A stretch of DNA of 64,000 nt from Kiritimatiellia bacterium (GCA_017652705.1 JAGCAM010000079.1:11475-75474), one strand, 5' to 3'. Shown: positions 1 through 64,000, numbered from the stretch's first letter. A program made the numbers and translations. Notes: a model not told the origin generated them from the sequence alone.

Positions 1-611
1 CCCTCCTCGCCGCAGTTCGCGTAGAAGTCCGCCACCTTGAAACCCTCGTGCGCGGCGATCGCCCTCACCGCGTCGACGTATTCCTTGAGATACACGCCGT
101 TTTTCGCATCGTACGAATGCGCCGGCAGATACTTGCCGAAACCGTACGACTTGCGCGGCGTGCAGAGTATTATCTTCGCCTTCGGATTCGCCGCGCGCAT
201 TTTGTCCACCAGCACCCTGTACCTGGCGTAGAAGGTCTTGTTGGTGGATCCGGCGAGATATTCGGACATGTCGCCCACCTTGGTGAGCTTGCCCCAGTCG
301 TTGATGCCGTGCTCGACGGTGTAGTAGTCGGCCCTCGGCACGTCGTGCGCGGCCTGCCCCACCACCGTGCCGCCGTTGATCGCCGGGTTCACGAACCCGT
401 CGAACTTGAGAACGTCCATCACCCGGCTCTGATAACCGCGGGAGAATCTGCCGCCGGACGCCTTGACGTTGTCGTTGTACCACGAGATGGACGTTCCCAG
501 ACTGCACCAGGTTCCGTTCATCTTGCGTTCCGCGAACGGATCGCGCCCGAATATCGCGCACCCTGCAATGAGCGCTGCACCCGCAGCCGCGGCGACTTGT
601 TCGAATTTCAT
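1..611 (-). CDS. SGNH/GDSL-type hydrolase lipoprotein; 3' end cut by the window edge
   Basis: My own minus-strand translation from the ATG at 609-611 gives MKFEQVAAAAGAALIAGC (lipobox-like), then LGTSISW (block I Ser) and EHGINDW (block III GxND). A Shine-Dalgarno (SD) box AAGGAAAG lies upstream. The gene is absent from the ORF track because it runs off the window. Confidence 0.6.
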   Translation of the reverse strand, partial: MKFEQVAAAAGAALIAGCAIFGRDPFAERKMNGTWCSLGTSISWYNDNVKASGGRFSRGYQSRVMDVLKFDGFVNPAINGGTVVGQAAHDVPRADYYTVEHGINDWGKLTKVGDMSEYLAGSTNKTFYARYRVLVDKMRAANPKAKIILCTPRKSYGFGKYLPAHSYDAKNGVYLKEYVDAVRAIAAHEGFKVADFYANCGEE

Positions 612-636
612 CAGTTCTTGCTTTCCTTTCTGTCGT

Positions 637-2385
637 TCAGTTGAAATCAAGCTGCTCCGCGCCATCCGGCCGCAGCGCCGCCTTGACCGCCGCGACGGCT
701 TCGGCTGCCGGGGAGATCACGGTTTTCGTCTTGTCGTCGCGGCGGCGCTTGACCTCCACCCCGCCTTTGGCGAGACCCTTGGCGCCGACCACCACCCGCA
801 CCGGGAAACCGATTAGATCCGCGTCTTTGAACTTGACGCCGGGTCTTTCGGCGCGGTCGTCCACGATGACGTCGATCCCCTCCGCCTCGAGCGCCGCCTC
901 AAGATCGAACGCAGCTTTCGCGGCGCCGTCGTCGGACGGGTCGAGCAGACAGACGCACACCTGGAAAGGCGCCACCGACGGCGGCCAGATTATGCCGTCT
1001 TTATCGTGGCTCTGCTCGATCACCGCCTGCATTGTGCGGCTGACGCCGATTCCGTAGCAGCCCATCGCCATGACCTGGTCTTCGAGGTTGCCGTTCTTGT
1101 AAACCGCGTTGAACGCGGCGGTGTATTTGACGCCGAGTTTGAAAACGTGCCCGACTTCGATGCCGCGCTTCACCGCCAGCGGACGGCCGCACTTCGCGCA
1201 GGCGTCGCCGTCTCTCGCTATCGCCAGATCGGCGTAGTCCCCCACGGCGATCTTCGCGTCGCGGGCGAGATCGACGTTCTTCGTGTGATAACCGTCCCGG
1301 TTGGCGCCGACGATGCACCCGGACGCCCCTTTCAGATCGAAATCGGCGACGATGCGCAGCGAAGAATCGGTCGGCCGCACCGGGCCCACCGAACCGGCGT
1401 TGGCGCCGGTCACGCGCAGCACCGTGTCGAAATCGGCGAGTTCCACTTTTTTCGCGCCGAGAAAATGCCGCAGCTTCACCTCGTTGACGTCGCGGTCGCC
1501 GGGCAGGCAGACCATCACCGGCGTGCCGTCGGCGCTGTACACGAGCGACTTGACGAACGCCGACCCCGGCACCCCCATGAACTTCGACACCTGCTCGATC
1601 GTCTTCGCCCCCGGCGTGGGTATCGTTTCGGGCGCGCCGCACTCGGCGGCGGCCGCGGCCGCCGCCGCACGGCGTTCGGCCTTCTCGAGATTCGCCGCGT
1701 AACCGCACCCGTCGCAGAAGGCGATGCCGTCTTCGCCCGAATCCGCCAGCACGTGGAATTCGTGGGAGAATTTGCCGCCGATGTCGCCGGTGTCGGCCTC
1801 GACCGGATACGCCTTCAGACCGCACCGTTCAAACACCCGCCTGTACGCCCTGTACATCGCCGTGTAGCTCGCGTCCGCGGCCTCCAGCGAAGTGTCGAAG
1901 GAGTATGCGTCCTTCATCAGAAACTCCTTGGAACGCATCAGCCCGAATCGCGGCCGTATCTCGTCGCGGAACTTCCACTGAATCTGGTAGACGGTGAGCG
2001 GCAGCTGCCGGTATGAGCTGACCACCGATTTGACGACGTCGGTCACCATCTCCTCGGCAGTGGGTGAAAGCGCGTAGTCGTGGGCGGCGCGGTCCTTCAG
2101 CCGGAACATCCCCGGCCCCATCGACTCCCACCTGCCGGACGTCTTCCAAAGTTCGGCCGGCTGGAGAATCGGCATCACGATTTCCTGAGCGCCGGCGCGG
2201 TCCATCTCCTCGCGGATTATCCGCTGGATCTTGTTGAGCGAGCGCATGCCGAGGGGCAGATAGGTGTACAGCCCGCCGGCGACCTTCTTCATCAGCCCCG
2301 CGCGGACGAGCAGCTTGTGCGAGTCAATTTCCGCGTCGCCGGGATCTTCGCGAAGCGTCTGAATCAAAAACTTTGTCCATCTCAT
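637..2385 (-). CDS. proS: proline--tRNA ligase, bacterial type with inserted editing domain
   Basis: 582-aa ORF. The N-terminus MRWTKFLIQTLREDPGDAEIDSHKLLVRAGLMKKVAGGLYTYLPLG and the class II motifs are typical of ProRS. Confidence 0.95.
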   Translation of the reverse strand: MRWTKFLIQTLREDPGDAEIDSHKLLVRAGLMKKVAGGLYTYLPLGMRSLNKIQRIIREEMDRAGAQEIVMPILQPAELWKTSGRWESMGPGMFRLKDRAAHDYALSPTAEEMVTDVVKSVVSSYRQLPLTVYQIQWKFRDEIRPRFGLMRSKEFLMKDAYSFDTSLEAADASYTAMYRAYRRVFERCGLKAYPVEADTGDIGGKFSHEFHVLADSGEDGIAFCDGCGYAANLEKAERRAAAAAAAAECGAPETIPTPGAKTIEQVSKFMGVPGSAFVKSLVYSADGTPVMVCLPGDRDVNEVKLRHFLGAKKVELADFDTVLRVTGANAGSVGPVRPTDSSLRIVADFDLKGASGCIVGANRDGYHTKNVDLARDAKIAVGDYADLAIARDGDACAKCGRPLAVKRGIEVGHVFKLGVKYTAAFNAVYKNGNLEDQVMAMGCYGIGVSRTMQAVIEQSHDKDGIIWPPSVAPFQVCVCLLDPSDDGAAKAAFDLEAALEAEGIDVIVDDRAERPGVKFKDADLIGFPVRVVVGAKGLAKGGVEVKRRRDDKTKTVISPAAEAVAAVKAALRPDGAEQLDFN

Positions 2386-2393
2386 AGTTGAAC

Positions 2394-2402
2394 ATTATAC
2401 CA
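2394..2402 (-). promoter_or_regulatory. extended -10 box TGGTATAAT, 8 nt from the proS ATG (leaderless candidate)
   Basis: The reverse complement of attatacca is TGGTATAAT. The hexamer overlaps the TAA stop (2395-2397) of the upstream gene. Confidence 0.5.
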
Positions 2403-3351
2403 TATTTCGGCGCAGCCCGCCGCTCTCGTAGATGCGCTCGATCAGCGAAACCGATTTGCGCGCCTCCTCGCCTGGCACAGGATACGGCGCACCGCTGTCC
2501 AGCGAACCGGCGAACGCCTCGAAGCACCGGAGATGCCCTTCGTACTCCAGCTGGTCCGGACGCGACGCGCCGGTAACGGCGTCGGTCACCTCTAAAGTGC
2601 CGGCGGTGCCGGTGATTTCCAGCATTTTACCGCGCCCGGGGAACGACGCGGTCGTCGCATATACGCCGCCGAGCGCCCCGCCCTTGAAAAGAATCGCCGC
2701 CGAGACCGTGTCCTCGGCCTCCATGGGGTGCGCCAGCGTCGCCGCGAACGCCTTCACCTCCACGACTTCGGGCATGAGCGCCGTAAGCCAGTCGATCATG
2801 TGGATCGACTGGTTCATGAGCGCGCCGCCGCCGTCCACCGCCCAGGTGCCGTGCCACGACGACTTGGTGTAGTACTCGTCGCCCCGCCACCAGGGTATGC
2901 GCACCCCGGCGTAGGTGATGCGCCCTAGTTCGCCGTTCTCCACCTTGCGCTTCGCCTCGAGGAACTCGTCGGTCCAGCGCGTCTGGAAAATGCAGCCGAG
3001 CGGCGTCGACGTCGCTCGGCACGCGGCGATCAGCTCGTCGATGCGCGCGGTGGTTATCGACAGCGGCTTCTCCACCAGCACCGGAACGCGGTGCGCGGCG
3101 GCGGCCTTCACCGCCTCGTCGTGACCGCCCGAAGCGGTGGCCACGCTCACCATGCCCGCGCCGGACTCCTCCAGCGCCGCGTCGAGGCCGCCCCACGCGC
3201 CGCCGCCGAACTCCGCGGACGCCTTCCGTGCGCTCTCCGGCATGAACGTGTCGCAGAAACCCGCCAGCTCGAGGTTTCCGGACGCGTTCACCGCCCGCGC
3301 GTGGAACCTTGCGATCAGCCCGGATCCGACAATCAGTACTTTTTTACCCAC
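2395..3351 (-). CDS. Gfo/Idh/MocA family oxidoreductase, cytoplasmic (no signal peptide)
   Basis: 318 aa. It has a Rossmann start MGKKVLIVGSGLIARFHA, the EKPL motif (VLVEKPLS) and a typical C-terminal alpha/beta domain. Confidence 0.85.
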   Translation of the reverse strand: MGKKVLIVGSGLIARFHARAVNASGNLELAGFCDTFMPESARKASAEFGGGAWGGLDAALEESGAGMVSVATASGGHDEAVKAAAAHRVPVLVEKPLSITTARIDELIAACRATSTPLGCIFQTRWTDEFLEAKRKVENGELGRITYAGVRIPWWRGDEYYTKSSWHGTWAVDGGGALMNQSIHMIDWLTALMPEVVEVKAFAATLAHPMEAEDTVSAAILFKGGALGGVYATTASFPGRGKMLEITGTAGTLEVTDAVTGASRPDQLEYEGHLRCFEAFAGSLDSGAPYPVPGEEARKSVSLIERIYESGGLRRNMV

Positions 3352-3360
3352 CGCGGAACC

Positions 3361-3894
3361 TCAGAAATTGTCCTGCTGCAGCTGGAAGTACGCCTTCGGA
3401 TGTGCGCAGACCGGACACTTTTCGGGCGCCTTCTCGCCCTCGACGATCGCGCCGCAGTTGCGGCACTGCCATTTGTTCACGCCGACGCGCACCCAGACTT
3501 CACCGGCTTCGATGTTCTTCGCAAGCTTGCGGTAGCGCTCCTCGTGGTGTTTTTCAACCTCGGCCACCTTTGAGAAGAGAAACGCCAGCTGGGTGAAGCC
3601 CTCTTCTTTCGCCTCCTCGGCGAATCGCTTGTACATGCCGGTCCACTCTTCATGTTCGCCGGCCGCCGCGGCAAGCAGATTCGCCGGCGTGTCGCCGATT
3701 CCGTCCAGCGCCTTGAACCAGAGTTTCGCGTGTTCCTTCTCGTTCAGCGCGGTTTCCTGAAAGATCGCCGCGATCTGCTCGTAGCCGTCCTTCTTCGCGC
3801 GGGAGGCGAAGTAGTCGTATTTGTTGCGGGCCTGCGATTCGCCGGCGAACGCGGTCTGCAGATTCTTTTCGGTTTTTGATCCTTTGAGTTCCAT
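3361..3894 (-). CDS. rbr: rubrerythrin (ferritin-like domain plus C-terminal rubredoxin)
   Basis: 177 aa. The sequence has [16 protein letters not shown] and a C-terminal CRNCG...CPVC pair. An SD AGGAGG lies upstream. Confidence 0.9.
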
Positions 3895-3932
3895 ATTCCC
3901 TCCTAAGTTTTTTTGCGTCAGGTTGATTTTGA

Positions 3933-3962
3933 ATTATACCACACCGCCGCGCAGACGGTCAA
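3933..3962 (-). promoter_or_regulatory. sigma70-type promoter of rbr: TTGACC-N18-TATAAT with upstream TG
   Basis: The -35 is ggtcaa at 3957-3962 (RC TTGACC). The extended -10 is attatacca at 3933-3941 (RC TGGTATAAT). The leader is about 30 nt and contains the SD. Confidence 0.65.
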
Positions 3963-4383
3963 CCGCGGCGCCATCGCCACGCCCAGCCCCGAAGTCAACT
4001 CCGATGGCCTGCAAAGAAGGCTCCGCTACCGCTGCGCCCGAAGCTTCGCGCTCCCTGGCCGCTCAGAGGTTCAGCAGGAAATGCCGTCAAAAATCGGGGT
4101 ATGCGTGGAGATATAGCCTGATTGACGGCAGTCGCTGGCTGGTGAACGCGAAGGGCGAATTTGTTGCGAGCGGGCAGAATAGAGGCGCGAGAACACTCGC
4201 ATGGCTTTAGCCGCTCGCGGGGGTACCCACTTTTCGATTTTGGGGTACCCCTTTGCCGCTATAGTTGCATAGGAACGTCCCCGTGCACTTGTGGATCACC
4301 TCCGCCACGCAGATTCCAACACGGCGCGGCAAAAATTGTATTTGCGGAACGCGGCGGCCGCCACGGGCTGCCGTACGTCTTGT

Positions 4384-4420
4384 GCCACCCTTATCCCGGA
4401 TTTTCCGGGATAAGGGTGGC
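4384..4420 (-). terminator. perfect 17-bp inverted repeat with a 3-nt loop; possible terminator after the GT2 gene
   Basis: gccacccttatcccgga-ttt-tccgggataagggtggc lies 60 nt beyond the GT2 stop (4480). No U-tract follows on the minus strand. A short T-run (ctttttgg) follows on the plus strand. Confidence 0.35.
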
Positions 4421-4479
4421 ATCGCCAGAAAGATTGCTTTTTGGCGTCGGAAAACAGTCGCAATGATTGCGGCAAGGGA

Positions 4480-5181
4480 TCACGGCCGGAAGGCGTAGAA
4501 AAACCAGCGGAGATAGTTGGGCAGCCACTTCCAAAGCTTGAAGTTGCTCTTGCCCGCCACCCGGTCGCGCCAGGTGGTGGGGACTTCGACGATCTTCCTG
4601 CCCGCGGCGCGCGCCTTTACCACCAGTTCGATGCCGAGCTCGAAACCGCCCGTCGACTCGATGGTCACCGTCTTCAGGAACGACTTGCGGTAGAGCTTGA
4701 AACTGTTGGTCGGGTCGTGCGTCGGCAGCCGCGCGAACCAGCAGAGCAGCAAGCCTGCCGTGCGCGAGAGAAGGCCCTTGAACTTCGGGCCGCCGTACTG
4801 CCTGCCGCCTTTCATGTAGCGCGAGGCGCAGACGATGTCGGCATTGTCGCGGTCGGCGGCGGCAACCATGTCGTTGATGACCCCGGGCGGATCGCACAAG
4901 TCCGCCATGGTGACCACCACCAACTCCCCCGGCGCTTCTTCGAGACCGGTCTTGATCGCATTGAGCGCGCCGCGTCCGTACTTGTTCTTCAGGAGCGTGA
5001 ACGGAAGCCTCGTTTTGCCTTCCAGCTCCCGCGCCGGCGCGAGCGTGGTGTCGTCGTCCCGGTCGTAGACGAGAGAAGTTTCGGCTTCAACAGCGACCTT
5101 GGCGTCGAGTTCCGCCAAGGTCGTGCGGATGTTGTCCCCTTCGTTGTAGACGGGGACGACGATGGAGACGCGCGCGCTCAA
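4480..5181 (-). CDS. family 2 glycosyltransferase (polyprenol-phosphate sugar transferase-like)
   Basis: 233 aa with VSIVVPVYNEGDNI. It has a TTG start in a 4-nt TTGA overlap with the upstream stop. Confidence 0.85.
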   Translation of the reverse strand: MSARVSIVVPVYNEGDNIRTTLAELDAKVAVEAETSLVYDRDDDTTLAPARELEGKTRLPFTLLKNKYGRGALNAIKTGLEEAPGELVVVTMADLCDPPGVINDMVAAADRDNADIVCASRYMKGGRQYGGPKFKGLLSRTAGLLLCWFARLPTHDPTNSFKLYRKSFLKTVTIESTGGFELGIELVVKARAAGRKIVEVPTTWRDRVAGKSNFKLWKWLPNYLRWFFYAFRP

Positions 5182-6200
5182 ATGCCGCCGATCCGGATCT
5201 GCTCCTCGATCCAGGGCATCACCTCGTCGAGAATCTGGTCGAGCGTCGTGTCCGCCGAGAAGCCGAGGAGCTTCTTGGCCTTGTCCACCGCCGGGACGCG
5301 CTTCTGGACGTCATACTTGAACGGCTCGTCCGAAACGTACTTGAACGGCTTCGCGCCCTTGTGGCGGCGGTTCCAGATGTTCTGAGCGAGTTCCAGCACC
5401 GTGGTCGAGACCGGCGTGGAGAGGTTGAAGTCCTCGTTAACCGCCTCCGGCTTCTCGATGCAGAGGCGGATGCCCCGCGCGAGGTCGCCGCCGTAGGTGT
5501 AGTGACGAACCTGGTTGCCGGCGCCGAGGATGTGGAGCGGATCCTGCCCCTTGAACACCTTCTGCACCAGGTCCGGCACGACATGGCTCATGGCGAGCTT
5601 GACGTTCCCGCTCTCGATCTCCGTATCGCACAAGGCGCGCTTCTCGCCGATGCCGACGCAGTTGAACGGGCGGATGACGGTGTAGGGAAGCTGGTACTGC
5701 TCCCAGGCGCCCTGCGCGAAGTACTCGCAGGCGAGTTTCTGAAAGCCGTAGGTCGAGGACGGAGGCGGACACTTGCGCGCCTCCGTCTCAGGCGTCGGGT
5801 AGATGGCGGTATTCTCGAAGACCATCGACGACGAGAGGACGTTGATCTTCTTGAGCTTCGCGTTCTTCTTCGCCCAGACGGCGGTGTCGAACGTCGCCGC
5901 GGCGATTCGCTCGTTCTCCGCGAGGAGGTCGTAGGCGAAGGTGTGGAAGTAGGATATGCCCCCGATCATCGCAGCCGCGCCGAGGATCTGGTCGCAGTCC
6001 TTGACCAGGTCCTTCATCAGGTCGAGGTCCTTGACGTCGCCGCGGGTGAAGTGGTAGTTGGGGTGGTTGTCGTAGCTCTTCTTGACGGGCCCGTACTTGG
6101 AGAAGTTGTCGATGCCGACGACTTCGTGTCCGTGGTTGAGCAGCTCTTCGACGAGATATCCGCAGATGAACCCGGCGGAACCGGTTACCAGTATTTTCAT
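5178..6200 (-). CDS. NAD-dependent nucleotide-sugar epimerase/dehydratase
   Basis: 340 aa with MKILVTGSAGFICGYLVEELL (GxxGxxG) and the SDR extended-family layout. Confidence 0.9.
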   Translation of the reverse strand: MKILVTGSAGFICGYLVEELLNHGHEVVGIDNFSKYGPVKKSYDNHPNYHFTRGDVKDLDLMKDLVKDCDQILGAAAMIGGISYFHTFAYDLLAENERIAAATFDTAVWAKKNAKLKKINVLSSSMVFENTAIYPTPETEARKCPPPSSTYGFQKLACEYFAQGAWEQYQLPYTVIRPFNCVGIGEKRALCDTEIESGNVKLAMSHVVPDLVQKVFKGQDPLHILGAGNQVRHYTYGGDLARGIRLCIEKPEAVNEDFNLSTPVSTTVLELAQNIWNRRHKGAKPFKYVSDEPFKYDVQKRVPAVDKAKKLLGFSADTTLDQILDEVMPWIEEQIRIGGI

Positions 6201-6203
6201 GTC

Positions 6204-6530
6204 TTACCTCTTTTTTGTGATTAAAGGAATCTCCTTGCCGGAATCGGCATCGTATTCGAAGTCAGACCCGGCCTCCGCGACCAACTTGCCCGCACCGCGG
6301 CAAAATGCAACTTGACAGTCGTCAGTCGCATAGCTGCGACGGCAATAGCCGGGCGACAGGCGGATGCGTCTTCCCGCCCTGCCCGAAGGCTCTTTCTGAC
6401 TGCAGAGCCCGTACGACACGGAGAAAAGTTCTGACACCTCGGTCCATTCGGCATCATTGAGAGTCGAACCTGGTCGAACCGAACATGTCAGAACCGCGTC
6501 ACCCATTGCGCCAACATCCCCAGCAGTCAA
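6204..6530 (-). CDS. hypothetical small protein, possibly a truncated GNAT-like N-terminal fragment
   Basis: 108-aa ORF that ends 3 nt before the epimerase start. LNDAEWTEVSELFSVSYG...RIRLSPGY resembles acetyltransferase N-termini, but the fold-defining C-terminal half is missing. Confidence 0.3.
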   Translation of the reverse strand: MTAGDVGAMGDAVLTCSVRPGSTLNDAEWTEVSELFSVSYGLCSQKEPSGRAGRRIRLSPGYCRRSYATDDCQVAFCRGAGKLVAEAGSDFEYDADSGKEIPLITKKR

Positions 6531-7683
6531 CGAAAGGCTTTCTTATCCGCAATTTCCTGTACGCCGAGTGGGGTACGCCGAGGATGATGCCGTCCGACTC
6601 CTTGACGAATGCCTTGAGCGGCGTCGTGCCGGGCACGAACTCGTCGGTGACGAGGACCTTCGCCATCTTCATCTCCAGGAGTTTCTTCACCTTGAACGAG
6701 AGCGATTCGCGGATGTCGTCGTTATCCGGCTTGAACGCCATGCCCATGATGCCGATCTTCTTACCCTTGAGCGAACCCATCTTCGCCTCCAACTGGGAGA
6801 CGAGGAAGTTGGGGAGCCCCTCGTTGACGAGCATCGCGGAGTGCCCGAGGAAGAACTCGTTGTTGTGGAAGGCCGAGAGCTGCATCGTGTCTTTGAAGAG
6901 ACACGGCCCAGCGGCCAGGCCGGCGCCGGCGAAGTGCTTCGCGCGCGGGTAGTCGTCTTTCATCGCCCGGAGGATGCGGTAGAAGTCAAGCCCCTGCTTC
7001 TCCACCATCATGTAGAACTGGTTGGCGATGGCGAATTCGAGGTAGCGCCAGGCGTTCGTCATCAGCTTGGCGAGCTCGGCCTCCTCCGGCTTGATGCGGA
7101 TGATCTTCGGCGCGATCGCTGAAAAGAGCGCGGCGGCGGCGTTTTCGGCCTTCTTGTTGACGCCCGAGACGAGCTGCGGCAGGTTGAATATCTCCTCGAT
7201 GCCCTTTCCCTGGACGATACGTTCGGGGCAGAACGCCAAATTGGCCGCGCCGAGCTTCGCCTTGAGCGCATCCTCGACGATGCGCGTCACGCCCGGAAAG
7301 ATCGTCGAGCGCAAGACCACCAACTGGCGCTTGTTGAGGTACGGCAGATAGGCGGCGAGCACCTTCATCACGTCGTGTATCTTGGGGTTCAAATGCTCGT
7401 CGACCGGCGTGCCCGTGACGAACACGACGACATCCTGCTTCTTCACCACTCCGGCGTCCGACGTCGCGCGCAGATTCCTGCCGACGTGCGCTTTCAAGAG
7501 CTCGGTCGCGCCGTCTTCCTTGAAAGGCAGGTGCGCCTTGTTGACATTCTCCACCGCCTTCGGATTGACGTCGAGGAGCGTCACATCGAAGTTTCTGCTC
7601 GCGAAGGCGAGACCAAGTGGCGTGCCGACATGGCCGCAGCCGCCGATGATGCAAATCTTCTTTGCCTTTAGAACTCTTTTCAT
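6499..7683 (-). CDS. nucleotide-sugar dehydrogenase (UDP-glucose/GDP-mannose dehydrogenase family)
   Basis: The start is reset to MKRVLKAKKICIIGGCGHVG (ATG at 7683), directly behind a TGATATAAT box. The sequence has the CPERI and GPCLFKD motifs. The 86-aa N-terminal extension in the track is Arg/Pro-rich and non-homologous. Confidence 0.9.
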   Translation of the reverse strand: MKRVLKAKKICIIGGCGHVGTPLGLAFASRNFDVTLLDVNPKAVENVNKAHLPFKEDGATELLKAHVGRNLRATSDAGVVKKQDVVVFVTGTPVDEHLNPKIHDVMKVLAAYLPYLNKRQLVVLRSTIFPGVTRIVEDALKAKLGAANLAFCPERIVQGKGIEEIFNLPQLVSGVNKKAENAAAALFSAIAPKIIRIKPEEAELAKLMTNAWRYLEFAIANQFYMMVEKQGLDFYRILRAMKDDYPRAKHFAGAGLAAGPCLFKDTMQLSAFHNNEFFLGHSAMLVNEGLPNFLVSQLEAKMGSLKGKKIGIMGMAFKPDNDDIRESLSFKVKKLLEMKMAKVLVTDEFVPGTTPLKAFVKESDGIILGVPHSAYRKLRIRKPFVDCWGCWRNG

Positions 7684-7690
7684 GCCTGCA

Positions 7691-7699
7691 ATTATATCA
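7691..7699 (-). promoter_or_regulatory. extended -10 box TGATATAAT, 7 nt from the ATG at 7683 (leaderless candidate)
   Basis: The reverse complement of attatatca is TGATATAAT. Confidence 0.55.
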
Positions 7700-7966
7700 T
7701 ATTGCGGCGCTTCTTGGCGCTGATTTTGACGCCGCGGCTTTCCCCGGCCCGGCCGAAAGCGCCGAACGCAGCTCTCTGGCGGCGATTTCAAGGCGGCCGT
7801 TGAGACGGGCATAGGCTGCATCGCGGACCGCGTCGAAAGCGGTGCGCAGATTCTTTCGCCGAGCTTCGAAGGCGGCGAACCCCTCAGCCGGGCACCCCAT
7901 CGCGATTTCCGCGCGGCGAAACGTTCCCTCAGCGATTCCAACGCGCCGCTTGACGGATTTTTTCAC
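7697..7966 (-). CDS. hypothetical 89-aa Ala/Arg-rich protein
   Basis: It has a GTG start and a weak SD. It fills the gap between the DUF4838 gene and the dehydrogenase promoter. I recognise no family. Confidence 0.25.
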   Translation of the reverse strand: MKKSVKRRVGIAEGTFRRAEIAMGCPAEGFAAFEARRKNLRTAFDAVRDAAYARLNGRLEIAARELRSALSAGPGKAAASKSAPRSAAI

Positions 7967-7991
7967 CTGCGCATTCGCCCGCCGGCAGACG

Positions 7992-9929
7992 TCACTTCCC
8001 GGCTGCGGCCAATTCCAGCGCCTGGCGGTAGACGCGGATTTTCGCGACGATCTCGGGCCGCGTCCAATTGATTACGAACGACGGATAGTACTGCCCGGTC
8101 TTGGGCGGGAATATACGGTTGAATTCGGCAAGCGCGGCGTCAAGCCCGGCGGCCGCTTTTTCAAGATCGGCGATTGCCGCCGCAACCTTGCCGACGTCGC
8201 CGCTGGCGAGATATTCCGCCAGCGATTTCAGGCCGCGCTGGTGAAAGGTCATCGCGTCGAGATCGAGCGCCTCGAAACGCGCGCGCCCCGCCTCGGCTGC
8301 CGCCAGCCCGGCGCTCGCGGTTCCCGCGGCGGACGTCGCGAGCGCGTCTGCCGCTTCACGCATCCTCTTCGCGCCGAACCCGAAGTTGCCCACCAGTTCC
8401 GCGCCGCTCTCGCCGCCGCGTTCGGGCATGAACCGGTAGTCGAAATATATATCGTAGGGCAGATTGCAGAACTGCCACGCGCGCAGATACGCCGCGGCGT
8501 TCCCGCTCAGATAATCACGCCACGGGCCGGGATTCTCCGGATCGACCGCAGCGGCGAGACGGGCGGTCAGAGAATCCGGTGTGTGCCCGCCTTCCCACGC
8601 CAGCAGAGACATGGCGAGCATGTTCCAGTCCACCCCCTGCAGTTCGCCGCCTACATGCAGCGACATCCAGCAGGTGATGCCCCCGTCGATGTAGGCGTCG
8701 GCGTCGCCGATCAGCACCTGCGGCAGATAGGGGGTGTGCCCCCGGAAAAGTATCTTGTCGTTGTAGTACTCGAAAGTGTGCGCGTCGTCCACGCCTTCGA
8801 AGCGGCGCTGGTATTCCTTGAGCGCGCGGTGGTAGGTGCGGTTGTGTGCGCACGACGGATCGTTCAGCGCGTGGGCGTAGCAGCGCTCGCGCGGCGCGAA
8901 CAGAAGAAAGCACTCCTTCGCTGGCGCGAACAACTTCGACGGAAACATCGTGTCGTGATAGGCGATGACCGGCACGCGCAGCGACGAGCCGAGCTCCCGC
9001 ACCGCCTCCGCCTCGATATTCATCACCAGCGCGCTCTGGTCGGTGCCGGTGAAAGCGCGGCAGCGCGAACACATGCACCAGCCGCCGCCGGGCAAATCGT
9101 CAGCCCAGGCGTGTATCGCGTGGACCCCCCCGCCGACTGCCGGCTCGAGACGCTTCTTGAAATTGCGCTTCACTATGTCGCGCGTCTTCGGATTCGTCGC
9201 GCAGAAGTTCGAGTCCTTCATCCGCTTGCCGTTGAAATCCTCGGGCTGGAACATGCGGAAGAGTTCGGGTTCTTTGTCGAAAAGTTCTCGCGGCAGACAC
9301 GAGCTCATGCCGTGGCCGCCGGCCTCGGCCCTGAACCCGAGTTTTTTGAGCAGATCCATGCGCTCCGGAACGATGCGCGCGGAGTGCGCGCAGATCGAGT
9401 TGAACTTGAGCTTGGCGAGAAACGCGTACCACTCCTCGACCGTGTACGACACGCAGGCGCTCGACGCGAAAAGCCCGCGTCGTTCAAAACGCGGATTCAC
9501 CGTCTTCACCTCGTCTTTCACCGGCTTCATCCGCCGCGGCACCAGCTCCCCCTTTTCGCCCGGCGCGATAAAGGAGAAGCCGAGTTCTTCGGCGATGGTG
9601 TAGACGCCGTTGAGAACGCCTTTGCCGCACGCAGCGGCGACCGTCACACCGTCTTTGCAGGCACTCTTGACGAACCCGTCGTGGCGCACCGAGGAGACGT
9701 CGCATTGGCGCGGCGCCCCGAGCGACACGGATTCGCCTGCGCCGGCCGCCGTCCGCACCGACGCCTTGACCCCGGCGCGCCCGAGCAGCCGCGCGAGTTC
9801 GCCCGCGGCGTAGTTGGTGAGTTCGCCGCCGGTGGCGGTTATTTCGACCTTTTCAAGCGAGACGGCGTCAAAGGCAGACACCGCCCCCGCCGACAGGGCG
9901 GCGGCAAGGGCGACTGTGATTCTGTTCAT
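7992..9929 (-). CDS. secreted DUF4838-family protein (putative glycoside hydrolase)
   Basis: 645 aa with a signal peptide MNRITVALAAALSAGAVSA. It has WCMCSRC (CxCxxC) and the FNSIC/ATNP blocks shared with the other copies in this window. Confidence 0.8.
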   Translation of the reverse strand: MNRITVALAAALSAGAVSAFDAVSLEKVEITATGGELTNYAAGELARLLGRAGVKASVRTAAGAGESVSLGAPRQCDVSSVRHDGFVKSACKDGVTVAAACGKGVLNGVYTIAEELGFSFIAPGEKGELVPRRMKPVKDEVKTVNPRFERRGLFASSACVSYTVEEWYAFLAKLKFNSICAHSARIVPERMDLLKKLGFRAEAGGHGMSSCLPRELFDKEPELFRMFQPEDFNGKRMKDSNFCATNPKTRDIVKRNFKKRLEPAVGGGVHAIHAWADDLPGGGWCMCSRCRAFTGTDQSALVMNIEAEAVRELGSSLRVPVIAYHDTMFPSKLFAPAKECFLLFAPRERCYAHALNDPSCAHNRTYHRALKEYQRRFEGVDDAHTFEYYNDKILFRGHTPYLPQVLIGDADAYIDGGITCWMSLHVGGELQGVDWNMLAMSLLAWEGGHTPDSLTARLAAAVDPENPGPWRDYLSGNAAAYLRAWQFCNLPYDIYFDYRFMPERGGESGAELVGNFGFGAKRMREAADALATSAAGTASAGLAAAEAGRARFEALDLDAMTFHQRGLKSLAEYLASGDVGKVAAAIADLEKAAAGLDAALAEFNRIFPPKTGQYYPSFVINWTRPEIVAKIRVYRQALELAAAGK

Positions 9930-9951
9930 GTCTTATCTCCCTCAAACTGGT

Positions 9952-10575
9952 TCAGCGGCCGGAAACCCAGCCCGCGATGTCGGTCTCCGAAGCATCGGTG
10001 AGGTTTTTCGGGGTCTCGAAAGTCGCCCCCGGCGCCGACGGTTTCAGGTAATCCAGAGTTTTCCCGGCGCCGCTGCCGCCGCTCGTGAAGAACGGCACGA
10101 TTTTCTTTCCCTTCAAGTCGTGGGCCTCGAGAAAGGTGTTGACGACTGTCGGCGCGACGTACCACCATATCGGAAAACCGAGATAGACGACGTCGTAATC
10201 TGCGATGTCGGCGATTCTGGTTTTGACGGCCGGCCGCGACTTCTTGTCGTTCATCTCCACCGAAGATCGGCTCTGTTTGTTGTGCCAGTCGAGGTCTTCC
10301 CTGTTGTAGGGCTTCTCGGGGGTGATTTCGACAAGTCTGCCCCCGGTCGCTTTGGCGACGAGCGCGGCTTTTGCCTTGGTGGTGCCGGTGGCGGAAAAAT
10401 AGGCGACGAGTGTTTTCATTTTCTTTCCTTTCACTTCTTTGCCGGCGGCCGGAGCGCCTCCCGCCGCCGGCGGTTCTTTTTCAGCCCCGTTTACGTCGTT
10501 CCCGCCTGAACCGCCGCAGCCTGCCAGCGCCGCGGCCGACACCGCGAAAACAAATTCTTTTCTGCTTAGTTTCAT
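9952..10575 (-). CDS. flavodoxin-family lipoprotein
   Basis: 207 aa with lipobox ALAGCGG, a Gly/Ala/Pro linker, then KTLVAYFSATGTTK and YLGFPIWW. An SD GGAGGAG lies upstream. Confidence 0.8.
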   Translation of the reverse strand: MKLSRKEFVFAVSAAALAGCGGSGGNDVNGAEKEPPAAGGAPAAGKEVKGKKMKTLVAYFSATGTTKAKAALVAKATGGRLVEITPEKPYNREDLDWHNKQSRSSVEMNDKKSRPAVKTRIADIADYDVVYLGFPIWWYVAPTVVNTFLEAHDLKGKKIVPFFTSGGSGAGKTLDYLKPSAPGATFETPKNLTDASETDIAGWVSGR

Positions 10576-10604
10576 CTGACTTCTCCTCCGGTTTTACTGA
10601 GTGT

Positions 10605-10613
10605 ATTATATCA
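10605..10613 (-). promoter_or_regulatory. extended -10 box TGATATAAT for the flavodoxin gene (leader about 20 nt, with SD)
   Basis: The reverse complement of attatatca is TGATATAAT. Confidence 0.55.
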
Positions 10614-11004
10614 TTGTCTGCGGCCTGAAATCAACACCAGTCGGCTTTCGGCAAGGAAAAACCCGAGGATCACCGTCCAGTACACGGTAAGCCCGGTATA
10701 GGCGCAGACCTCGTCCCTCCGCTCCCCGACGAGGACGACGAGAAGCGGGTTCAGGACCTTGCGGATCGGCTCGATGAAGCCCCTGAACGCCTTCATCGCC
10801 TCCGCCCATGCCGAGCGCAAACAGCATCGTGACGCGCGAAGCCAGATGCTGCCAGAACGCGGGCTCCGGTCCGCGCAGGATATCAAGGCAGAAAAGCCGC
10901 CCCGCCGGATAGCTGTGGGGCCGGGGAAAGACCGACGGAACCACGCCCTGCCCCATTCCAGAAATCCGGCCCCCGGCCATGTCGCGGCTCCGGGCTTTCG
11001 ACAT
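10606..11004 (-). pseudogene. frameshifted remnant of a membrane acyltransferase (acyltransferase_3/DUF1624-like)
   Basis: Two overlapping frames are involved. One carries RLFCLDILRG..MLFALGMGG (the R-x3-LD-x-LRG N-terminal signature). The other carries hydrophobic LNPLLVVLVG...YWTVILGFFL. No intact ORF exists. Confidence 0.35.
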
Positions 11005-11081
11005 TTACCCGGTAGTTTTCTGCATGGTATTCCTTTTCGCTTGCAAACATTCCAGGTGTCATGCCGGTTTCCCGGAGCTGT

Positions 11082-11834
11082 CTATGAACGTTTCTTCCCG
11101 CCGACGGCGGAAAGAAGCATTGCGGTCAGCCAGCCGGGCAGCGGGCGGTCGTGGTTCAGCATTTTTTCGATGTAATCCTTGAAATCGAACCGCAGCTCCC
11201 GGAAATCCAGCTCGCCGGCCCGGTCGTCGTAGATGCAGTATGTCGTCACCATGTCGTTGCGCGGGTAGCCGACCGAACCGAGATTCACCAGATACCGCCA
11301 CCCGTCGCGGATTTTGAACGATCGCGGCTTCCAGCGCTTGATCACCCCTTTGGGGCTGCGCAGAAAAATCTCTGCGTGGTGGAGATGCCCGACGAACAGC
11401 AGTCTTTCAGGGGTGGCGTTGAACGAAAGGGATGCATCGTAGAGATCCATGATGTAGTTAAAATCGGCGGGGCTGGTGAAGTCGCCGTGCGCACAGGCGA
11501 AATCTCCGTTGGACCAGCTGACCGGGCGTTTGCGCAGCCAGGCGACATCCGGGGCAGAAAGGAGCTTACGGTCGAGGCGGTCGATGTCGTAGTTGGGGTT
11601 GACGCGCATCTCCACGGTCTGGCTCCGGGCCACGCAAACTTCGTCGTGGTTGCCGAGCAGCGCCACCGAAGCGCACTTGCGCAGGGCCGCCACGCACGCC
11701 GGAGCGTCATAGCCGTAACCGGTCGCATCGCCGCAGAAAATCCACTTGTCCACGCCACGCGCGGATCCGTCGGCAAGCACGGTTTCAAGCGCCCGGAAAT
11801 TTCCGTGAACGTCTGAAATGACGCCGTATTTCAC
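11082..11834 (-). CDS. metallophosphoesterase (calcineurin-like, YfcE/MJ0936-type)
   Basis: 250 aa with DVHGN, GDATGYG, GNHD and GHLH motifs. It has a GTG start in a GTGA overlap with the clpC stop. Confidence 0.85.
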   Translation of the reverse strand: MKYGVISDVHGNFRALETVLADGSARGVDKWIFCGDATGYGYDAPACVAALRKCASVALLGNHDEVCVARSQTVEMRVNPNYDIDRLDRKLLSAPDVAWLRKRPVSWSNGDFACAHGDFTSPADFNYIMDLYDASLSFNATPERLLFVGHLHHAEIFLRSPKGVIKRWKPRSFKIRDGWRYLVNLGSVGYPRNDMVTTYCIYDDRAGELDFRELRFDFKDYIEKMLNHDRPLPGWLTAMLLSAVGGKKRS

Positions 11835-14302
11835 TTAGCCTTCCCCGCCCGGCGGAAAACCAGGGCGGCTCCGTCTTTGGCGAGTCTGGCGCGCATCCGC
11901 GCCCCGGCTTTGCCGGAGAGCACAAGATCGGCGAGAGGATCTTCCACGAAATCCTGAACCACCCTGCGCAGCGGGCGGGCGCCGAGCGCAGGATCGTAGC
12001 CTTTTTCAATCAGAAAATCCGCCGCCTTGTCGTCGAGAGTAAACGTGATGTGCGCGTTTTTAAGCCGCGCCTGGAGTCCGGCGAGTTCAAGTTCGAGTAT
12101 GCGCCGCAGATCGGCCTTTTCGAGTTTTTTGAAGACGACTGTCTCGTCGAACCGGTTGAGGAGCTCCGGTCGGAAAGCCCGCTTCGCCTCGCCGAGCATT
12201 TTTTCTTTCAGCACGTCGTAGCTCGTCTCGGCGGTGTCTTTGGCGAAACCGAGCGTGTGGCCTTCGCGGGCGAAATCGAACCCGAGGTTGGCGGTGCAGA
12301 TCACGATGGTGTTTCTGAAGTCGATCATCCGGCCCTGGCCGTCGGTGAGGCGGCCTTCGTCGAGAATCTGCAGCAGCATGTTGCAGACGTCGGAATTAGC
12401 CTTCTCGAATTCGTCGAACAGCACGACCGAATAGGGCCGGCGGCGCACTTTCTCGGTGAGCTGGCCGCCTTCGTCGTAGCCGACGTAACCCGGGGGGGCG
12501 CCGACGAGGCGCGAGGAGGAGTATTTTTCCTGGAATTCAGACATGTCCAGCGCGATCAGCGCCTTGGAGTCGCCGTAAACGCGTTCGGCGAGCATCTTGG
12601 CGAGATGGGTTTTGCCGACGCCGGTCGGTCCGAGAAAGAGAAATGATCCGATCGGGCGCTTCGGGTCGGACATCAGCGCGCGGCTGCGGCGGAGCGCCCT
12701 GGCGATGGCGTTAACCGCCGGTGTCTGCCCGACCACCACTTCACCGAGGGCTTTTTCCATGCCGAGCAGTTTTTCGGCGGTGGTGGCGCACATCTTCTCG
12801 ACGGGCACGCCGCTCATCGAAGAAACGGTTTCTGCGACGTCCTTCTCGCCGATCTCGATGACCTCTTCGGCGTGGGTCTCCTTCCATTTGGCGAGCGCCG
12901 CTTCGAATTCTTCGCAGGCGCTGCGGATGGCGTCGCGGTACTGCGCCGCGGAATCGAAGTCGCCTTTCGCGACGACCTGTTCCTTACGGCCGCGCAAGGT
13001 GTCGATGCGGGCCTGCATTTCGGTGAGTTTCTTCGGACGGGCGCTTGCGCCGGCTCGCAGTCTGGCGCCGGTTTCATCCACCGCGTCGATCGCCTTGTCG
13101 GGCAGCTGGCGCGCCGGCAGGTAGCGCGCGGTGAGCTCCACCGCCGCGCGGATCGCCTGCGGCGTGTAGGCGACGGAATGGTATTCGGAATACTTGGGGG
13201 CGATGCCTTCGATGATGCCGACGGCTTCGACGACGGTCGGTTCGTCGACCTGCACCGACTGGAACCGGCGTTCCAGCGCGGCGTCGCGCTCTATGGACTT
13301 GTGGTATTCTTTGAGGGTGGTGGCGCCGACGCACTGCAGTTCGCCGCGAGCGAGCGCGGGTTTGAGGATGTTCGCCGCGTCCATGGCGCCCTCGGCGCCG
13401 CCGGCGCCGACCATGGTGTGTATTTCGTCGAGGAAAAGGATGATGTTGGCGCTGCGCTTCGTTTCGTCGATTATCTTCTTGAGCCGCTCTTCGAACTGGC
13501 CGCGGTACTGGGTGCCGGCCACGACGCGGGCCATGTCGAGCGCCACCACGCGCTTGTTCTGCATCTTTTCGGGCACCTCGCCGCGATGCACCGCCTGGGC
13601 GAGACCCTCGACGACGGCGGTTTTGCCGACGCCGGCCTCGCCGATCAGCACGGCGTTGTTTTTGGTGCGGCGCGAGAGAATCTGAATTATGCGTCTGAGT
13701 TCTTTCTCCCTGCCGATCACGGGATCGAGTTTCCCCTGCCTGGCGAGTTCGGTGAGGTCGCGCCCGTAGGCGTTGACCGTCGGCGTTTTCTGGGCCTTGC
13801 CGTTCGCCCCGGGGCGGGCGTCGCGCACATCTTCATCGGCCTCGCGGCGCTCCGGCGTTTCGTCGCCGCGGCGGTCGCCGCCCTGGCTGCCGGCGGCGAT
13901 GAACTTGTCGGCGGTGACACCGGCGTTGAACAGCAGCTGCGCGGCGGCGTTGTCCCCTTCACGGAGCATCGCGAGCACGAGATGCGCGGTGCCCACCGGT
14001 CTGCCGTCGCCGGCGTCCAGCGCGGCCATGTCGAGTATTTTTCTCGTGCGCGCCGTGAGCGGCAGCTGCCCCCGCTGCAGAATGCCCTCGGCGCCGCCGG
14101 AAATCATCGACTTCGCCGACTCGGCGAGATCTTCGAGCGCCAGCCCCAGCGTCACCAGCCGTCGGCAGGCTTCGCACTGCGGTATCGCGATTATGGAAAG
14201 AAAGATGTGCTCCGCGCCGATATGGTCGTGGCCGAACTGACGGGCGCAGCTGGACGACGCGTTCAACGCGTCGACGGCGTGCTTTGTGAAAACCACCTTC
14301 AC
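11831..14302 (-). CDS. clpC: ATP-dependent Clp protease ATP-binding subunit ClpC
   Basis: 823 aa with Clp_N repeats, Walker A GEAGVGKT (D1) and GPTGVGKT (D2), and a short UVR-like linker ([12 protein letters not shown]). It has a GTG start in a GTGA overlap with the upstream stop. Confidence 0.92.
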
Positions 14303-15183
14303 AGGAACTTATCCTCCGCGCGCTCGTTCAGCACCACGTCTTCGAACCGGCGGTTCATCTCGTCGGCGCGCTCGGCGTCGATTTTATCCCGGTCTTCGGA
14401 TTCGAGTTTATCCTCCGAACCGCTCAGATCAACCGCTGCGAGCATCCTCTCGATTTCGTCGCCGGTGATGCCGTCGAGCATCTCTTCGGCGGCGGCGATT
14501 CTGAGCGGGGAGAGCAGATCGAAATATTCACCCGGCGACAGCAGCCGGCAGTTCTTCATGACCGCCAGCGCGCGGCAGAGCGAATCGCCCAGCACCCGCG
14601 GCATCTCCTCGAAAAGCCGCACCCGGGCGTTGCGTTCCTCCCGGAGCAGATCTTCGACGACGCGTTTCGCCCGGTCTTCCGGACCTGAATAGCGCAGCGA
14701 GAAAACGTGACCGGCGTCGTTCACCCCGTCGGCGTCTACCCCGGCGAGTTCCATCTTCAAAGCCCTCGCGGCGCGTTTTACCGCATCCAGCTCGCCGATG
14801 AGATGAAGCGCCTCGAGATGCAGCCGCCCGCCGATCAGGTACGCTGGATCCACCCCGGCTAGGGAATAGTCGCGGTATTCAGGCCTTTTCTCCTCTTTAG
14901 AAGCCCGCGCGGCCTTCTCCAGATCGGAAACCATGTCCTGAAAAGCGTTCATGATCGCTCCGATGATCTGGGGAGGCGCTTCACCCCCGTCCACCGGCGC
15001 CGAGATTTCGGTGACAGACATCGACACTTCACCGCCGGCACCCTTTACCTTTCTGGTGCGTTGGCTCTTCTTCTGCCGGCGCTGCCGCTCCGCCGCGGCG
15101 CAGGCGCGGCAGACGTAAAGCTCGTTGTCGTCGCTGCCAATCGCCGTCTCGGCGTCGGATTTATGACACAGTTCGCATTTCAT
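14299..15183 (-). CDS. zinc-ribbon protein with a McsB C-terminal-like region; candidate ClpC adaptor
   Basis: 294 aa with an N-terminal CxxC-x18-CxxC (MKCELCHKSD...YVCRACAAAE), as in McsA. By eye, the C-terminal third (REERNARVRL...CRALAVMKNCRLLSPGEYFDLLSPLRIA...EDRDKIDAERA) aligns with the McsB dimerisation domain. I see no NEEDH or CPTNxGT kinase motifs. Confidence 0.75.
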   Translation of the reverse strand: MKCELCHKSDAETAIGSDDNELYVCRACAAAERQRRQKKSQRTRKVKGAGGEVSMSVTEISAPVDGGEAPPQIIGAIMNAFQDMVSDLEKAARASKEEKRPEYRDYSLAGVDPAYLIGGRLHLEALHLIGELDAVKRAARALKMELAGVDADGVNDAGHVFSLRYSGPEDRAKRVVEDLLREERNARVRLFEEMPRVLGDSLCRALAVMKNCRLLSPGEYFDLLSPLRIAAAEEMLDGITGDEIERMLAAVDLSGSEDKLESEDRDKIDAERADEMNRRFEDVVLNERAEDKFL

Positions 15184-15191
15184 GGATGTGT

Positions 15192-15200
15192 ATTATATCA
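15192..15200 (-). promoter_or_regulatory. extended -10 box TGATATAAT, 8 nt from the ATG at 15183 (leaderless candidate)
   Basis: The reverse complement of attatatca is TGATATAAT. Confidence 0.55.
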
Positions 15201-15235
15201 AATATTGCATCCGCTTGCCTTCCCGCGCCGCCACC

Positions 15236-16732
15236 TCACGCCATCGGGTCTGGCGAAAACTCACCCTGCATCATGTCAGGCTCGGGCTCAGACGATTTAA
15301 AGTTCTCCACCCCTTCGCCGCGGTCCGGCTCGCGGTCGAGAAACCTCACGTATTCGCGCAGAAAGGTCAATTTCACTTCGCCGGTTTCACCGTTTCTGTT
15401 CTTGGCGATGTCAACATACGCGAGGGTGGCGTCGCCGCATTCGGGATCGTTGGCGTTGCGCGCCGGGCGGCGGAGCAGAAAGACGACGTCGGCGTCCTGC
15501 TCGATCGCGCCGGAATCGCGCAGATCGGAGAGTTTGGGTTTTTCGAACTTGTCTCCGCGCTGCACGGTGGCTCGGGAAAGCTGCGAAAGCACGATCACCG
15601 GCACCTGCAGCTCCTTGGCCATCGCCTTGATCTGCTGCGAAATCATCGCGACCTCGATCTGCCGCCCCTGCCTCGCGCCTTCGCGGCAGCAGCACAGCTG
15701 CAGATAGTCGATGACGATTAGCTCGATGCCGAACCGTTTCTTCATCCGGCGGGCCCGTGCGCGCAGATCCATCACGTCAAGACCCGCGGCGTCATCCACG
15801 TAAATGGGCGACGACTTCAAAACGCCCAGCGCCCCCATGAGCTGTTCGGTCAGCCGCTGTTTCTCGCTCCGCGCCACCAGTTCGCGGTTCAACCGCCACA
15901 TGTTGATGCGCGCTCGCCCGGCCAGCATCCGCTTCGTGAGCTGCACCACGGGCATCTCCAGCGAAAAAACGGCCACCGGGTGTTTTTTGCCGCCGTCGTA
16001 CTTGACCGGCATGTCGTTCATCGCCATGCCCGTCGCGCAGCTCTCGGCGATGTTCATCGCCAGCGACGTCTTGCCCATCGACGGACGCGCCGCAATCACG
16101 ATCATTTCGCCGGGCTTCAACCCCTGAAGAACTTCGTCGAGATACTTGTAGCCGGTTGAAAGCCCTTCCATCAGTTTGCCGCCGGACTCGAACAGCCTGT
16201 CGATGCGGTTGAAACTTTCCTGCACCGCGTCCGGCCACGGCATGGTTTCACCGGCGGAACCGCCGATTTCGAGAAAGGACTTCTCCGCCTCGCCCAGCAC
16301 GACCTGCGGGTCGGGGTACTCGCCTTCGTCATAGCACTTTTTGACCACGTCGGTGGCCCGCTCGATCATCACGCGGCGCAGATATTTGGCCCGCAGTATG
16401 CCGATGTAATGCTCCGCGTGCGCCGTCGTCGGCACCTGGTCGATAAGCGACTGGATGTAACCGACCCCGCCGATCGCCTCGAGCCGGCCGTCTCCGCGCA
16501 ACTCTTCGATAAGCACAAGCGCGTCGATCGGCTTTGCTTCGACGCTCATCTTCAGAATGGCGGAATATATGGTCTGGTTCGCCGGATTGAAAAACGCTTC
16601 GGGCACTATCCCGCGCGTGCGGCATTCATCAAGCACGTGTTCATCGCCGTGGGTGGTGGCGTCAAGAAGGATGGACCCTAGAACCGCCCTTTCGGCGGCG
16701 GGGTTGTTCGGTGGTGCTTTCAAATCTTCCAT
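15236..16732 (-). CDS. dnaB: replicative DNA helicase DnaB
   Basis: The start is reset to MEDLKAPPNNPAAERAVLGSILLD (ATG at 16732), behind a TGGTATAAT box. It has Walker A RPSMGKTS and RecA-like C-terminal motifs. Confidence 0.92.
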   Translation of the reverse strand: MEDLKAPPNNPAAERAVLGSILLDATTHGDEHVLDECRTRGIVPEAFFNPANQTIYSAILKMSVEAKPIDALVLIEELRGDGRLEAIGGVGYIQSLIDQVPTTAHAEHYIGILRAKYLRRVMIERATDVVKKCYDEGEYPDPQVVLGEAEKSFLEIGGSAGETMPWPDAVQESFNRIDRLFESGGKLMEGLSTGYKYLDEVLQGLKPGEMIVIAARPSMGKTSLAMNIAESCATGMAMNDMPVKYDGGKKHPVAVFSLEMPVVQLTKRMLAGRARINMWRLNRELVARSEKQRLTEQLMGALGVLKSSPIYVDDAAGLDVMDLRARARRMKKRFGIELIVIDYLQLCCCREGARQGRQIEVAMISQQIKAMAKELQVPVIVLSQLSRATVQRGDKFEKPKLSDLRDSGAIEQDADVVFLLRRPARNANDPECGDATLAYVDIAKNRNGETGEVKLTFLREYVRFLDREPDRGEGVENFKSSEPEPDMMQGEFSPDPMA

Positions 16733-16739
16733 GCCGCAG

Positions 16740-16748
16740 ATTATACCA
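16740..16748 (-). promoter_or_regulatory. extended -10 box TGGTATAAT, 7 nt from the dnaB ATG (leaderless candidate)
   Basis: The reverse complement of attatacca is TGGTATAAT. Confidence 0.55.
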
Positions 16749-16887
16749 GAAAAAAACCTTCTGCGCCGAATGCGTTGTCTACACATGTCTACCGCTGTAA
16801 ACAGCTTGTGAACAACCGGTCGCCGGGGAGGGAGCGGATGGCAATTGGCGGATTATTCACCACGCCGATTGTCTCGTCCCGGTGAAA

Positions 16888-17679
16888 TCAGTAGACGACC
16901 GTGCAACTGACGAGATCGTGGTCGCTCAAATCGCCGGCGGGCATGAAACGCGCGTCTTTAAAGTCCATGCCTTTAATCATGATGTTGTCCAGCGGAGATT
17001 TCGGATTGTTCGAGGGGTAAGTCGGCGTGGCGTCGCCGTTGACCAGTTTGTAGCCGGCTTTCATGAATACGTCGTATTCTTCCCAGAAGCCGATGTTGAA
17101 GTCGCCGGAGATTATCACCCGCGGCTCGTTGCGGAAATCGTCGATCAGTTTCTTCATCTGGAGTTTGCGGTCGTCTTCGTGGCCGGTCTTGAAGGTGGTC
17201 CAGTCAAGGTGCGTCTGCACCGCCCAGAACGGTTCGGCGCCGGACGGCTTGAGTTTAATCGCGAGGTAGTACACCCGCTGGTCGTGTTGCGGATACTCGA
17301 CGATTTTGGTCTCGGCGATTTCGAAACCGTTCAGGCAGAATGCGTTCCACTGATAATCATGGCCCGGCCCTTTGACGCATTTGCTGTAGCGGCCGAAAAC
17401 CGCCGCTTCGGACGAGATTCCGCCGCAGGTTGTGAACGCCTCGGAGAATTCGCAGACGCCGAGCACCTGCGCACCGACCTTGTCGAGGAAATCCCTGTAC
17501 GCCCGTCCGCGTTCGCCTGCCTGTTCCGGCGGAATGGTGGAGGCTCTGGATCGTCCCCATGCAAAATGGCCGATGTTCCAGCTCGCGTAGGTGAATTCAC
17601 CGGATTTCGGAACGCTCGAACAGCCAGCCGCCGCAAGGCACATGGCGGCGAAACCGATTTTGGCGAATGCAGGCTTCAT
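16888..17679 (-). CDS. endonuclease/exonuclease/phosphatase (EEP) family lipoprotein
   Basis: 263 aa with lipobox AAAGCSS, SWNIGHF near the N-terminus and SDHDLV near the C-terminus. It has an ATGA overlap with the upstream gene. Confidence 0.8.
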   Translation of the reverse strand: MKPAFAKIGFAAMCLAAAGCSSVPKSGEFTYASWNIGHFAWGRSRASTIPPEQAGERGRAYRDFLDKVGAQVLGVCEFSEAFTTCGGISSEAAVFGRYSKCVKGPGHDYQWNAFCLNGFEIAETKIVEYPQHDQRVYYLAIKLKPSGAEPFWAVQTHLDWTTFKTGHEDDRKLQMKKLIDDFRNEPRVIISGDFNIGFWEEYDVFMKAGYKLVNGDATPTYPSNNPKSPLDNIMIKGMDFKDARFMPAGDLSDHDLVSCTVVY

Positions 17680-18884
17680 TTCTTCACCTCCGCACGGGGC
17701 TCGGTCTCCAGCCAGGCGTCTCTGGACGGCAGAAACTCGTTGTTCTCCGCTATGACTTGCGACACTTTGCCGTCAAGCCCGAGAAAGCGTATCGGCTTGC
17801 CCGTGCGGTTGTCCATTTTGCAGTTGCGGACCGTAAGTCTGCGCACGGTCGCTTTGGGATCGACGCCGATCGTGTCCGCCGGCAACCGGGTTTCGTTGCG
17901 GTAAACGCGCTCCACGGTGAGATTGCCGATGTCGTTCGGCCCCTCCACCTCGATGATCGGCATCCTGCGCCGGTACCAGACGTCCATCGACGGCGGGCCG
18001 AACTCCTTGGAAGCGAACACGTCGGTAATCACGATGTCGTCCATGACTCCCCGTGGTTTCTGCGGAAAGTAATGGGTGAGCCCCACCGTGTAGCAGTAGA
18101 AGTTGCCGTGGACGTTTCTGATGGTCACGCGTTTAAGTTCGGCGCCGGCGGAGAGGAGACGCGCGGCGCTGTGGCAGTATTCGCAGTAAAGTCCGTCGAT
18201 GTCGACGTCGGTTATCGGGCCCTCTTCCGGCGAGCAGATGCCGTCGTTAGCGTTGAGCGCGACCATGTCGTCGAAACAGGTTCCACGCAGGTTGGTTATC
18301 CGGAAATGGTGGCAGAAGCCGTCGAGATGGACGCCGTCGAGGTTGAGCGGTATCGGATTCCATTTTTTATAGTCGAAGGTAACGTCGTCGACGGTGACGT
18401 ACGACGCCTTGGCGAATTCGATGCCGTACGTCACTGGATTGCGTATCGTCACGCCGCGCAGAGTCACATTCTCGACGTGGCAGAAACGCATACCGATGCC
18501 GATGAACCATTCGGGGTCGAATTTTTCCGGGATCTTCGCCCGCAACTCCGGCAGATGCATGAAGTTGCCGGTCTGACTGACGTTGTCGGCGTCCCAGATG
18601 CCGCCGGTGACGGCGACGAAACGGTTGGTGCCGCCGCCGCGGTAGCATTTGTTCTCGAGCATAGGGCAGTCCGAACCCGGCGCCAGGCGCACGACAGAGA
18701 AACGGTCGAGCCGCAATTCCGTGTTCGAACCGATGCGAAGGGTTTTGGAGATGCGGTAATGCGCGGCCGGCGGCGGCAGATACACGCACGCAGCCCCTGA
18801 ATCGAGACGTTCCTGTATCGCCGCGGTGTCATCCGCGATTCCGTCGCCGACTATCGCGGCGAGCGCCAACATCCACAATGTCAT
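17676..18884 (-). CDS. right-handed beta-helix protein (pectate_lyase_3/GH28-like)
   Basis: 402 aa. GDGIADDTAAIQERLD is the hallmark N-terminal motif of this fold family. An SD AAGGAGA lies upstream. Confidence 0.7.
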   Translation of the reverse strand: MTLWMLALAAIVGDGIADDTAAIQERLDSGAACVYLPPPAAHYRISKTLRIGSNTELRLDRFSVVRLAPGSDCPMLENKCYRGGGTNRFVAVTGGIWDADNVSQTGNFMHLPELRAKIPEKFDPEWFIGIGMRFCHVENVTLRGVTIRNPVTYGIEFAKASYVTVDDVTFDYKKWNPIPLNLDGVHLDGFCHHFRITNLRGTCFDDMVALNANDGICSPEEGPITDVDIDGLYCEYCHSAARLLSAGAELKRVTIRNVHGNFYCYTVGLTHYFPQKPRGVMDDIVITDVFASKEFGPPSMDVWYRRRMPIIEVEGPNDIGNLTVERVYRNETRLPADTIGVDPKATVRRLTVRNCKMDNRTGKPIRFLGLDGKVSQVIAENNEFLPSRDAWLETEPRAEVKK

Positions 18885-18935
18885 GACTAATCTCCTTCGT
18901 CGCTTTTTTTCTTCATGTCAGCACAGAAACTTCAT

Positions 18936-19012
18936 TGGTGGGACCGCCGGGAATCGAACCCGGAACCTACGGTTTAGGAAACCGTCGCTCTGTCCAGTTG
19001 AGCTACGATCCC
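18936..19012 (-). tRNA. tRNA-Arg (anticodon CCT), CCA encoded
   Basis: I folded the cloverleaf by hand. Acceptor GGGATCG/CGGTCCC, D stem GCTC/GAGC, anticodon stem ACGGT/ACCGT with loop TTCCTAA, T arm CCGGG-TTCGATT-CCCGG. Total 77 nt. Confidence 0.9.
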
Positions 19013-19089
19013 GCGTTTTTGTCAGAACTTTCTTCCGTCATTGCCAAACACTTGGAAAACGAAGCGGCGAGTAATCGTTAGTTCCGTGT

Positions 19090-19119
19090 ATGATATCATT
19101 TCAAACCCGCGATTGTCAA
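19090..19119 (-). promoter_or_regulatory. near-consensus promoter of tRNA-Arg: TTGACA-N18-TATCAT with TG
   Basis: The -35 is tgtcaa at 19114-19119 (RC TTGACA). The extended -10 is atgatatca at 19090-19098 (RC TGATATCAT). It begins 12 nt after the stop of the upstream 1749-aa gene. Confidence 0.6.
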
Positions 19120-19130
19120 TGCGAAGGCGG

Positions 19131-22100
19131 TCATCGGCCTGCGATTTTAATCGTGCCCGGCTTCAGACCGGGTGCGGTTACAGTCAGCTCAGGGGCGTCG
19201 CCGGTGCCCCGGTAGCGCCTCACCGCCACCACCGCTTTGCCGAACCACAGCGAGTGCCCTTTCAGACTCTTGAAAGACACCATCGACCGGGGATCGCCGT
19301 TGCCTACCGCCGCGATTTCACCCGGGCCTTTCAACAAGACGTCGAACTTCGCGTCCGAGACCGGCGAACGGTTGCCTTTCGAGTCCACCGCGTCAATCTG
19401 CACGAAAACCAGATCGGAGCCTTCCGCCGAATACGGATCGCGCGTGAGCCTGATCGCCTTCGGCGCACCTGCCGTTTTCATCTTCGCTTCGCCGATTTTC
19501 TCCCCGCCGCGGTACGCCACAGCTTTCAGCTCACCAGGCCTGTACGGCACGTCGAACCAACGCAGTCTGTACTTCGCGCACACTTCATAATACCTGTTGG
19601 TGAGCGCAGGGTTGCGTTCCACCACCCCCTTGCGGCGGCGGCCGAGCGATCTGCCGTTGAGAAAAAGTTCCGCCTCGTCGCCTGATGTGTAGACGTAGAC
19701 AGGCACTTTGGTCCCTTTATGATCATTCCAGTTCCAGTGCGGAAGAATGTGCACAGTCTCCGCCTTTTTGTTCCAGTGCGAGCGGTAGAGATGCCAGCGG
19801 TCTTTTGGAATGGCGCAGATGTCGGCGGCGCCGAAGTAGGAACTGCGCGAAGTGTCGGCGACGGTGAAGCTGCGGCCGGCCGCCTTGACATAGTGGCTGC
19901 CAAACTCGCTGGCGCCGAGGAACCAGAGTGTGTAGGGGGTGGGCTCGCCAATGTAGTCGATGCCCGACCAGACAAATTCGCCGCAAACGTAGCGGTCGCG
20001 TTCCATCCGGTCGAATTCGACGTCGGCGATGTCGCCCCAGGTCGCGGCGATCTGGTCGTAGCCGTCGACTTTCCAGTTTTTGACGTCGGCGCGGAACCAT
20101 TCTCCGTGCTCGGTGTTGTTGGTGTTGGACCACCCCTCGCGTTCTTCGTTGCCGGCGAACGGAACCCGGTAGAAGCCGTAGTCGGAGAACGCGCTCGCGG
20201 ATTCCGAATAGAACAGCGGCATCGCCGGGTTGCGCGCGTGCATGTGGCGGTAGCTGCCGCCGTAGTTCCAGCCGTTGAGGTCGAGTCCGTCGAGATCGCC
20301 TTTTTCGACGGCCTTTACGTAGCAGCAGCCAATGCCGACCGGACGGGTGGAGTCTTCGGAGAGAACCGCCTTGCGGAAACGGTCGCAGCGTTCGCGGGAG
20401 GTGCCCTGGGAATATTCCTCGCAGTTGAAATAGATTTCATTGCCGAGCGACCAGGTGAACACGCAGGGATGGTTGCGGTCGCGGCGGACGAACGCCTTAA
20501 GATTGCGCTCGACGTATTCTTCGAGATTCTCCCCGGGGAGCCGCCCGGCGGTGCCGTCCCATTTGTCGAAACATTCATCCCAGACTAGGATGCCAAGTTC
20601 GTCGCAGAGATCGAGCAACTGCGGGGCGGGGCAGTTGTGCGAGGTGCGTACGGCGTTCACGCCCATGTCGCGCATGCAGAGAAGCTGGCGCTTCGCGGCG
20701 TCGCGGTCGAACGCCATGCCGAGCGGCCCCAGATCGGAATGGAGGTTGACGCCGTGAATCTGCAGGCGGCGTCCGTTGAGAAACAGTCCGTTGGTGGTTA
20801 CGGAAACGGAGCGCACCCCGTAGCGGAACTTTTCACCGGCGACGGCGTATTCGTAGAGATAAGGGTCGTCCACGTCCCAGAGACGTGGTTTGAGAATTTT
20901 GAACGAGGCGGACTTTGGACCCGAAAGTGTGCGCCAGCTGACGTTGACGGTCGCCTCGGCGGCGGATATTTTCGGAGTGGTGATCGCCACCGAGCCGGGG
21001 ATGGCGTGACCGTCGCCGCGGGTCACGAGGCGAACGCTGCGGTAAATGCCGCCGCCGGGGTACCAGCGCGATTTGTGGTCGGTCGTGTCGGCGGAGACTT
21101 CAAGACTGTTTTCACCGTTGACGACAAGAGCGGACACATCGAGGATGAAGGATGCGTAGCCGTAATCCCACCCGCCGGCGTCTTTGCCGTTGACCTTGAC
21201 TTTCGGGCGGGCCATCACTCCGTCGAATTCAAGGTAGACCCGCTCGCCCGGCTTGCCGGACTTGCGCCAGACGAAGCTGCGTCGGTAGTCGCCTTTGCCG
21301 CACCACGACAGCTTGCCGGTGGCGTAGTCGTTGGTGTGGTTGAACGGCCCCGCTATCGCCCAATCATGGGGAACCCGCACCTTTGACCAAGCGGAGGAGC
21401 CGCCGCGGCGGAATTCCCAGGCGTCACCGTCGAGAGAGATGGATCGGAACGCCGAGTCGACGTTTTCCCTGGCGAAAGCGGAGAGGTCGGGTTCACCCCA
21501 CAGCGGAACGTAATTGCGGTCTCCGAGAGTTACCGCGAAGGAGGATATCTCCTCGAAACCGAGGAGGCGGTAGTATTCCACGTCGGCGGCGACGACGTCC
21601 TTCGCCTGGCGGAAAAGTTTCACGGGAGATGTCCAGTGGGAGTACAGGGAATTGTCGAACCAGTATTCGAGAACGCGAGAACCGGCGGAGCCGAACTTTT
21701 CAATCAGGGCTTTAAGGGGCTTGGTCTCGCCGTTGTTCTGGTCGGCGAGGGGACGGCCGAGATCGCGTTTGATGGGGGCGTATTCAAGGAACACGCCTTT
21801 GACCGGTTTCACTTTCTCCGGCGGGTTGATGGCGTCGGCGTAGGCAAGGTAGCAGAGTTCGGCGTCGGGTATGAACTTGCGCAATTCGGTCACGATGGCG
21901 TTGGCGAAAATCAGCTGCTGGTCGCTGGCGGAGAATCCGCGGCATTTTTCGCATTTGCACACGCCGCCGTGCACGTCGTCAAGCCACAGACAGTAGCGGC
22001 GGTTGCCGCCGTAGAGGGCCTTGGCGAGTTCGACCGCGCGTTTCCCCGCAATGTTCATGGCTTCGGGGTTGGAGAAGCAGAAGTTCTTGTCCCTGCAGCG

Positions 22101-24380
22101 GGCGCCCTTCTCGTCCATGCGGAAATATTCGGGGTGAACGTCGAAAAGGTTGCGCGGCAGCAGCCAGCTGGCGGCGTGGATTTCATAGCCGATGTCGATG
22201 CCGAGGGCTTTGGCGCGGTCGATGAGGGCGCGGTAGCCGGGCTCTTTCAGTCTGGCGAGTGTTTTATCGAGCGCGACTTCGGCCTGGCCGCCGCCGCCGG
22301 GATGGATGGAAAGATTGTGGAGACCGAGATTCACCGCGCGGTCCACCCAGCGGTCGGAGAGTTCGTCGGTGCCGATTACGAGGGATGTTTTAAGCGCCCC
22401 GGCCGGCGGAGCGGCCGGCTTTTTTTCACGGAACCAGACCTGCATGTCGTTGCCGGGCTGGCGGTGGTCCCACGCGAAGTACGGTATCAGTTTCAGCCCG
22501 TTGGAAGCTTTGAGCGCGGGGAAGGTCTTGTCGCCGATCACGATGGTGTCGTCGGTGAAAGTGGCGTCTTCGGGAAGAACGGCGTCGTAGGCCGCGCCGC
22601 CGTTGTCGCAGCCTTCGGCGCAGTAGAGCATGGGGCCGCGTTCGACGGCGAGACGGCCGAGGTCGTCGACGACGGCGCGGTGGGCGCGGATACGCTTGAC
22701 CGGCATGGGGAAATTGACTTCGACTTTGTCGCCGGCCTTCCATTTTCTGTCGATGTCGATGTAGCCGTCTTTGCCCGGTGCGGGGTCAAGAGCGGCGCCG
22801 TTCACCGAGAGAGTGATTTCCTTGACGCTTGCGGGCACGGTCTGGGTGTACAGGTCGCCGGGCACCGGTTCACCTTTCGCCCAGCCGGGAACGCGGAGTT
22901 TTAGCGTGAACCGCTTTTCGGCGGCCGGGCTGACGGCCAGCGTTGCGCGGCCGTTCCACGGATATCCCGTGTCGCATTTGAACTTGACCCCTTCCACCTC
23001 GGCTTCGCCCTGCATGACGAGGTTCCAGAATATGTTCGCGCCGTCGGTCGCCCACGCGAAGGACGGTATCTGGGGGATGAAGCGGACGTCATTCACCGGG
23101 CAGCAGCTGCAGCCGAACCACTTCGAACGTCTGTAACCTCCTTTGCAGGCGAGCGGGTTGGGGTAGAAGTACTCGTCGCCGGTGAGTGACACGCCGGAGA
23201 GGAATCCGTTGTAGATGACCCGCTCGAGTATATCGACGTATTTGGATTCGCCGGAAAAGCGGAACATACGTTCGTTCCACAGGGCGTTGGCGATCGCGGC
23301 GCAGGTTTCCAGATAGGTCACGCGGTAGTCGTTGGGCAGCAGATAGTCGCGCTCGAACGCCTCGCCGCGGGGGGTTCCGCCGACGCCGCCGGTGAGGTGC
23401 AGCTTGCGACCAGAAACGTTGAGCCAGATGGCGGAAATCGCGTCGAGGTACGCCTTGTCGCCGGTGAGGGCGGCGACGTCGGCGACACCGCAGTACAGGT
23501 AGCCGGCGCGCACAGCGTGGCCGACCGCCTCGCGCTGGAGGACGACGGGCATGTGATCCTGGATGCCCGCGCCCGGGGCGACGATGGGGTCGACCGGTTC
23601 ACCGCCGGGGCCGACCGGCCGCCCGTCTTCGAGAGACCTGCCGCGGCCGCGCATTTCAATGAAGTGGCGCGCGAGGTTGAGATAACGCTTCCTGCCGGTC
23701 ACCCGGTAGAGCTTGGCGAGGGCGAGCTCGATTTCCTCATGGCCGGGCGCGTCTTTGAGCTGGGTCGGGTCGGGCCCGAACACGCGGCAGAAAAGATCGG
23801 CGGATTTTACGGCGACGTCGAGGAAATTGCGCTTGCCGGTGGCCCGGAACCACGCGCAGGCGGCTTCGATCATGTGCCCGTTGTTGTAAAGTTCGTGGCT
23901 GGAGCCGATGTTGGACCAGCGAACGGGGCCCATCATGCCGCTGCTGCCGCCGCCTTTGCTGAAGTGCCAGTGGCCGAGCGTTCTGGCGGTGTAGAGGTAG
24001 CCGTCTAATTCCTGCGCTTTGGCGAACTGACCGATAAGCCAGTCGCAGTATTTTTCAAGTTCGGGGTCGGGGTGGTTGGCGAGCACGTAGGCCGCCCCTT
24101 CCACCACCTTGAACACGTCGGAATCGTCGAAGGGAATTCCGCCGAACTTGCCGGCGCGGGCGGCGGCGTTGGTGAAGTTGGCGATGCGCGGCGTCTCGTT
24201 GCATTTGTCGAAACAGTTTTTGAGGGTGGAAAGACGGTTCGTCTCCAGCCGGTCGTACCAGAAGCCGCCGGTGACTCTGACCTTGGTCATGTCGGCGGAG
24301 CGGATCGGGTAGTCGTTGGCGGCGGCGGCCGCAGCGGCGGCAACGAACGCTGCGACGGCGACAGAGAGTTTCTTTTTCAT
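19131..24380 (-). CDS. secreted triple-fusion glycosidase: GH127 (DUF1680) + DUF4838-like core + GH2
   Basis: 1749 aa with a signal peptide.
- GH127 motifs: HELYNNGHMIEAACAW, GHEEIELALAKLYRVTG, CSCCPVN.
- A Pro/Ala linker follows.
- The DUF4838-like block contains VCKCEKC.
- GH2 part: WSKVRVPHDWAIAGPFN, NHPCVFTWSLGNEI, GEFVWSGIDYIGEP. Confidence 0.85.
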   Translation of the reverse strand: MKKKLSVAVAAFVAAAAAAAANDYPIRSADMTKVRVTGGFWYDRLETNRLSTLKNCFDKCNETPRIANFTNAAARAGKFGGIPFDDSDVFKVVEGAAYVLANHPDPELEKYCDWLIGQFAKAQELDGYLYTARTLGHWHFSKGGGSSGMMGPVRWSNIGSSHELYNNGHMIEAACAWFRATGKRNFLDVAVKSADLFCRVFGPDPTQLKDAPGHEEIELALAKLYRVTGRKRYLNLARHFIEMRGRGRSLEDGRPVGPGGEPVDPIVAPGAGIQDHMPVVLQREAVGHAVRAGYLYCGVADVAALTGDKAYLDAISAIWLNVSGRKLHLTGGVGGTPRGEAFERDYLLPNDYRVTYLETCAAIANALWNERMFRFSGESKYVDILERVIYNGFLSGVSLTGDEYFYPNPLACKGGYRRSKWFGCSCCPVNDVRFIPQIPSFAWATDGANIFWNLVMQGEAEVEGVKFKCDTGYPWNGRATLAVSPAAEKRFTLKLRVPGWAKGEPVPGDLYTQTVPASVKEITLSVNGAALDPAPGKDGYIDIDRKWKAGDKVEVNFPMPVKRIRAHRAVVDDLGRLAVERGPMLYCAEGCDNGGAAYDAVLPEDATFTDDTIVIGDKTFPALKASNGLKLIPYFAWDHRQPGNDMQVWFREKKPAAPPAGALKTSLVIGTDELSDRWVDRAVNLGLHNLSIHPGGGGQAEVALDKTLARLKEPGYRALIDRAKALGIDIGYEIHAASWLLPRNLFDVHPEYFRMDEKGARCRDKNFCFSNPEAMNIAGKRAVELAKALYGGNRRYCLWLDDVHGGVCKCEKCRGFSASDQQLIFANAIVTELRKFIPDAELCYLAYADAINPPEKVKPVKGVFLEYAPIKRDLGRPLADQNNGETKPLKALIEKFGSAGSRVLEYWFDNSLYSHWTSPVKLFRQAKDVVAADVEYYRLLGFEEISSFAVTLGDRNYVPLWGEPDLSAFARENVDSAFRSISLDGDAWEFRRGGSSAWSKVRVPHDWAIAGPFNHTNDYATGKLSWCGKGDYRRSFVWRKSGKPGERVYLEFDGVMARPKVKVNGKDAGGWDYGYASFILDVSALVVNGENSLEVSADTTDHKSRWYPGGGIYRSVRLVTRGDGHAIPGSVAITTPKISAAEATVNVSWRTLSGPKSASFKILKPRLWDVDDPYLYEYAVAGEKFRYGVRSVSVTTNGLFLNGRRLQIHGVNLHSDLGPLGMAFDRDAAKRQLLCMRDMGVNAVRTSHNCPAPQLLDLCDELGILVWDECFDKWDGTAGRLPGENLEEYVERNLKAFVRRDRNHPCVFTWSLGNEIYFNCEEYSQGTSRERCDRFRKAVLSEDSTRPVGIGCCYVKAVEKGDLDGLDLNGWNYGGSYRHMHARNPAMPLFYSESASAFSDYGFYRVPFAGNEEREGWSNTNNTEHGEWFRADVKNWKVDGYDQIAATWGDIADVEFDRMERDRYVCGEFVWSGIDYIGEPTPYTLWFLGASEFGSHYVKAAGRSFTVADTSRSSYFGAADICAIPKDRWHLYRSHWNKKAETVHILPHWNWNDHKGTKVPVYVYTSGDEAELFLNGRSLGRRRKGVVERNPALTNRYYEVCAKYRLRWFDVPYRPGELKAVAYRGGEKIGEAKMKTAGAPKAIRLTRDPYSAEGSDLVFVQIDAVDSKGNRSPVSDAKFDVLLKGPGEIAAVGNGDPRSMVSFKSLKGHSLWFGKAVVAVRRYRGTGDAPELTVTAPGLKPGTIKIAGR

Positions 24381-24410
24381 TTCAGCGGTCTCCTTTTAAG
24401 GGTGAAGCTT

Positions 24411-24902
24411 TCACAGATGTTTGATGTTGATTTTGCCTGTGGCGAGTCCCGGGGCCGATGCCGTCAGGGTGGCGGGGCCTTTGCCGGTGCGCCGAAGGAT
24501 TACCAGGGCCTTGCCGTGGAAAAGACGGTTGCCGGCGACGTCCTTGACCGAGTCGTAATCGCGTGGGTCGCCGTTGCCTACCGCTTCTATGACGGCGTCG
24601 CCGCGGACCGCGAAACCGACTCGGTCGCCGGCGTCGGGAACGCGCGTACCGGCTGCGTCCGCTTTCGCGGCGGTTTTCACGCTGGCCACGCCGATCTTCC
24701 TGCCCCTGAGATAGCGGACCGCCCTGAGTTCGCCCGGTTCCCACCGCACGTCAAACCAGCGCAAACGGTAGCGGCCCATAATCTTGTAATACGGGTTGTC
24801 GCGGCCTTTCCCGTTGAACTTGGCGACGTCGCCGCAGTCGCTGTGCAGCGGATAGTCGAGGCGGAGCTTCCGTTTCATTGGCCTTATTTTGTTTTGTCGC
24901 AC
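24411..24902 (-). pseudogene. stand-alone remnant of a GH2 C-terminal region (no catalytic domain)
   Basis: 155-163 aa. RYRLRWFDVRWEPGELRAV and AVGNGDPRDYDSVKDVAGNRLFHGKALVILRR align by eye with the last ~150 aa of the adjacent 1749-aa protein, with an internal gap. Confidence 0.6.
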
Positions 24903-24912
24903 TGAATGGCGG

Positions 24913-27669
24913 TCATTGCTCGACGAATTTCAGTACGCCGAAGGCGTTGAGATCGCTGTTGAAATTGCCGAACCTGTTGTAAAGCCGCGAAAGTTCCCAC
25001 ACCGAACCGGGGGTGCGCTTCGACTTGTCTTTGAGCCAGGCGTCGGCGATTCTCAGCCGCGCGATGTTGCCGTTCCAGTGGATGCCGCCCTGCGTGGTCG
25101 GTATTTTCGCGTCGGCGAAGAAACCGAGGTCGCTGTACGGTATGTAGATTTCGACCGACCAGGAGTCTTTGTTGATTTTCGCCCCGCTCTTCAGCCCCTT
25201 CGGTTCCCACTTCTTGGTCTGAACCCGCAACTGGTTGACGGCGTCGATCCAGAGTTTGAAATAGACGCCTTCAAGCTCGCCGGTGGGGTCGACGAAAATT
25301 TCAAGACAGTCGTTGCCCCACCAGTCGCCGGCCGGGTGCGAAGTCTGCAGGCGGTCGGGGGTCTTCTCCATGCAGGTGATGCCGAACACCACGCCTTGCG
25401 AAGTCCATACCGCCTGCACGTAAGTCGGATATTTCGCCACGGTGTTGGTGCGGCTGCCGCTGCCGTCGATACCCGCGAGCGCGCAGGAGAGCGGCTCGGC
25501 GAGCTTCCAGCACGGGTCGGAGAGGTCGCCGTCGATTTTCGGAAGTTCGGCGGCCTTGCGCATGTGCAGGTCGGGGAAGGCCTTGTTGTTGGCGTACTCC
25601 CAGCTTTCCCTGAAAAACCGCTCGAAGGGTTTGGCGTAGTAGGCGAGACGGTTCGAGGCGGCCGCATCGTCGGCGAGAGCCCTGAACGACTCTTTGATTA
25701 TGCGTTCCATCTCCTCCACCTCGGCGCGCGGGTAGCTGATGCCGAAAACGTTTTTGCTGGTGACGCTCGGCCGCTTCCACTGCCGTGCCCACCCTTTCTC
25801 CTGCATGTCGATAAGTTTGCGCATCGGCGCGGCGGCCTTGCCGAACATCCGACTGGCGAATTCGTCGTAGACGTCTTTCGCCTCGAAGCCGGGGTTCCAC
25901 ATCGCCCGCACCCAGACGTAGGCGGAGAGCCCGAGCCGGTCGACCGGATACCCCCCGTTCAGGAAAGATCCGCAGATCACGCCCTTCATCCTGCGGTAGA
26001 ATTCAACAGCGGTGCCGCCGAAAACGTAAGGGGCGCAAGTCCGGTCGGCCGGCCAGCAGATGTAGTGCCAGTTCTGCACGGGGTTGCCGGTCGCCTTCGC
26101 CCATTGGCGCATGAGCTCCTCCTCGTGTCTGCGGGCTGATTCCTGGGCGAGCAGCGCGAGGCCCGGCATGGTGCACAGAAACGCGTCCACGTTGCCTTCG
26201 GCCGTGAGATCGAGACCTTTGGGCACGTCGCAGGTGTTGATGTAGGGAAGTATGGAAATGCGCCAGTCGGGATATTTCCGCTTCATCCATTTGGCGAGTT
26301 CCTTGGTGAAATACCCCCAGATTATCGGCGAAGCGTCGCCCGTGGGCGCGGCTGACTTGTCCACGAGTTTTTTGCAGAAATCGCAGTGGCAGACGACGGC
26401 GGCGTCGTACTGCGAAACGGTTACGGTTTTGCGCTGCACGTCGACGGGGTCGCCCATAAAGCCGCGGCGTTTGCCCTCGACCGTCAGGTTGATGTGCTCC
26501 TTGTAGGTCTGCAGCGTGCGGGGGTTGCCGTAACAGAGCATGGCGGTGCGGGCGCGTTCGCCGTTTTCGGACAGGGCGAAGATTTCCGGTCGCCCCGTCC
26601 AGCGGCTCGGCTTGTAACCGAGATTGGGGTCGACGTGCCAGTAGCTCGGGGTGTGGACCCGGTGCGATGACTGGTGGGCGTCGCCGAATTTCCAGCCGCG
26701 GTGACCCGCTGCGAATTCGGTGCGGAATTCATAGACCGGTTTGTCCGACCAGTTGAACCGTGGCAGGGCGAGACCTTCCGTTTTGATAACGAGTTCGCCG
26801 ATCTTGCGGTCGGGGTAGTACTGGCGTACGCCGAGTATCCGTTCGGCGAAGTCGTAGACGGCGTAGCCGGAGGCGGTCGCATGCGCGCCGATGAGGAAAA
26901 CGTCCCCTCCTTTGGTGAGACAGCGGAAGGCGTGTGCGCCGACGCCCCACCGGGTGTCGGGGGTGCCGGGGCGGGTGACGCCGGCTTCGCGGGCGGCGAG
27001 GGTGTCGCCGATGTAGATCGCGCCGCCGCCGGTGTAGGCGGTGTTGGTGCCGAGATGGAGAACCGGCGGCTTGGCGCCGGTCATCTTTTCGATTATTTCA
27101 GCGAGCCACACCGCTTCGCCGCGCGCTTCGGCCGCCACGATCGGCATGCGGGCGACGCCGTCGGCGACGACCACGACCGGTTCCCCGCGAGGGGCCGAGA
27201 ACGCGGTGAGCGGGGTCAGGTCTTTGGCGCGCGGATTGCCGGGCGCGAGCTGCGCTCTGGATCCGTCCTCCGCGGTGACGAAACTCCCTTTCCGTTCCGC
27301 GGCGGCGGCCGAAGTCTTGGTGAAGTAGTTGGTGGCGAGCGCGGTACGCGACGTCCGGCGGTACGCCTCGAAGAGAACTGAATACTCACCGGCCGGCAGA
27401 TCTTCGACATGCAGCGAAAGCGCATTGCGCCCGACCCGCAAGGGAACCGACTGCGTGCGGAGCATCCTGCCGGACGCGTCGCGCAGCGTCATTTTCACGC
27501 TGTCGGCGGTGCAGACCGGAACCTTTGCCTCGAAGGCGACGTAGACGTCGTCCTTGCCGAGCGTCTGCCGGTCGCCCGAGGCGCCGGTAAATCCGACGGC
27601 CGGCGCCGCGGCGGCGGCGGCGGAAAGGATTGCCGCGGCGGCGAAAAGAACCTGTGCTGTCTTTGTCAT
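24913..27669 (-). CDS. secreted DUF4838-family protein with a C-terminal CBM9-like domain
   Basis: 918 aa with a signal peptide. It has VCHCDFC, WHYICWP and PKIDGDLSDPCWK. It is a close paralog of the C-terminal 760 aa of the 30401-33721 product. Confidence 0.85.
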   Translation of the reverse strand: MTKTAQVLFAAAAILSAAAAAAPAVGFTGASGDRQTLGKDDVYVAFEAKVPVCTADSVKMTLRDASGRMLRTQSVPLRVGRNALSLHVEDLPAGEYSVLFEAYRRTSRTALATNYFTKTSAAAAERKGSFVTAEDGSRAQLAPGNPRAKDLTPLTAFSAPRGEPVVVVADGVARMPIVAAEARGEAVWLAEIIEKMTGAKPPVLHLGTNTAYTGGGAIYIGDTLAAREAGVTRPGTPDTRWGVGAHAFRCLTKGGDVFLIGAHATASGYAVYDFAERILGVRQYYPDRKIGELVIKTEGLALPRFNWSDKPVYEFRTEFAAGHRGWKFGDAHQSSHRVHTPSYWHVDPNLGYKPSRWTGRPEIFALSENGERARTAMLCYGNPRTLQTYKEHINLTVEGKRRGFMGDPVDVQRKTVTVSQYDAAVVCHCDFCKKLVDKSAAPTGDASPIIWGYFTKELAKWMKRKYPDWRISILPYINTCDVPKGLDLTAEGNVDAFLCTMPGLALLAQESARRHEEELMRQWAKATGNPVQNWHYICWPADRTCAPYVFGGTAVEFYRRMKGVICGSFLNGGYPVDRLGLSAYVWVRAMWNPGFEAKDVYDEFASRMFGKAAAPMRKLIDMQEKGWARQWKRPSVTSKNVFGISYPRAEVEEMERIIKESFRALADDAAASNRLAYYAKPFERFFRESWEYANNKAFPDLHMRKAAELPKIDGDLSDPCWKLAEPLSCALAGIDGSGSRTNTVAKYPTYVQAVWTSQGVVFGITCMEKTPDRLQTSHPAGDWWGNDCLEIFVDPTGELEGVYFKLWIDAVNQLRVQTKKWEPKGLKSGAKINKDSWSVEIYIPYSDLGFFADAKIPTTQGGIHWNGNIARLRIADAWLKDKSKRTPGSVWELSRLYNRFGNFNSDLNAFGVLKFVEQ

Positions 27670-27683
27670 TTTTCCGCGCCATT

Positions 27684-29771
27684 TCAGAACTTCACGGAAG
27701 TCGAGAGCGTATCGACGAAACCGGGCTGTCCGCCGCCGACGTAAACCGCGGTTTCACCCGAGGGCACCGTCGCTTTGCCGTCTTCGCCGAAAACCGCGAA
27801 CTGCTCGTTCAGCAGCGTGAAGGTGACGTTCCGCGACGCACCGGGGGCGATGCGAACGCGCGTGAACCCCTCAAGATGGTGCAGACGGCGGTCGCCGGCC
27901 GCGGCGGGGGCTTTCAGATAGAGCTGCACGACTTCGTCGCCGGCGAGCTTGCCGGTGTTTTTCACGTTGACGGTGATCTCTGCGCCGGACGCCGTCTTTT
28001 TGGCCCGGATGTCGGAGTAGGCGAAAGTCGTATAGGAAAGTCCGTAACCGAACGGATACGCCGGCTTTTTCGTGGCGTAGCGGTAGGTGCGCCCGACGAG
28101 GGTGTAGTCGGCGAACGCGGGAAGGTCGTCGTAGGATTTCGGGTAGGTGATGGGGAGCCTCCCGGCCGGGTTGTTTTTGCCGAATATCGTGCGGGCGACT
28201 GCGCGCCCCCCCTGTTCACCGGGATACCATGCGAGAATGACCGCGTCGGAATTTCTGACGACCGGCTCGAGATCGAACGGGCTGCCGCCGAAGATGACCG
28301 AGACTACGCACTTGCAGCTCTTGCGGTAGCCCTCAAGCAGTTTCAACTGGTTCTGGGGCAGCGAATAGGAGGTGCGGTCGCCGCCGGAATTGTTGACGCT
28401 GCACCCCTCCTCGCCTTCGTCTTCGGCGGTGATGCCGAGACAGACTATCGCGATGTCGCTGCCGTGGGCGCCTTCGGGCACGCCGATTACGCGAACCCCC
28501 GGGCCTGCCTCTTCGACCACCCCGGAGAAGACTGTTGACGGACGCGCAGCGTAGCCGCAGTAGTTGCCGATAAGAGCCACTTCGTCCATCGCGCGCGGAC
28601 CGACCACGCCCACGCAGACGGCTTTCTTGGGGTCGAACGGCAGTGCGCCGTTGTTGGAAATCAGCACGAGAGATTTCTCGGCGGCCTCAAGCGCGAGATC
28701 GCGGTTGGCCTCGGTCGCGACGTCCTTTTCGCCGAGGTGATCCCACGGCGTGGAACCGTTTCTGTCGAACTGGCCGAGCAGAACGCGGGTGTTGAGAAGC
28801 TGCACCAGCGGTCGCTTGAGCTCGTCGCCGGTGACCTTGCCCTCTTTAATGGCGTCGCGGAGGCAGGCGTAGGTGCCTTCCGAACAAAGGTCGAGACCGG
28901 CCGCGATCGCCGCTTTGCACGCCGCCACCCTGTCGGCGGTGAAATGATGTCCGGTGTGGATGTCGGCGACCGCGCCGACATCGCTGACGATATGGCCTTT
29001 GAAGCCCCATTCGCCGCGGAGGATGTCCGTGAGCAGTTCGCGGTTGGCGCAGCACGGCACGCCGTTGAGGGCGCTGTAGGCGCCCATGAACGCCTCGACT
29101 TTCGCGTGCATCGCCAACGTGCGGAACGCCGGCAGATAGTATTCGCGGAGATCCCGCGCCGAAACCTTGGCGTTGAACCCGTGGCGCAGACGCTCGGGCC
29201 CCGAATGCACCGCGAAGTGTTTGGCGCACGCCGCGGTTTTCAGATACTTTTTGTCGTACCCCTGCAGCCCGCGGACGTACGCTCCGCCCATTACGCCGGA
29301 GAGGTAGGGGTCTTCGCCGAACGTCTCCTGGCCGCGCCCCCAGCGCGGATCGCGGAACATGTTGACGTTGGGGCTCCACAGGGTAAGCCCTTTGTAGATT
29401 TCACGCTGGTCGCGTTCGCGGAAGAGGTTGTACTTGGCGCGCGTCTCGGTCGAGACGACGTCGCCGACGCGCTCCTGCAAGCCGGAGTCGAACGAGGCGG
29501 CCATGCCCATCGACTGCGGGAACACCGTGGCGAGACCGGCGCGGGCGATGCCGTGCAGCGCCTCGTTCCACCAGTGGTAGCGGGGAATCCCGAGCCTGTC
29601 GACGGCGGGGGAGTCCATCATCAGCAGATCGACGCGTTCCTCTGGGGAGAGTTGCTCGACCATCGTCCGCGCGCGCAGCTCGCATTCGGAACGGCGGTAG
29701 TCGGAAGGTATGGCTGCGGCGGATGCCGCGGCGAACGCGGCGATGGAACCAGCGGCTATTTTCATGTTCAT
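27684..29771 (-). CDS. GH3 beta-glucosidase/beta-xylosidase family protein
   Basis: 695 aa with a signal peptide. It has KHFAVHSGPE, GHIVSDVGAV (nucleophile-Asp region) and a C-terminal fibronectin-like domain. An SD GGAG lies upstream, and there is an ATGA overlap with the upstream ORF. Confidence 0.88.
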   Translation of the reverse strand: MNMKIAAGSIAAFAAASAAAIPSDYRRSECELRARTMVEQLSPEERVDLLMMDSPAVDRLGIPRYHWWNEALHGIARAGLATVFPQSMGMAASFDSGLQERVGDVVSTETRAKYNLFRERDQREIYKGLTLWSPNVNMFRDPRWGRGQETFGEDPYLSGVMGGAYVRGLQGYDKKYLKTAACAKHFAVHSGPERLRHGFNAKVSARDLREYYLPAFRTLAMHAKVEAFMGAYSALNGVPCCANRELLTDILRGEWGFKGHIVSDVGAVADIHTGHHFTADRVAACKAAIAAGLDLCSEGTYACLRDAIKEGKVTGDELKRPLVQLLNTRVLLGQFDRNGSTPWDHLGEKDVATEANRDLALEAAEKSLVLISNNGALPFDPKKAVCVGVVGPRAMDEVALIGNYCGYAARPSTVFSGVVEEAGPGVRVIGVPEGAHGSDIAIVCLGITAEDEGEEGCSVNNSGGDRTSYSLPQNQLKLLEGYRKSCKCVVSVIFGGSPFDLEPVVRNSDAVILAWYPGEQGGRAVARTIFGKNNPAGRLPITYPKSYDDLPAFADYTLVGRTYRYATKKPAYPFGYGLSYTTFAYSDIRAKKTASGAEITVNVKNTGKLAGDEVVQLYLKAPAAAGDRRLHHLEGFTRVRIAPGASRNVTFTLLNEQFAVFGEDGKATVPSGETAVYVGGGQPGFVDTLSTSVKF

Positions 29772-30397
29772 TTGACTTCTCCGTGTGGGATTTTAACCTT
29801 TGCGGGTTGAAAAATCATTTGAAGGCCACTTTCGCCGGCGCAAGGCCGTCGGAACTCGCGGTCAGTTCGGCAGCCCCTTCCGCACTCGATGCCCGCCCCC
29901 GGGTACCAGCGCGAAGCGTGGTTGTAGGTCGAACACGCGACGACGACGTGGTTCGACTTTGCCGCCAGCAGCCCGGTGACGTCCATCCGGAAACTCATGT
30001 AGCCGTAGTCCCAGCCGCCGGCCAGCCGCCAGTTGACGTAGCCTTTCGCGTCGGCCATGACGCCGTCGAATTCAAGGTAGGCTTTGTCGCCGTTCTCGAG
30101 CAGCGCCCAGTCCGCCGCCGGAATGTCGTCCACCCACCTGCGGTACATGTAGGCCCCCTTCCACGGCAGCTTGCCGGTGACCGGCCCGGCCAGGGGGTTG
30201 AACGGGCCTTCGATCGCGGCGTCGTGAGGCACTTCGACCTTTCGCCATCCTTCGGTCGGATCCGCCGCCTGGATGTTGCGCAGGTGGTCGCCGTTCAAGT
30301 CGCGGATGTACAGCCATCCGCCGTCGAGCGGAACCGTGCCCGCACCGGCGGCGAAGACGCCGCCGAGAACGGCGAGCGGAAAAATGATCTTTCGCAT
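29768..30397 (-). pseudogene. signal peptide plus GH2 N-terminal sugar-binding domain only (truncated GH2 remnant)
   Basis: 209 aa. WRKVEVPHDAAIEGPFN, AYLEFDGVMADAKGYVNWRLAGGWDYGYMSFRMDV and SRWYPGAGI match the GH2 part of the 1749-aa protein. Similarity stops near aa 171, and a non-homologous tail follows. Confidence 0.6.
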
Positions 30398-30400
30398 GCC

Positions 30401-33400
30401 TCAGTTCTCGCGGAAGATGAACTTTGAAAAAGCTCCCGGATCGCTGTTGTAGCCGTTGCCGCGCGTATGCAGGCGGGACATCTCGGTGGTGTGCGGGGTT
30501 CGCTTGTTGAGCGGACGGATCGTCTTGTCGCCGCGGCGGAGGCGGATGAAGTTCCCCGTCCAGGACATGCCCCCTGAAGTCGTCGGGTGCACCGCGTCTT
30601 TGTAGAGCGCGATCATCGGCTTGTACGGCACGTAAAGTTCGATGCTCCACGACTTCTCGTTCTTCGCGATCGCGCAGCGGACGCCTTCCGGCCCCTGGGC
30701 CTTCTTGAAGCCGTCGTACCACTCGAACTTGCCGCTCGCGTTGATAATCACGCGGCCGAAAGCGCCGTAGTCGCCGCCGAGGTCGATCAGCGCTTCGACG
30801 CAGTCGTTGACCCAGTAGTTGCCGGTGGGGCCGTCGTTGCAGAGGTTCGCCATGTCGCTTTCGCGGCAGTCCATGCCGAACGTGACTGCGGTCGGCGTCC
30901 ACACCGCGCGTATCGACGTGCCCTCTTTCGGCGTCGTGCCCTCCTTGCGCGCGCCGGTGAACTCCTGCGCTTCGGCCAGCTTCCAGCAAGCGTCGTCGAG
31001 CTTGCCGTCGATCACGGGGTCCTGCGACACTTTCTGCATCATGAGCGGCGCAAAGGCGCTGCCGGCGGCGTATTCGGCCGATTCCTTGAAAAACTGCGTG
31101 AAGCCGCCTTTGTAGTAGGCGATGCGCTTCATGAGCAGCTCGTCGCCGGCGCAGAGCTGCTCTGCCTCGGCGAAGAGCCCCTCCATCCTCAGAACTTCCG
31201 CCCGCGGATAGGAAATCGTGTAGATGTTCCGGTTGTTGACGCGGGAGACCTTCCACTGCCGCTCCCAGCCTGTCTCCTGCAGGCGGACGATCTCGCGCAG
31301 CTGTTTCGCCGCGGGCCCGAACATGCGGTCGGCGAAGGTGTCGTAGACGGAGTCGATGTTCAGCTCGGGGTTCCACAGCAGGCGCATCCAGCAGTAGGCC
31401 GAAAGCACCAGCCGGTCTACCGGGTAACGACCGTTGAGAAAGCTGCCCGCTGTGATTTCGCGCGTGTCGCGGTAGTGGCGCTGGGCCGTCTTGGCGAAGA
31501 TAAACGGCGCCTGGCAGGTCTCCGCCGGCCAGCAGATGTAGTGCCAGTTCTGCACCGGCCGACCCGTCACCCGCGCCCAGTCGCGGATGAGTTGCTCCTG
31601 GAACTCCTTCACCGGCTTCTCCTTCAGCATGGCGAGACCGGGCATCGTGCAGAGAAACGCCTCGACGTTGCCCTCTTCGACGAAGTCCACCCCGTCGGGT
31701 ATGTCGGTCGTGTTGTGGTACGGCAGAATGACTATTTTCCAGCCGGGCAGTTCCTTCTTCGCCCACTTGGCGAGTTCTTTCGTGAAGTAGCCCCAGAGCA
31801 CGTTCGAAAAGCTCACGCGGCTTTCGGCGATGTTCTCCTGCGGGTGTCTGGCGAGTATCGCCTTGCAGTATTTGCAGTTGCAGAAAACGGCGATGTCCCA
31901 CTGCGAAACGGTGATGCACTTCGCCAGCGGTGCGGTGATGTCGCCGCGTGGCGAACCGCTGGCGATTTCGGCGAGGATGCGCTCCTTGTACGTTTCGAGG
32001 GTGCGGGGGTTGCCGTAGCAGAGCAGCGGCATCGTCGCCCGTTTGCCGTCGTCGGTCAGCGCGAAGATTTCCGGCCGCGTGAACATGAAGTTGAGGTTGG
32101 TGTTCCTGTTCCACGCCCCGGGCGCATGCACGTGGTGCTCTCCGCAGTGGCTGTCGCCGTTTTTCCACACCCGGCACCATTCGTTGCCTTCGTACGGCCA
32201 GAGGTCGCGCTTGGCGAAAACCGGCTTGTCGGAGTAACTGAACGCCGGCAGCGAAAGCCCGTATGTTTTCACCACAGTGCGGCCGCCGTTCTTGACGTCC
32301 CAGTATTCGCGCACGGCGAGGGCGCGCTCCGCGAAGTCGGTCGCCGCGTAATCGCACCGCGCGCCGCAAAGGTAGACCGACCCGTCTTTCACGCACACCT
32401 TGAACCCGTGCGCGTCGACGCCCCAGCGCTCGCGCTGGTAGGTGGCGAGCCCCGCGCGGCGCGTCGCCGCTACATCGCCTATGTAGATCGCCGGGGCGTT
32501 GGTGACCGGTCTGCCGCCGCACTCGCGCACGATCCTGAGCCTGGCGCCGGTCATGTCCTCGATCACCGAGGCGATGAACTGCGCGGCGAACTGCCCGTCA
32601 CGCGAATCTTCGCAGACGATGTCCATCGCCGGTATCGAGCCGAGAGCGACGGTCGCGCCGGCGCCGCCCAGCCAGCGGAAATCTTTCACCGGCGTCAGAT
32701 CGCGCGCGTTCACGTTCATCGGGGCGCGCTGCGCATGATAAACCCTGCGGCGGACGTCGTCGACGCGCACCACCGCCCCGCCGCGCTTGCCCGATTCCTC
32801 CGCGGCGGCCATGAGCGCGAAGATCTCGTCGGTTTCCTCGGAAGGGAAAGGCTTCACCCCGGTTTTGAAAAACTTGAGTATCTCCTCGAGCATCGGCGCG
32901 TAACCCTCGTATCCCCCGAGATCGACCACCCCCTTGTCGGCGGTGAACGCCTGGCCGGAGTAATTCCACATCCCGGGCCCGCGCATCATGCGCAGACCGC
33001 CGAATCTGCCGTCGCGCCATCTGACGGCCACGAAATCGTTGCTTTCGTTCGAAAAGCAGCTGACCGATTCGGCACCGACCCCCATCACCGCCACGAGCGG
33101 CTCGAAACCGTGGATGCCGTACCAGGTGAACCGCGAGTGGGTGCGCTCAAGCGGCGAGGGAGCAGCGTAGTTGACGCCGCGCACCACGCCCAGCTCCCCT
33201 TTGCGCGCCGCCTGCACCTTCGAAGTCCACCGCAGCGCGGAACAGCTGAAGAAATTGGCGTTGACCCGGCGCGCCTCGTCGAATATCCGGGTGGCGGACT
33301 GGTAGTCGCTGGCGAGGGGCTTGTCGATGAACACCCGCTTGCCGCTCGCGAAAACCTCCCGCGCCTGGGCCAGATGCTCGCGGCCGTCCTGCGTTTCAAG

Positions 33401-33721
33401 CAGCACCACGTCGCACTTCGCCAGCACGTCTTTGACGCTCGGCTCCATTTCAACGCCCATCTCCTTCATCTGCCCGATGTATTTCGGGTAGTTGTTCGTC
33501 ACCGCGGGTATCGTGCGCGAGCCGTACTTGTACGCGGCCACGACCCGGAAATCTTTGAATATCTCGCGGTCGCGCTTGACGTTGATGTGCCTGGTGAACT
33601 CGGTGGCGTGCGACGTGTCGACGCCGATGACGCCGATCTTGATTTCGCCGGCCGTCGGGGCGGCCGCGGCCGCCGCCGCCGCGAGAAGTGCGATTGAGCG
33701 AAGTGGTCTGTCCATTTTCAT
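30401..33721 (-). CDS. secreted fusion: Gfo/Idh/MocA oxidoreductase domain + DUF4838 + CBM9-like domain
   Basis: The ATG at 33721 (MKMDRPLRSIALLAAAAAAAA) has an SD GGAG; the track ORF starts at a TTG at 33757.
- Oxidoreductase part: IKIGVIGVDTSHATEF, FIDKPLA.
- DUF4838 part: FCNCKYC, WHYICWP.
- CBM9-like part: IDGKLDDACWK. Confidence 0.85.
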   Translation of the reverse strand: MKMDRPLRSIALLAAAAAAAAPTAGEIKIGVIGVDTSHATEFTRHINVKRDREIFKDFRVVAAYKYGSRTIPAVTNNYPKYIGQMKEMGVEMEPSVKDVLAKCDVVLLETQDGREHLAQAREVFASGKRVFIDKPLASDYQSATRIFDEARRVNANFFSCSALRWTSKVQAARKGELGVVRGVNYAAPSPLERTHSRFTWYGIHGFEPLVAVMGVGAESVSCFSNESNDFVAVRWRDGRFGGLRMMRGPGMWNYSGQAFTADKGVVDLGGYEGYAPMLEEILKFFKTGVKPFPSEETDEIFALMAAAEESGKRGGAVVRVDDVRRRVYHAQRAPMNVNARDLTPVKDFRWLGGAGATVALGSIPAMDIVCEDSRDGQFAAQFIASVIEDMTGARLRIVRECGGRPVTNAPAIYIGDVAATRRAGLATYQRERWGVDAHGFKVCVKDGSVYLCGARCDYAATDFAERALAVREYWDVKNGGRTVVKTYGLSLPAFSYSDKPVFAKRDLWPYEGNEWCRVWKNGDSHCGEHHVHAPGAWNRNTNLNFMFTRPEIFALTDDGKRATMPLLCYGNPRTLETYKERILAEIASGSPRGDITAPLAKCITVSQWDIAVFCNCKYCKAILARHPQENIAESRVSFSNVLWGYFTKELAKWAKKELPGWKIVILPYHNTTDIPDGVDFVEEGNVEAFLCTMPGLAMLKEKPVKEFQEQLIRDWARVTGRPVQNWHYICWPAETCQAPFIFAKTAQRHYRDTREITAGSFLNGRYPVDRLVLSAYCWMRLLWNPELNIDSVYDTFADRMFGPAAKQLREIVRLQETGWERQWKVSRVNNRNIYTISYPRAEVLRMEGLFAEAEQLCAGDELLMKRIAYYKGGFTQFFKESAEYAAGSAFAPLMMQKVSQDPVIDGKLDDACWKLAEAQEFTGARKEGTTPKEGTSIRAVWTPTAVTFGMDCRESDMANLCNDGPTGNYWVNDCVEALIDLGGDYGAFGRVIINASGKFEWYDGFKKAQGPEGVRCAIAKNEKSWSIELYVPYKPMIALYKDAVHPTTSGGMSWTGNFIRLRRGDKTIRPLNKRTPHTTEMSRLHTRGNGYNSDPGAFSKFIFREN

Positions 33722-33876
33722 GACTCCGGTTAGTGGTTGTGGCTGTTCGATTCTCAAAGTCCAGAGCTGCAGACTCTGCCGTTCTGAAAGATATTTGTCG
33801 CGGAAACCGCGGGTGTGAAGCCAGCCTTCGGCGATGTTGGGCTTTTCAACATACCGCTCTCATCGCCGCACCGCCG

Positions 33877-35232
33877 TCAGCCGCGGAACCGCACCGGCGG
33901 CTCCCAGCCTTTCGCGTATTCGTCGCGGCACCACAGCTTCGCGGCAGCCCCTTTGTTCTGCAGCGCACCCGTCTTCGCGTCGAGCCGGATGGTTTCGCCG
34001 GTCGACCACGCCAAATTGGCGGTGTGCGCCATCTGCGTCGTCGCGAGCGACTTGTCCGGACCAGCGAAGCATAGTTTCGGATCCTTCGCGCGGATCGCGT
34101 CCACCCAGTTGCTGACGTGGTCGGTGTCCATGTAGCTCGCGCCGGTCGTGGACTGTATCCACTCGAACGCGCTCTGATCAAGCCACTTGCCGACGAGTTT
34201 GCTCTTGTTGTCGTACTGGAAAACCCCGTCCTGCGGGTGGAAAAGCACCGAACCGCCGGGGCCGAAGAACATGCACCCCGTGCCGATGTCGTGCGGCGCC
34301 TTCACGTTCGTCGACGAGAGGCATTCGAAAGTGATGATGCGCCCGTCGGCGAACTGGTAGCTCGCGTGCTGGGTGTCGGGCCATTCCCAGTCGTCGCCGG
34401 AGTGGAAGCACCTCGCGCCGAGCGAAACCGTCTTCACCGGGTAGTCCACGCCCATGCCCCAGCGGGCGATGTCGAGAAAGTGCGGCGAGTTGTTGCCCAT
34501 CTCGCCGGTGCCCCAGCGGCGGAACCAGTGCCAGTTGTAATGCACGTAATTGTCGTGGAAGTCCGTGCGCGGCGCCGGCCCCTGCCACATTTCCCAGTCC
34601 AGCCACTTCGGCGGGGCGACCTTCTTGCCGACGCCGATCGTCCCGCGGCGGGAGGTGTACCAGCAGCGTGCGTACTTTACATCGCCGATGAGCTCCTTGA
34701 GCCGCGGTATCATCTCGCGGTACACGCGCGAAGCGCGGCGCTGGCAGCCGATCTGCAGCACCTGGCCTGTCTTCTTCCACGTGTCGAGCAGAATCTGCCC
34801 CTCCTCGCCGTTGTAGCTGCACGGCTTCTCGACGTACACCGCCTTGCCCGCGAGCATGGCCATCCACGCCAGCGGCGCGTGCCAGTGGTCGGGCGTCTCG
34901 CAGATGATCCCGTCGATGTCTTTCATCTCGAGGATCTTGCGGATGTCCGTCGTCTGATAGGGCTTCTTGCCGGTGCGCTTCTCGACTTCCGCCACCGCCG
35001 CCGGCATCCCCTCCGGCCGCGTGTCGACGTCGCAGATCGCCGCCACTTCGACGCCGGGCGTCACCGACGCCGCGCGCATCACCCAAATGCCGCGGCACGC
35101 GCCGCGGCAGCCCATGACCGCCACCCGGACCCGGTTCGACGGAGCGCCCGCCCCGATGACGTTCTTCGCCGACGCGATGAAAAACGCGCCCGCCCCGCCT
35201 TTGATGAAGTTCCTTCTGTCCGTCTTGCTCAT
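33877..35232 (-). CDS. TAT-exported Gfo/Idh/MocA oxidoreductase (GH109-like architecture)
   Basis: 451 aa with a twin-arginine signal MSKTDRRNFIKGGAGAFF, a Rossmann RVAVMGCRG and EKP (VYVEKPCS). Confidence 0.85.
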   Translation of the reverse strand: MSKTDRRNFIKGGAGAFFIASAKNVIGAGAPSNRVRVAVMGCRGACRGIWVMRAASVTPGVEVAAICDVDTRPEGMPAAVAEVEKRTGKKPYQTTDIRKILEMKDIDGIICETPDHWHAPLAWMAMLAGKAVYVEKPCSYNGEEGQILLDTWKKTGQVLQIGCQRRASRVYREMIPRLKELIGDVKYARCWYTSRRGTIGVGKKVAPPKWLDWEMWQGPAPRTDFHDNYVHYNWHWFRRWGTGEMGNNSPHFLDIARWGMGVDYPVKTVSLGARCFHSGDDWEWPDTQHASYQFADGRIITFECLSSTNVKAPHDIGTGCMFFGPGGSVLFHPQDGVFQYDNKSKLVGKWLDQSAFEWIQSTTGASYMDTDHVSNWVDAIRAKDPKLCFAGPDKSLATTQMAHTANLAWSTGETIRLDAKTGALQNKGAAAKLWCRDEYAKGWEPPVRFRG

Positions 35233-35287
35233 TCGATTGCCTCGTTTCCCATGTTGGTTTATGTGATTGAACGCTCCCGTCGCCGCC

Positions 35288-36685
35288 TCACGGCTTCGGC
35301 CAGTACTTGTCGGTGTATTTGGTGGGTATGCCCACTTCGCCCCGCTCGAAATTGTTCGCCAGTATACGCCAGCCGAGGTCCAGCGCGTCGATGAGGTCGA
35401 TGTTCACCGAGAGATCCATCATCTCGCGCTCGAATTCCACGCCGTACTTCAGCAGCTTTTCGTCCCATTCCGACATTTTGAAGCCCATCGACTGCTTTTC
35501 GACCGTTTCCTTGTACTGGGCGTAAAGCTTGATCATCGCGTCCATGATCGTGCGGTGGTCTTCGCGCGTGCAGTTGTTCGCGCGGAACCAATCCTTCTCT
35601 TTCGCCGAATTCTCCCCGGCTTCGGCCTGACCGAGCACCGACCGCTGCAGCGTCGAATACGACTTGCCCTTGTTTACCTGCTGCTTCAGGCGCGACAGCG
35701 AGCCGAAAGGCTCGATGCGCCCGTTTTTGAGGTAGAACTGGCCTTCCGTGATGTAGCCGGTGTTGTCCGGCACCGGGTGGGTCACGTCGTCGCCCGGCAT
35801 CGTCGTCACCGCGAGAATCGTTATCGAGCCCGCGCCTTCGAAATCCACCGCCTTCTCGTAGCGGGCGGCGAGCTGGGAATAGAGATCGCCCGGATACCCG
35901 CGGTTGGAAGGTATCTGCTCCATCGTGATCGCGATTTCCTTCAGCGCGTCGGCGAAGGACGTCATGTCGGTCAGCAGCACCAGCGCGTCTTTGCCGTCGA
36001 GCGCGAACTTCTCCGCCACCGCCAGCGATATGTCGGGCACCAGCACGCACTCCACGGTCGGATCCGCCGCGGTGTGCACGAACATCACCGTCTTCGCGAG
36101 CGCGCCCGATTTGTCGAGGGTGTCGCGGAACTTCAGGTACTCGTCGTGTTTGAGCCCCATGCCGCCGATGACGATCACGTCAGAGTCGGCCTGCAGCGCG
36201 ATGCGCGCGAGCAGCTCGTTGTAGGGCTCGCCGGCGCGCGAGAAAATCGGCAGCTTCTGCGATTTCACCAGCGAGTTGAACAGGTCGATCATCGGTATGT
36301 TCGTGCGCACCATCTCGTGCGGCATCACCCGTTTCGCCGGGTTCACCGACGGCTGGCCGATCGGCGATGGATTCTCGGTTATCTCCGGCCCGCCGTCGCG
36401 CGGCGCCCCCGAACCCGTGAACGCCCGGCCGAGCAGATCGTAGGAAAAGGGAACTTTCATCGTCTCGCCGAGAAACCGCACGCTCGCCGCGGTGTCGACA
36501 CCGCGCGCCCCCGCGAAAATCTGAATCGTCACGTTCGGCCCGTCCAGCTTGATGACCTGCGCAAGCGACGTTCCAGCCCGCGAGACCACCTCCGCTATCT
36601 CGTGGTACTTGACACCCTCCGCGCGGAGCGTCGCCACCGAACCGGCCAGATCGTCTATTTTGTGATAAACAGTGTTGTTGAACAT
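35288..36685 (-). CDS. atpB: V/A-type ATPase subunit B homolog, solitary and divergent
   Basis: 465 aa. [67 protein letters not shown]...TREDH and LDLGWRIL follow the B (non-catalytic) subunit pattern. No other V-ATPase subunit is in the window. Confidence 0.8.
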
Positions 36686-36691
36686 AGCTTA

Positions 36692-36700
36692 ATTATATCA
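36692..36700 (-). promoter_or_regulatory. extended -10 box TGATATAAT, 6 nt from the ATG at 36685 (leaderless candidate)
   Basis: The reverse complement of attatatca is TGATATAAT. Confidence 0.55.
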
Positions 36701-36866
36701 AAAATCTCCCGCCTTGTGTATCGCGCCGGCGCATGTCGCGGATGTCCGCAACTCGCCCGCGACACATTCTTCGCGTCTTTGCGCACGGAAAAAACGGGGA
36801 ACCTCCAAGGGAGCGCCTGTCCCGGCGGCCCCGGCAAAAGCAGGCGCGGCGATGGCGGCAAACCGG

Positions 36867-37286
36867 TCAGGCGAAGGTGATGCGGCGGCTGTCGCCGAAG
36901 ATGCCGAACGCGACGCGGCGGGCGGAGGAGGGTATGAGAGACCCCGCCCGGTCCGGCCATTCCACCGCCAGAACCGCACCAGCGGCGAGATAATCCTCCC
37001 AGCCGACGGCGAGAACGTCTTCTTCGCCCCCGAGACGGTATAGGTCCATGTGAACGAGCGTAAGACCGTCTTCCGCCGGCGGGTGTTCCTGCACGATGCA
37101 GAACGTCGGGGAAGTTACGCGGCCGCGCACGCGCATCGCCGCCGCCAGCCCCTGTACGAAGGTGGTTTTGCCGGCGCCGAGGTCGCCTTCAAGGCAGACG
37201 ACGTCGCCGGGGCGCAGCCCCGCGGCGAACCGCCGCGCCAGTGCCCAGGTCGCTTCGGGCGACGCGGTCTCAAAGACACCCGTCAA
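36867..37286 (-). CDS. tsaE: tRNA threonylcarbamoyladenosine biosynthesis ATPase TsaE
   Basis: 139 aa with LEGDLGAGKTTFVQG, TSPTF and HMDLYRL. Confidence 0.9.
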   Translation of the reverse strand: MTGVFETASPEATWALARRFAAGLRPGDVVCLEGDLGAGKTTFVQGLAAAMRVRGRVTSPTFCIVQEHPPAEDGLTLVHMDLYRLGGEEDVLAVGWEDYLAAGAVLAVEWPDRAGSLIPSSARRVAFGIFGDSRRITFA

Positions 37287-38199
37287 CGGAAAGCTCCCTG
37301 AAACAGTATTCGAGGTACCGCGGCGAAAACGCCGAAGAGTGCGGAGTTGTGATGCAGTTGTCGAGCGCGGCGAGTTCGGCGGCGTTGGAACCGAACACCG
37401 GCAGCGTGACCGTGTGCTCGTTTTTTCTGACGTCGAGATACGCCCCGGCGATGCGGCGCGATTTCAGCGCGGCGTACAGCGCTTTTTCGTCGACGGAATT
37501 GCCGCGGCCGACGTTGATCACCACGGCGCGCCGGGGCAGCAGTCTCAGTTTCGCGGCGTCGAGATAATCATCGGTGCCGGTCGTGGACGGCAGCGCCATA
37601 ACCAGCCAGTCGGCGGCGGCGAACGATTTTTCAAGCGCCGCGCCGCGCACGCGGCGCCCGCCGCGGAAGACTCCGTGCGAGGTCACGCCGGTGACGTCCA
37701 CCCCGAGCGCCCCGAGTTTGGCGCCGATCGCCCTGCCGACGTTGCCGTAGCCCACGACAACCGCGCGGGTGCCGGCGACCTCCCGGCATTTGTCGGAGAG
37801 CTCCACCCTCGGCCACGGTTTACGGAGTTCGGGACGGAAAAAACCGTGCGCCCAGGCGAGAACGAACGCGGCGACCGATTCAGCCATGATCGCGCCATGG
37901 AAATGGCCGAAATGCATTTTCACGCGGTCGGGAGCCGATGACGGCAGCAGTTCGCGGCCGGCTGCCGGCGTGGCGAGCAGCACGAGACGCGGCGCGAGCC
38001 CGAACCATTCTTCCCGGAAGTTCCAGACGATCGCGTGGGTCGCTTCGGGCAGACGGCGCAGGAATTCGCGTTCGCCCCTCACCCTGACCACGCGCCCGCG
38101 TCCGCCGACGAGAGACTGCAGAACCGCGAGCGAAGCCGCATTGACGCGGAAGCATTTCTCCGGCCATTCCAGCCACACGAGATAGACGTTATTCGTCAA
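37270..38199 (-). CDS. D-isomer-specific 2-hydroxyacid dehydrogenase family protein
   Basis: 309 aa with an NAD site VVGYGNVGRAIGAKL and a C-terminal TPHSSA motif. Confidence 0.8.
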   Translation of the reverse strand: MTNNVYLVWLEWPEKCFRVNAASLAVLQSLVGGRGRVVRVRGEREFLRRLPEATHAIVWNFREEWFGLAPRLVLLATPAAGRELLPSSAPDRVKMHFGHFHGAIMAESVAAFVLAWAHGFFRPELRKPWPRVELSDKCREVAGTRAVVVGYGNVGRAIGAKLGALGVDVTGVTSHGVFRGGRRVRGAALEKSFAAADWLVMALPSTTGTDDYLDAAKLRLLPRRAVVINVGRGNSVDEKALYAALKSRRIAGAYLDVRKNEHTVTLPVFGSNAAELAALDNCITTPHSSAFSPRYLEYCFRELSVDGCL

Positions 38200-39874
38200 G
38201 CTGTCCCTTGTAAAAGACGCGCTTCACCTTGCCGATCGAGGTGCGGACGAGCGGCTCCTTCGAAACCACGACCTTTCTCACGCGCTTGTAGTCGGCGAGT
38301 TCGGCGCATTTCTCCTGCGCGCGTTTGACCGCGGTCTTTTCTATCTCCTCCCAGGGCGGCAGAACGCCGCCGTTCCGGCGCTTGAACCACTCTTCGTCCG
38401 GGTAGATTACCGCGCCCACTTTTTCGCCCGGATCGCCGCCATGTGTGTATCCGACCACGACGACATCCTGCACGGCGGGTTCCTTGGCGATCATGATTTC
38501 GACTTCTTCAGGGTAGATGTTCTTGCCTTCTCGGTTGACGATAAGCGCCTTTTTGCGCCCGCGGATGGTGATGAAACCGTCTTCGTCCATGGAAGCGAGA
38601 TCTCCGGTGCGCAGCCAGCGGCCGCCCGCTCCGTCGTCGTCGAAAGCTTCGGCGGAGGCTTCGGGATTGTGGAAGTAGCCCTTCATCACGATCGGGCCTT
38701 TGATCTGCAGTTCGCCCACGCCCTGATCGTTCTTGTCGGCGAGCCGCACTTCTATGCCCTTCACCGGCAGACCGATGGTGCCTACCTTGGGCAGCTCGGG
38801 CGGGCAGACCGAGACCACCGGCGAACATTCAGTAAGGCCGTACCCTTCGAGGAACCGCACGTGGATGCGGTTGAAACATTCAATGACATGCCGCGGACAC
38901 GGTGCGCCGCCGGTGATTATGAACCTCAGCCTGCCGCCGAGCTTAAGTTTCACCATGTGCATCACCGGCCCGCGCAGACCGATGCGCATCAGGAATCTGG
39001 CGAGTTTCGATTTGGCGAGGCCGTCCTCGATTTTGTCGTGCAGCTTCTCGGCGAGCAGCGGCACGGCGAGCAGAACGGTCGGTTTCAAGTCGTGGATGTC
39101 GCGGCCGACGGTGCGCAGCGACTGGTTGAAGTACATTTTCGCGCCGCAGTAAACCGGCACGACGAAATTGGTGGTGAACGAAAAGGCGTGGAAAAGCGGC
39201 AGCACCACGAAAAAAGAGTCGCCGCTGGAAAGCGGGGCCCCGAACCGGGCGACGGAGCCGACGACGTCCTGAACGAAATTGTCATTGGTCAGCATCGCCC
39301 CTTTTGGCCTGCCGGTGGTTCCGGATGTGTAAATGATCGAGGCCACGTCGGCGGGAGCCGACACGTTGGCGTCGTACCAGGCGCCGCCCCCGGCGACCTT
39401 CAGCCTGGCGTATTCGACGACGTCGACGCGGCCGAGTATGCGCTGGCCTTCGCGCACCAGCCCGTCGACGATGACAACGCCGCGTAGATCGGGCAGATTG
39501 CCGGCGATCGTCATGATCATGCGCAGATGGGCGGTGTCGGTGGTGACCACCCTCACGCGGGCGTCGCGCAGAATGTAGGCGACTTCGTCGTTGTGGAGCT
39601 TGGGGTCGATCGGCACCACGGCCACCCCCGCGCCGCTCTGCGCGAGATACGACTCAAGCCAGATCGGACCGTTCGGCAGAATGATCGCGGCGTTGTCTTC
39701 GCGCGGGACGAGCGAGAAGCGGGTTCCGTAGCCCTCGGCAACCTCGCGCACACCCCGCAGCATGTCGCCGTAGCCGATGGTTTTCCACACGCCGCCTTCG
39801 CAGTGTTTGACCGCCACGTTTTCCGGCGACGCCGCAGCCCATTTCTCAAGCAAACTTCTGATTGTCATAGTCAT
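38189..39874 (-). CDS. AMP-dependent acyl-CoA ligase (long-chain fatty acid--CoA ligase-like)
   Basis: The start is reset to MTMTIRSLLEKW (ATG at 39874), behind a TGGTAGAAT box. It has the AMP-binding motif IIYTSGTTGRPKGAMLT. Confidence 0.88.
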   Translation of the reverse strand: MTMTIRSLLEKWAAASPENVAVKHCEGGVWKTIGYGDMLRGVREVAEGYGTRFSLVPREDNAAIILPNGPIWLESYLAQSGAGVAVVPIDPKLHNDEVAYILRDARVRVVTTDTAHLRMIMTIAGNLPDLRGVVIVDGLVREGQRILGRVDVVEYARLKVAGGGAWYDANVSAPADVASIIYTSGTTGRPKGAMLTNDNFVQDVVGSVARFGAPLSSGDSFFVVLPLFHAFSFTTNFVVPVYCGAKMYFNQSLRTVGRDIHDLKPTVLLAVPLLAEKLHDKIEDGLAKSKLARFLMRIGLRGPVMHMVKLKLGGRLRFIITGGAPCPRHVIECFNRIHVRFLEGYGLTECSPVVSVCPPELPKVGTIGLPVKGIEVRLADKNDQGVGELQIKGPIVMKGYFHNPEASAEAFDDDGAGGRWLRTGDLASMDEDGFITIRGRKKALIVNREGKNIYPEEVEIMIAKEPAVQDVVVVGYTHGGDPGEKVGAVIYPDEEWFKRRNGGVLPPWEEIEKTAVKRAQEKCAELADYKRVRKVVVSKEPLVRTSIGKVKRVFYKGQLDE

Positions 39875-39887
39875 AACTGATGAGATT

Positions 39888-39896
39888 ATTCTACCA
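39888..39896 (-). promoter_or_regulatory. extended -10 box TGGTAGAAT, 13 nt from the ATG at 39874 (very short leader)
   Basis: The reverse complement of attctacca is TGGTAGAAT. Confidence 0.45.
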
Positions 39897-39921
39897 TTTT
39901 TAAGCTTGGTTGTCCAACCGT

Positions 39922-40455
39922 TCAACGGGCCGGATTCTCGAATTCCCTGACGACGTCAAGCAGCTGCTCGGCGAGATCGGGGTCTGCCTCGAAGAGGTTG
40001 ACGTTTTCGGAATAAGTGTAACTGGAAAGGTTCGCCTTGGCGGCGATGAACCGGTCGGTGACCTCTTTGCCGGCCGACTTGCCGGTTTTTTCACGGTCGA
40101 GCAGGCCGAAATTCACGAGATTCTGGAAAATATCGTTGGCGGCTTCGGGGGTGATCTGCAGACGATGGGATTTAATGTCGCTCCAGACGTCGCTATTATA
40201 GCGCTTCGCGAAATCGTTCGAGACGAGCTCGCTGGAGCCCTTTTTAACCTCCACGAGTCCGTTGCCGTAAATCATGACGGAGACTCTGCGCGCGGGTTCG
40301 CGGCGGAGATTGTAGTAATGTACGGCCACCCAGTTGAGGGAGCTTTGAGACACCGTTATGTAGGGGTCGACCCAGAACGGGCCGCAACCCTGCGGCAGAA
40401 CGGCGGCCGAGACGGCCAAGGCCAGCAATACGGCGGTCAGCGGCGGTTGGCGCAT
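39922..40455 (-). CDS. hypothetical lipoprotein
   Basis: The start is reset to MRQPPLTAVLLALAVSAAVLPQGC (lipobox). The 37-aa Arg-rich extension in the track overlaps coaX. I recognise no family. Confidence 0.6.
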   Translation of the reverse strand: MRQPPLTAVLLALAVSAAVLPQGCGPFWVDPYITVSQSSLNWVAVHYYNLRREPARRVSVMIYGNGLVEVKKGSSELVSNDFAKRYNSDVWSDIKSHRLQITPEAANDIFQNLVNFGLLDREKTGKSAGKEVTDRFIAAKANLSSYTYSENVNLFEADPDLAEQLLDVVREFENPAR

Positions 40456-41189
40456 ATCAGGCCGGCTCCGTGGAGAGTGAGGGTGGGATCGATCGTGAAC
40501 GGCAGATCGAGGTCTTTCAGCACCCAGCCGGCGAAACCTCCGGTGGCGACGAGCTTGAAGTCGCATCTGAAATTGCGGCGGAGCTGGGCCGCGATTTCAC
40601 GCACCATGCCGCGGTAGCCGACAAGGGCGCCGAAACGCATCGCGCCGGCGGTGGAACGGCCGATTTTCGGCGCCCGGCCGGCGCCGATTTTCATGCGCGG
40701 CAGTTTCGCCGCGCGTTCGAAAAGATAGTCGCGCATCAGAGGAAAGCCCGGCGCGATCACCCCGCCGCGCCAAACCCGGTCGCCGGTGACTACCGCCGCG
40801 GTAAGGGCGGTGCCGAAGTCCATCACCAGCACCGGGGCGCCGTAGCGCGAAACTGCGCCGGCGGCGTCGGCGAGACGGTCGGCGCCGATCGTAGCGGGGT
40901 TCGGGTAGTCGAGAACTATCGAAGCGCCGCCGACGCGCCTTGTGAAATCCCGGTGCGACACCGGTTTGAAGTCGAAACCTGCCCGGGCCGAAAACTCGGC
41001 CCAGGCGCGGTCCGCCGCGGGCACGACCGAGACGTAGGCGAAGCGCTCGGCTTTCGGCGCGAGGCGCGACGCGGCGGCGATCGCCGCGTCACCAGCTCCG
41101 TCGAAGTGCTTCACGCAGCTCACACGGCCGTCGGACCACAGTCCAACGGCCGTCGAGGTGTTGCCCACGTCTGCGACGAGAACCCTCAC
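40437..41189 (-). CDS. coaX: type III pantothenate kinase
   Basis: It has a GTG start (VRVLVADVGNTST) in a GTGA overlap with the upstream stop. It has the ATIGADR and ATGG motifs. Confidence 0.88.
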   Translation of the reverse strand: MRVLVADVGNTSTAVGLWSDGRVSCVKHFDGAGDAAIAAASRLAPKAERFAYVSVVPAADRAWAEFSARAGFDFKPVSHRDFTRRVGGASIVLDYPNPATIGADRLADAAGAVSRYGAPVLVMDFGTALTAAVVTGDRVWRGGVIAPGFPLMRDYLFERAAKLPRMKIGAGRAPKIGRSTAGAMRFGALVGYRGMVREIAAQLRRNFRCDFKLVATGGFAGWVLKDLDLPFTIDPTLTLHGAGLICANRR

Positions 41190-42688
41190 AGCGCCTTGAT
41201 GAAGATGTTGCGCCACTCGGTCGGATCGCCGTGGCACTGCAGCTCGATCTGCTCGCTCGCCGGCACCGGTTTGTCCCGCTGCCACAGGTTTTCAAGCACG
41301 GTGTTGTCGACGACGAGTTCGCCGTTCAGCCAAACCGACACCTTGTCACCGCGCATGATCACGTGGAAACGATTCCAGTCGCCCACCTGCCGGTCGGCGA
41401 TTTTAAGTGCCTTCGAGAGATTGCCGGTCTTGGCCGTGTTGTTGTTGTAAAGGCCGCCGGAACCGATGTGCCACTGGTTGTGGGCGTCCCAGATCTGCAC
41501 CTGGGGCACACCGCGGAGGTAAAGCCCCGAGTCGCCGGTGATGGACATGATGCGCCAGTCGCACCACATTTCGAAATCGCCGTAATTGCGCTTGGTGGCG
41601 AGGGAATATCCGCCGCGGTAGCCGTCGAAGAAGAGGTTGCCGTTCCTGACATGCCAGTGCTCGTCGCGGCCCTTGTCGGCGATTTTCTGCATTTCGGCGT
41701 TCTTTTCGGCGGTGGCGGCCGCGCGCGTCGCGGGCTTGTCGAAACCGCCTTCGGTCGTGACGCCCTTCCACATCTTAGCGATCTGGCCGGGGCAGCCGTC
41801 GAAGTAGGTCTCGAAACCGGCGGGCGCGGCCATCTTCTGACGCGGACAGACTTCGCCCATCTTCGCGTCGTCGGGAAGCGGCTTGATGCGGATGTTCTTC
41901 CATTTCACGTTGCTGCCGTGGCCGAGCCAGCCGATGCGGCCGCGCCGGTTGTGGAGACCGGGGTGTTTGCAGTGGTCGGGAGTGTCGCCGTCGCCCTTGA
42001 ATTTCGAGAGGTCGGCCTTGGTGATCAGATAGCCGTTGAGATAAACCTCGATCTCGCTGCCGATGACCTTGACTTCCTCGAAATTCCACATGCCGGGTTT
42101 GCGCACGTAGCTGCCGCCGCCGGTGAAGTTTTTCTCCTTGCCCCAGATCTGCTTGTCGACGTTGTCGCGCAAAGACGGCACTACGCCGTAGACCGAACCG
42201 GTGTACTGGTAGGGCTTAAGCTTGTCGACCTTGTTCGAAGCGTCGTAGTAACTCGAACCGCCGTCGTCGAGCAGCTGCAGCTCGCACATCGCGTGGTACG
42301 CCGCGTCCTTGTCGGGGTCGGAGATGCGTATGCCGAGACCGTTGTTGCCGTTCGGCGGCATGGCGAACTCGAAGCGGAGTATGAAATTGCCGAACTCCTT
42401 CGCGGTGACGAGATCGCCGCGCTGACCCGGGGGCAGTTTGCGGTCGGGGAAGCACTGCAGCACCCCCGGTTCCTTCGGATCTACCCCGTACATGGCGGTG
42501 GCGCCCTGCCACCCCTCGAGGTCGTAGCCGTTGAAGAGCGACACGAAACCTTCGTTCACCGAATCGGGATAGACCCGTCCGCACTCGCAGGAAGGCGCAC
42601 ACGCGCCCTTCTCCGCGCTGTTCAAACCGCAGCAACCCGCGGTCGCCAGAACCGCGGCGCCCGCCGCGGCGATAGTTTTGATTTTCAT
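41186..42688 (-). CDS. lipoprotein with two DUF1080 (3-keto-disaccharide hydrolase-like) domains
   Basis: The ATG at 42688 (MKIKTIAAAG..LATAGCCG) has an SD GGAGGA and an ATGA overlap with the nadC stop. The block FVSLFNGYDLEGW...GNNGLGIR occurs twice. Confidence 0.8.
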   Translation of the reverse strand: MKIKTIAAAGAAVLATAGCCGLNSAEKGACAPSCECGRVYPDSVNEGFVSLFNGYDLEGWQGATAMYGVDPKEPGVLQCFPDRKLPPGQRGDLVTAKEFGNFILRFEFAMPPNGNNGLGIRISDPDKDAAYHAMCELQLLDDGGSSYYDASNKVDKLKPYQYTGSVYGVVPSLRDNVDKQIWGKEKNFTGGGSYVRKPGMWNFEEVKVIGSEIEVYLNGYLITKADLSKFKGDGDTPDHCKHPGLHNRRGRIGWLGHGSNVKWKNIRIKPLPDDAKMGEVCPRQKMAAPAGFETYFDGCPGQIAKMWKGVTTEGGFDKPATRAAATAEKNAEMQKIADKGRDEHWHVRNGNLFFDGYRGGYSLATKRNYGDFEMWCDWRIMSITGDSGLYLRGVPQVQIWDAHNQWHIGSGGLYNNNTAKTGNLSKALKIADRQVGDWNRFHVIMRGDKVSVWLNGELVVDNTVLENLWQRDKPVPASEQIELQCHGDPTEWRNIFIKAL

Positions 42689-43590
42689 TTTGTCCTCCAT
42701 TCCAATGTTAAATCTATGGAACCCGCCGAGTGGGTGAGGCAGCCGAGGGATATGGCCGTCACGCCGGTCGCGGCGACTTTGCGGGCGGTCGCCAGGGTGA
42801 TGCCGCCGGACGCCTCGGTCTTAACTCTGCCGCGGCACATGGCGACGCAGCGCTTCATGTCCGCGCACGACATGTTGTCGAGCATGATCCATTCCGGCAG
42901 CGCCTTGAGGGCGCTCGCGCACTCGCGCGGCGTTTCAACCTCCACCTCCACCGCGAGCCGCGGAAACTTCTTTCTGGCGGCGGCGACGGCGAGGTCAAGC
43001 GCGTCGGGATCGCCGCCGCGCCAGAGCCGGCGGTGGTTGTCTTTGATCAGCACCCGGTCGAACATGCCGAACCGGTGGTTCGAACCTCCGCCGCACAGAA
43101 CGGCGTATTTGTCGAACATCCTGAGCCCGGGGGTGGTCTTGCGGGTGTCGAGTATGACCGTGCCGTAGTGCGCCGTGGCGTCGACGAACTTCTTCGTGAG
43201 CGTGGCCGTCGCGCACATCCGCTGCATGAAATTGAGCGCGGTCCGCTCCGCCGCGAGAATCGATCTCGCTCTGCCGCGGAAGACGAGAATCGGCTCGCCG
43301 CCGCGCACCGTTGAGCCGTCCTTTTTGAGTATCCGCACTTTCACGGCATGATCCACCGCCTTGAAAACCGCAGCGGCCACGGTCGCGCCGGCGACGACGC
43401 AGCCGGCCCCTCGCGCGTATATCTCGCCGTCGGCGAAGACGTTCTCCGGCACCAGCGCCTCCGAAGTCGCGTCAATGCGCCGCCGGGACGCCGAACCGCG
43501 GCCTCCGGGCACGAGGTCTTCGTCCAGCGCGCGCAGGACGGCCTCTTTGGCCGGCGCGGAGCGCATAACGTCCTTCATCTTCGCGGCCAT
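42685..43590 (-). CDS. nadC: nicotinate-nucleotide diphosphorylase (carboxylating)
   Basis: 301 aa with AERTALNFMQRM, LDTRKTTPGLR and LIKDNH. Confidence 0.92.
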   Translation of the reverse strand: MAAKMKDVMRSAPAKEAVLRALDEDLVPGGRGSASRRRIDATSEALVPENVFADGEIYARGAGCVVAGATVAAAVFKAVDHAVKVRILKKDGSTVRGGEPILVFRGRARSILAAERTALNFMQRMCATATLTKKFVDATAHYGTVILDTRKTTPGLRMFDKYAVLCGGGSNHRFGMFDRVLIKDNHRRLWRGGDPDALDLAVAAARKKFPRLAVEVEVETPRECASALKALPEWIMLDNMSCADMKRCVAMCRGRVKTEASGGITLATARKVAATGVTAISLGCLTHSAGSIDLTLEWRTK

Positions 43591-43591
43591 C

Positions 43592-43807
43592 TCAGGCGGG
43601 CATCAGAAATTCCCAATGCTGCCAGAGAATGTAAGTCAGAATGCCGGCTGCGGCGAGGGCGATCAGCCCCGCGACGCCGGCGCAGGCCGCCGCCTTGCCG
43701 CCCCCTGACTTGCGCACGGTCGCGGGGTCGACGGGGTCGAGCCGCAGACGGTCCGCGATTGACACCCCGCCGGGCGCCTTGACCTTCATCGTCTTTTTTA
43801 TTTTCAT
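43592..43807 (-). CDS. hypothetical 71-aa protein with one C-terminal transmembrane helix
   Basis: The N-terminus is Lys-rich, followed by AAACAGVAGLIALAAAGILTYILW. Its stop lies 1 nt before the nadC start, and its ATG lies 6 nt from a TGGTATAAT box. Confidence 0.5.
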   Translation of the reverse strand: MKIKKTMKVKAPGGVSIADRLRLDPVDPATVRKSGGGKAAACAGVAGLIALAAAGILTYILWQHWEFLMPA

Positions 43808-43813
43808 GTCTTC

Positions 43814-43843
43814 ATTATACCACTAATCGCCGCCGGAAATCAA
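43814..43843 (-). promoter_or_regulatory. promoter TTGATT-N18-TATAAT with TG, 6 nt from the ATG at 43807 (leaderless candidate)
   Basis: The extended -10 is attatacca at 43814-43822 (RC TGGTATAAT). The -35 is aatcaa at 43838-43843 (RC TTGATT), located in the loop of the adjacent hairpin. Confidence 0.5.
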
Positions 43844-43855
43844 CCCGGCGGCGAT
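43826..43855 (-). terminator. perfect 11-bp stem-loop, 20 nt after the TIM-barrel gene stop
   Basis: atcgccgccgg-aaatcaac-ccggcggcgat. There is no U-tract, and it overlaps the -35/spacer of the next promoter. Confidence 0.4.
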
Positions 43856-43875
43856 CGTGGTTTGCGGAATCACGC

Positions 43876-44868
43876 TCAGCGGAACCCCTTGTTCCGCAGG
43901 AATTGGTAGCTCGGCAGCACCGCCGAGAGGTCTTCGAAGTGGCGTTCGCACTCGACCACGTACCACTTGACCCCGTCGGCTTCTGTCGCCACGATGAGCC
44001 CGTCCCAGTCGACCGGGACTGCCCCGGGCCTGCCGGGCTGGCCGAGAATGGCGTCGAACTCTTTGACGTCCTTGCCCATGCCGTTCTCCTTAGCGTGGAT
44101 CGTGGGCGAGCGGTGCGGGTATTTGCGGAACTGCTCCTTGGGGTCGACGCCCGCGCAGGTGGACCAGCCGACATCCTGCTCCATGCAGACGTTCTGGCTG
44201 GTGTTGGAGAAGAAATAATCCCAGAACGAAGTGCCGTCGGTCATCTTGATGCCGTGTTCCCACGTGTGGTTGTGCAGGCCGATGCGGCAGCCGTACTTCG
44301 CCGCGACTTCGGCGCCCTTGTTGTAGAGTTCGACGAGACGCTTGGTGAATTCGTCGATCTCCTTCGTCGGCTGGCAGGTTTCGCCGCCCTGGCCGGTGGA
44401 CCATTTCGCGCCCGGGGGAATGTTGCCGCCGCCGGGGCAGATGATGAGGTTGTTGCCGTAGGCGAGGTTGAAATCGCACGTCGCCTTCATCACGTCGGGG
44501 TTGAACGACCATTCTGCGGTGTTGAAACCGAATTCGCCGTTGCCGACGTGGGTTCCGCAGGCGACGAGCCCGCTGTCGGCGAGCATCTTGCGCAGCGCGA
44601 TCGCGTCGTTGCCGTAGTAGCCGGCGAATTCCACGCCGGTGTAGCCGATCGCCGCGACGTCGTCGAGCGCCTTGGCGAGACCGGCGGCGGGAACAGTTTC
44701 CTTGCCGTCCTTGTCTTTTCTGCCGCCGATGTAGGCGTGGATGGAGTAGAGCTGCAGCGCGAGCCGCGCCTGAAGGGATCTGCCGCTAGAGCAGATGCAG
44801 CCCGGCAGCGCGACCGCGGCTCCGCCGGCGCCGATCGCCGACAGAAACTGTCTTCTTGATACGTTCAT
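43876..44868 (-). CDS. TAT-exported xylose-isomerase-like TIM-barrel protein (sugar phosphate isomerase/epimerase family), lipoprotein
   Basis: 330 aa with a twin-arginine signal MNVSRRQFLSAIGAGGAAVALPGC. It has the AP endonuclease 2/xylose isomerase-like layout. Confidence 0.8.
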   Translation of the reverse strand: MNVSRRQFLSAIGAGGAAVALPGCICSSGRSLQARLALQLYSIHAYIGGRKDKDGKETVPAAGLAKALDDVAAIGYTGVEFAGYYGNDAIALRKMLADSGLVACGTHVGNGEFGFNTAEWSFNPDVMKATCDFNLAYGNNLIICPGGGNIPPGAKWSTGQGGETCQPTKEIDEFTKRLVELYNKGAEVAAKYGCRIGLHNHTWEHGIKMTDGTSFWDYFFSNTSQNVCMEQDVGWSTCAGVDPKEQFRKYPHRSPTIHAKENGMGKDVKEFDAILGQPGRPGAVPVDWDGLIVATEADGVKWYVVECERHFEDLSAVLPSYQFLRNKGFR

Positions 44869-44917
44869 CTTTATTTTCCTTTCTTTTATTTTGGGTGAAT
44901 CTGGTCAAATCCTGTTG

Positions 44918-46315
44918 TCACCAGCCGGAGAGACGCGGCAGATTGAGCCGCCCGTTGGCCGGGGTCGATCCGTCGAACCTGCCGGCGGAGGCGTTCCAGA
45001 CAAGCTTTTTGCCCGAGTCGAAGAGCGCCGCGACGCCGAGCAGCGAACACTGCGTCATCGCGCCGGCGTACACGAAATCGCTGCCGACTTTCGGCCCGCC
45101 CGCGACAGCCCTCACGAACTCGATGTACGGCTTGTCGTCGGGTGCGTCGCCCGGTATGCGCTCGTACTTGCGCGGGGGCAGCGCGTTGTCGGCGCGCATC
45201 TTTTCAAGAGTGCGGTCCGGCAGCAGCCGCAGGAAGTTCGCCCCGTGGTGGCCGTACTCGATCACCCCCTTCGTGCCGTAGACGAACGCGCCGTTGCACA
45301 TCCAGTTGCGGCCGGCGCGGGCCTCCTTGCTGTTGTACGGCGGAAAGTACTTCATGTCGTCAAGATACTGCGAAGGCTTCGGCACGTCTTTGCACGCGAC
45401 GCCGTCGTACCATACGAGCTTGAACGGTTTGCCGTCCGGCTTCGTGTAGCAAAACGTCGTCTTCACCCCTTTGGGGAACGTGTCACCGTGAACTTCGGGC
45501 CGCCAAGAACCAACCACGTCGGCCTGCACGCTCAAAGGCAGACCGAAGCCGAACGTCCAGAAAATCGGATCCATCAGATGGCAGCTCCAGTCGCCCAGCG
45601 TGTTGCAGCCGTACATCGTCCAGCACCGCCACGTTCCCGGACAGTACTTCGGGTAGTACGGCCGGTGCGGAACCGGCCCCTGCCACTGGTTCCAGTCGAG
45701 CGTGGATGGAACCTCCCACTTCTTTTTGAGCTCGGCGAGGTCGTCCATGTACGAATACACGGCCGGGCACCAGATGTGCGCCTCGGTGACTTCCCCGATG
45801 AGCCCGGCTTCAATCCATTCGCGGAAGTCGCGGATGGTGTCGAAGGCGTGGCCCTGGTTCATCGCCTGGGTGACGAGTTTCGGATTCTCCTTCGCCGCCT
45901 TGAGCATCGACTCCATTTCACTGAAGCTCTGGCAAAGCGGCTTTTCGCACTGCACGTGCTTGCCCCGCTTCAGGCATTCGACCGCCATGGTGGCGTGCCA
46001 GTGGTCGGGCGTGCCGATCAGCACCGCGTCGATGTCGCGGTCCATTTTGTCGAGCATGGTGCGGTAGTGGGAAAAGAACGGCACGGCGGAGTGGGCCTTG
46101 CGCATCGCCTCGCTGCGCTTGAGGTCGACGTCGCAGAGCGCCACGAACTTCGCGCCGGCTTTTTCCAGCCCGCGCATGTCGTCGGCAGGTCGGCCCCCGC
46201 AGCCGATCGCCGCCATCTGCACCGTCTCATTGGCGCGGTAGGCAGTCGCACAGCCAGAAAATATCATCGGGAACCCGAACGCCGAAGCGCCCCGTATGAA
46301 TTCACGTCTGTTCAT
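44918..46315 (-). CDS. TAT-exported Gfo/Idh/MocA oxidoreductase, lipoprotein
   Basis: 465 aa with MNRREFIRGASAFGFPMIFSGC, a Rossmann MAAIGCGGR, TPDHWH and CEKPL. Confidence 0.85.
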   Translation of the reverse strand: MNRREFIRGASAFGFPMIFSGCATAYRANETVQMAAIGCGGRPADDMRGLEKAGAKFVALCDVDLKRSEAMRKAHSAVPFFSHYRTMLDKMDRDIDAVLIGTPDHWHATMAVECLKRGKHVQCEKPLCQSFSEMESMLKAAKENPKLVTQAMNQGHAFDTIRDFREWIEAGLIGEVTEAHIWCPAVYSYMDDLAELKKKWEVPSTLDWNQWQGPVPHRPYYPKYCPGTWRCWTMYGCNTLGDWSCHLMDPIFWTFGFGLPLSVQADVVGSWRPEVHGDTFPKGVKTTFCYTKPDGKPFKLVWYDGVACKDVPKPSQYLDDMKYFPPYNSKEARAGRNWMCNGAFVYGTKGVIEYGHHGANFLRLLPDRTLEKMRADNALPPRKYERIPGDAPDDKPYIEFVRAVAGGPKVGSDFVYAGAMTQCSLLGVAALFDSGKKLVWNASAGRFDGSTPANGRLNLPRLSGW

Positions 46316-46360
46316 GTTGTTTTATCTCCTTTACCGGTTATGAAATCGACGACATCGGCG

Positions 46361-49300
46361 TCACTTCACCGTGACGGTCTTCTCGGACGAGACTCCGGTC
46401 ATCACGTCGGTTACGACGATCTTCCAGCGGTCGACGCTTTCGTTGAACGCCACGCGGAAGTCGCACGACGCCCTGCCCCCCTTCGCGTCCACCAGCTTGA
46501 ACTTGACGGGCGCGAGGCGCTCGAAGCTTTCGCCCTCCGGCGGCAGCATTTCGAAGCGCAGCACGTGGGTGACGGGCTTCGCCCCCGCGTCGCCGGCGAC
46601 GACCGCCGCCTCCACGTGCAGGTCGGAACCCTTCGCCGCCGAATCCGGCGCGTTCACCTCCACCGCCTTCACCTCGTAGGGCAGCAGCGCGTAGAAGCAC
46701 TCGTCGAGCCCGTTGAACACCACCGGTATCGCGTCGGTGCGGCCGACGGGTCTGCCCGCGCGGATGTCGTAGACCCAGTTCGTCGAGGCGAGTTTGACCT
46801 CCGCCTTCATCGGGAAGCGCTCGCAGCTGCGGCCCGACTTCTCCACTCCGAGGCACACCGCGCCGTCGCGCGTGAAGCGCGTGAATTCGGCCGGCACCGT
46901 CACTCCGTCGGCCACCGCCCGCGCGAACGGCCGGTGCCCGCAGGCCGCGAAAACGCGGCGGAACGCCTCGTTCGCCGCGCCGAGTTCGCCGCGCCCGTCC
47001 AGAAACGGTATCGCAGCCATGTTGATGTTGAACAGCACCGCCCTGCCCTTGCCGAATTCGCGGACGAAAAACGCCTCCGCGCCGGACGCCGCCCGGGCAT
47101 GCGCCTTCGCGCCGGACGCCCGCAGCGACGCGTCGACCAGAACCCCCTTGATCTCCACCGGCGCGGCGGCGAGCCCCTCCACGCGCAGCGTCGCGTGCTC
47201 GACCTTCGCCTCCGGCGAGAGCCGCTTCACGCCGAAGAGTTCGTCCAACGGAGGCTTCGCGTGGCGGACACCGTCCACCCCGTGCGTCGCGATGCGCGCG
47301 TCGGCGATGACGCTGCCGCCGTTCCTGACGAACGAAATTATCTCCTCGATCTCCTTGTCGCTCAGGATCTGCGTGTAGCCGAGCACCAGCGTCTTGACGC
47401 CTTTCCTGAGGTCGCCCTTCTCGATCATTTCGCTCGAAATGCCGTCCCACTGGAAACCGTGCGCGACCACCAGCCCTTCAAGCGTGCCGCGGGCCTGGCC
47501 GTGGGTGCTCATCTCTTTCACGAGCGGGCTGAGATGGCCGGAGTTGCGGCTCACCAGCACGCGGATGCCGTCGTTCTCGCGCTTGGAACGGGTGGTGAGC
47601 GCCACCGGCCCGCGCATGATTTCGCGGTACGTCGCGAACATCCACCCCGCGCGGCCGGGGTTCACCGACCCGTCGCCTTCGACCATGTAGCTGCCCAGCC
47701 AGAACCAGCTGAAATTGCACCCGTCGAGAAGGCCGTGCCATACCTGCCGTTCGCGAATCGGCCTCTTTACCTTCTTGCCGCCGTACACGCCGATGCACTC
47801 GCCGATGTAGCGGTGCGGAACTGCCCGCGCGAGCTGGATGTCTTCGCTGCCGGCGTAGGGGCAGACCGTGTTGAGGTGCTTGAGCACGTCGTACTTGATG
47901 TTGCCGAGCGTCGACGCGCCGAACCCGAAGCCGATCGACCGGTCGCGCGAACAGACCCCGCGCGCGATCGCCGCCGCCTGGTCGACGAACGCGTCCTCGA
48001 GGTACGTCTGCCGGTCGATCGCCGGCGCAAACACGCCGTCCTTCTGCCGTTCCTCTATCAGCTTCTGCTCGATTTCGAGAAAATCCTTCACCGACGTCTT
48101 CCACACGGCGTTGAGCTTGTCGACCGTGCCGTACTTCTTCTTCAGCCAGAAGAGGAAGTTCACGTACTGCGGCGACTCGGCGGGTTTCGCCGCCTTCACC
48201 GCCTCGAGCGTGACGTCTTTCCAGTCGGCGAACTTCGTGTTCAGATGCGCGTTCATCACTTCCACCCTGTCGTACGCGTCGCGCATCGCCGCGACGACCG
48301 TCGGCAGTTCGTTCGGCGTCAGGTTCTCGACCATCTTCGCCACCGAATCGCGGTCGGTTCCGAACAGCCGGAAGTCCTTCACCCCCTGCCTGCGCAGGTT
48401 CTCGGCCTTGCGCTCGCGGTACGCCGGCACCCAGTCGGGTATGGTGTTCTGAATTACGCTCGGTGCACCCGAGTCGTCGCCGAGCGAAATGAAGCGCCCG
48501 TTGATTTTCCGACACTGCTCGGCGTGTTCCGCGTAGCGGCGTTCGAGATGCTTCAGCCACCAGCGGCTTGAAATCGAGCAGCCCCTGTCGGAGGTGCTGC
48601 CGGGTATGCGGTCGCGGATGACCGGGTCGCCGCCGCGAAAGCACGATCTGACGTCGCTGGTCTCCCACAGATCAATGCCGCAGTACTGGAAGTATGCAAG
48701 GCGAAGCTCAGCGAATTCGCCGCTGCCGCACGGGTCGGTGGTGAAAATGCGGTAGTCCGCGCCAGCGTCGCCGCGGTGGAGAAAACAGGTCAGCCGCCTG
48801 ACGTCGAAAACCCGGTCGCCTTCAAGGTAGACGTCGATGAAGTTGCAGCTCCAGTCGAGAAACTTCTGGTCGAAGACGATTTCGACCGAATCCGCCGAGG
48901 CGTCGACCGCCGCCTCCACCCGCGAAATGACGCGGTTGCGCACGTCGCGCAGATCGCCGCGCACTTTGAGCCCGCCCGCCGACGCGCCGTTCACCGCCGC
49001 CCTGACCGCGATCTTCTCGCCCGGGTTGAACGTGCCGCGCCCGGCCGAGAACCGAACTTCGCCGAACTCCGGCGGCGCGATCTCCGCGCGGCAGTAGGCG
49101 CCGCCGCAGCCGCACTTGACCGGCTTGCCTGGCTTGATCACCAGTTCGCCTGAAGCGAAATCGAGCAGCTTGCCGCCCGCCTCGAGCCGCGCGTCGACCG
49201 TGTAGCGGCCCGCGCCGAGCCGCGGCGCCGCGAGCGTCACGTGGTTGGTGCCCGCCGGCAGATCCACCGCGGGGCGGTCCGGGCCCGCCAGAAGCCTGCC

Positions 49301-51379
49301 GAACGTGTCGCGTACCCGCCAGACGACTTCGCCCTTCCACGCCGGGCCCGCGGTGGTCAGCGTCGCCGCCGCACCGGTGCCGCCGTCCTGCACCGGAGCG
49401 CCTACTTCGAGGCAGCGGCGTTTGCCGCGCATGCCCAGCCCCGTCATCACCGCGCGGGCCGCCGCGGCGAGGCAGTATTCGTCTTCGTAGGCGATGTCCG
49501 GCGTGAGCGTCCAGCCGGGCGTGATCAGCGTCGTCAGGCACCACCCGGCCGCCCTGCCCGGATTGTAGCAGGCGAACGAACCCTTGCCGAACGCCGCGGT
49601 CGCGACGCCGGGCAGCCGGCAGTCGATCGACTTTTCAAGATCGAACCTCCCGCCGCCTTCCGGACGCACGAGTTTCACCATCCCCTTCGGGTTGCCCCGC
49701 GCGAGTTCTTTTTCGTGCTCGACTTCGCGGCCGAACACGTTGTTGCCGTTCACCACCACCACCTTCGCCCCTTCGAGCATCCGCCCGTAAAGCCAGCACT
49801 GCAGCTCCATCGGCCACGCATCGATCGACGTGCCGAGAAAGACGAACTGTTCGTACGGCGTCTCCTTGAGCATCCGCTCGAGCATCTTGCGCTTCTCCGG
49901 CGCGAGCATCAGGCCTTCGTAGAAATAGTCGCTCGTCTTGCCGAGACCGCGGTCGAAACACTGAAAAACGTCCGCGTCGACGTCAAGCCGGTTCATCAGC
50001 GCCCACGCCTCCCACGCGCCGTGCTGGTGGGCGCAGACGAGCGTCTTGCCGGACGCCCGCTCCGCGAGGTTCTTCGCCCACGGGAACAGCGTCGGTTCGC
50101 TGTTCCGGCGTTCCCACGGCTTCGGCGTTCGCTCCGGCTCCTCGGCGAATTTGTCCGGCGCGTCGGCCGGCGGGTTGATCTTCACCGGCACGCGCACTTT
50201 CTTCTCCGTGCGCATCAGGTTGCGCACGCACTCCCAGTAGGCGTTTTCGAACGCGGCGTCCCACGCTTTGTTCTTGCGTTCCAGCTCCGAAACCGCCGCG
50301 ATGTCCAGCTTCGCCGCGGCAAGCACGTTCGACCTGGCCGTCTCGTATTCGCCCCGCTGGCTGGATATCCGCCTGAGGACGTCGCCGAAGAACCCCTTTC
50401 TCGGCGGCTCGGTTATTGATGCTACGAAATCGTCGAGACGCTTGAGTTTCGCCCCGCAGCCGGCTATGCACTCCTTGCCCTTGGCGAGATAGCTGAGCCG
50501 CGACTCGCGGCCGTGGTCGACCACCACGTATTCCGAATCGGTCTGCACGTAGATCGTGCGCCGGTCGAGATCAGGATACGCCAGCCGCAGCCCGTCAACC
50601 GGGTTCTTCGGCGTCTTCTCCACCAGCACGCACTTGCCGTAGAGCTCGGCGTTGTGGTGGGTCTGCCCCTGGGTCGACCAGCCCAGCACCGCCATCGCTT
50701 CGCGCGTCGAGTCGGGCGGCAGTCCGGAACCAGGTTTCGGATACCACGTCTTCCAGAGCCTGATACGCGCGGGCTCCATGCCGAAAATGTAGCCGACTTT
50801 CGCTTTCATCTCCAAGTGCGTCAGCGCGAAGCGCGCCTCCACCTGCCAGTAGTCCTTGCCGATCGTGTACGCCTTGTCCCAGTCGGAGTTGAGCCCGTAG
50901 TTGCTGTCGGCGAGAATGCCCCAGCCGAAGTCGTAGTACCAGATGATCTCCTTCTCGTCGGTCGGGTTCAGCCAGATCTGGAACTTCGTGTGGCGGTCGT
51001 TGTTGCCGTCGAGGTGCAGTTCGACGTTGTCCCGCCAGATGAAGTTCCGCCGGCGGTCGTTGCGCGCGTCGTTGAACCGCTTCATGTTCTCCGGGGTGTC
51101 CTCCCAGCAGGTGGCCAGCACGTAAAAGTACTTGTCGTCCCAGAGACACCTGAATTCGGTGCGCGGCGTCTTCCACCGCGTGTCGATGGAGACCGTCGTG
51201 CAGCCGAATTCCGTCAGCGGCACGGCGCGTTTCCAGTCGGCCTCGTCCATCTTGCCGTCGATGACGACGGGGGCGGTCGCCTTCTCGACGAAGTGCAGTT
51301 TGAAACTGTCGGTCGTCTTGTCGGCCGCCTGCGCGGCCGCCGCGATCGAAACCGCTGCCAGTATGGTCGTCTTTTTCAT
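46361..51379 (-). CDS. giant secreted multidomain protein: N-terminal CBM9-like domain, Ig-like modules, GH42-like barrel and amidotransferase-like domain
   Basis: 1672 aa with a signal peptide. It has VIDGKMDEADWK (CBM9-like), FLFWLKKKYGTVDKLNAVWKT (GH42-type block) and VKTLVLGYTQILSDKEIEEIISFVRNGGSVIAD (GH42 M-domain-like). The function is not assignable. Confidence 0.75.
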   Translation of the reverse strand: MKKTTILAAVSIAAAAQAADKTTDSFKLHFVEKATAPVVIDGKMDEADWKRAVPLTEFGCTTVSIDTRWKTPRTEFRCLWDDKYFYVLATCWEDTPENMKRFNDARNDRRRNFIWRDNVELHLDGNNDRHTKFQIWLNPTDEKEIIWYYDFGWGILADSNYGLNSDWDKAYTIGKDYWQVEARFALTHLEMKAKVGYIFGMEPARIRLWKTWYPKPGSGLPPDSTREAMAVLGWSTQGQTHHNAELYGKCVLVEKTPKNPVDGLRLAYPDLDRRTIYVQTDSEYVVVDHGRESRLSYLAKGKECIAGCGAKLKRLDDFVASITEPPRKGFFGDVLRRISSQRGEYETARSNVLAAAKLDIAAVSELERKNKAWDAAFENAYWECVRNLMRTEKKVRVPVKINPPADAPDKFAEEPERTPKPWERRNSEPTLFPWAKNLAERASGKTLVCAHQHGAWEAWALMNRLDVDADVFQCFDRGLGKTSDYFYEGLMLAPEKRKMLERMLKETPYEQFVFLGTSIDAWPMELQCWLYGRMLEGAKVVVVNGNNVFGREVEHEKELARGNPKGMVKLVRPEGGGRFDLEKSIDCRLPGVATAAFGKGSFACYNPGRAAGWCLTTLITPGWTLTPDIAYEDEYCLAAAARAVMTGLGMRGKRRCLEVGAPVQDGGTGAAATLTTAGPAWKGEVVWRVRDTFGRLLAGPDRPAVDLPAGTNHVTLAAPRLGAGRYTVDARLEAGGKLLDFASGELVIKPGKPVKCGCGGAYCRAEIAPPEFGEVRFSAGRGTFNPGEKIAVRAAVNGASAGGLKVRGDLRDVRNRVISRVEAAVDASADSVEIVFDQKFLDWSCNFIDVYLEGDRVFDVRRLTCFLHRGDAGADYRIFTTDPCGSGEFAELRLAYFQYCGIDLWETSDVRSCFRGGDPVIRDRIPGSTSDRGCSISSRWWLKHLERRYAEHAEQCRKINGRFISLGDDSGAPSVIQNTIPDWVPAYRERKAENLRRQGVKDFRLFGTDRDSVAKMVENLTPNELPTVVAAMRDAYDRVEVMNAHLNTKFADWKDVTLEAVKAAKPAESPQYVNFLFWLKKKYGTVDKLNAVWKTSVKDFLEIEQKLIEERQKDGVFAPAIDRQTYLEDAFVDQAAAIARGVCSRDRSIGFGFGASTLGNIKYDVLKHLNTVCPYAGSEDIQLARAVPHRYIGECIGVYGGKKVKRPIRERQVWHGLLDGCNFSWFWLGSYMVEGDGSVNPGRAGWMFATYREIMRGPVALTTRSKRENDGIRVLVSRNSGHLSPLVKEMSTHGQARGTLEGLVVAHGFQWDGISSEMIEKGDLRKGVKTLVLGYTQILSDKEIEEIISFVRNGGSVIADARIATHGVDGVRHAKPPLDELFGVKRLSPEAKVEHATLRVEGLAAAPVEIKGVLVDASLRASGAKAHARAASGAEAFFVREFGKGRAVLFNINMAAIPFLDGRGELGAANEAFRRVFAACGHRPFARAVADGVTVPAEFTRFTRDGAVCLGVEKSGRSCERFPMKAEVKLASTNWVYDIRAGRPVGRTDAIPVVFNGLDECFYALLPYEVKAVEVNAPDSAAKGSDLHVEAAVVAGDAGAKPVTHVLRFEMLPPEGESFERLAPVKFKLVDAKGGRASCDFRVAFNESVDRWKIVVTDVMTGVSSEKTVTVK

Positions 51380-51419
51380 TCGCTTTTCTCCCCCGCGCCG
51401 CGGAATCTTTCCGCAACGC

Positions 51420-54400
51420 TCATTTCACCGGTGCCGCGAGCGTCACCGCCGCCGCGCTTTCAAGCCCGGTCGCCATGTCGCGCAGCACAACTTTGTAACG
51501 TCCGGGCGCGTCGGAATACGGGAACTGGAAGTCCACCTTCGTCTTGCGGTCCGCGCAGAACAGCGTTTCGCGGTTCGCGATGCGCGCGCCTGCGGGCGAC
51601 TCAGTCTCCAGCCGGTATACCGAGCCTTTGCGCAAAACCGCCGTGTCCAGCGAAATCTCGTCGCCGGGCGCGATTTCCGTCTTCGTCAGCCTGACTTCGG
51701 GCGGCCGCTGCTCGGTCTTGAACGCCGCGTAGAGCGCATGCGGTTTCTCGAGACGCGCGATCGTTATGCGGTCGGACCGGCCGATGAAACCGACATCGGA
51801 TTCATACACCCACTTCTCCTCGCCGAGCTCGATTTCCGCCCGCTTGCCGAGATTGTAGGTGCTGGTGACGAACCCGAGCAGCGTCATGTCGCCGAGTTCG
51901 CGGATCCGGAACTTGACACCGTCCGTCGAAATCCCGGAAAGCTTCTCCTTCACCGTTATCCCGCTCTCGGCGAGCAGCGCGGTTATCCGGTCGTCTTTCC
52001 AGCCGCGCTTGAGCTCCTTCCATAGACCGGAGAGCGGCGGTTTTTCGCGGCGCGCGAGGTATCCGTCGAGAACGCCCGGTTCGCAGTCGGAATATATCTT
52101 GCCGCCGCGTTTCGCGAACTTGGCGAGCGCGGCGGTTTCGCCGTCGTCGAGGGCGACCGCGCCGGAGAGAAACAACGCCTTCATCTCGTCCAGCCTGCAC
52201 AGCGACCGCCGGGTGACGATCGCCGTGTCCATGCCGTTGCGGTAGCAGTAGTCGATGAACGCGCCGTTGCCCTCGCGGGCGGACGGAAAATCGTCCGAAA
52301 GCGTCGACGCGTGGTTGGAGGCGTGGGAATAGTAGATCGCGAAGGCGCTTTTCCGCATCGGCACCCGGCACAGCAGCGCGCCGATCCCGCGCGACAGCGG
52401 CCTCCACGTGGGCAGCATGCGCTTCACGTACGGTGCCGGCTGAAAATCGCTCGACATTCCGGACTCCGCGCTCGCGGGGTCCATCTGGAACCAGAGGTCG
52501 GCGTTGAGGGTTCCGCACAGCACGTACCCCCACTGCTCCGCGGCGAAACCGTCGCGCGGCGAGCGTTGGTAGCCGCCCCACCAGATGCCGCGCAGGCAGC
52601 GCGGCGCGATGTTGCGCACCAGTTCGTCGTCGACCTTGTTGCCGTACGGCCCCCAGAACTCCAGTTTCGAAAGCGTGTATTCGATGTCGGCGCCGGGCGA
52701 CCCCTCCGCGCCGCAGCGCGCTTTCGGGTCGCGCTTCTTGATTATCGCCGTCAGTTCGTGGAATGTGTCGGCGTAGAGGTGCTCCGCGTACTGCACCTGG
52801 TCGTACCACGTCACCCAGTCGTTCGCCGCCCTGGACGCTTTCACGCGCACGTGCGGCGCCTCCGCGAAGTCCGCTATGTTGGTGCCGTGCGCCCGGTTGT
52901 ACGCCGCAAGCGTGCCGTAACGCTTCTTCAGATAATCGCGGTAGTACCCTTCGCTCTCGGCGTCGCCGAAGCCGATGTCGGACGAATACCCGCACTCGTC
53001 GCCGAAACTCCAGGCGAGCGGTCCGTACGGCAGCGTTGCGTCGATTCTCTTGTTGTAGAAACGCGCGAGCCGCTCGCGGACCGCCGGCCGGTGCACGTTG
53101 AGGTCGTGCCCGTTCGCGTCCCACCACTGCTTGATTTCGGGATCGCCGCGCGACGATTTCGGTATCGGGCATTGCGTCGTCCACACCGTGCCGCTGGGAC
53201 CGGCGGCGAGGCACACGCGCGTCGAATACGGCAACGCCCGACCGTTGAATATCGCGCTCAGCGAGCCGGACGACAGATGGTTGTTGTAGCCGATTTCATC
53301 CATCAGCGGGGGCGCGAAGAGTTCCGCGAGATTGCCTGGGCCGATGCCGTCCCAGCAGATCATCGCGTAGTCTTCGAAACGGTGCGTCGGGAAGAACACC
53401 AGTTTCTTCACCTTCGCCGCCGCGCCCCCGTCGGCCTTCCTCAACGTCACGTCGACGCACCCCGCCTTCGTCGGGAACGGCTTCGCGGCGATCTGATACC
53501 TCACGCTCCGCGCGCCGCCGCCCACCGGAATCTTGCACCTGGCCCGCACCTGGCGGTAGGGCATGTCGCGCAGCAGCACATCGACCGTCCACTTCTCCCC
53601 ACGAGGCACGGGCTTCTCCCACGCGATCACCGTGTCGAACCGGCAGCCCTCCGCTACCACCATCCTGTTCGTGCCGTTGACGGTCATCGCCCCGACCGGG
53701 CTCTGCACCGTAAACTTCCTCACCGACGCGAAATCGTCGCAGCCGCCGCTCCCCGGCACCACGTCGACGTAGTAGTCGCCCCCGGAGTAACCGGATATGT
53801 CGACCGCGAACACGTTGCGCCCGGCCTTGACCGGCGCCGTCTCGTCGACCAGCAGTTCGTTGTCAGACGATCTCACCCGGTACTTCACCGAATCGCACGC
53901 GCCGCGGGGCGCGGCTTCCACGGTGAACGGATACAGCTCGGTGCCGAGCGGCAGCGGCTCGGCCACGCCGGCGGCCTGCGCGAATTTAACCGTCGACGCC
54001 GGGTTGCGCCCCGCCGCGTAACGCGCCGCGTTCATGAAATACGTCGACCGCGTCTCGTAGTTGGCCCTCCACGCGAAGTTCCAGAATTCAGGCACCGGCA
54101 CGTCGATGCACACCACGCGCCCCCTGCCGTAGCGGTACGCCCTCACCGCCTTCGGCGACAGCCCCGCCGCCGACAGTATCCGCCGGCCTTCCTCGTCGGG
54201 CTCGAGGTACTTCTCGTCGGGCACCAGATCGCGCCCAACCCTGGAACCCCGCAGCACCAGCCCCACCCCCTCGTCATGCACCCGCCTGACGATCTCGCAG
54301 CGGTACACCGCCGGTATGCCGGACGGATAGGTGTAGTGAAGCACGATCACTTCGGGGTTTTTCGCCAGCATCGTTTCAAACTGACGGTAGCGCGGCAGCG

Positions 54401-55667
54401 GCAGCCCCCCGGTCACGAGATCGGCGAAGATCGACGAATATCCGAACGGCATCGGGAAAACATCCACCTTGAAATCGCAGCGCTGGCAGACCTCAACCGC
54501 ATCGCGGACCCACGGCCCGGTTCCGGTTATGCACAGCACCTTCGCCGCGCCGCCGAGCGATTTTTCGCACCATTTCAGATGCGGCGTCACGTACGCCGTC
54601 TGACTCGGATTCCACCTGAACCAGCCGTTGTGGCCGTCGTACTCCTTCGGCGGGTTGAGGTCGTATGTGCCGGCGAGCCGCAGCTTCTTCGGCGGCAGCG
54701 GCTTCTCCATCGTCGCCATCCTGACTATGTTGGTGAGCGCGGCGTCCGTCTCCGCCTTGTCCGCCGCGGCGATTTCGTCGAGCGTCTCCTGTATCGTCTT
54801 CGATATCTCGCGCGTGCCGTCTTCGTCGTGCAGGTAGCTCTTGCCGCCGATGCCGACCGCCCAGTACCCTGGCACGCGCTTCTCGATCATCTTAAGTATC
54901 GTCGCCGCGGCTGGCTTCGCCCCGTCGGAAAACTGCAGATACCCGAACCTGTTCGCCGAGAAAAAGCTCGCCATCACCGCCGAAGCGCCGAAATCGCCCC
55001 AGCCGCGCTCGGTGAAACGGAACCGCGAATGGTTGAACCGCCACACTTCGCCCGGCCTGACCTTCGCCCGCCCGTGCAGCGCCGCCCACGGTATGAAAAG
55101 CTCGAATTCCCAGCGGTCGCTGAATATCTTCGCCGCGCTCTTGATGCCGTCGGGCTTCCACGCCGGCTGCGGATTGTTCGGATCCATTCTCCAGAGCGTG
55201 GAACAGACGCCGAGCGAATTGACCATGAACTTGTAGAACCCGACCGCGTCGCCGACCGGATCAAGGTAAATCTCGCCGATGTCGTCGGTCTCGATCGCAT
55301 TGTCGCCGCTCTTGCGGGCCCGTTGCCGCAGATTGCCGGGCTGCGACTCGGGGTTGCACACCCCGACGTACAACCCCGCGTCGTCGTACATGATCGCCGC
55401 GCTCGTGCCCTCGAACTTGTGCTTCGGCCGCGGTTTTATGTATTCGTAGTAGACCGTGTGCGGCATGGCGTCTTTCCAGCACGCATCGTCGAGCGCCCCG
55501 TCGATTTTCGGCGGCGTCTTCGCCGGCATCGCCACGTCAAATGAGATTTCCGCCACGTCCACCGCCTGCACCGCCGCCGCGAACACTGCCGCAACGCCGC
55601 ATACCGCGGCCCTCAATGCCGTCAAGCGGCCGGTATGTCGGTCGACAAAAGATTTTTCAGTTTTCAT
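51420..55667 (-). CDS. giant secreted paralog of the 1672-aa protein (CBM9-like + GH42-like architecture)
   Basis: The start is reset to MKTEKSF (ATG at 55667), behind a TGGTAGAAT box. It has IDGALDDACWK, YYRDYLKKRYGTLAAYNRAHGT, SFGDECGY and ALAKFAKRGGKIYSD. Confidence 0.75.
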   Translation of the reverse strand: MKTEKSFVDRHTGRLTALRAAVCGVAAVFAAAVQAVDVAEISFDVAMPAKTPPKIDGALDDACWKDAMPHTVYYEYIKPRPKHKFEGTSAAIMYDDAGLYVGVCNPESQPGNLRQRARKSGDNAIETDDIGEIYLDPVGDAVGFYKFMVNSLGVCSTLWRMDPNNPQPAWKPDGIKSAAKIFSDRWEFELFIPWAALHGRAKVRPGEVWRFNHSRFRFTERGWGDFGASAVMASFFSANRFGYLQFSDGAKPAAATILKMIEKRVPGYWAVGIGGKSYLHDEDGTREISKTIQETLDEIAAADKAETDAALTNIVRMATMEKPLPPKKLRLAGTYDLNPPKEYDGHNGWFRWNPSQTAYVTPHLKWCEKSLGGAAKVLCITGTGPWVRDAVEVCQRCDFKVDVFPMPFGYSSIFADLVTGGLPLPRYRQFETMLAKNPEVIVLHYTYPSGIPAVYRCEIVRRVHDEGVGLVLRGSRVGRDLVPDEKYLEPDEEGRRILSAAGLSPKAVRAYRYGRGRVVCIDVPVPEFWNFAWRANYETRSTYFMNAARYAAGRNPASTVKFAQAAGVAEPLPLGTELYPFTVEAAPRGACDSVKYRVRSSDNELLVDETAPVKAGRNVFAVDISGYSGGDYYVDVVPGSGGCDDFASVRKFTVQSPVGAMTVNGTNRMVVAEGCRFDTVIAWEKPVPRGEKWTVDVLLRDMPYRQVRARCKIPVGGGARSVRYQIAAKPFPTKAGCVDVTLRKADGGAAAKVKKLVFFPTHRFEDYAMICWDGIGPGNLAELFAPPLMDEIGYNNHLSSGSLSAIFNGRALPYSTRVCLAAGPSGTVWTTQCPIPKSSRGDPEIKQWWDANGHDLNVHRPAVRERLARFYNKRIDATLPYGPLAWSFGDECGYSSDIGFGDAESEGYYRDYLKKRYGTLAAYNRAHGTNIADFAEAPHVRVKASRAANDWVTWYDQVQYAEHLYADTFHELTAIIKKRDPKARCGAEGSPGADIEYTLSKLEFWGPYGNKVDDELVRNIAPRCLRGIWWGGYQRSPRDGFAAEQWGYVLCGTLNADLWFQMDPASAESGMSSDFQPAPYVKRMLPTWRPLSRGIGALLCRVPMRKSAFAIYYSHASNHASTLSDDFPSAREGNGAFIDYCYRNGMDTAIVTRRSLCRLDEMKALFLSGAVALDDGETAALAKFAKRGGKIYSDCEPGVLDGYLARREKPPLSGLWKELKRGWKDDRITALLAESGITVKEKLSGISTDGVKFRIRELGDMTLLGFVTSTYNLGKRAEIELGEEKWVYESDVGFIGRSDRITIARLEKPHALYAAFKTEQRPPEVRLTKTEIAPGDEISLDTAVLRKGSVYRLETESPAGARIANRETLFCADRKTKVDFQFPYSDAPGRYKVVLRDMATGLESAAAVTLAAPVK

Positions 55668-55674
55668 GAAGTTA

Positions 55675-55683
55675 ATTCTACCA
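55675..55683 (-). promoter_or_regulatory. extended -10 box TGGTAGAAT, 7 nt from the ATG at 55667 (leaderless candidate)
   Basis: The reverse complement of attctacca is TGGTAGAAT. Confidence 0.5.
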
Positions 55684-55740
55684 AAATACGCCGCCAAGGG
55701 CAATAGCACGCGCCGGACGCGGTACGTCGGCGGCTGTCAC

Positions 55741-57267
55741 TCACTTGCGGGGGACGGACTGCCCGCCGGCGCAGCTGCACGGCAGAAACCGCACGCGTAC
55801 CATCTCCGCGTCCGAAAGCCGGACGTCGTCAGGCAGCGGACCGGGCTTCTCCGCCGAAACGAAAGCGTTCGGCCGCGGCTCCTGGACGGGCACGACGATC
55901 CATTCCGACCCGTCGGCCTTCCGCTCGACGCGCCCGCCTTCCGCCGCAACGACCTGGCGGACGAGTTTTTCGCTGACGGCCTTGAGTTTGTCCCAGTCGT
56001 AGTCGGTGAATTCCCACTTTCTGCCGCGGTCGAGCTTTTCCAGAAACCCGCCCCGGATGCGGCTCGCGCCGAGCGAGGCTCCGAGCACTCCGCAGGCGGA
56101 GGCCGGGTTGCAGTCCGAATCGCATCCGCACCCGGTGGCGATCCTCGCGGTTTTCTCCATGTCGCCATCGCCCCACAGGTATCCGATCAGCACGTAAGCG
56201 CCGTTCAGCCTGACGTCGATGCCGGCAAAGGAGACGAATCTGCAGTTCTGGGGCGTGAAGTATTTGCGCGTAAGCGCCTCCCACGCAGTCCGCCAGTTCG
56301 ACGGGTCGCGCCCGTACGCCGCGAGCGTGTCGCGCACCATCTCCGCGTAGCGCGACTCCGCCGGAATGTGCCTGAGCGCCGAGCGCACGACCGAGGGGCG
56401 GTCCTGCGTGAAATACGCCTCGGCGTACATCGCCCCTACGAACTGCCCCGCGTAGAGCCCGTCGCCGTAGTTCATCACCGCGCCGAACCGGTTGCCCAGC
56501 CTGACCGCGCGGTTGGGCAGCCCCGGCGATATTATGCCGCTGAAGTCGGCCTCGATCTGATAGTCTATGTCGTACGGGGTCGGATGAAAGTTCGGGTGCC
56601 CGCAGCTGGGCGCCGCAATCCCGCGGCGCAGATTGTTCCGGGCGTTGTGGTTCGCGCACCACAGCCGGTACTTAGAATTGGCGAAGGCGATGCCGGCCTC
56701 GCGCGCGTCAACGTCGACTCCGCACCTGTCGAGCACGTCGAGAAACGTCATCTCCACGTAGAGATCGTCCTGGCAGAAGGTGCCGTTGATGATCTCGGCC
56801 TTGTATTCAGGCATGAGGTCGTCAGGCACGGGCTTGCCTACGCATTTGAATTCCGTCGGCGCGCCGTAGGCGACGCCGATGGACTGCCCGAGCCACGCGC
56901 CGGACATCCTGTCGCGGAATTGATCCATGGCGAGACTTCTCTCCGGCGCAGCCCTCTTCGCCCCTGTCTTCGGAACGGCTTTCTCTTTCGGCGCGGCGCC
57001 GACCCCTTCAATCGAATTCTTCTCCGCAACTTCGCCCTTTTCCGCACTTTTGACGGCGGCCCTCTCTTCGGGCAGATCGACTATCGTGCCGGGAAGCAGT
57101 TTCCTGCCCCCTATTACATTGCCGCCTTCTATAACCTCGACCGGCACGTCGCGCTTAAGCCGGTAGCTTCTGATCTTTCGGACGTCGTTTTGCTTCTCCT
57201 GCCCGAATGCCGCAAAAATCGCCAGCGCCATCGCGCAGACGGCCGTCATCGCTACGTGTTTCTTCAT
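55741..57267 (-). CDS. secreted ADP-ribosylglycohydrolase-family protein with N- and C-terminal extensions
   Basis: 508 aa with a signal peptide MKKHVAMTAVCAMALAIFAA. The core MSGAWLGQSIGVAYGAPTEF...QDDLYVEMTFL...YGDGLYAGQFVGAMYAEAYF...TGCGCDSDCNPA is typical of the ARH/DraG fold. Confidence 0.8.
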   Translation of the reverse strand: MKKHVAMTAVCAMALAIFAAFGQEKQNDVRKIRSYRLKRDVPVEVIEGGNVIGGRKLLPGTIVDLPEERAAVKSAEKGEVAEKNSIEGVGAAPKEKAVPKTGAKRAAPERSLAMDQFRDRMSGAWLGQSIGVAYGAPTEFKCVGKPVPDDLMPEYKAEIINGTFCQDDLYVEMTFLDVLDRCGVDVDAREAGIAFANSKYRLWCANHNARNNLRRGIAAPSCGHPNFHPTPYDIDYQIEADFSGIISPGLPNRAVRLGNRFGAVMNYGDGLYAGQFVGAMYAEAYFTQDRPSVVRSALRHIPAESRYAEMVRDTLAAYGRDPSNWRTAWEALTRKYFTPQNCRFVSFAGIDVRLNGAYVLIGYLWGDGDMEKTARIATGCGCDSDCNPASACGVLGASLGASRIRGGFLEKLDRGRKWEFTDYDWDKLKAVSEKLVRQVVAAEGGRVERKADGSEWIVVPVQEPRPNAFVSAEKPGPLPDDVRLSDAEMVRVRFLPCSCAGGQSVPRK

Positions 57268-57361
57268 GCGTTCCCTTTCATTTTCGTTTTACATCTTTCT
57301 TGCTTGCGGTCGAATCCCTTTCACTGAGGCAATCGGTGCAAAGGCCATCTCGCAAATATCA

Positions 57362-57814
57362 TCACCCCCAGGCCAACCTGACATTCTCGACACCCCATGT
57401 CCACGCGCTTCCGGAAAAGCCGTGGATCCCCGTCAATGTCCCGACCGGCACACTCCTCCCGAGATTGACCCCTGCGTCAACGCATGGCGTTCCCTGCGCT
57501 AAAAAGCAATCCTGCATGAAAAGCGGATCGGAATAGATAAGAATTCCGTTTTTGTAGTATCGCTGGGCGGTCGGCGTTATTACCGCGGTGATGACATTCG
57601 TAACGCCGGGCGATACCGCAATGGCGGTGTCACAGTCAGGGTTGCCGTTGCCGGATATATCTTTCCATGTGGTTGCGGCAGAATCATGCACGCCTGCACC
57701 GGCGTCGTCGATGCCGTCGAAATGTACAACGAGACCTCCTTGTATGTAGGCGCTCGCGGGCATGCCGTCTGCCGTCATCAACATAATCGCAAGTACAACC
57801 GGAAAATATTTCAT
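57362..57814 (-). CDS. small secreted protein, possibly a truncated LamG/concanavalin-like domain
   Basis: 150 aa with a signal peptide. LVVHFDGIDDAG...WKDISGNGN resembles LamG_3 N-termini. An SD AAGGAG lies upstream. The local sequence looks less GC-rich than its flanks (by eye). Confidence 0.5.
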   Translation of the reverse strand: MKYFPVVLAIMLMTADGMPASAYIQGGLVVHFDGIDDAGAGVHDSAATTWKDISGNGNPDCDTAIAVSPGVTNVITAVITPTAQRYYKNGILIYSDPLFMQDCFLAQGTPCVDAGVNLGRSVPVGTLTGIHGFSGSAWTWGVENVRLAWG

Positions 57815-57882
57815 CCCGACAACTCCTTATTTTGCGCGCGCCGCTCAACTCCGCAAGCGACGCACCGATTGATTGTGCAACA

Positions 57883-57911
57883 ATACTACCAAATTCAACG
57901 TTTCCGCGCAA
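57883..57911 (-). promoter_or_regulatory. promoter TTGCGC-N17-TAGTAT with TG for the LamG-like gene
   Basis: The extended -10 is atactacca at 57883-57891 (RC TGGTAGTAT). The -35 is gcgcaa at 57906-57911. It is divergent from the tRNA-Tyr promoter. Confidence 0.4.
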
Positions 57912-57944
57912 GGGCGTTGAACAGCCTTGGGGCGCGCGGCGGGG

Positions 57945-57974
57945 TTGACGGGAAACGGCTGAATTTGATATACT
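57945..57974 (+). promoter_or_regulatory. promoter of tRNA-Tyr: TTGACG-N18-TATACT with TG
   Basis: TTGACG lies at 57945-57950 and TGATATACT at 57966-57974. The tRNA starts at 57995. Confidence 0.55.
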
Positions 57975-57994
57975 ACGCGCTGTTTACGACACAT

Positions 57995-58080
57995 GGTGGG
58001 ATACTCAAGTGGTCAACGAGGGCAGACTGTAAATCTGCTGGCTTGCGCCTTCCAAGGTTCGAATCCTTGCCCCACCACCA
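57995..58080 (+). tRNA. tRNA-Tyr (anticodon GTA), long variable arm, CCA encoded
   Basis: 86 nt. Acceptor GGTGGG(A)/CCCCACC, anticodon stem GCAGA/TCTGC with loop CTGTAAA, T arm CAAGG-TTCGAAT-CCTTG. It is collinear with my recollection of E. coli tRNA-Tyr. Confidence 0.9.
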
Positions 58081-58115
58081 TCCATGAAAAGACAATTCCC
58101 CGCAAGGAACCGGTC

Positions 58116-58553
58116 ATGGACATGCTCCCAGTCGGGGCGCATCCCGGCGACATGGAATATTCGCTGGGCGGCACCCTTTTAAATACAAAAACTTGAGCAC
58201 AAGATATTCATCGCCCTGACCACGAGCGGCAACACCGGCTCGAACGTGCTGACCGACGTCAAGTTGATCGGCGAAACCCGAGAAAGGGAAATGCTGGAAG
58301 CGGCGAAGACCTACGACGCCGAAGTGCGCTTTCTGCGGAACGACGACGAGCGCCTGCTCGACACCAACGAAACCCGCACTCAGGTTCTATACGGCATGCG
58401 CCGGGCGAACACCGACGTGACTTTCACCCACGCGCCGAACGACGAAAGCCCCGACCACTGGATGACCTCCCGCAGTACGGCTGCATGTACGCGGAATGTT
58501 TCACCGCGTACAGAATGGCCGGCTACATGCCGGATTTCAGACTGCTGCCCTGA
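58116..58553 (+). pseudogene. decayed PIG-L/LmbE-family deacetylase gene (frameshifts and internal deletion)
   Basis: Frame 0 reads MDMLPVGAHPGDMEYSLGGTLL then a stop. The +1 frame reads KIFIALTTSG...REREMLEAAKTYDAEVRFLRNDDERL...THAPNDESPDHW. Frame 0 resumes with YGCMYAECF...LLP then a stop. The total is only about 146 codons. Confidence 0.6.
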
Positions 58554-58557
58554 GCCT

Positions 58558-59799
58558 TCAGCCGAGCCTGTCCACCGTCATAACGGGCAGATTCTTTCCG
58601 GAAGGCTCTTTCATCGGCTTCATGCCGGAGGGGTCGAATGCGTAGCCGTTCGAGCCGAGCGGCCAGACGGCCGGGGCGGTGTTGAGCACGGTTGCGCGAA
58701 AGCCCTGCATCGTCGCGCCGAGATTGCCGGTGTGGGAGCTGTTACAACCCTCGTTCTCGATCACGAACGGATTGCTGTATCCTTTCACCATGAGCGTCTC
58801 GAGGAACTTCGTCCAGTCGCAGGAATCGCTGCCGCCGAAACCGGGCAGGCGCGGCTCGTAATTGAGACGGTCCCACTCGTTGGCGGGCAGCGGCACACCG
58901 GCCTTCTTCGCGAGGACGGGGTCGACGCTCTGCATGGGGAACAGGCGTCCCCAGTGTACGGCTTCGGTTTCTCCGGGGAAGTTCCTCGTGCCCTTGATGT
59001 GGACGCGGCGCAGCTTTTTGAAATCCATCGCCTCGATAACCGCCGAAGGGTCGATGTGCTGCCAGATGTCGTGCGACGGATCGTACGTCTCTTGCAGCGC
59101 TGAGTCGTCGTCAAGCACGGCGTACATCAGTTTGCGCGCAGCGAGACACCCCGGCAGGTTGCAGTAGCAGTCGGTCGAAGACAGCGGCCGCCACCCCTCC
59201 ATCGGGCAGTTTTCGACGCAGAGCGTGACTCCGAGGTCCTTGGCGTATTTGAGAATCGGGGTGAAGACCTTTTTGAACTTCATGAGGTTCTTCTCGAAGC
59301 CGTTCTCCTCGTTGGAGAGGGCGACGTCGTACCCGACGAACGTTCCGCAGACGACGTCGTTCGCGTCGCCGCCGAGCAGCGCGGCGATGCGGACGAGTTT
59401 GAGGATGTGGTTCTGGTTGACGATCTGGAGTTCGGGTTTGCCGCCGATAAGGTTGTCGTAGGCGCCGACCGACATGCGCACGCCTTCGCGGTTGCAGATG
59501 TCGATCACCCGTCTGGCGTCGTCGATCGAGAAATTCTCGTAGTCGAGATGCGTGGCGACGTGATCCTGGCGGTCGGTGTCGCGGCGGAACACGCAGAGCT
59601 CGAGGCCCTGGGCTCCGACGCTTTTGGCGCGGGCGACGACGGTTTCGAAATTGCGGTCGGCGGCGAGCGCGCTCGACATCAGCCAGATCTGGTTGTTGCG
59701 CGGTTTCGGCTTCGCCTGCCGGGCTAACGCCGAACCGGGGGTGAACGCACCCGCCGCGGCTAGCGCGGCGGCGCTTTTGAAGAAGTCCCTCCTGTTCAT
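58558..59799 (-). CDS. TAT-exported xylose-isomerase-like TIM-barrel protein
   Basis: The start is reset to MNRRDFFKSAAALAAAGAFTPGSALA (twin-arginine). The track start at 59847 would overlap the upstream gene. Confidence 0.8.
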   Translation of the reverse strand: MNRRDFFKSAAALAAAGAFTPGSALARQAKPKPRNNQIWLMSSALAADRNFETVVARAKSVGAQGLELCVFRRDTDRQDHVATHLDYENFSIDDARRVIDICNREGVRMSVGAYDNLIGGKPELQIVNQNHILKLVRIAALLGGDANDVVCGTFVGYDVALSNEENGFEKNLMKFKKVFTPILKYAKDLGVTLCVENCPMEGWRPLSSTDCYCNLPGCLAARKLMYAVLDDDSALQETYDPSHDIWQHIDPSAVIEAMDFKKLRRVHIKGTRNFPGETEAVHWGRLFPMQSVDPVLAKKAGVPLPANEWDRLNYEPRLPGFGGSDSCDWTKFLETLMVKGYSNPFVIENEGCNSSHTGNLGATMQGFRATVLNTAPAVWPLGSNGYAFDPSGMKPMKEPSGKNLPVMTVDRLG

Positions 59800-59813
59800 G
59801 ACCGGCCCTTCCG

Positions 59814-61373
59814 TCAGACCACGATCTTCCAGTTGTCGCGGTAGCACGGGCGCTTCAGCCAGTCCGGATCGCCGGTGCCGTTGGCGAAGGTCATGTTCGG
59901 CCCGTCCCAGTCGAAACCGGTGTCGTAGATGTAGCTCAAGTTGCAGAGCTGGCAGAGAATCGCGCCGCGGGCGCCTATTTCAGCTGTGGAGACGGTGGGC
60001 TTGCGCGTTTCGATGCACTCGCAGAAATTGGCCACCTGGTTGGTACTCTTGTAGAGCTGCACCGGGGCGCCGGCGAGATTGAACTTCTCGATCAGGGTCT
60101 GCACCGCTCTGCCGAGGCGGTCGTCTTTCTTGACCATCGAATCGGTGCCGTAATCTTTGCCGACGGATGCGGCGACGATCTTGTCCTTCATGAACTCGCA
60201 CGTCTCGATCTGCTTGCGGATCTCGAGGTCGGGCTTGACGAGGCCGGTGCCCTTCCAGACGGCGACCTTGCCGCGGTTGACGGCGACGATGCCGTCGGTT
60301 CCGTAGAAGACCGTTCCCCACACGCCGAAAGGCCCGTGGTAGAGCTCGATGTCGCCGCTCTTGCCCTTGAAAAGCATCTTCATGCCGTACTGGCGGCGGC
60401 CGCCGTGGTAGAGGTCGGTCGAGTAGGGCTCGTCGGAGCGGATGATCTTGTATGGGCCGGACTTGTCCATGTCCATGCCCCACTGGGCGATGTCGAGGTG
60501 GTGAGCGCCCCAGTCGCCGCAGTAGCCTGTGCCGATGTCGTCGTCGAAGCGCCAGAACATCGGGTAGAACTTGTTCACGCCCTTCGGCGCGAGAAGGTTG
60601 GAGTAGGGACGCCATTTGGCGGGGCCGAGCCAGCGGTTCCAGCCCCATTCGCCGAGTTCGGCGTAGCCATCGCTCTCGGCCGCGGCGTTCCGGGGGTCGT
60701 CGAAGAACCTGAGGGGATGCGACGGGCCGCCGAGTTTCTTGCCGCCGATGCCGTAGTTGGCGTCGACGTACTTAAGCTCGCCGATGCCGCCGTTGCGGAC
60801 GATCATGCACGCGGCGCGGAATTCGCTGACCTTGGCCCAGCTGCGCTGCATCGAGCCGGTCTGGAACACCCGGCCGTACTTCTTCTGGGCCGCGATCACC
60901 TGTTTCGCCTCCTCGGGCGAGAAGGTGAGGGGCTTTTCGCAGTACACGTCTTTGCCGTGCTTCATCGCCTCGACGCACATGTAGGCGTGCCAGTGGTCGG
61001 GGGTGGCGATGCACACCGCGTCGATCGACGGGTCTTTGATGATTTCGAGGAAGTCCAGCACGACGCGGCAGCCTGAGTCGCCGTAGAGCCGGTTGACTAT
61101 TTCAGCCGCCGCCTTGGCGCGGGTCCCGTCGCAGTCGCAGACGGCTGCGATTTTCACCGTGTCGCGCAGGTGTTTGGTGAGTTCCGAATCGCCGGCGAAC
61201 TGCGGGATGAGCGCACTGCGCATCTGGATGCCGCAGCCGATCATGCCGATCTGGCGTTTTTCGCCGGGCTTGAGCGGATGCAGGCCGATTTTGCCGTCCG
61301 CGCGGCCGGCGAGGGCCGCCGCCGCGGCGGATCCGAAGATGAAGTTTCTGCGGTCGAGTTTCATGTTGTGCAT
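59814..61373 (-). CDS. TAT-exported Gfo/Idh/MocA oxidoreductase
   Basis: 519 aa with MKLDRRNFIFGSAAAAALAG, a Rossmann IGMIGCGIQ, TPDHWH and CEKPL. Confidence 0.85.
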   Translation of the reverse strand: MHNMKLDRRNFIFGSAAAAALAGRADGKIGLHPLKPGEKRQIGMIGCGIQMRSALIPQFAGDSELTKHLRDTVKIAAVCDCDGTRAKAAAEIVNRLYGDSGCRVVLDFLEIIKDPSIDAVCIATPDHWHAYMCVEAMKHGKDVYCEKPLTFSPEEAKQVIAAQKKYGRVFQTGSMQRSWAKVSEFRAACMIVRNGGIGELKYVDANYGIGGKKLGGPSHPLRFFDDPRNAAAESDGYAELGEWGWNRWLGPAKWRPYSNLLAPKGVNKFYPMFWRFDDDIGTGYCGDWGAHHLDIAQWGMDMDKSGPYKIIRSDEPYSTDLYHGGRRQYGMKMLFKGKSGDIELYHGPFGVWGTVFYGTDGIVAVNRGKVAVWKGTGLVKPDLEIRKQIETCEFMKDKIVAASVGKDYGTDSMVKKDDRLGRAVQTLIEKFNLAGAPVQLYKSTNQVANFCECIETRKPTVSTAEIGARGAILCQLCNLSYIYDTGFDWDGPNMTFANGTGDPDWLKRPCYRDNWKIVV

Positions 61374-61432
61374 TTCCTTTTCAGTGTTTTCAATCGTGTT
61401 GTTTCATCCGTTGACGGTTGAGCCGCCGGCGG

Positions 61433-62482
61433 TCAGATCGCCGGACGGAGAATCATGTTTTTGAAGTCGGCGTCGGAGTGGTCGCCCTGCAGGTAGATGG
61501 GGCCTTTCGCGTCGACATCGGCGTCGATGGCGCCGCCGGTCACGCCGGTGACCTCGGCGTTTTCGATGATGGTGACGCCGTTGAGGACGACGGTCAGACG
61601 GCGCTTGTAGATCGTGACGCTCACGTGCTGCCATTCGCCGGGCGCCTTTTCGGCGGCGGTGATCGGCGTGACGCGGCCGTAGTAGGCGGCCATGTTGTGG
61701 CGGTTGACCGGCTTCTTGTAGCTGTCGATCACCTGGCACTCGAAACGCCCGCGCAGATAAACGCCGGAGTTCGACCCCTCTGGCACGCGCACGTCGTATT
61801 CAAGGTTGAAGTCGCCGAAGTCGTCGCGCCTGGTGACGAGATTCACCCCGCCGCCCTTCCACTTGCCGTCGGGCTTGCGGCCGAGCGCGTTGGAGAGGAC
61901 GCCGTCCTTGAACTTCCAGCCGAAGACGCCGCCCTTGCTCATCGCCTTCCAGCCGTCGAGACCGTCCTTGAGCAGATCGACGGGTTCTCCGAACTTCGCG
62001 TTCTTCACGTTGGCGAGCTGGCAGACCGGTGCGATGCGCCAGCCGGAGAACGGCTTGTAATCGCCGTTCGCCTTGCCGTCCTTGTCGCAGGGGGCGATCT
62101 CGCCCTCGAGTTTGCAGCCTTTGACCTTGCCGCGCATCAACACGCCGTACGGGTGGCGGAACGAGAAGGAGTCCCCCTCGACCTTCACGTCAAGGCACCA
62201 CTCCGGAGAGCCCCAGCGGTAGAGGACGAAAGCTTTCGGCTCGCCTTCTTCGGTACGGGAGAAAATGAGGCTCGAAGCGTACATCGAATCGTACGGCAGC
62301 TTCGCGCCCCAGTTGCCTATCACGGGGTCGATCGACGTCTGGTCGCAGATTTTCGGCGCGCACGGCGTGCAGGGCCGGCCGGGCCGGCAGCAGGTCTCTC
62401 CGGCGGTCTGGCATTCGGCGAAGGCCGCCGCGGCGGACACAGCCGCGACTGATGCGAGGATGGCGGATTTTTTCATTTTCAT
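61433..62482 (-). CDS. secreted DUF1080 (3-keto-disaccharide hydrolase-like) protein with a Cys-rich N-terminal segment
   Basis: 349 aa with a signal peptide, then ECQTAGETCCRPGRPCTPCAPKIC. The C-terminal domain has LLKDGLDGWK...NSGVYLRG...IYLQGDH. It has an ATGA overlap with the upstream stop. Confidence 0.8.
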   Translation of the reverse strand: MKMKKSAILASVAAVSAAAAFAECQTAGETCCRPGRPCTPCAPKICDQTSIDPVIGNWGAKLPYDSMYASSLIFSRTEEGEPKAFVLYRWGSPEWCLDVKVEGDSFSFRHPYGVLMRGKVKGCKLEGEIAPCDKDGKANGDYKPFSGWRIAPVCQLANVKNAKFGEPVDLLKDGLDGWKAMSKGGVFGWKFKDGVLSNALGRKPDGKWKGGGVNLVTRRDDFGDFNLEYDVRVPEGSNSGVYLRGRFECQVIDSYKKPVNRHNMAAYYGRVTPITAAEKAPGEWQHVSVTIYKRRLTVVLNGVTIIENAEVTGVTGGAIDADVDAKGPIYLQGDHSDADFKNMILRPAI

Positions 62483-63837
62483 TTGCTCCTTAGATATGCG
62501 CTGTATGCGCGGTAGGTTTCATAACAGTCGTTTTTGGAAACGATTTCCCACGGGGCGTGCATGTTCCACATGGGCGTGCCCATGTCGAGAACCTTCATGC
62601 CGAATCTAGCCATGTACTGCGAGATGGTTCCGCCGCCGCCCTTCTCCATCTTGCCGAGTTCGGCCATCTGCCACGCGACGCCTTCTTCGGCCATGATGCG
62701 CCTGATTTCGGCGATGAATTCGGGCGAGCAGTCGCTGGCACCGCCCTTGGTGGCGCCGCCGGTGTACTTCGAAGCCGCCACCCCCTTGTGGAGACGCGCC
62801 TCGTTGCCGGTCGAATCGACGTCTGGAAAGTGCGGATCGGCCGCAGCCGTGACGTCTGCCGAAAGCATCGTCGATTTTTCGAGCGCGCGGCGCACCGCGA
62901 TGTCTTTCGCGCCGCGCTCCTGAAGCTCGATCATCTCGGCGACGGTGTTCTCGAAGAATGAACTCTGCATCCCGGTCGACCCCATCGACCCGATCTCCTC
63001 CTTGTCGCACATCAGAATCGAGGCGGTGACGGACGGCGTTTCGCCGGCGGCGTCGAGAAGCGCCCGGAGCCCGGCGAAGGAGCATACCCGGTCGTCGTGG
63101 CCGTAACCGGTTATGAGCGCACGGTCGAGGCCGACGTATCGCGGCATTCCGGCCGGCACCATTTCGAGCTCGGCGCTTAGCAGGTCTTCATCGTCGATCT
63201 TGTAAGTCTTCTTCAGGTACGCGACGAGCTTCGAGCGCGGCGATCCGCGGTCGTCCGGTTTCGCGTCGGCGTCGCCGGTCGTCCAGCAGACGGGGTCGAG
63301 ATCCTCCGCCGGGAAAAACTCGTCGCGCTTTTTCGCGGCCTGGTCTTTGCCGAGATGGGGCAGAATGTCGGATATGACGAAAACCGGATCGTCAGCCCCG
63401 TCGCCGACCGCCACCTGCACTTTGGAACCGTCTTTGCGCACGACCGTGCCGTAGAGGGCGAGCGGCAGCGTGAGCCACTGGTATTTCTTGATGCCGCCGT
63501 AGACGTGGCAGTCGAAGTAGACGCAACCGCCCTTCTGATAGAGCGGTTTGGGCTTAAGGTCGAGCCGGGGGGCGTCGGTGTGGCCGCCGACGACTTTGAG
63601 GCCGGCTTCGGAGATGCGACGGCGGCCGATGACGGCAGCCATGACCGTGCGGTCTTCGCAGCCGCGGAACACTTTATCCCCCGCTTTGAGGGATCTGAAG
63701 GAGGAAATCTCCCTGAAACCCTTCGCCTTCAACTGGCGCACGCTTTCGGCGTAACTTCTGCGCTCGGTCTTGGCGATGCCGAGATAGCGAATATATTCGT
63801 CGCAGTATTTGTCTGGCGACATGTACTTCTTTTTCAT
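62479..63837 (-). CDS. M18-family aminopeptidase
   Basis: 452 aa with VVGGHTDAPRLDLKP, GYGHDDRVC and MLSADVTAA blocks typical of the aspartyl aminopeptidase/aminopeptidase 1 family. Confidence 0.85.
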   Translation of the reverse strand: MKKKYMSPDKYCDEYIRYLGIAKTERRSYAESVRQLKAKGFREISSFRSLKAGDKVFRGCEDRTVMAAVIGRRRISEAGLKVVGGHTDAPRLDLKPKPLYQKGGCVYFDCHVYGGIKKYQWLTLPLALYGTVVRKDGSKVQVAVGDGADDPVFVISDILPHLGKDQAAKKRDEFFPAEDLDPVCWTTGDADAKPDDRGSPRSKLVAYLKKTYKIDDEDLLSAELEMVPAGMPRYVGLDRALITGYGHDDRVCSFAGLRALLDAAGETPSVTASILMCDKEEIGSMGSTGMQSSFFENTVAEMIELQERGAKDIAVRRALEKSTMLSADVTAAADPHFPDVDSTGNEARLHKGVAASKYTGGATKGGASDCSPEFIAEIRRIMAEEGVAWQMAELGKMEKGGGGTISQYMARFGMKVLDMGTPMWNMHAPWEIVSKNDCYETYRAYSAYLRSK

Positions 63838-63844
63838 GAGGTAA

Positions 63845-63853
63845 AGTATATCA
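63845..63853 (-). promoter_or_regulatory. extended -10 box TGATATACT, 7 nt from the ATG at 63837 (leaderless candidate)
   Basis: The reverse complement of agtatatca is TGATATACT. Confidence 0.5.
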
Positions 63854-64000
63854 AATTAGCGCTCCGCTGTACACCCGGGCGGCGCTTTCCGGAAATTCCA
63901 AATCACCTTACCGTCACTGCCGCCAAGGGCTATTGCCGCGGCAAAAGGCGTGGCGCGACACCGGTGGACAAGGTTTTGAAATCTCCGTTCCATTCAACGA

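Follow-up and report, generated by a model that had tools for sequence, protein, structure and literature searches.

We describe an operon of four genes from an uncultured Kiritimatiellia bacterium of the gut or rumen in which an M18 family aminopeptidase gene is followed by genes for a DUF1080 protein (DUF1080_B), a Gfo/Idh/MocA oxidoreductase (Gfo_B) and a xylose-isomerase-like TIM barrel (TIM_B), the last three being referred to as set B. The window, i.e. the whole stretch of 64,000 nucleotides that was analysed (GCA_017652705.1 JAGCAM010000079.1:11475-75474), contains a second set of these families, set A (Table 1). In the reading that we favour, which in our judgement has about an even chance of being correct, the four genes would be transcribed together from a near-leaderless promoter, and the three genes 3' of the cytoplasmic M18 gene would encode periplasmic enzymes of a non-hydrolytic breakdown of glycosides through 3-keto intermediates. 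Gfo_B and TIM_B would be the conserved part of set B, DUF1080_B would be an accessory and the aminopeptidase a positional neighbour, and sets A and B would complement each other.

As judged from the sequences, set B appears to be a variant of a pathway type that is already known. The three families are those of the oxidise/eliminate/hydrate clusters BT2156-2160 of Bacteroides thetaiotaomicron and AL1-AL5 of Alistipes (Nasseri et al., bioRxiv 10.1101/2024.03.25.586180; PDB 8tcd, 8tcs, 8tct, 8tda, 8v31, 8tdf and 8tdh), and AtOGE, AtHYD and a Gfo enzyme make up a glycoside-cleavage cluster of the same type in Agrobacterium (PMC10628242). The pathway logic of our proposal is drawn from these two sources.

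Table 1. Features of the window discussed in the text
Feature	Start	End	Strand	Description
DUF1080_A	41186	42700	-	504-aa lipoprotein with two DUF1080 domains
nadC	42685	43590		between TIM_A and DUF1080_A
Set A core (Gfo_A + TIM_A)	43876	46315	-	about 12 kb from set B
TIM_A	43876	44868	-	TAT signal; AL1/BT1-type lyase barrel with HNH...DVGW...H motifs; 330 aa in the preliminary description
Gfo_A	44918	46315	-	TAT signal and lipobox; BT2158-like
Terminator-like hairpin	58093	58112	-	sole minus-strand one 3' of the operon, about 450 nt past the TIM_B stop
TIM_B	58558	59799	-	xylose-isomerase-like TIM barrel; 413 aa from ATG; TAT signal NRRDFFK
Gfo_B	59814	61373	-	Gfo/Idh/MocA oxidoreductase; 519 aa; TAT signal DRRNFIF
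DUF1080_B	61433	62482	-	exported two-domain protein; signal peptide and Cys-rich linker; alternative start 62476
M18 aminopeptidase	62479	63837	-	first operon gene; 452 aa; no signal peptide
Promoter-like site	63845	63873	-	sigma-70-like; -35 TGTACA, 17-nt spacer, extended -10 TG-TATACT

The operon and its promoter

All four ORFs of the preliminary description were found on the minus strand as it had described them. They are real genes rather than chance ORFs: TIM_B and DUF1080_B have conserved relatives (70-85 % and 53-78 % identity, respectively); homologues of all four proteins, at 55-88 % identity, occur in gut and rumen Kiritimatiellae. Read off the sequence, the gaps are 59 nt between DUF1080_B and Gfo_B and 14 nt between Gfo_B and TIM_B, and the M18 stop overlaps the DUF1080_B start (ATGA) if the ATG at 62482 is used. 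The start may be two codons later, because an AGGAG Shine-Dalgarno sequence lies 3 nt from the ATG at 62482 and 9 nt from that at 62476, and the NCBI protein P0121 (347 aa, 100 % identical to DUF1080_B) begins at 62476. With this start there would be a 2-nt gap to the M18 gene and no overlap.

The promoter-like site (9 of 12 matches, with the TG) ends 7 nt upstream of the M18 ATG, so that a near-leaderless transcript is plausible. The sequence TTGATATACT has two exact copies in the window, and six matches were found when up to one mismatch was allowed, where chance would give 0.41. Among those with one mismatch, two, TTGATATAAT, are placed 6 and 8 nt 5' of start codons (ATG at 36685 and at 15183). 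No terminator-like site was found inside the operon on the minus strand, and the role of the hairpin downstream of TIM_B as the operon terminator is uncertain. The gene overlap and short gaps suggest co-transcription, and the single promoter-like site with its repeated copies makes the earlier proposal that all four genes depend on it plausible.

The M18 assignment itself is clear (PF02127, E 3e-80, 270.6 bits against a gathering cut-off of 24; NCBIfam NF002600, 557 bits, above the cut-off of 529). The aminopeptidase had been thought to be coupled to set B. However, its linkage to the set B genes is confined to one subclade and missing from most loci, and no link between the aminopeptidase and sugar chemistry was found in this analysis. 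Most simply, it is a positional neighbour that contributes the promoter.

TIM_B, a probable remote relative of the 2-hydroxy-3-keto-glucal hydratase AtHYD

TIM_B matches PF01261 (E 1e-12, 48.6 bits, cut-off 31.1), and its TAT signal, NRRDFFK...ALA, scores 24.1 bits for PF10518, over the cut-off of 22.7. An alternative GTG start at 59847 would give 429 aa. The protein would be TAT-exported and metal-dependent through the invariant tetrad E196/D240/H267/E348, which is accompanied by a YDPSHxxWQ motif. In a collection with one genome per species, at least 577 loci encoding relatives were confirmed by tblastn, a few genomes having two copies, while only 14 matches at E<1e-30 were found among 1.84 billion cluster representatives. 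The family is lineage-restricted and tightly conserved.

Searched as a single sequence against the PDB, TIM_B gave nothing at E<0.01. The family profile retrieved SCO6571 (2zds), an uncharacterised barrel of the same kind from Streptomyces coelicolor that ranks first both by profile (2.7e-21) and by structure (1.6e-13, TM 0.75), and AtHYD (8ro4; 1.6e-11); in both, as in TIM_B, the metal tetrad is E-D-H-E and a DPSH..(W)Q motif is present. It also matched IolE (8e-10) and, weakly, the DgpC-type and CarB-type barrels of DgpA/DgpBC and CarABC, systems that differ in being cytoplasmic and in having a small partner subunit that is missing here. The structures of the AL1/BT1 (BT2156) type of 3-keto-beta-glucoside lyase (8tcd, 8tcs, 8tct) were not retrieved, and the metal ligands are E-D-H-E instead of their His/Asp/His; we therefore rejected TIM_B as a lyase of this type. 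Foldseek searches with the TIM_B model (pLDDT 84) returned the same neighbours as the profile search.

By these comparisons AtHYD would be the closest characterised relative of TIM_B, though a remote one: the E, DPSH, H-x-K and E elements are aligned, the Foldseek match has E 1e-10 and TM 0.68, and AtHYD falls in the same subfamily surroundings as SCO6571, whereas TIM_B is 60-70 aa longer, with a conserved C-terminal extension. The fold leaves the reaction unfixed, because identity to AtHYD is about 16 % and ketose 3-epimerases (for D-tagatose and D-psicose), UlaE and the isomerase Art22 are also among the structural neighbours; the epimerases and isomerases score like AtHYD.

Gfo_B lacks the sugar-binding loop of AL3

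Gfo_B matches PF01408 (E 3e-21, 76.9 bits, cut-off 24) and PF19051 (32 bits, cut-off 23.3). Its TAT signal, DRRNFIF...ALA, is canonical, with a PF10518 score of 18.8 bits, under the cut-off of 22.7, and the enzyme would cross the TAT system folded, with NAD(P) bound. Like the BT2156-2160/AL1-5 enzymes it has the EKP and NW..GPA..RPY motifs and the catalytic Asp/His (in GDWGAHH), and it would turn a hydroxyl group of a sugar into a keto group or the reverse. Among the mapped AL3 residues, however, only EKP and Asp/His are retained (the reference residues of NF058561 are Gln161, Arg192, Trp195, Asp248 and His252), and the loop GGKKLGGPSHP stands in place of the sugar-binding Arg192/Trp195. The NCBIfam model BT_2158_fam (NF058561, cut-off 750 bits) is the top match of Gfo_B, Gfo_A and GfoX of relatives alike, with 83, 221 and 259 bits; the Gfo_B match covers aa 61-303 only. 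An AL3/BT2158-type glycoside 3-dehydrogenase was thus rejected for Gfo_B. The second-best NCBIfam match is IolG, and the best single-sequence PDB match is DgpA of C-glycoside deglycosylation (2.6e-19), in the NAD-binding domain only.

Most likely, Gfo_B would reduce or transhydrogenate the released 3-keto sugar; otherwise it would oxidise a substrate other than that of AL3. A point against the proposal is that a periplasmic reductase would have no NAD(P)H exchange.

Gene neighbourhoods of TIM_B in relatives

Neighbouring genes were scored for the Gfo, TIM_A-like, DUF1080 and M18 families at 48 TIM_B loci. Gfo genes were present at 30 of them (Gfo_B at 21/48, GfoX at 17/48) and TIM_A-like genes at 24, and in some relatives TIM_B has an AL3-like dehydrogenase immediately on one side and an AL1-like lyase on the other. 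GfoX retains all of the mapped AL3 residues. These data suggest that evolution has conserved the pairing of Gfo with TIM_B, to which an AL3-like dehydrogenase and an AL1-like lyase barrel are usually added. An eliminase-type barrel adjoining TIM_B recalls the 3-keto-glycoside operon of Agrobacterium tumefaciens, which likewise has two distinct TIM barrels (the lyase AtOGE and the hydratase AtHYD) and a Gfo reductase; there, the first oxidation is carried out by an FAD/GMC dehydrogenase and not by a Gfo enzyme, whereas the enzymes here are TAT-exported.

An unlikely alternative is that Gfo_B together with TIM_B serves in the periplasm as a keto-sugar epimerase/isomerase or dehydratase couple, which would oxidise, rearrange and reduce a free sugar or cyclitol without cleaving a glycosidic bond, DUF1080_B being unrelated. 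The epimerases and isomerases among the structural neighbours of TIM_B, the matches to IolE and IolG, and the quarter of TIM_B loci (12/48) that have no scored family nearby are consistent with it. However, the placement of TIM_B between an AL1-like lyase and a dehydrogenase with every mapped glycoside-binding residue, together with the motif shared with AtHYD, argues for glycoside cleavage, and TAT export speaks against classical cytoplasmic inositol catabolism.

DUF1080_B as a probable accessory

DUF1080_B would be Sec-exported. Only aa 175-344 correspond to the PF06439 jelly-roll (E 1e-32, 113.9 bits, cut-off 26.8), and aa 50-160 form a conserved beta domain of about 110 aa without a family match. 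The match to the BT2 (BT2157)/AL2 chains is weak (E 0.003-0.03), and the AF2 model has low confidence around the active site. By hhalign (probability 90 %), D205, N238, E248, Q250 and Y268 fall on BT2 E103, N134, E164, Q166 and Y190; Q332 is the equivalent of Q273 by motif only, and His335 is one position off H275 (LQGDHSD vs MQDHGD). Unlike BT2/AL2, the protein lacks the Lys245 finger and has the additional N-terminal domain. The closest solved relative of its catalytic domain is BDI_3914 of Parabacteroides distasonis (4qhz; profile E 1.3e-11), a DUF1080 protein that is itself uncharacterised; it shares the NSG, E.Q, Y and LQ motifs, has LQSHGD at the last of these and is without the N-terminal domain. 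Because most of the BT2 active-site residues are kept, DUF1080_B is probably no mere lectin, the possibility that the preliminary description had named against itself; it would act as a BT2/AL2-like 3-keto-glycoside 1,2-lyase/hydratase.

The expected conservation of all three families side by side largely fails for DUF1080. Any DUF1080 gene was present at only 7 of the 48 TIM_B loci, and DUF1080_B, Gfo_B and TIM_B occurred together at one of 14 well-flanked DUF1080_B loci. At 12 of the 14, DUF1080_B was solitary, with no Gfo, TIM or other scored family nearby, and no consistent neighbour was found across its loci. The exact four-gene order recurs at two other loci (L089 and L162), while a syntenic sibling (L161) has M18-Gfo-TIM_B without a DUF1080 gene. 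The DUF1080_B gene therefore appears to be an occasional add-on, which some lineages carry as an insertion separating M18 from Gfo_B. That paralogue families which have expanded came to lie next to each other here by chance, and that the M18 linkage is mere synteny, is decidedly improbable: the window is dense in these families (two DUF1080, at least three Gfo and two TIM barrel genes), the 1.2 Mb of TIM_B loci contain just 10 DUF1080 genes, a density that does not exceed the window's own, and DUF1080_B keeps no steady company, but DUF1080, where present, is often directly upstream on the same strand (L021, L057, L067, L069, L084 and L078), the M18-DUF1080-Gfo-TIM order is found in several lineages at 55-70 % DUF1080 identity, and the overlap and short gaps point to co-transcription.

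Sets A and B as proposed complementary halves

TIM_A matches AL1/BT1 (8tcd, 8tcs, 8tct) at about 1e-11, with the HNH/D..W/H site, and TIM_A and TIM_B belong to unrelated subfamilies (blastp E 0.29). Set B had been described as duplicating the logic of set A with different sequences. The difference in sequence holds, but a parallel duplication looks less likely: because the barrel of AL1 type and the dehydrogenase closer to BT2158 are both encoded in set A, the two sets look complementary rather than redundant. The lengths of the barrels (413 vs 330 aa) had been taken to imply different substrates; since TIM_A-like and TIM_B genes lie side by side in half of the loci scored, different steps of one pathway are better indicated. 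Sets A and B thus look like complementary halves of a single pathway, set A probably being one of them.

We consider it quite unlikely that set B is instead a self-sufficient triad of dehydrogenase, lyase and hydratase/hydrolase, parallel to set A and directed at another disaccharide. As in BT2156-2160/AL1-5, the three Pfam families are present, exported to the periplasm and, here, adjacent, one TAT-exported Gfo/Idh/MocA enzyme being among them; the gene order is repeated elsewhere, DUF1080_B has equivalents of N134, E164, Q166, Y190 and Q273, and BT_2158_fam remains the best model for Gfo_B. However, the "full three-component set" of the preliminary description is not supported: TIM_B is not an AL1/BT1 lyase and belongs to a subfamily unrelated to that of the TIM_A-like barrels beside it in relatives, Gfo_B is the Gfo most divergent from the BT2158 model and is without the AL3 loop, and DUF1080_B is mostly solitary and is missing from a syntenic relative. 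As a further difference from those clusters, the operon encodes neither an AL4-like reductase of the cytosol nor a DUF6377 regulator, and AL1 uses a Sec signal whereas both barrels here use TAT.

A bolder proposal is conceivable, although we would not expect it to hold: TIM_B and Gfo_B may be a previously unrecognised, Kiritimatiellae-specific periplasmic pair, TIM_B replacing the DUF1080 hydratase in an all-TAT-exported oxidative glycoside-cleavage pathway or acting on a substrate class new to that pathway. If this is true, degrading glycans by the TIM_B/Gfo_B route would be a core and almost a housekeeping function of the uncultured gut Kiritimatiellae.

Organization of the set B genes

The preliminary description gave the set B genes as following an M18 aminopeptidase gene, and all four ORFs were present consecutively on the minus strand at 58558-63837 in an ORF listing: an M18 aminopeptidase, DUF1080_B, the oxidoreductase Gfo_B and the barrel TIM_B. 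Reading of the sequence also bore out the intergenic gaps of 59 nt and 14 nt that it had given, as well as the ATGA that the M18 stop shares with the first DUF1080 ATG. The spacing of the AGGAG ribosome-binding site of DUF1080_B suits the second ATG (62476) better, and the identical NCBI protein P0121, annotated as 'MAG: DUF1080 domain-containing protein [Kiritimatiellae bacterium]', begins at this second ATG.

A promoter-like site (TGTACA, 17 nt, TG-TATACT) ended 7 nt 5' of the M18 ATG. The extended -10-like motif TTGATATA(C/A)T had six matches at ≤1 mismatch in the window against 0.41 expected, and it lay 6-8 nt 5' of three ATG starts, including that of M18. Because the motif recurs just 5' of other ATG starts, it is reasonable to read the M18 site as a putative leaderless promoter, and this recurrence suggests that leaderless mRNAs may be common in the source genome. 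No terminator-like site was found inside the operon on the minus strand, and an Rfam search of 57000-64000 for regulatory RNAs gave tRNA alone.

Convergent with TIM_B lies a disrupted PIG-L/LmbE-type deacetylase gene, probably a pseudogene; its conceptual translation, stitched across an in-frame stop/frameshift near 58185-58200, matched PF02585 at 66.5 bits. Two giant secreted proteins lie between sets A and B and are followed by an ADP-ribosylglycohydrolase-family protein.

Features of the set A/set B region and copies of the promoter-like motif
Feature	Position	Strand	Remarks
M18 aminopeptidase	first of four ORFs in 58558-63837	-	PF02127, E 3e-80
DUF1080_B	61433-62482	-	PF06439, E 1e-32, only aa 175-344 of 349
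Gfo_B, Gfo/Idh/MocA oxidoreductase	within 58558-63837	-	PF01408 + PF19051
TIM_B, xylose-isomerase-like TIM barrel	within 58558-63837	-	PF01261, E 1e-12
Gfo_A (set A)	44918-46315	-	
TIM_A (set A)	43876-44868	-	
Giant secreted protein	46361-51379	-	1672 aa, CBM9-like domain
Giant secreted protein	51420-55709	-	1429 aa, no Pfam match
ADP-ribosylglycohydrolase-family protein	55741-57267		508 aa, N-terminal hydrophobic signal-like segment
PIG-L/LmbE-type gene	~58117-58545	+	probable pseudogene
TTGATATA(C/A)T copy	63845-63854	-	5' of M18 ATG
TTGATATA(C/A)T copy	36692-36701	-	6 nt 5' of ATG 36685, V-type ATPase B-like gene 35288-36685
TTGATATA(C/A)T copy	15192-15201	-	8 nt 5' of ATG 15183, ORF 14299-15183
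TTGATATA(C/A)T copy	57965-57974	+	20 nt 5' of tRNA-Tyr

Gene neighborhoods of TIM_B and DUF1080_B in related genomes

A system of this type is known from Bacteroides thetaiotaomicron and Alistipes, the BT2156-2160/AL1-AL5 cluster, in which AL3/BT3 is a TAT-exported Gfo/Idh/MocA glycoside 3-dehydrogenase, AL1/BT1 is a TIM-barrel 3-keto-beta-glucoside 1,2-lyase with a His/Asp/His metal site, and AL2/BT2 is a DUF1080 3-keto-alpha-glucoside lyase/2-hydroxy-3-keto-glucal hydratase (bioRxiv 10.1101/2024.03.25.586180). An analogous operon in Agrobacterium encodes a Gfo reductase and two barrels, the lyase AtOGE and the hydratase AtHYD (PMC10628242).

We retrieved 84 loci for TIM_B and about 70 for DUF1080_B and scored gene families in them by tblastn and iterated HMMs. 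Almost all of the best relatives came from gut/rumen Kiritimatiellae/Kiritimatiellia metagenome-assembled genomes. In the 48 TIM_B loci whose flanks each reached at least 3 kb, any Gfo gene lay within 3.5 kb of TIM_B in 30, a TIM_A-like barrel in 24, a Gfo_B orthologue in 21 and GfoX, a third Gfo class, in 17; any DUF1080 gene was found at this distance in 7 loci, M18 in 5 and no scored family in 12. The most frequent order was GfoX - TIM_B - TIM_A-like, with Gfo_B immediately upstream or downstream, so that TIM_B typically has an AL3-like dehydrogenase on one side and an AL1-like lyase on the other. We take Gfo plus TIM_B as the conserved functional unit, usually accompanied by the AL1-like lyase barrel and the AL3-like dehydrogenase.

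The link of DUF1080_B to this cluster is sporadic. Of 14 similarly flanked DUF1080_B loci, 12 had no scored family nearby, and one (L089) repeated the window order M18-DUF1080-Gfo_B-TIM_B. Neighbor clustering found no conserved DUF1080_B partner, its neighbors being mutually unrelated (GH2, ThrRS, ValRS, AspRS, SurA/asd), and in a neighbor-joining tree the clustered DUF1080 copies were interspersed with stand-alone orthologues. The same four-gene order as in the window was seen in L162 (TIM_B 85 % identical), the same flanking synteny without DUF1080 in L161 (84 %), Gfo-TIM_B-MFS-FucI with neither M18 nor DUF1080 in L158-160 (85 %), and M18-DUF1080-GfoX-TIM_A-like in L093. In L158-L160, the closest TIM_B relatives, the genes after Gfo-TIM_B encode an MFS transporter and then an L-fucose isomerase, an arrangement that may hint at the sugar context of that lineage.

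The coupling of M18 to the set, as first proposed, is confined to a subclade in which M18 precedes varied gene combinations (L001, L006, L008, L019, L042, L050, L062, L089, L161, L162), and most loci lack M18. A functional M18-sugar link was set aside because of this subclade-confined linkage and the variable downstream gene content; most simply, M18 would be a positional neighbor giving a constitutive near-leaderless promoter.

At L050 (3696-11254) we observed an apparent M18-Gfo_B-TIM_B tandem duplication with a fused TIM_B/M18 frame at the junction (5785-8409), which may be genuine or may have been produced by the assembly. TIM_B proteins 71-76 % identical to the Kiritimatiellae protein were also present on contigs L018, L030, L036, L037, L048, L074 and L079, from bins assigned to Gemmiger, Barnesiella, Anaerovoracaceae, Azospirillum, Faecalibacterium, Lachnospira and Clostridium. 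All of these bins belong to the 'H076xx-L1_cleanbin' series, and their TIM_B genes are better explained by mis-binning of the contigs than by horizontal transfer.

Two barrels of different subfamilies

TIM_B relatives were 70-85 % identical, with at least 577 confirmed loci in a one-genome-per-species collection, and when 1.84 billion 50 %-cluster representatives were scanned exhaustively with HMMER, only 257 matched at E≤1e-3 and only 14 at E≤1e-30, many of them fragments. Because identity among relatives is high yet cluster-representative matches are few, the TIM_B family is, judged from its sequences, narrow, lineage-restricted and strongly constrained. Its TAT signal exceeds the Pfam cut-off. 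A PDB search with the single TIM_B sequence matched no solved structure and a family profile was required; this profile matched SCO6571 (2zds, 2.7e-21), MJ1311, AtHYD (8ro4, 1.6e-11), Art22 and IolE, and AL1/BT1 were not among the structures matched. The invariant residues E196, D240-P-S-H243, H267-x-K269 and E348 form an E-D-H-E tetrad, and a DPSH..(W)Q motif is common to TIM_B, SCO6571 and AtHYD. The AF2 model (pLDDT 83.8) had the same structural neighbors plus ketose 3-epimerases, so the reaction is not fixed by the fold alone; by position and likely role, TIM_B would perform the hydratase step.

TIM_A (330 aa) matched the AL1/BT1 structures 8tcd, 8tcr, 8tcs and 8tct at about 1e-11 and carries HNH, D..W and H motifs. 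Its pairwise similarity to TIM_B was not significant (E 0.29), and the possibility that the two are diverged duplicates was rejected, since iterative HMM searches started from TIM_B never recruited TIM_A. The difference in length, 413 versus 330 aa, had been taken to imply a different substrate; we read it instead as reflecting the different subfamilies of the barrels and probably different steps, with substrates that need not differ.

Gfo oxidoreductases

Gfo_B has a canonical DRRNFIF TAT motif that scores slightly under the Pfam cut-off. It aligns with AL3 (8tdf, 8tdh) at EKP, NW..GPA..RPY and the catalytic Asp248/His252 (GDWGAHH), with GGKKLGGPSHP in place of the AL3 Arg192/Trp195 sugar-binding loop. 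Its best NCBIfam match was the BT2158 model (glycoside 3-dehydrogenase) at only 83 bits, while Gfo_A scored 221 bits and GfoX 259 bits; as the cut-off of this model is 750 bits, none of the three is an equivalog of BT2158. GfoX retains all of the mapped AL3 residues (QMGNQG, TNRPVWPQG, GDMACH). In L001 (3830-5377), L002, L005, L008, L021, L057 and L083, GfoX has QKP instead of the canonical EKP; these proteins are AL3-like, with all mapped AL3 substrate residues kept. A role of Gfo_B and TIM_B in inositol catabolism (IolG/IolE-like) was judged unlikely because both carry TAT signals.

DUF1080_B

The DUF1080_B orthologue group was well defined (53-78 % identity), including the N-terminal domain of ~110 aa, for which a Pfam search was empty even at E≤1. 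Over aa 25-160 of DUF1080_B and its orthologues, the signal peptide is followed by a Cys-rich linker and then by this domain, which is conserved, beta-rich and modeled by AF2 at pLDDT 80-93. A lipobox, LAGC or LSGC, occurs in most orthologues, and the window protein has FAEC.

The closest solved relative was the uncharacterised BDI_3914 (4qhz), and BT2/AL2 chains matched at E 0.003-0.03 only. By hhalign against BT2-like sequences that we rebuilt from the 8rr2 and 4hxc alignments as printed, D205, N238, E248, Q250 and Y268 correspond to BT2 E103, N134, E164, Q166 and Y190, respectively, and Q332 is the equivalent of BT2 Q273 by motif. The His is shifted one position, within an invariant LQGDHSDAD motif, and the BT2 Lys245 finger is absent; the active site of the AF2 model (pLDDT <50 at residues 239-270 and 335-339) is too uncertain for His275/Lys245. 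Because most BT2 residues map by hhalign or motif, DUF1080_B looks like an enzyme of the BT2/AL2 superfamily, in a different subfamily, rather than the lectin considered as an alternative in the preliminary description. It could plausibly be a lyase/hydratase able to feed the same periplasmic chemistry.

Discussion

The oxidise/eliminate/hydrate route of glycosidic-bond cleavage was described recently, and to our knowledge its hosts so far are limited to Bacteroidota, Agrobacterium and a small number of Gram-positive bacteria. The Kiritimatiellae of gut and rumen are an uncultured, poorly understood glycan-degrading clade, and no paper linking them to this pathway was found in the literature searched. 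Set B had been regarded as a parallel, substrate-specific duplicate of set A. We read the two sets rather as complementary halves with the parts split between them, because the dehydrogenase closer to BT2158 and the AL1-like barrel are encoded in set A, and TIM_B and Gfo_B in set B, all enzymatic roles of these proteins being ones that we infer. With these four parts, the Kiritimatiellae cluster parallels the scheme of oxidation, elimination, hydration and reduction in the Agrobacterium and AL/BT systems, and it represents a variation on a pathway type already known, not surprising in kind. It differs from the known pathway in its divergent Gfo enzyme and in a lineage-restricted TIM barrel that replaces, or adds to, the DUF1080 hydratase; the barrels and Gfo enzymes are predicted to be TAT-exported, whereas the predicted DUF1080_B signal is of the Sec type.

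Our analysis suggests that gut/rumen Kiritimatiellae carry a rearranged oxidise/eliminate/hydrate pathway, centred on a divergent Gfo oxidoreductase and on a TIM barrel that is lineage-restricted and very conserved. Should this be confirmed, it would widen the taxonomic and enzymatic range of the pathway and provide functions for two large unnamed protein families, which would be useful for their annotation, and it would warn against labelling every Gfo + TIM + DUF1080 neighborhood a complete 3-keto-disaccharide system.
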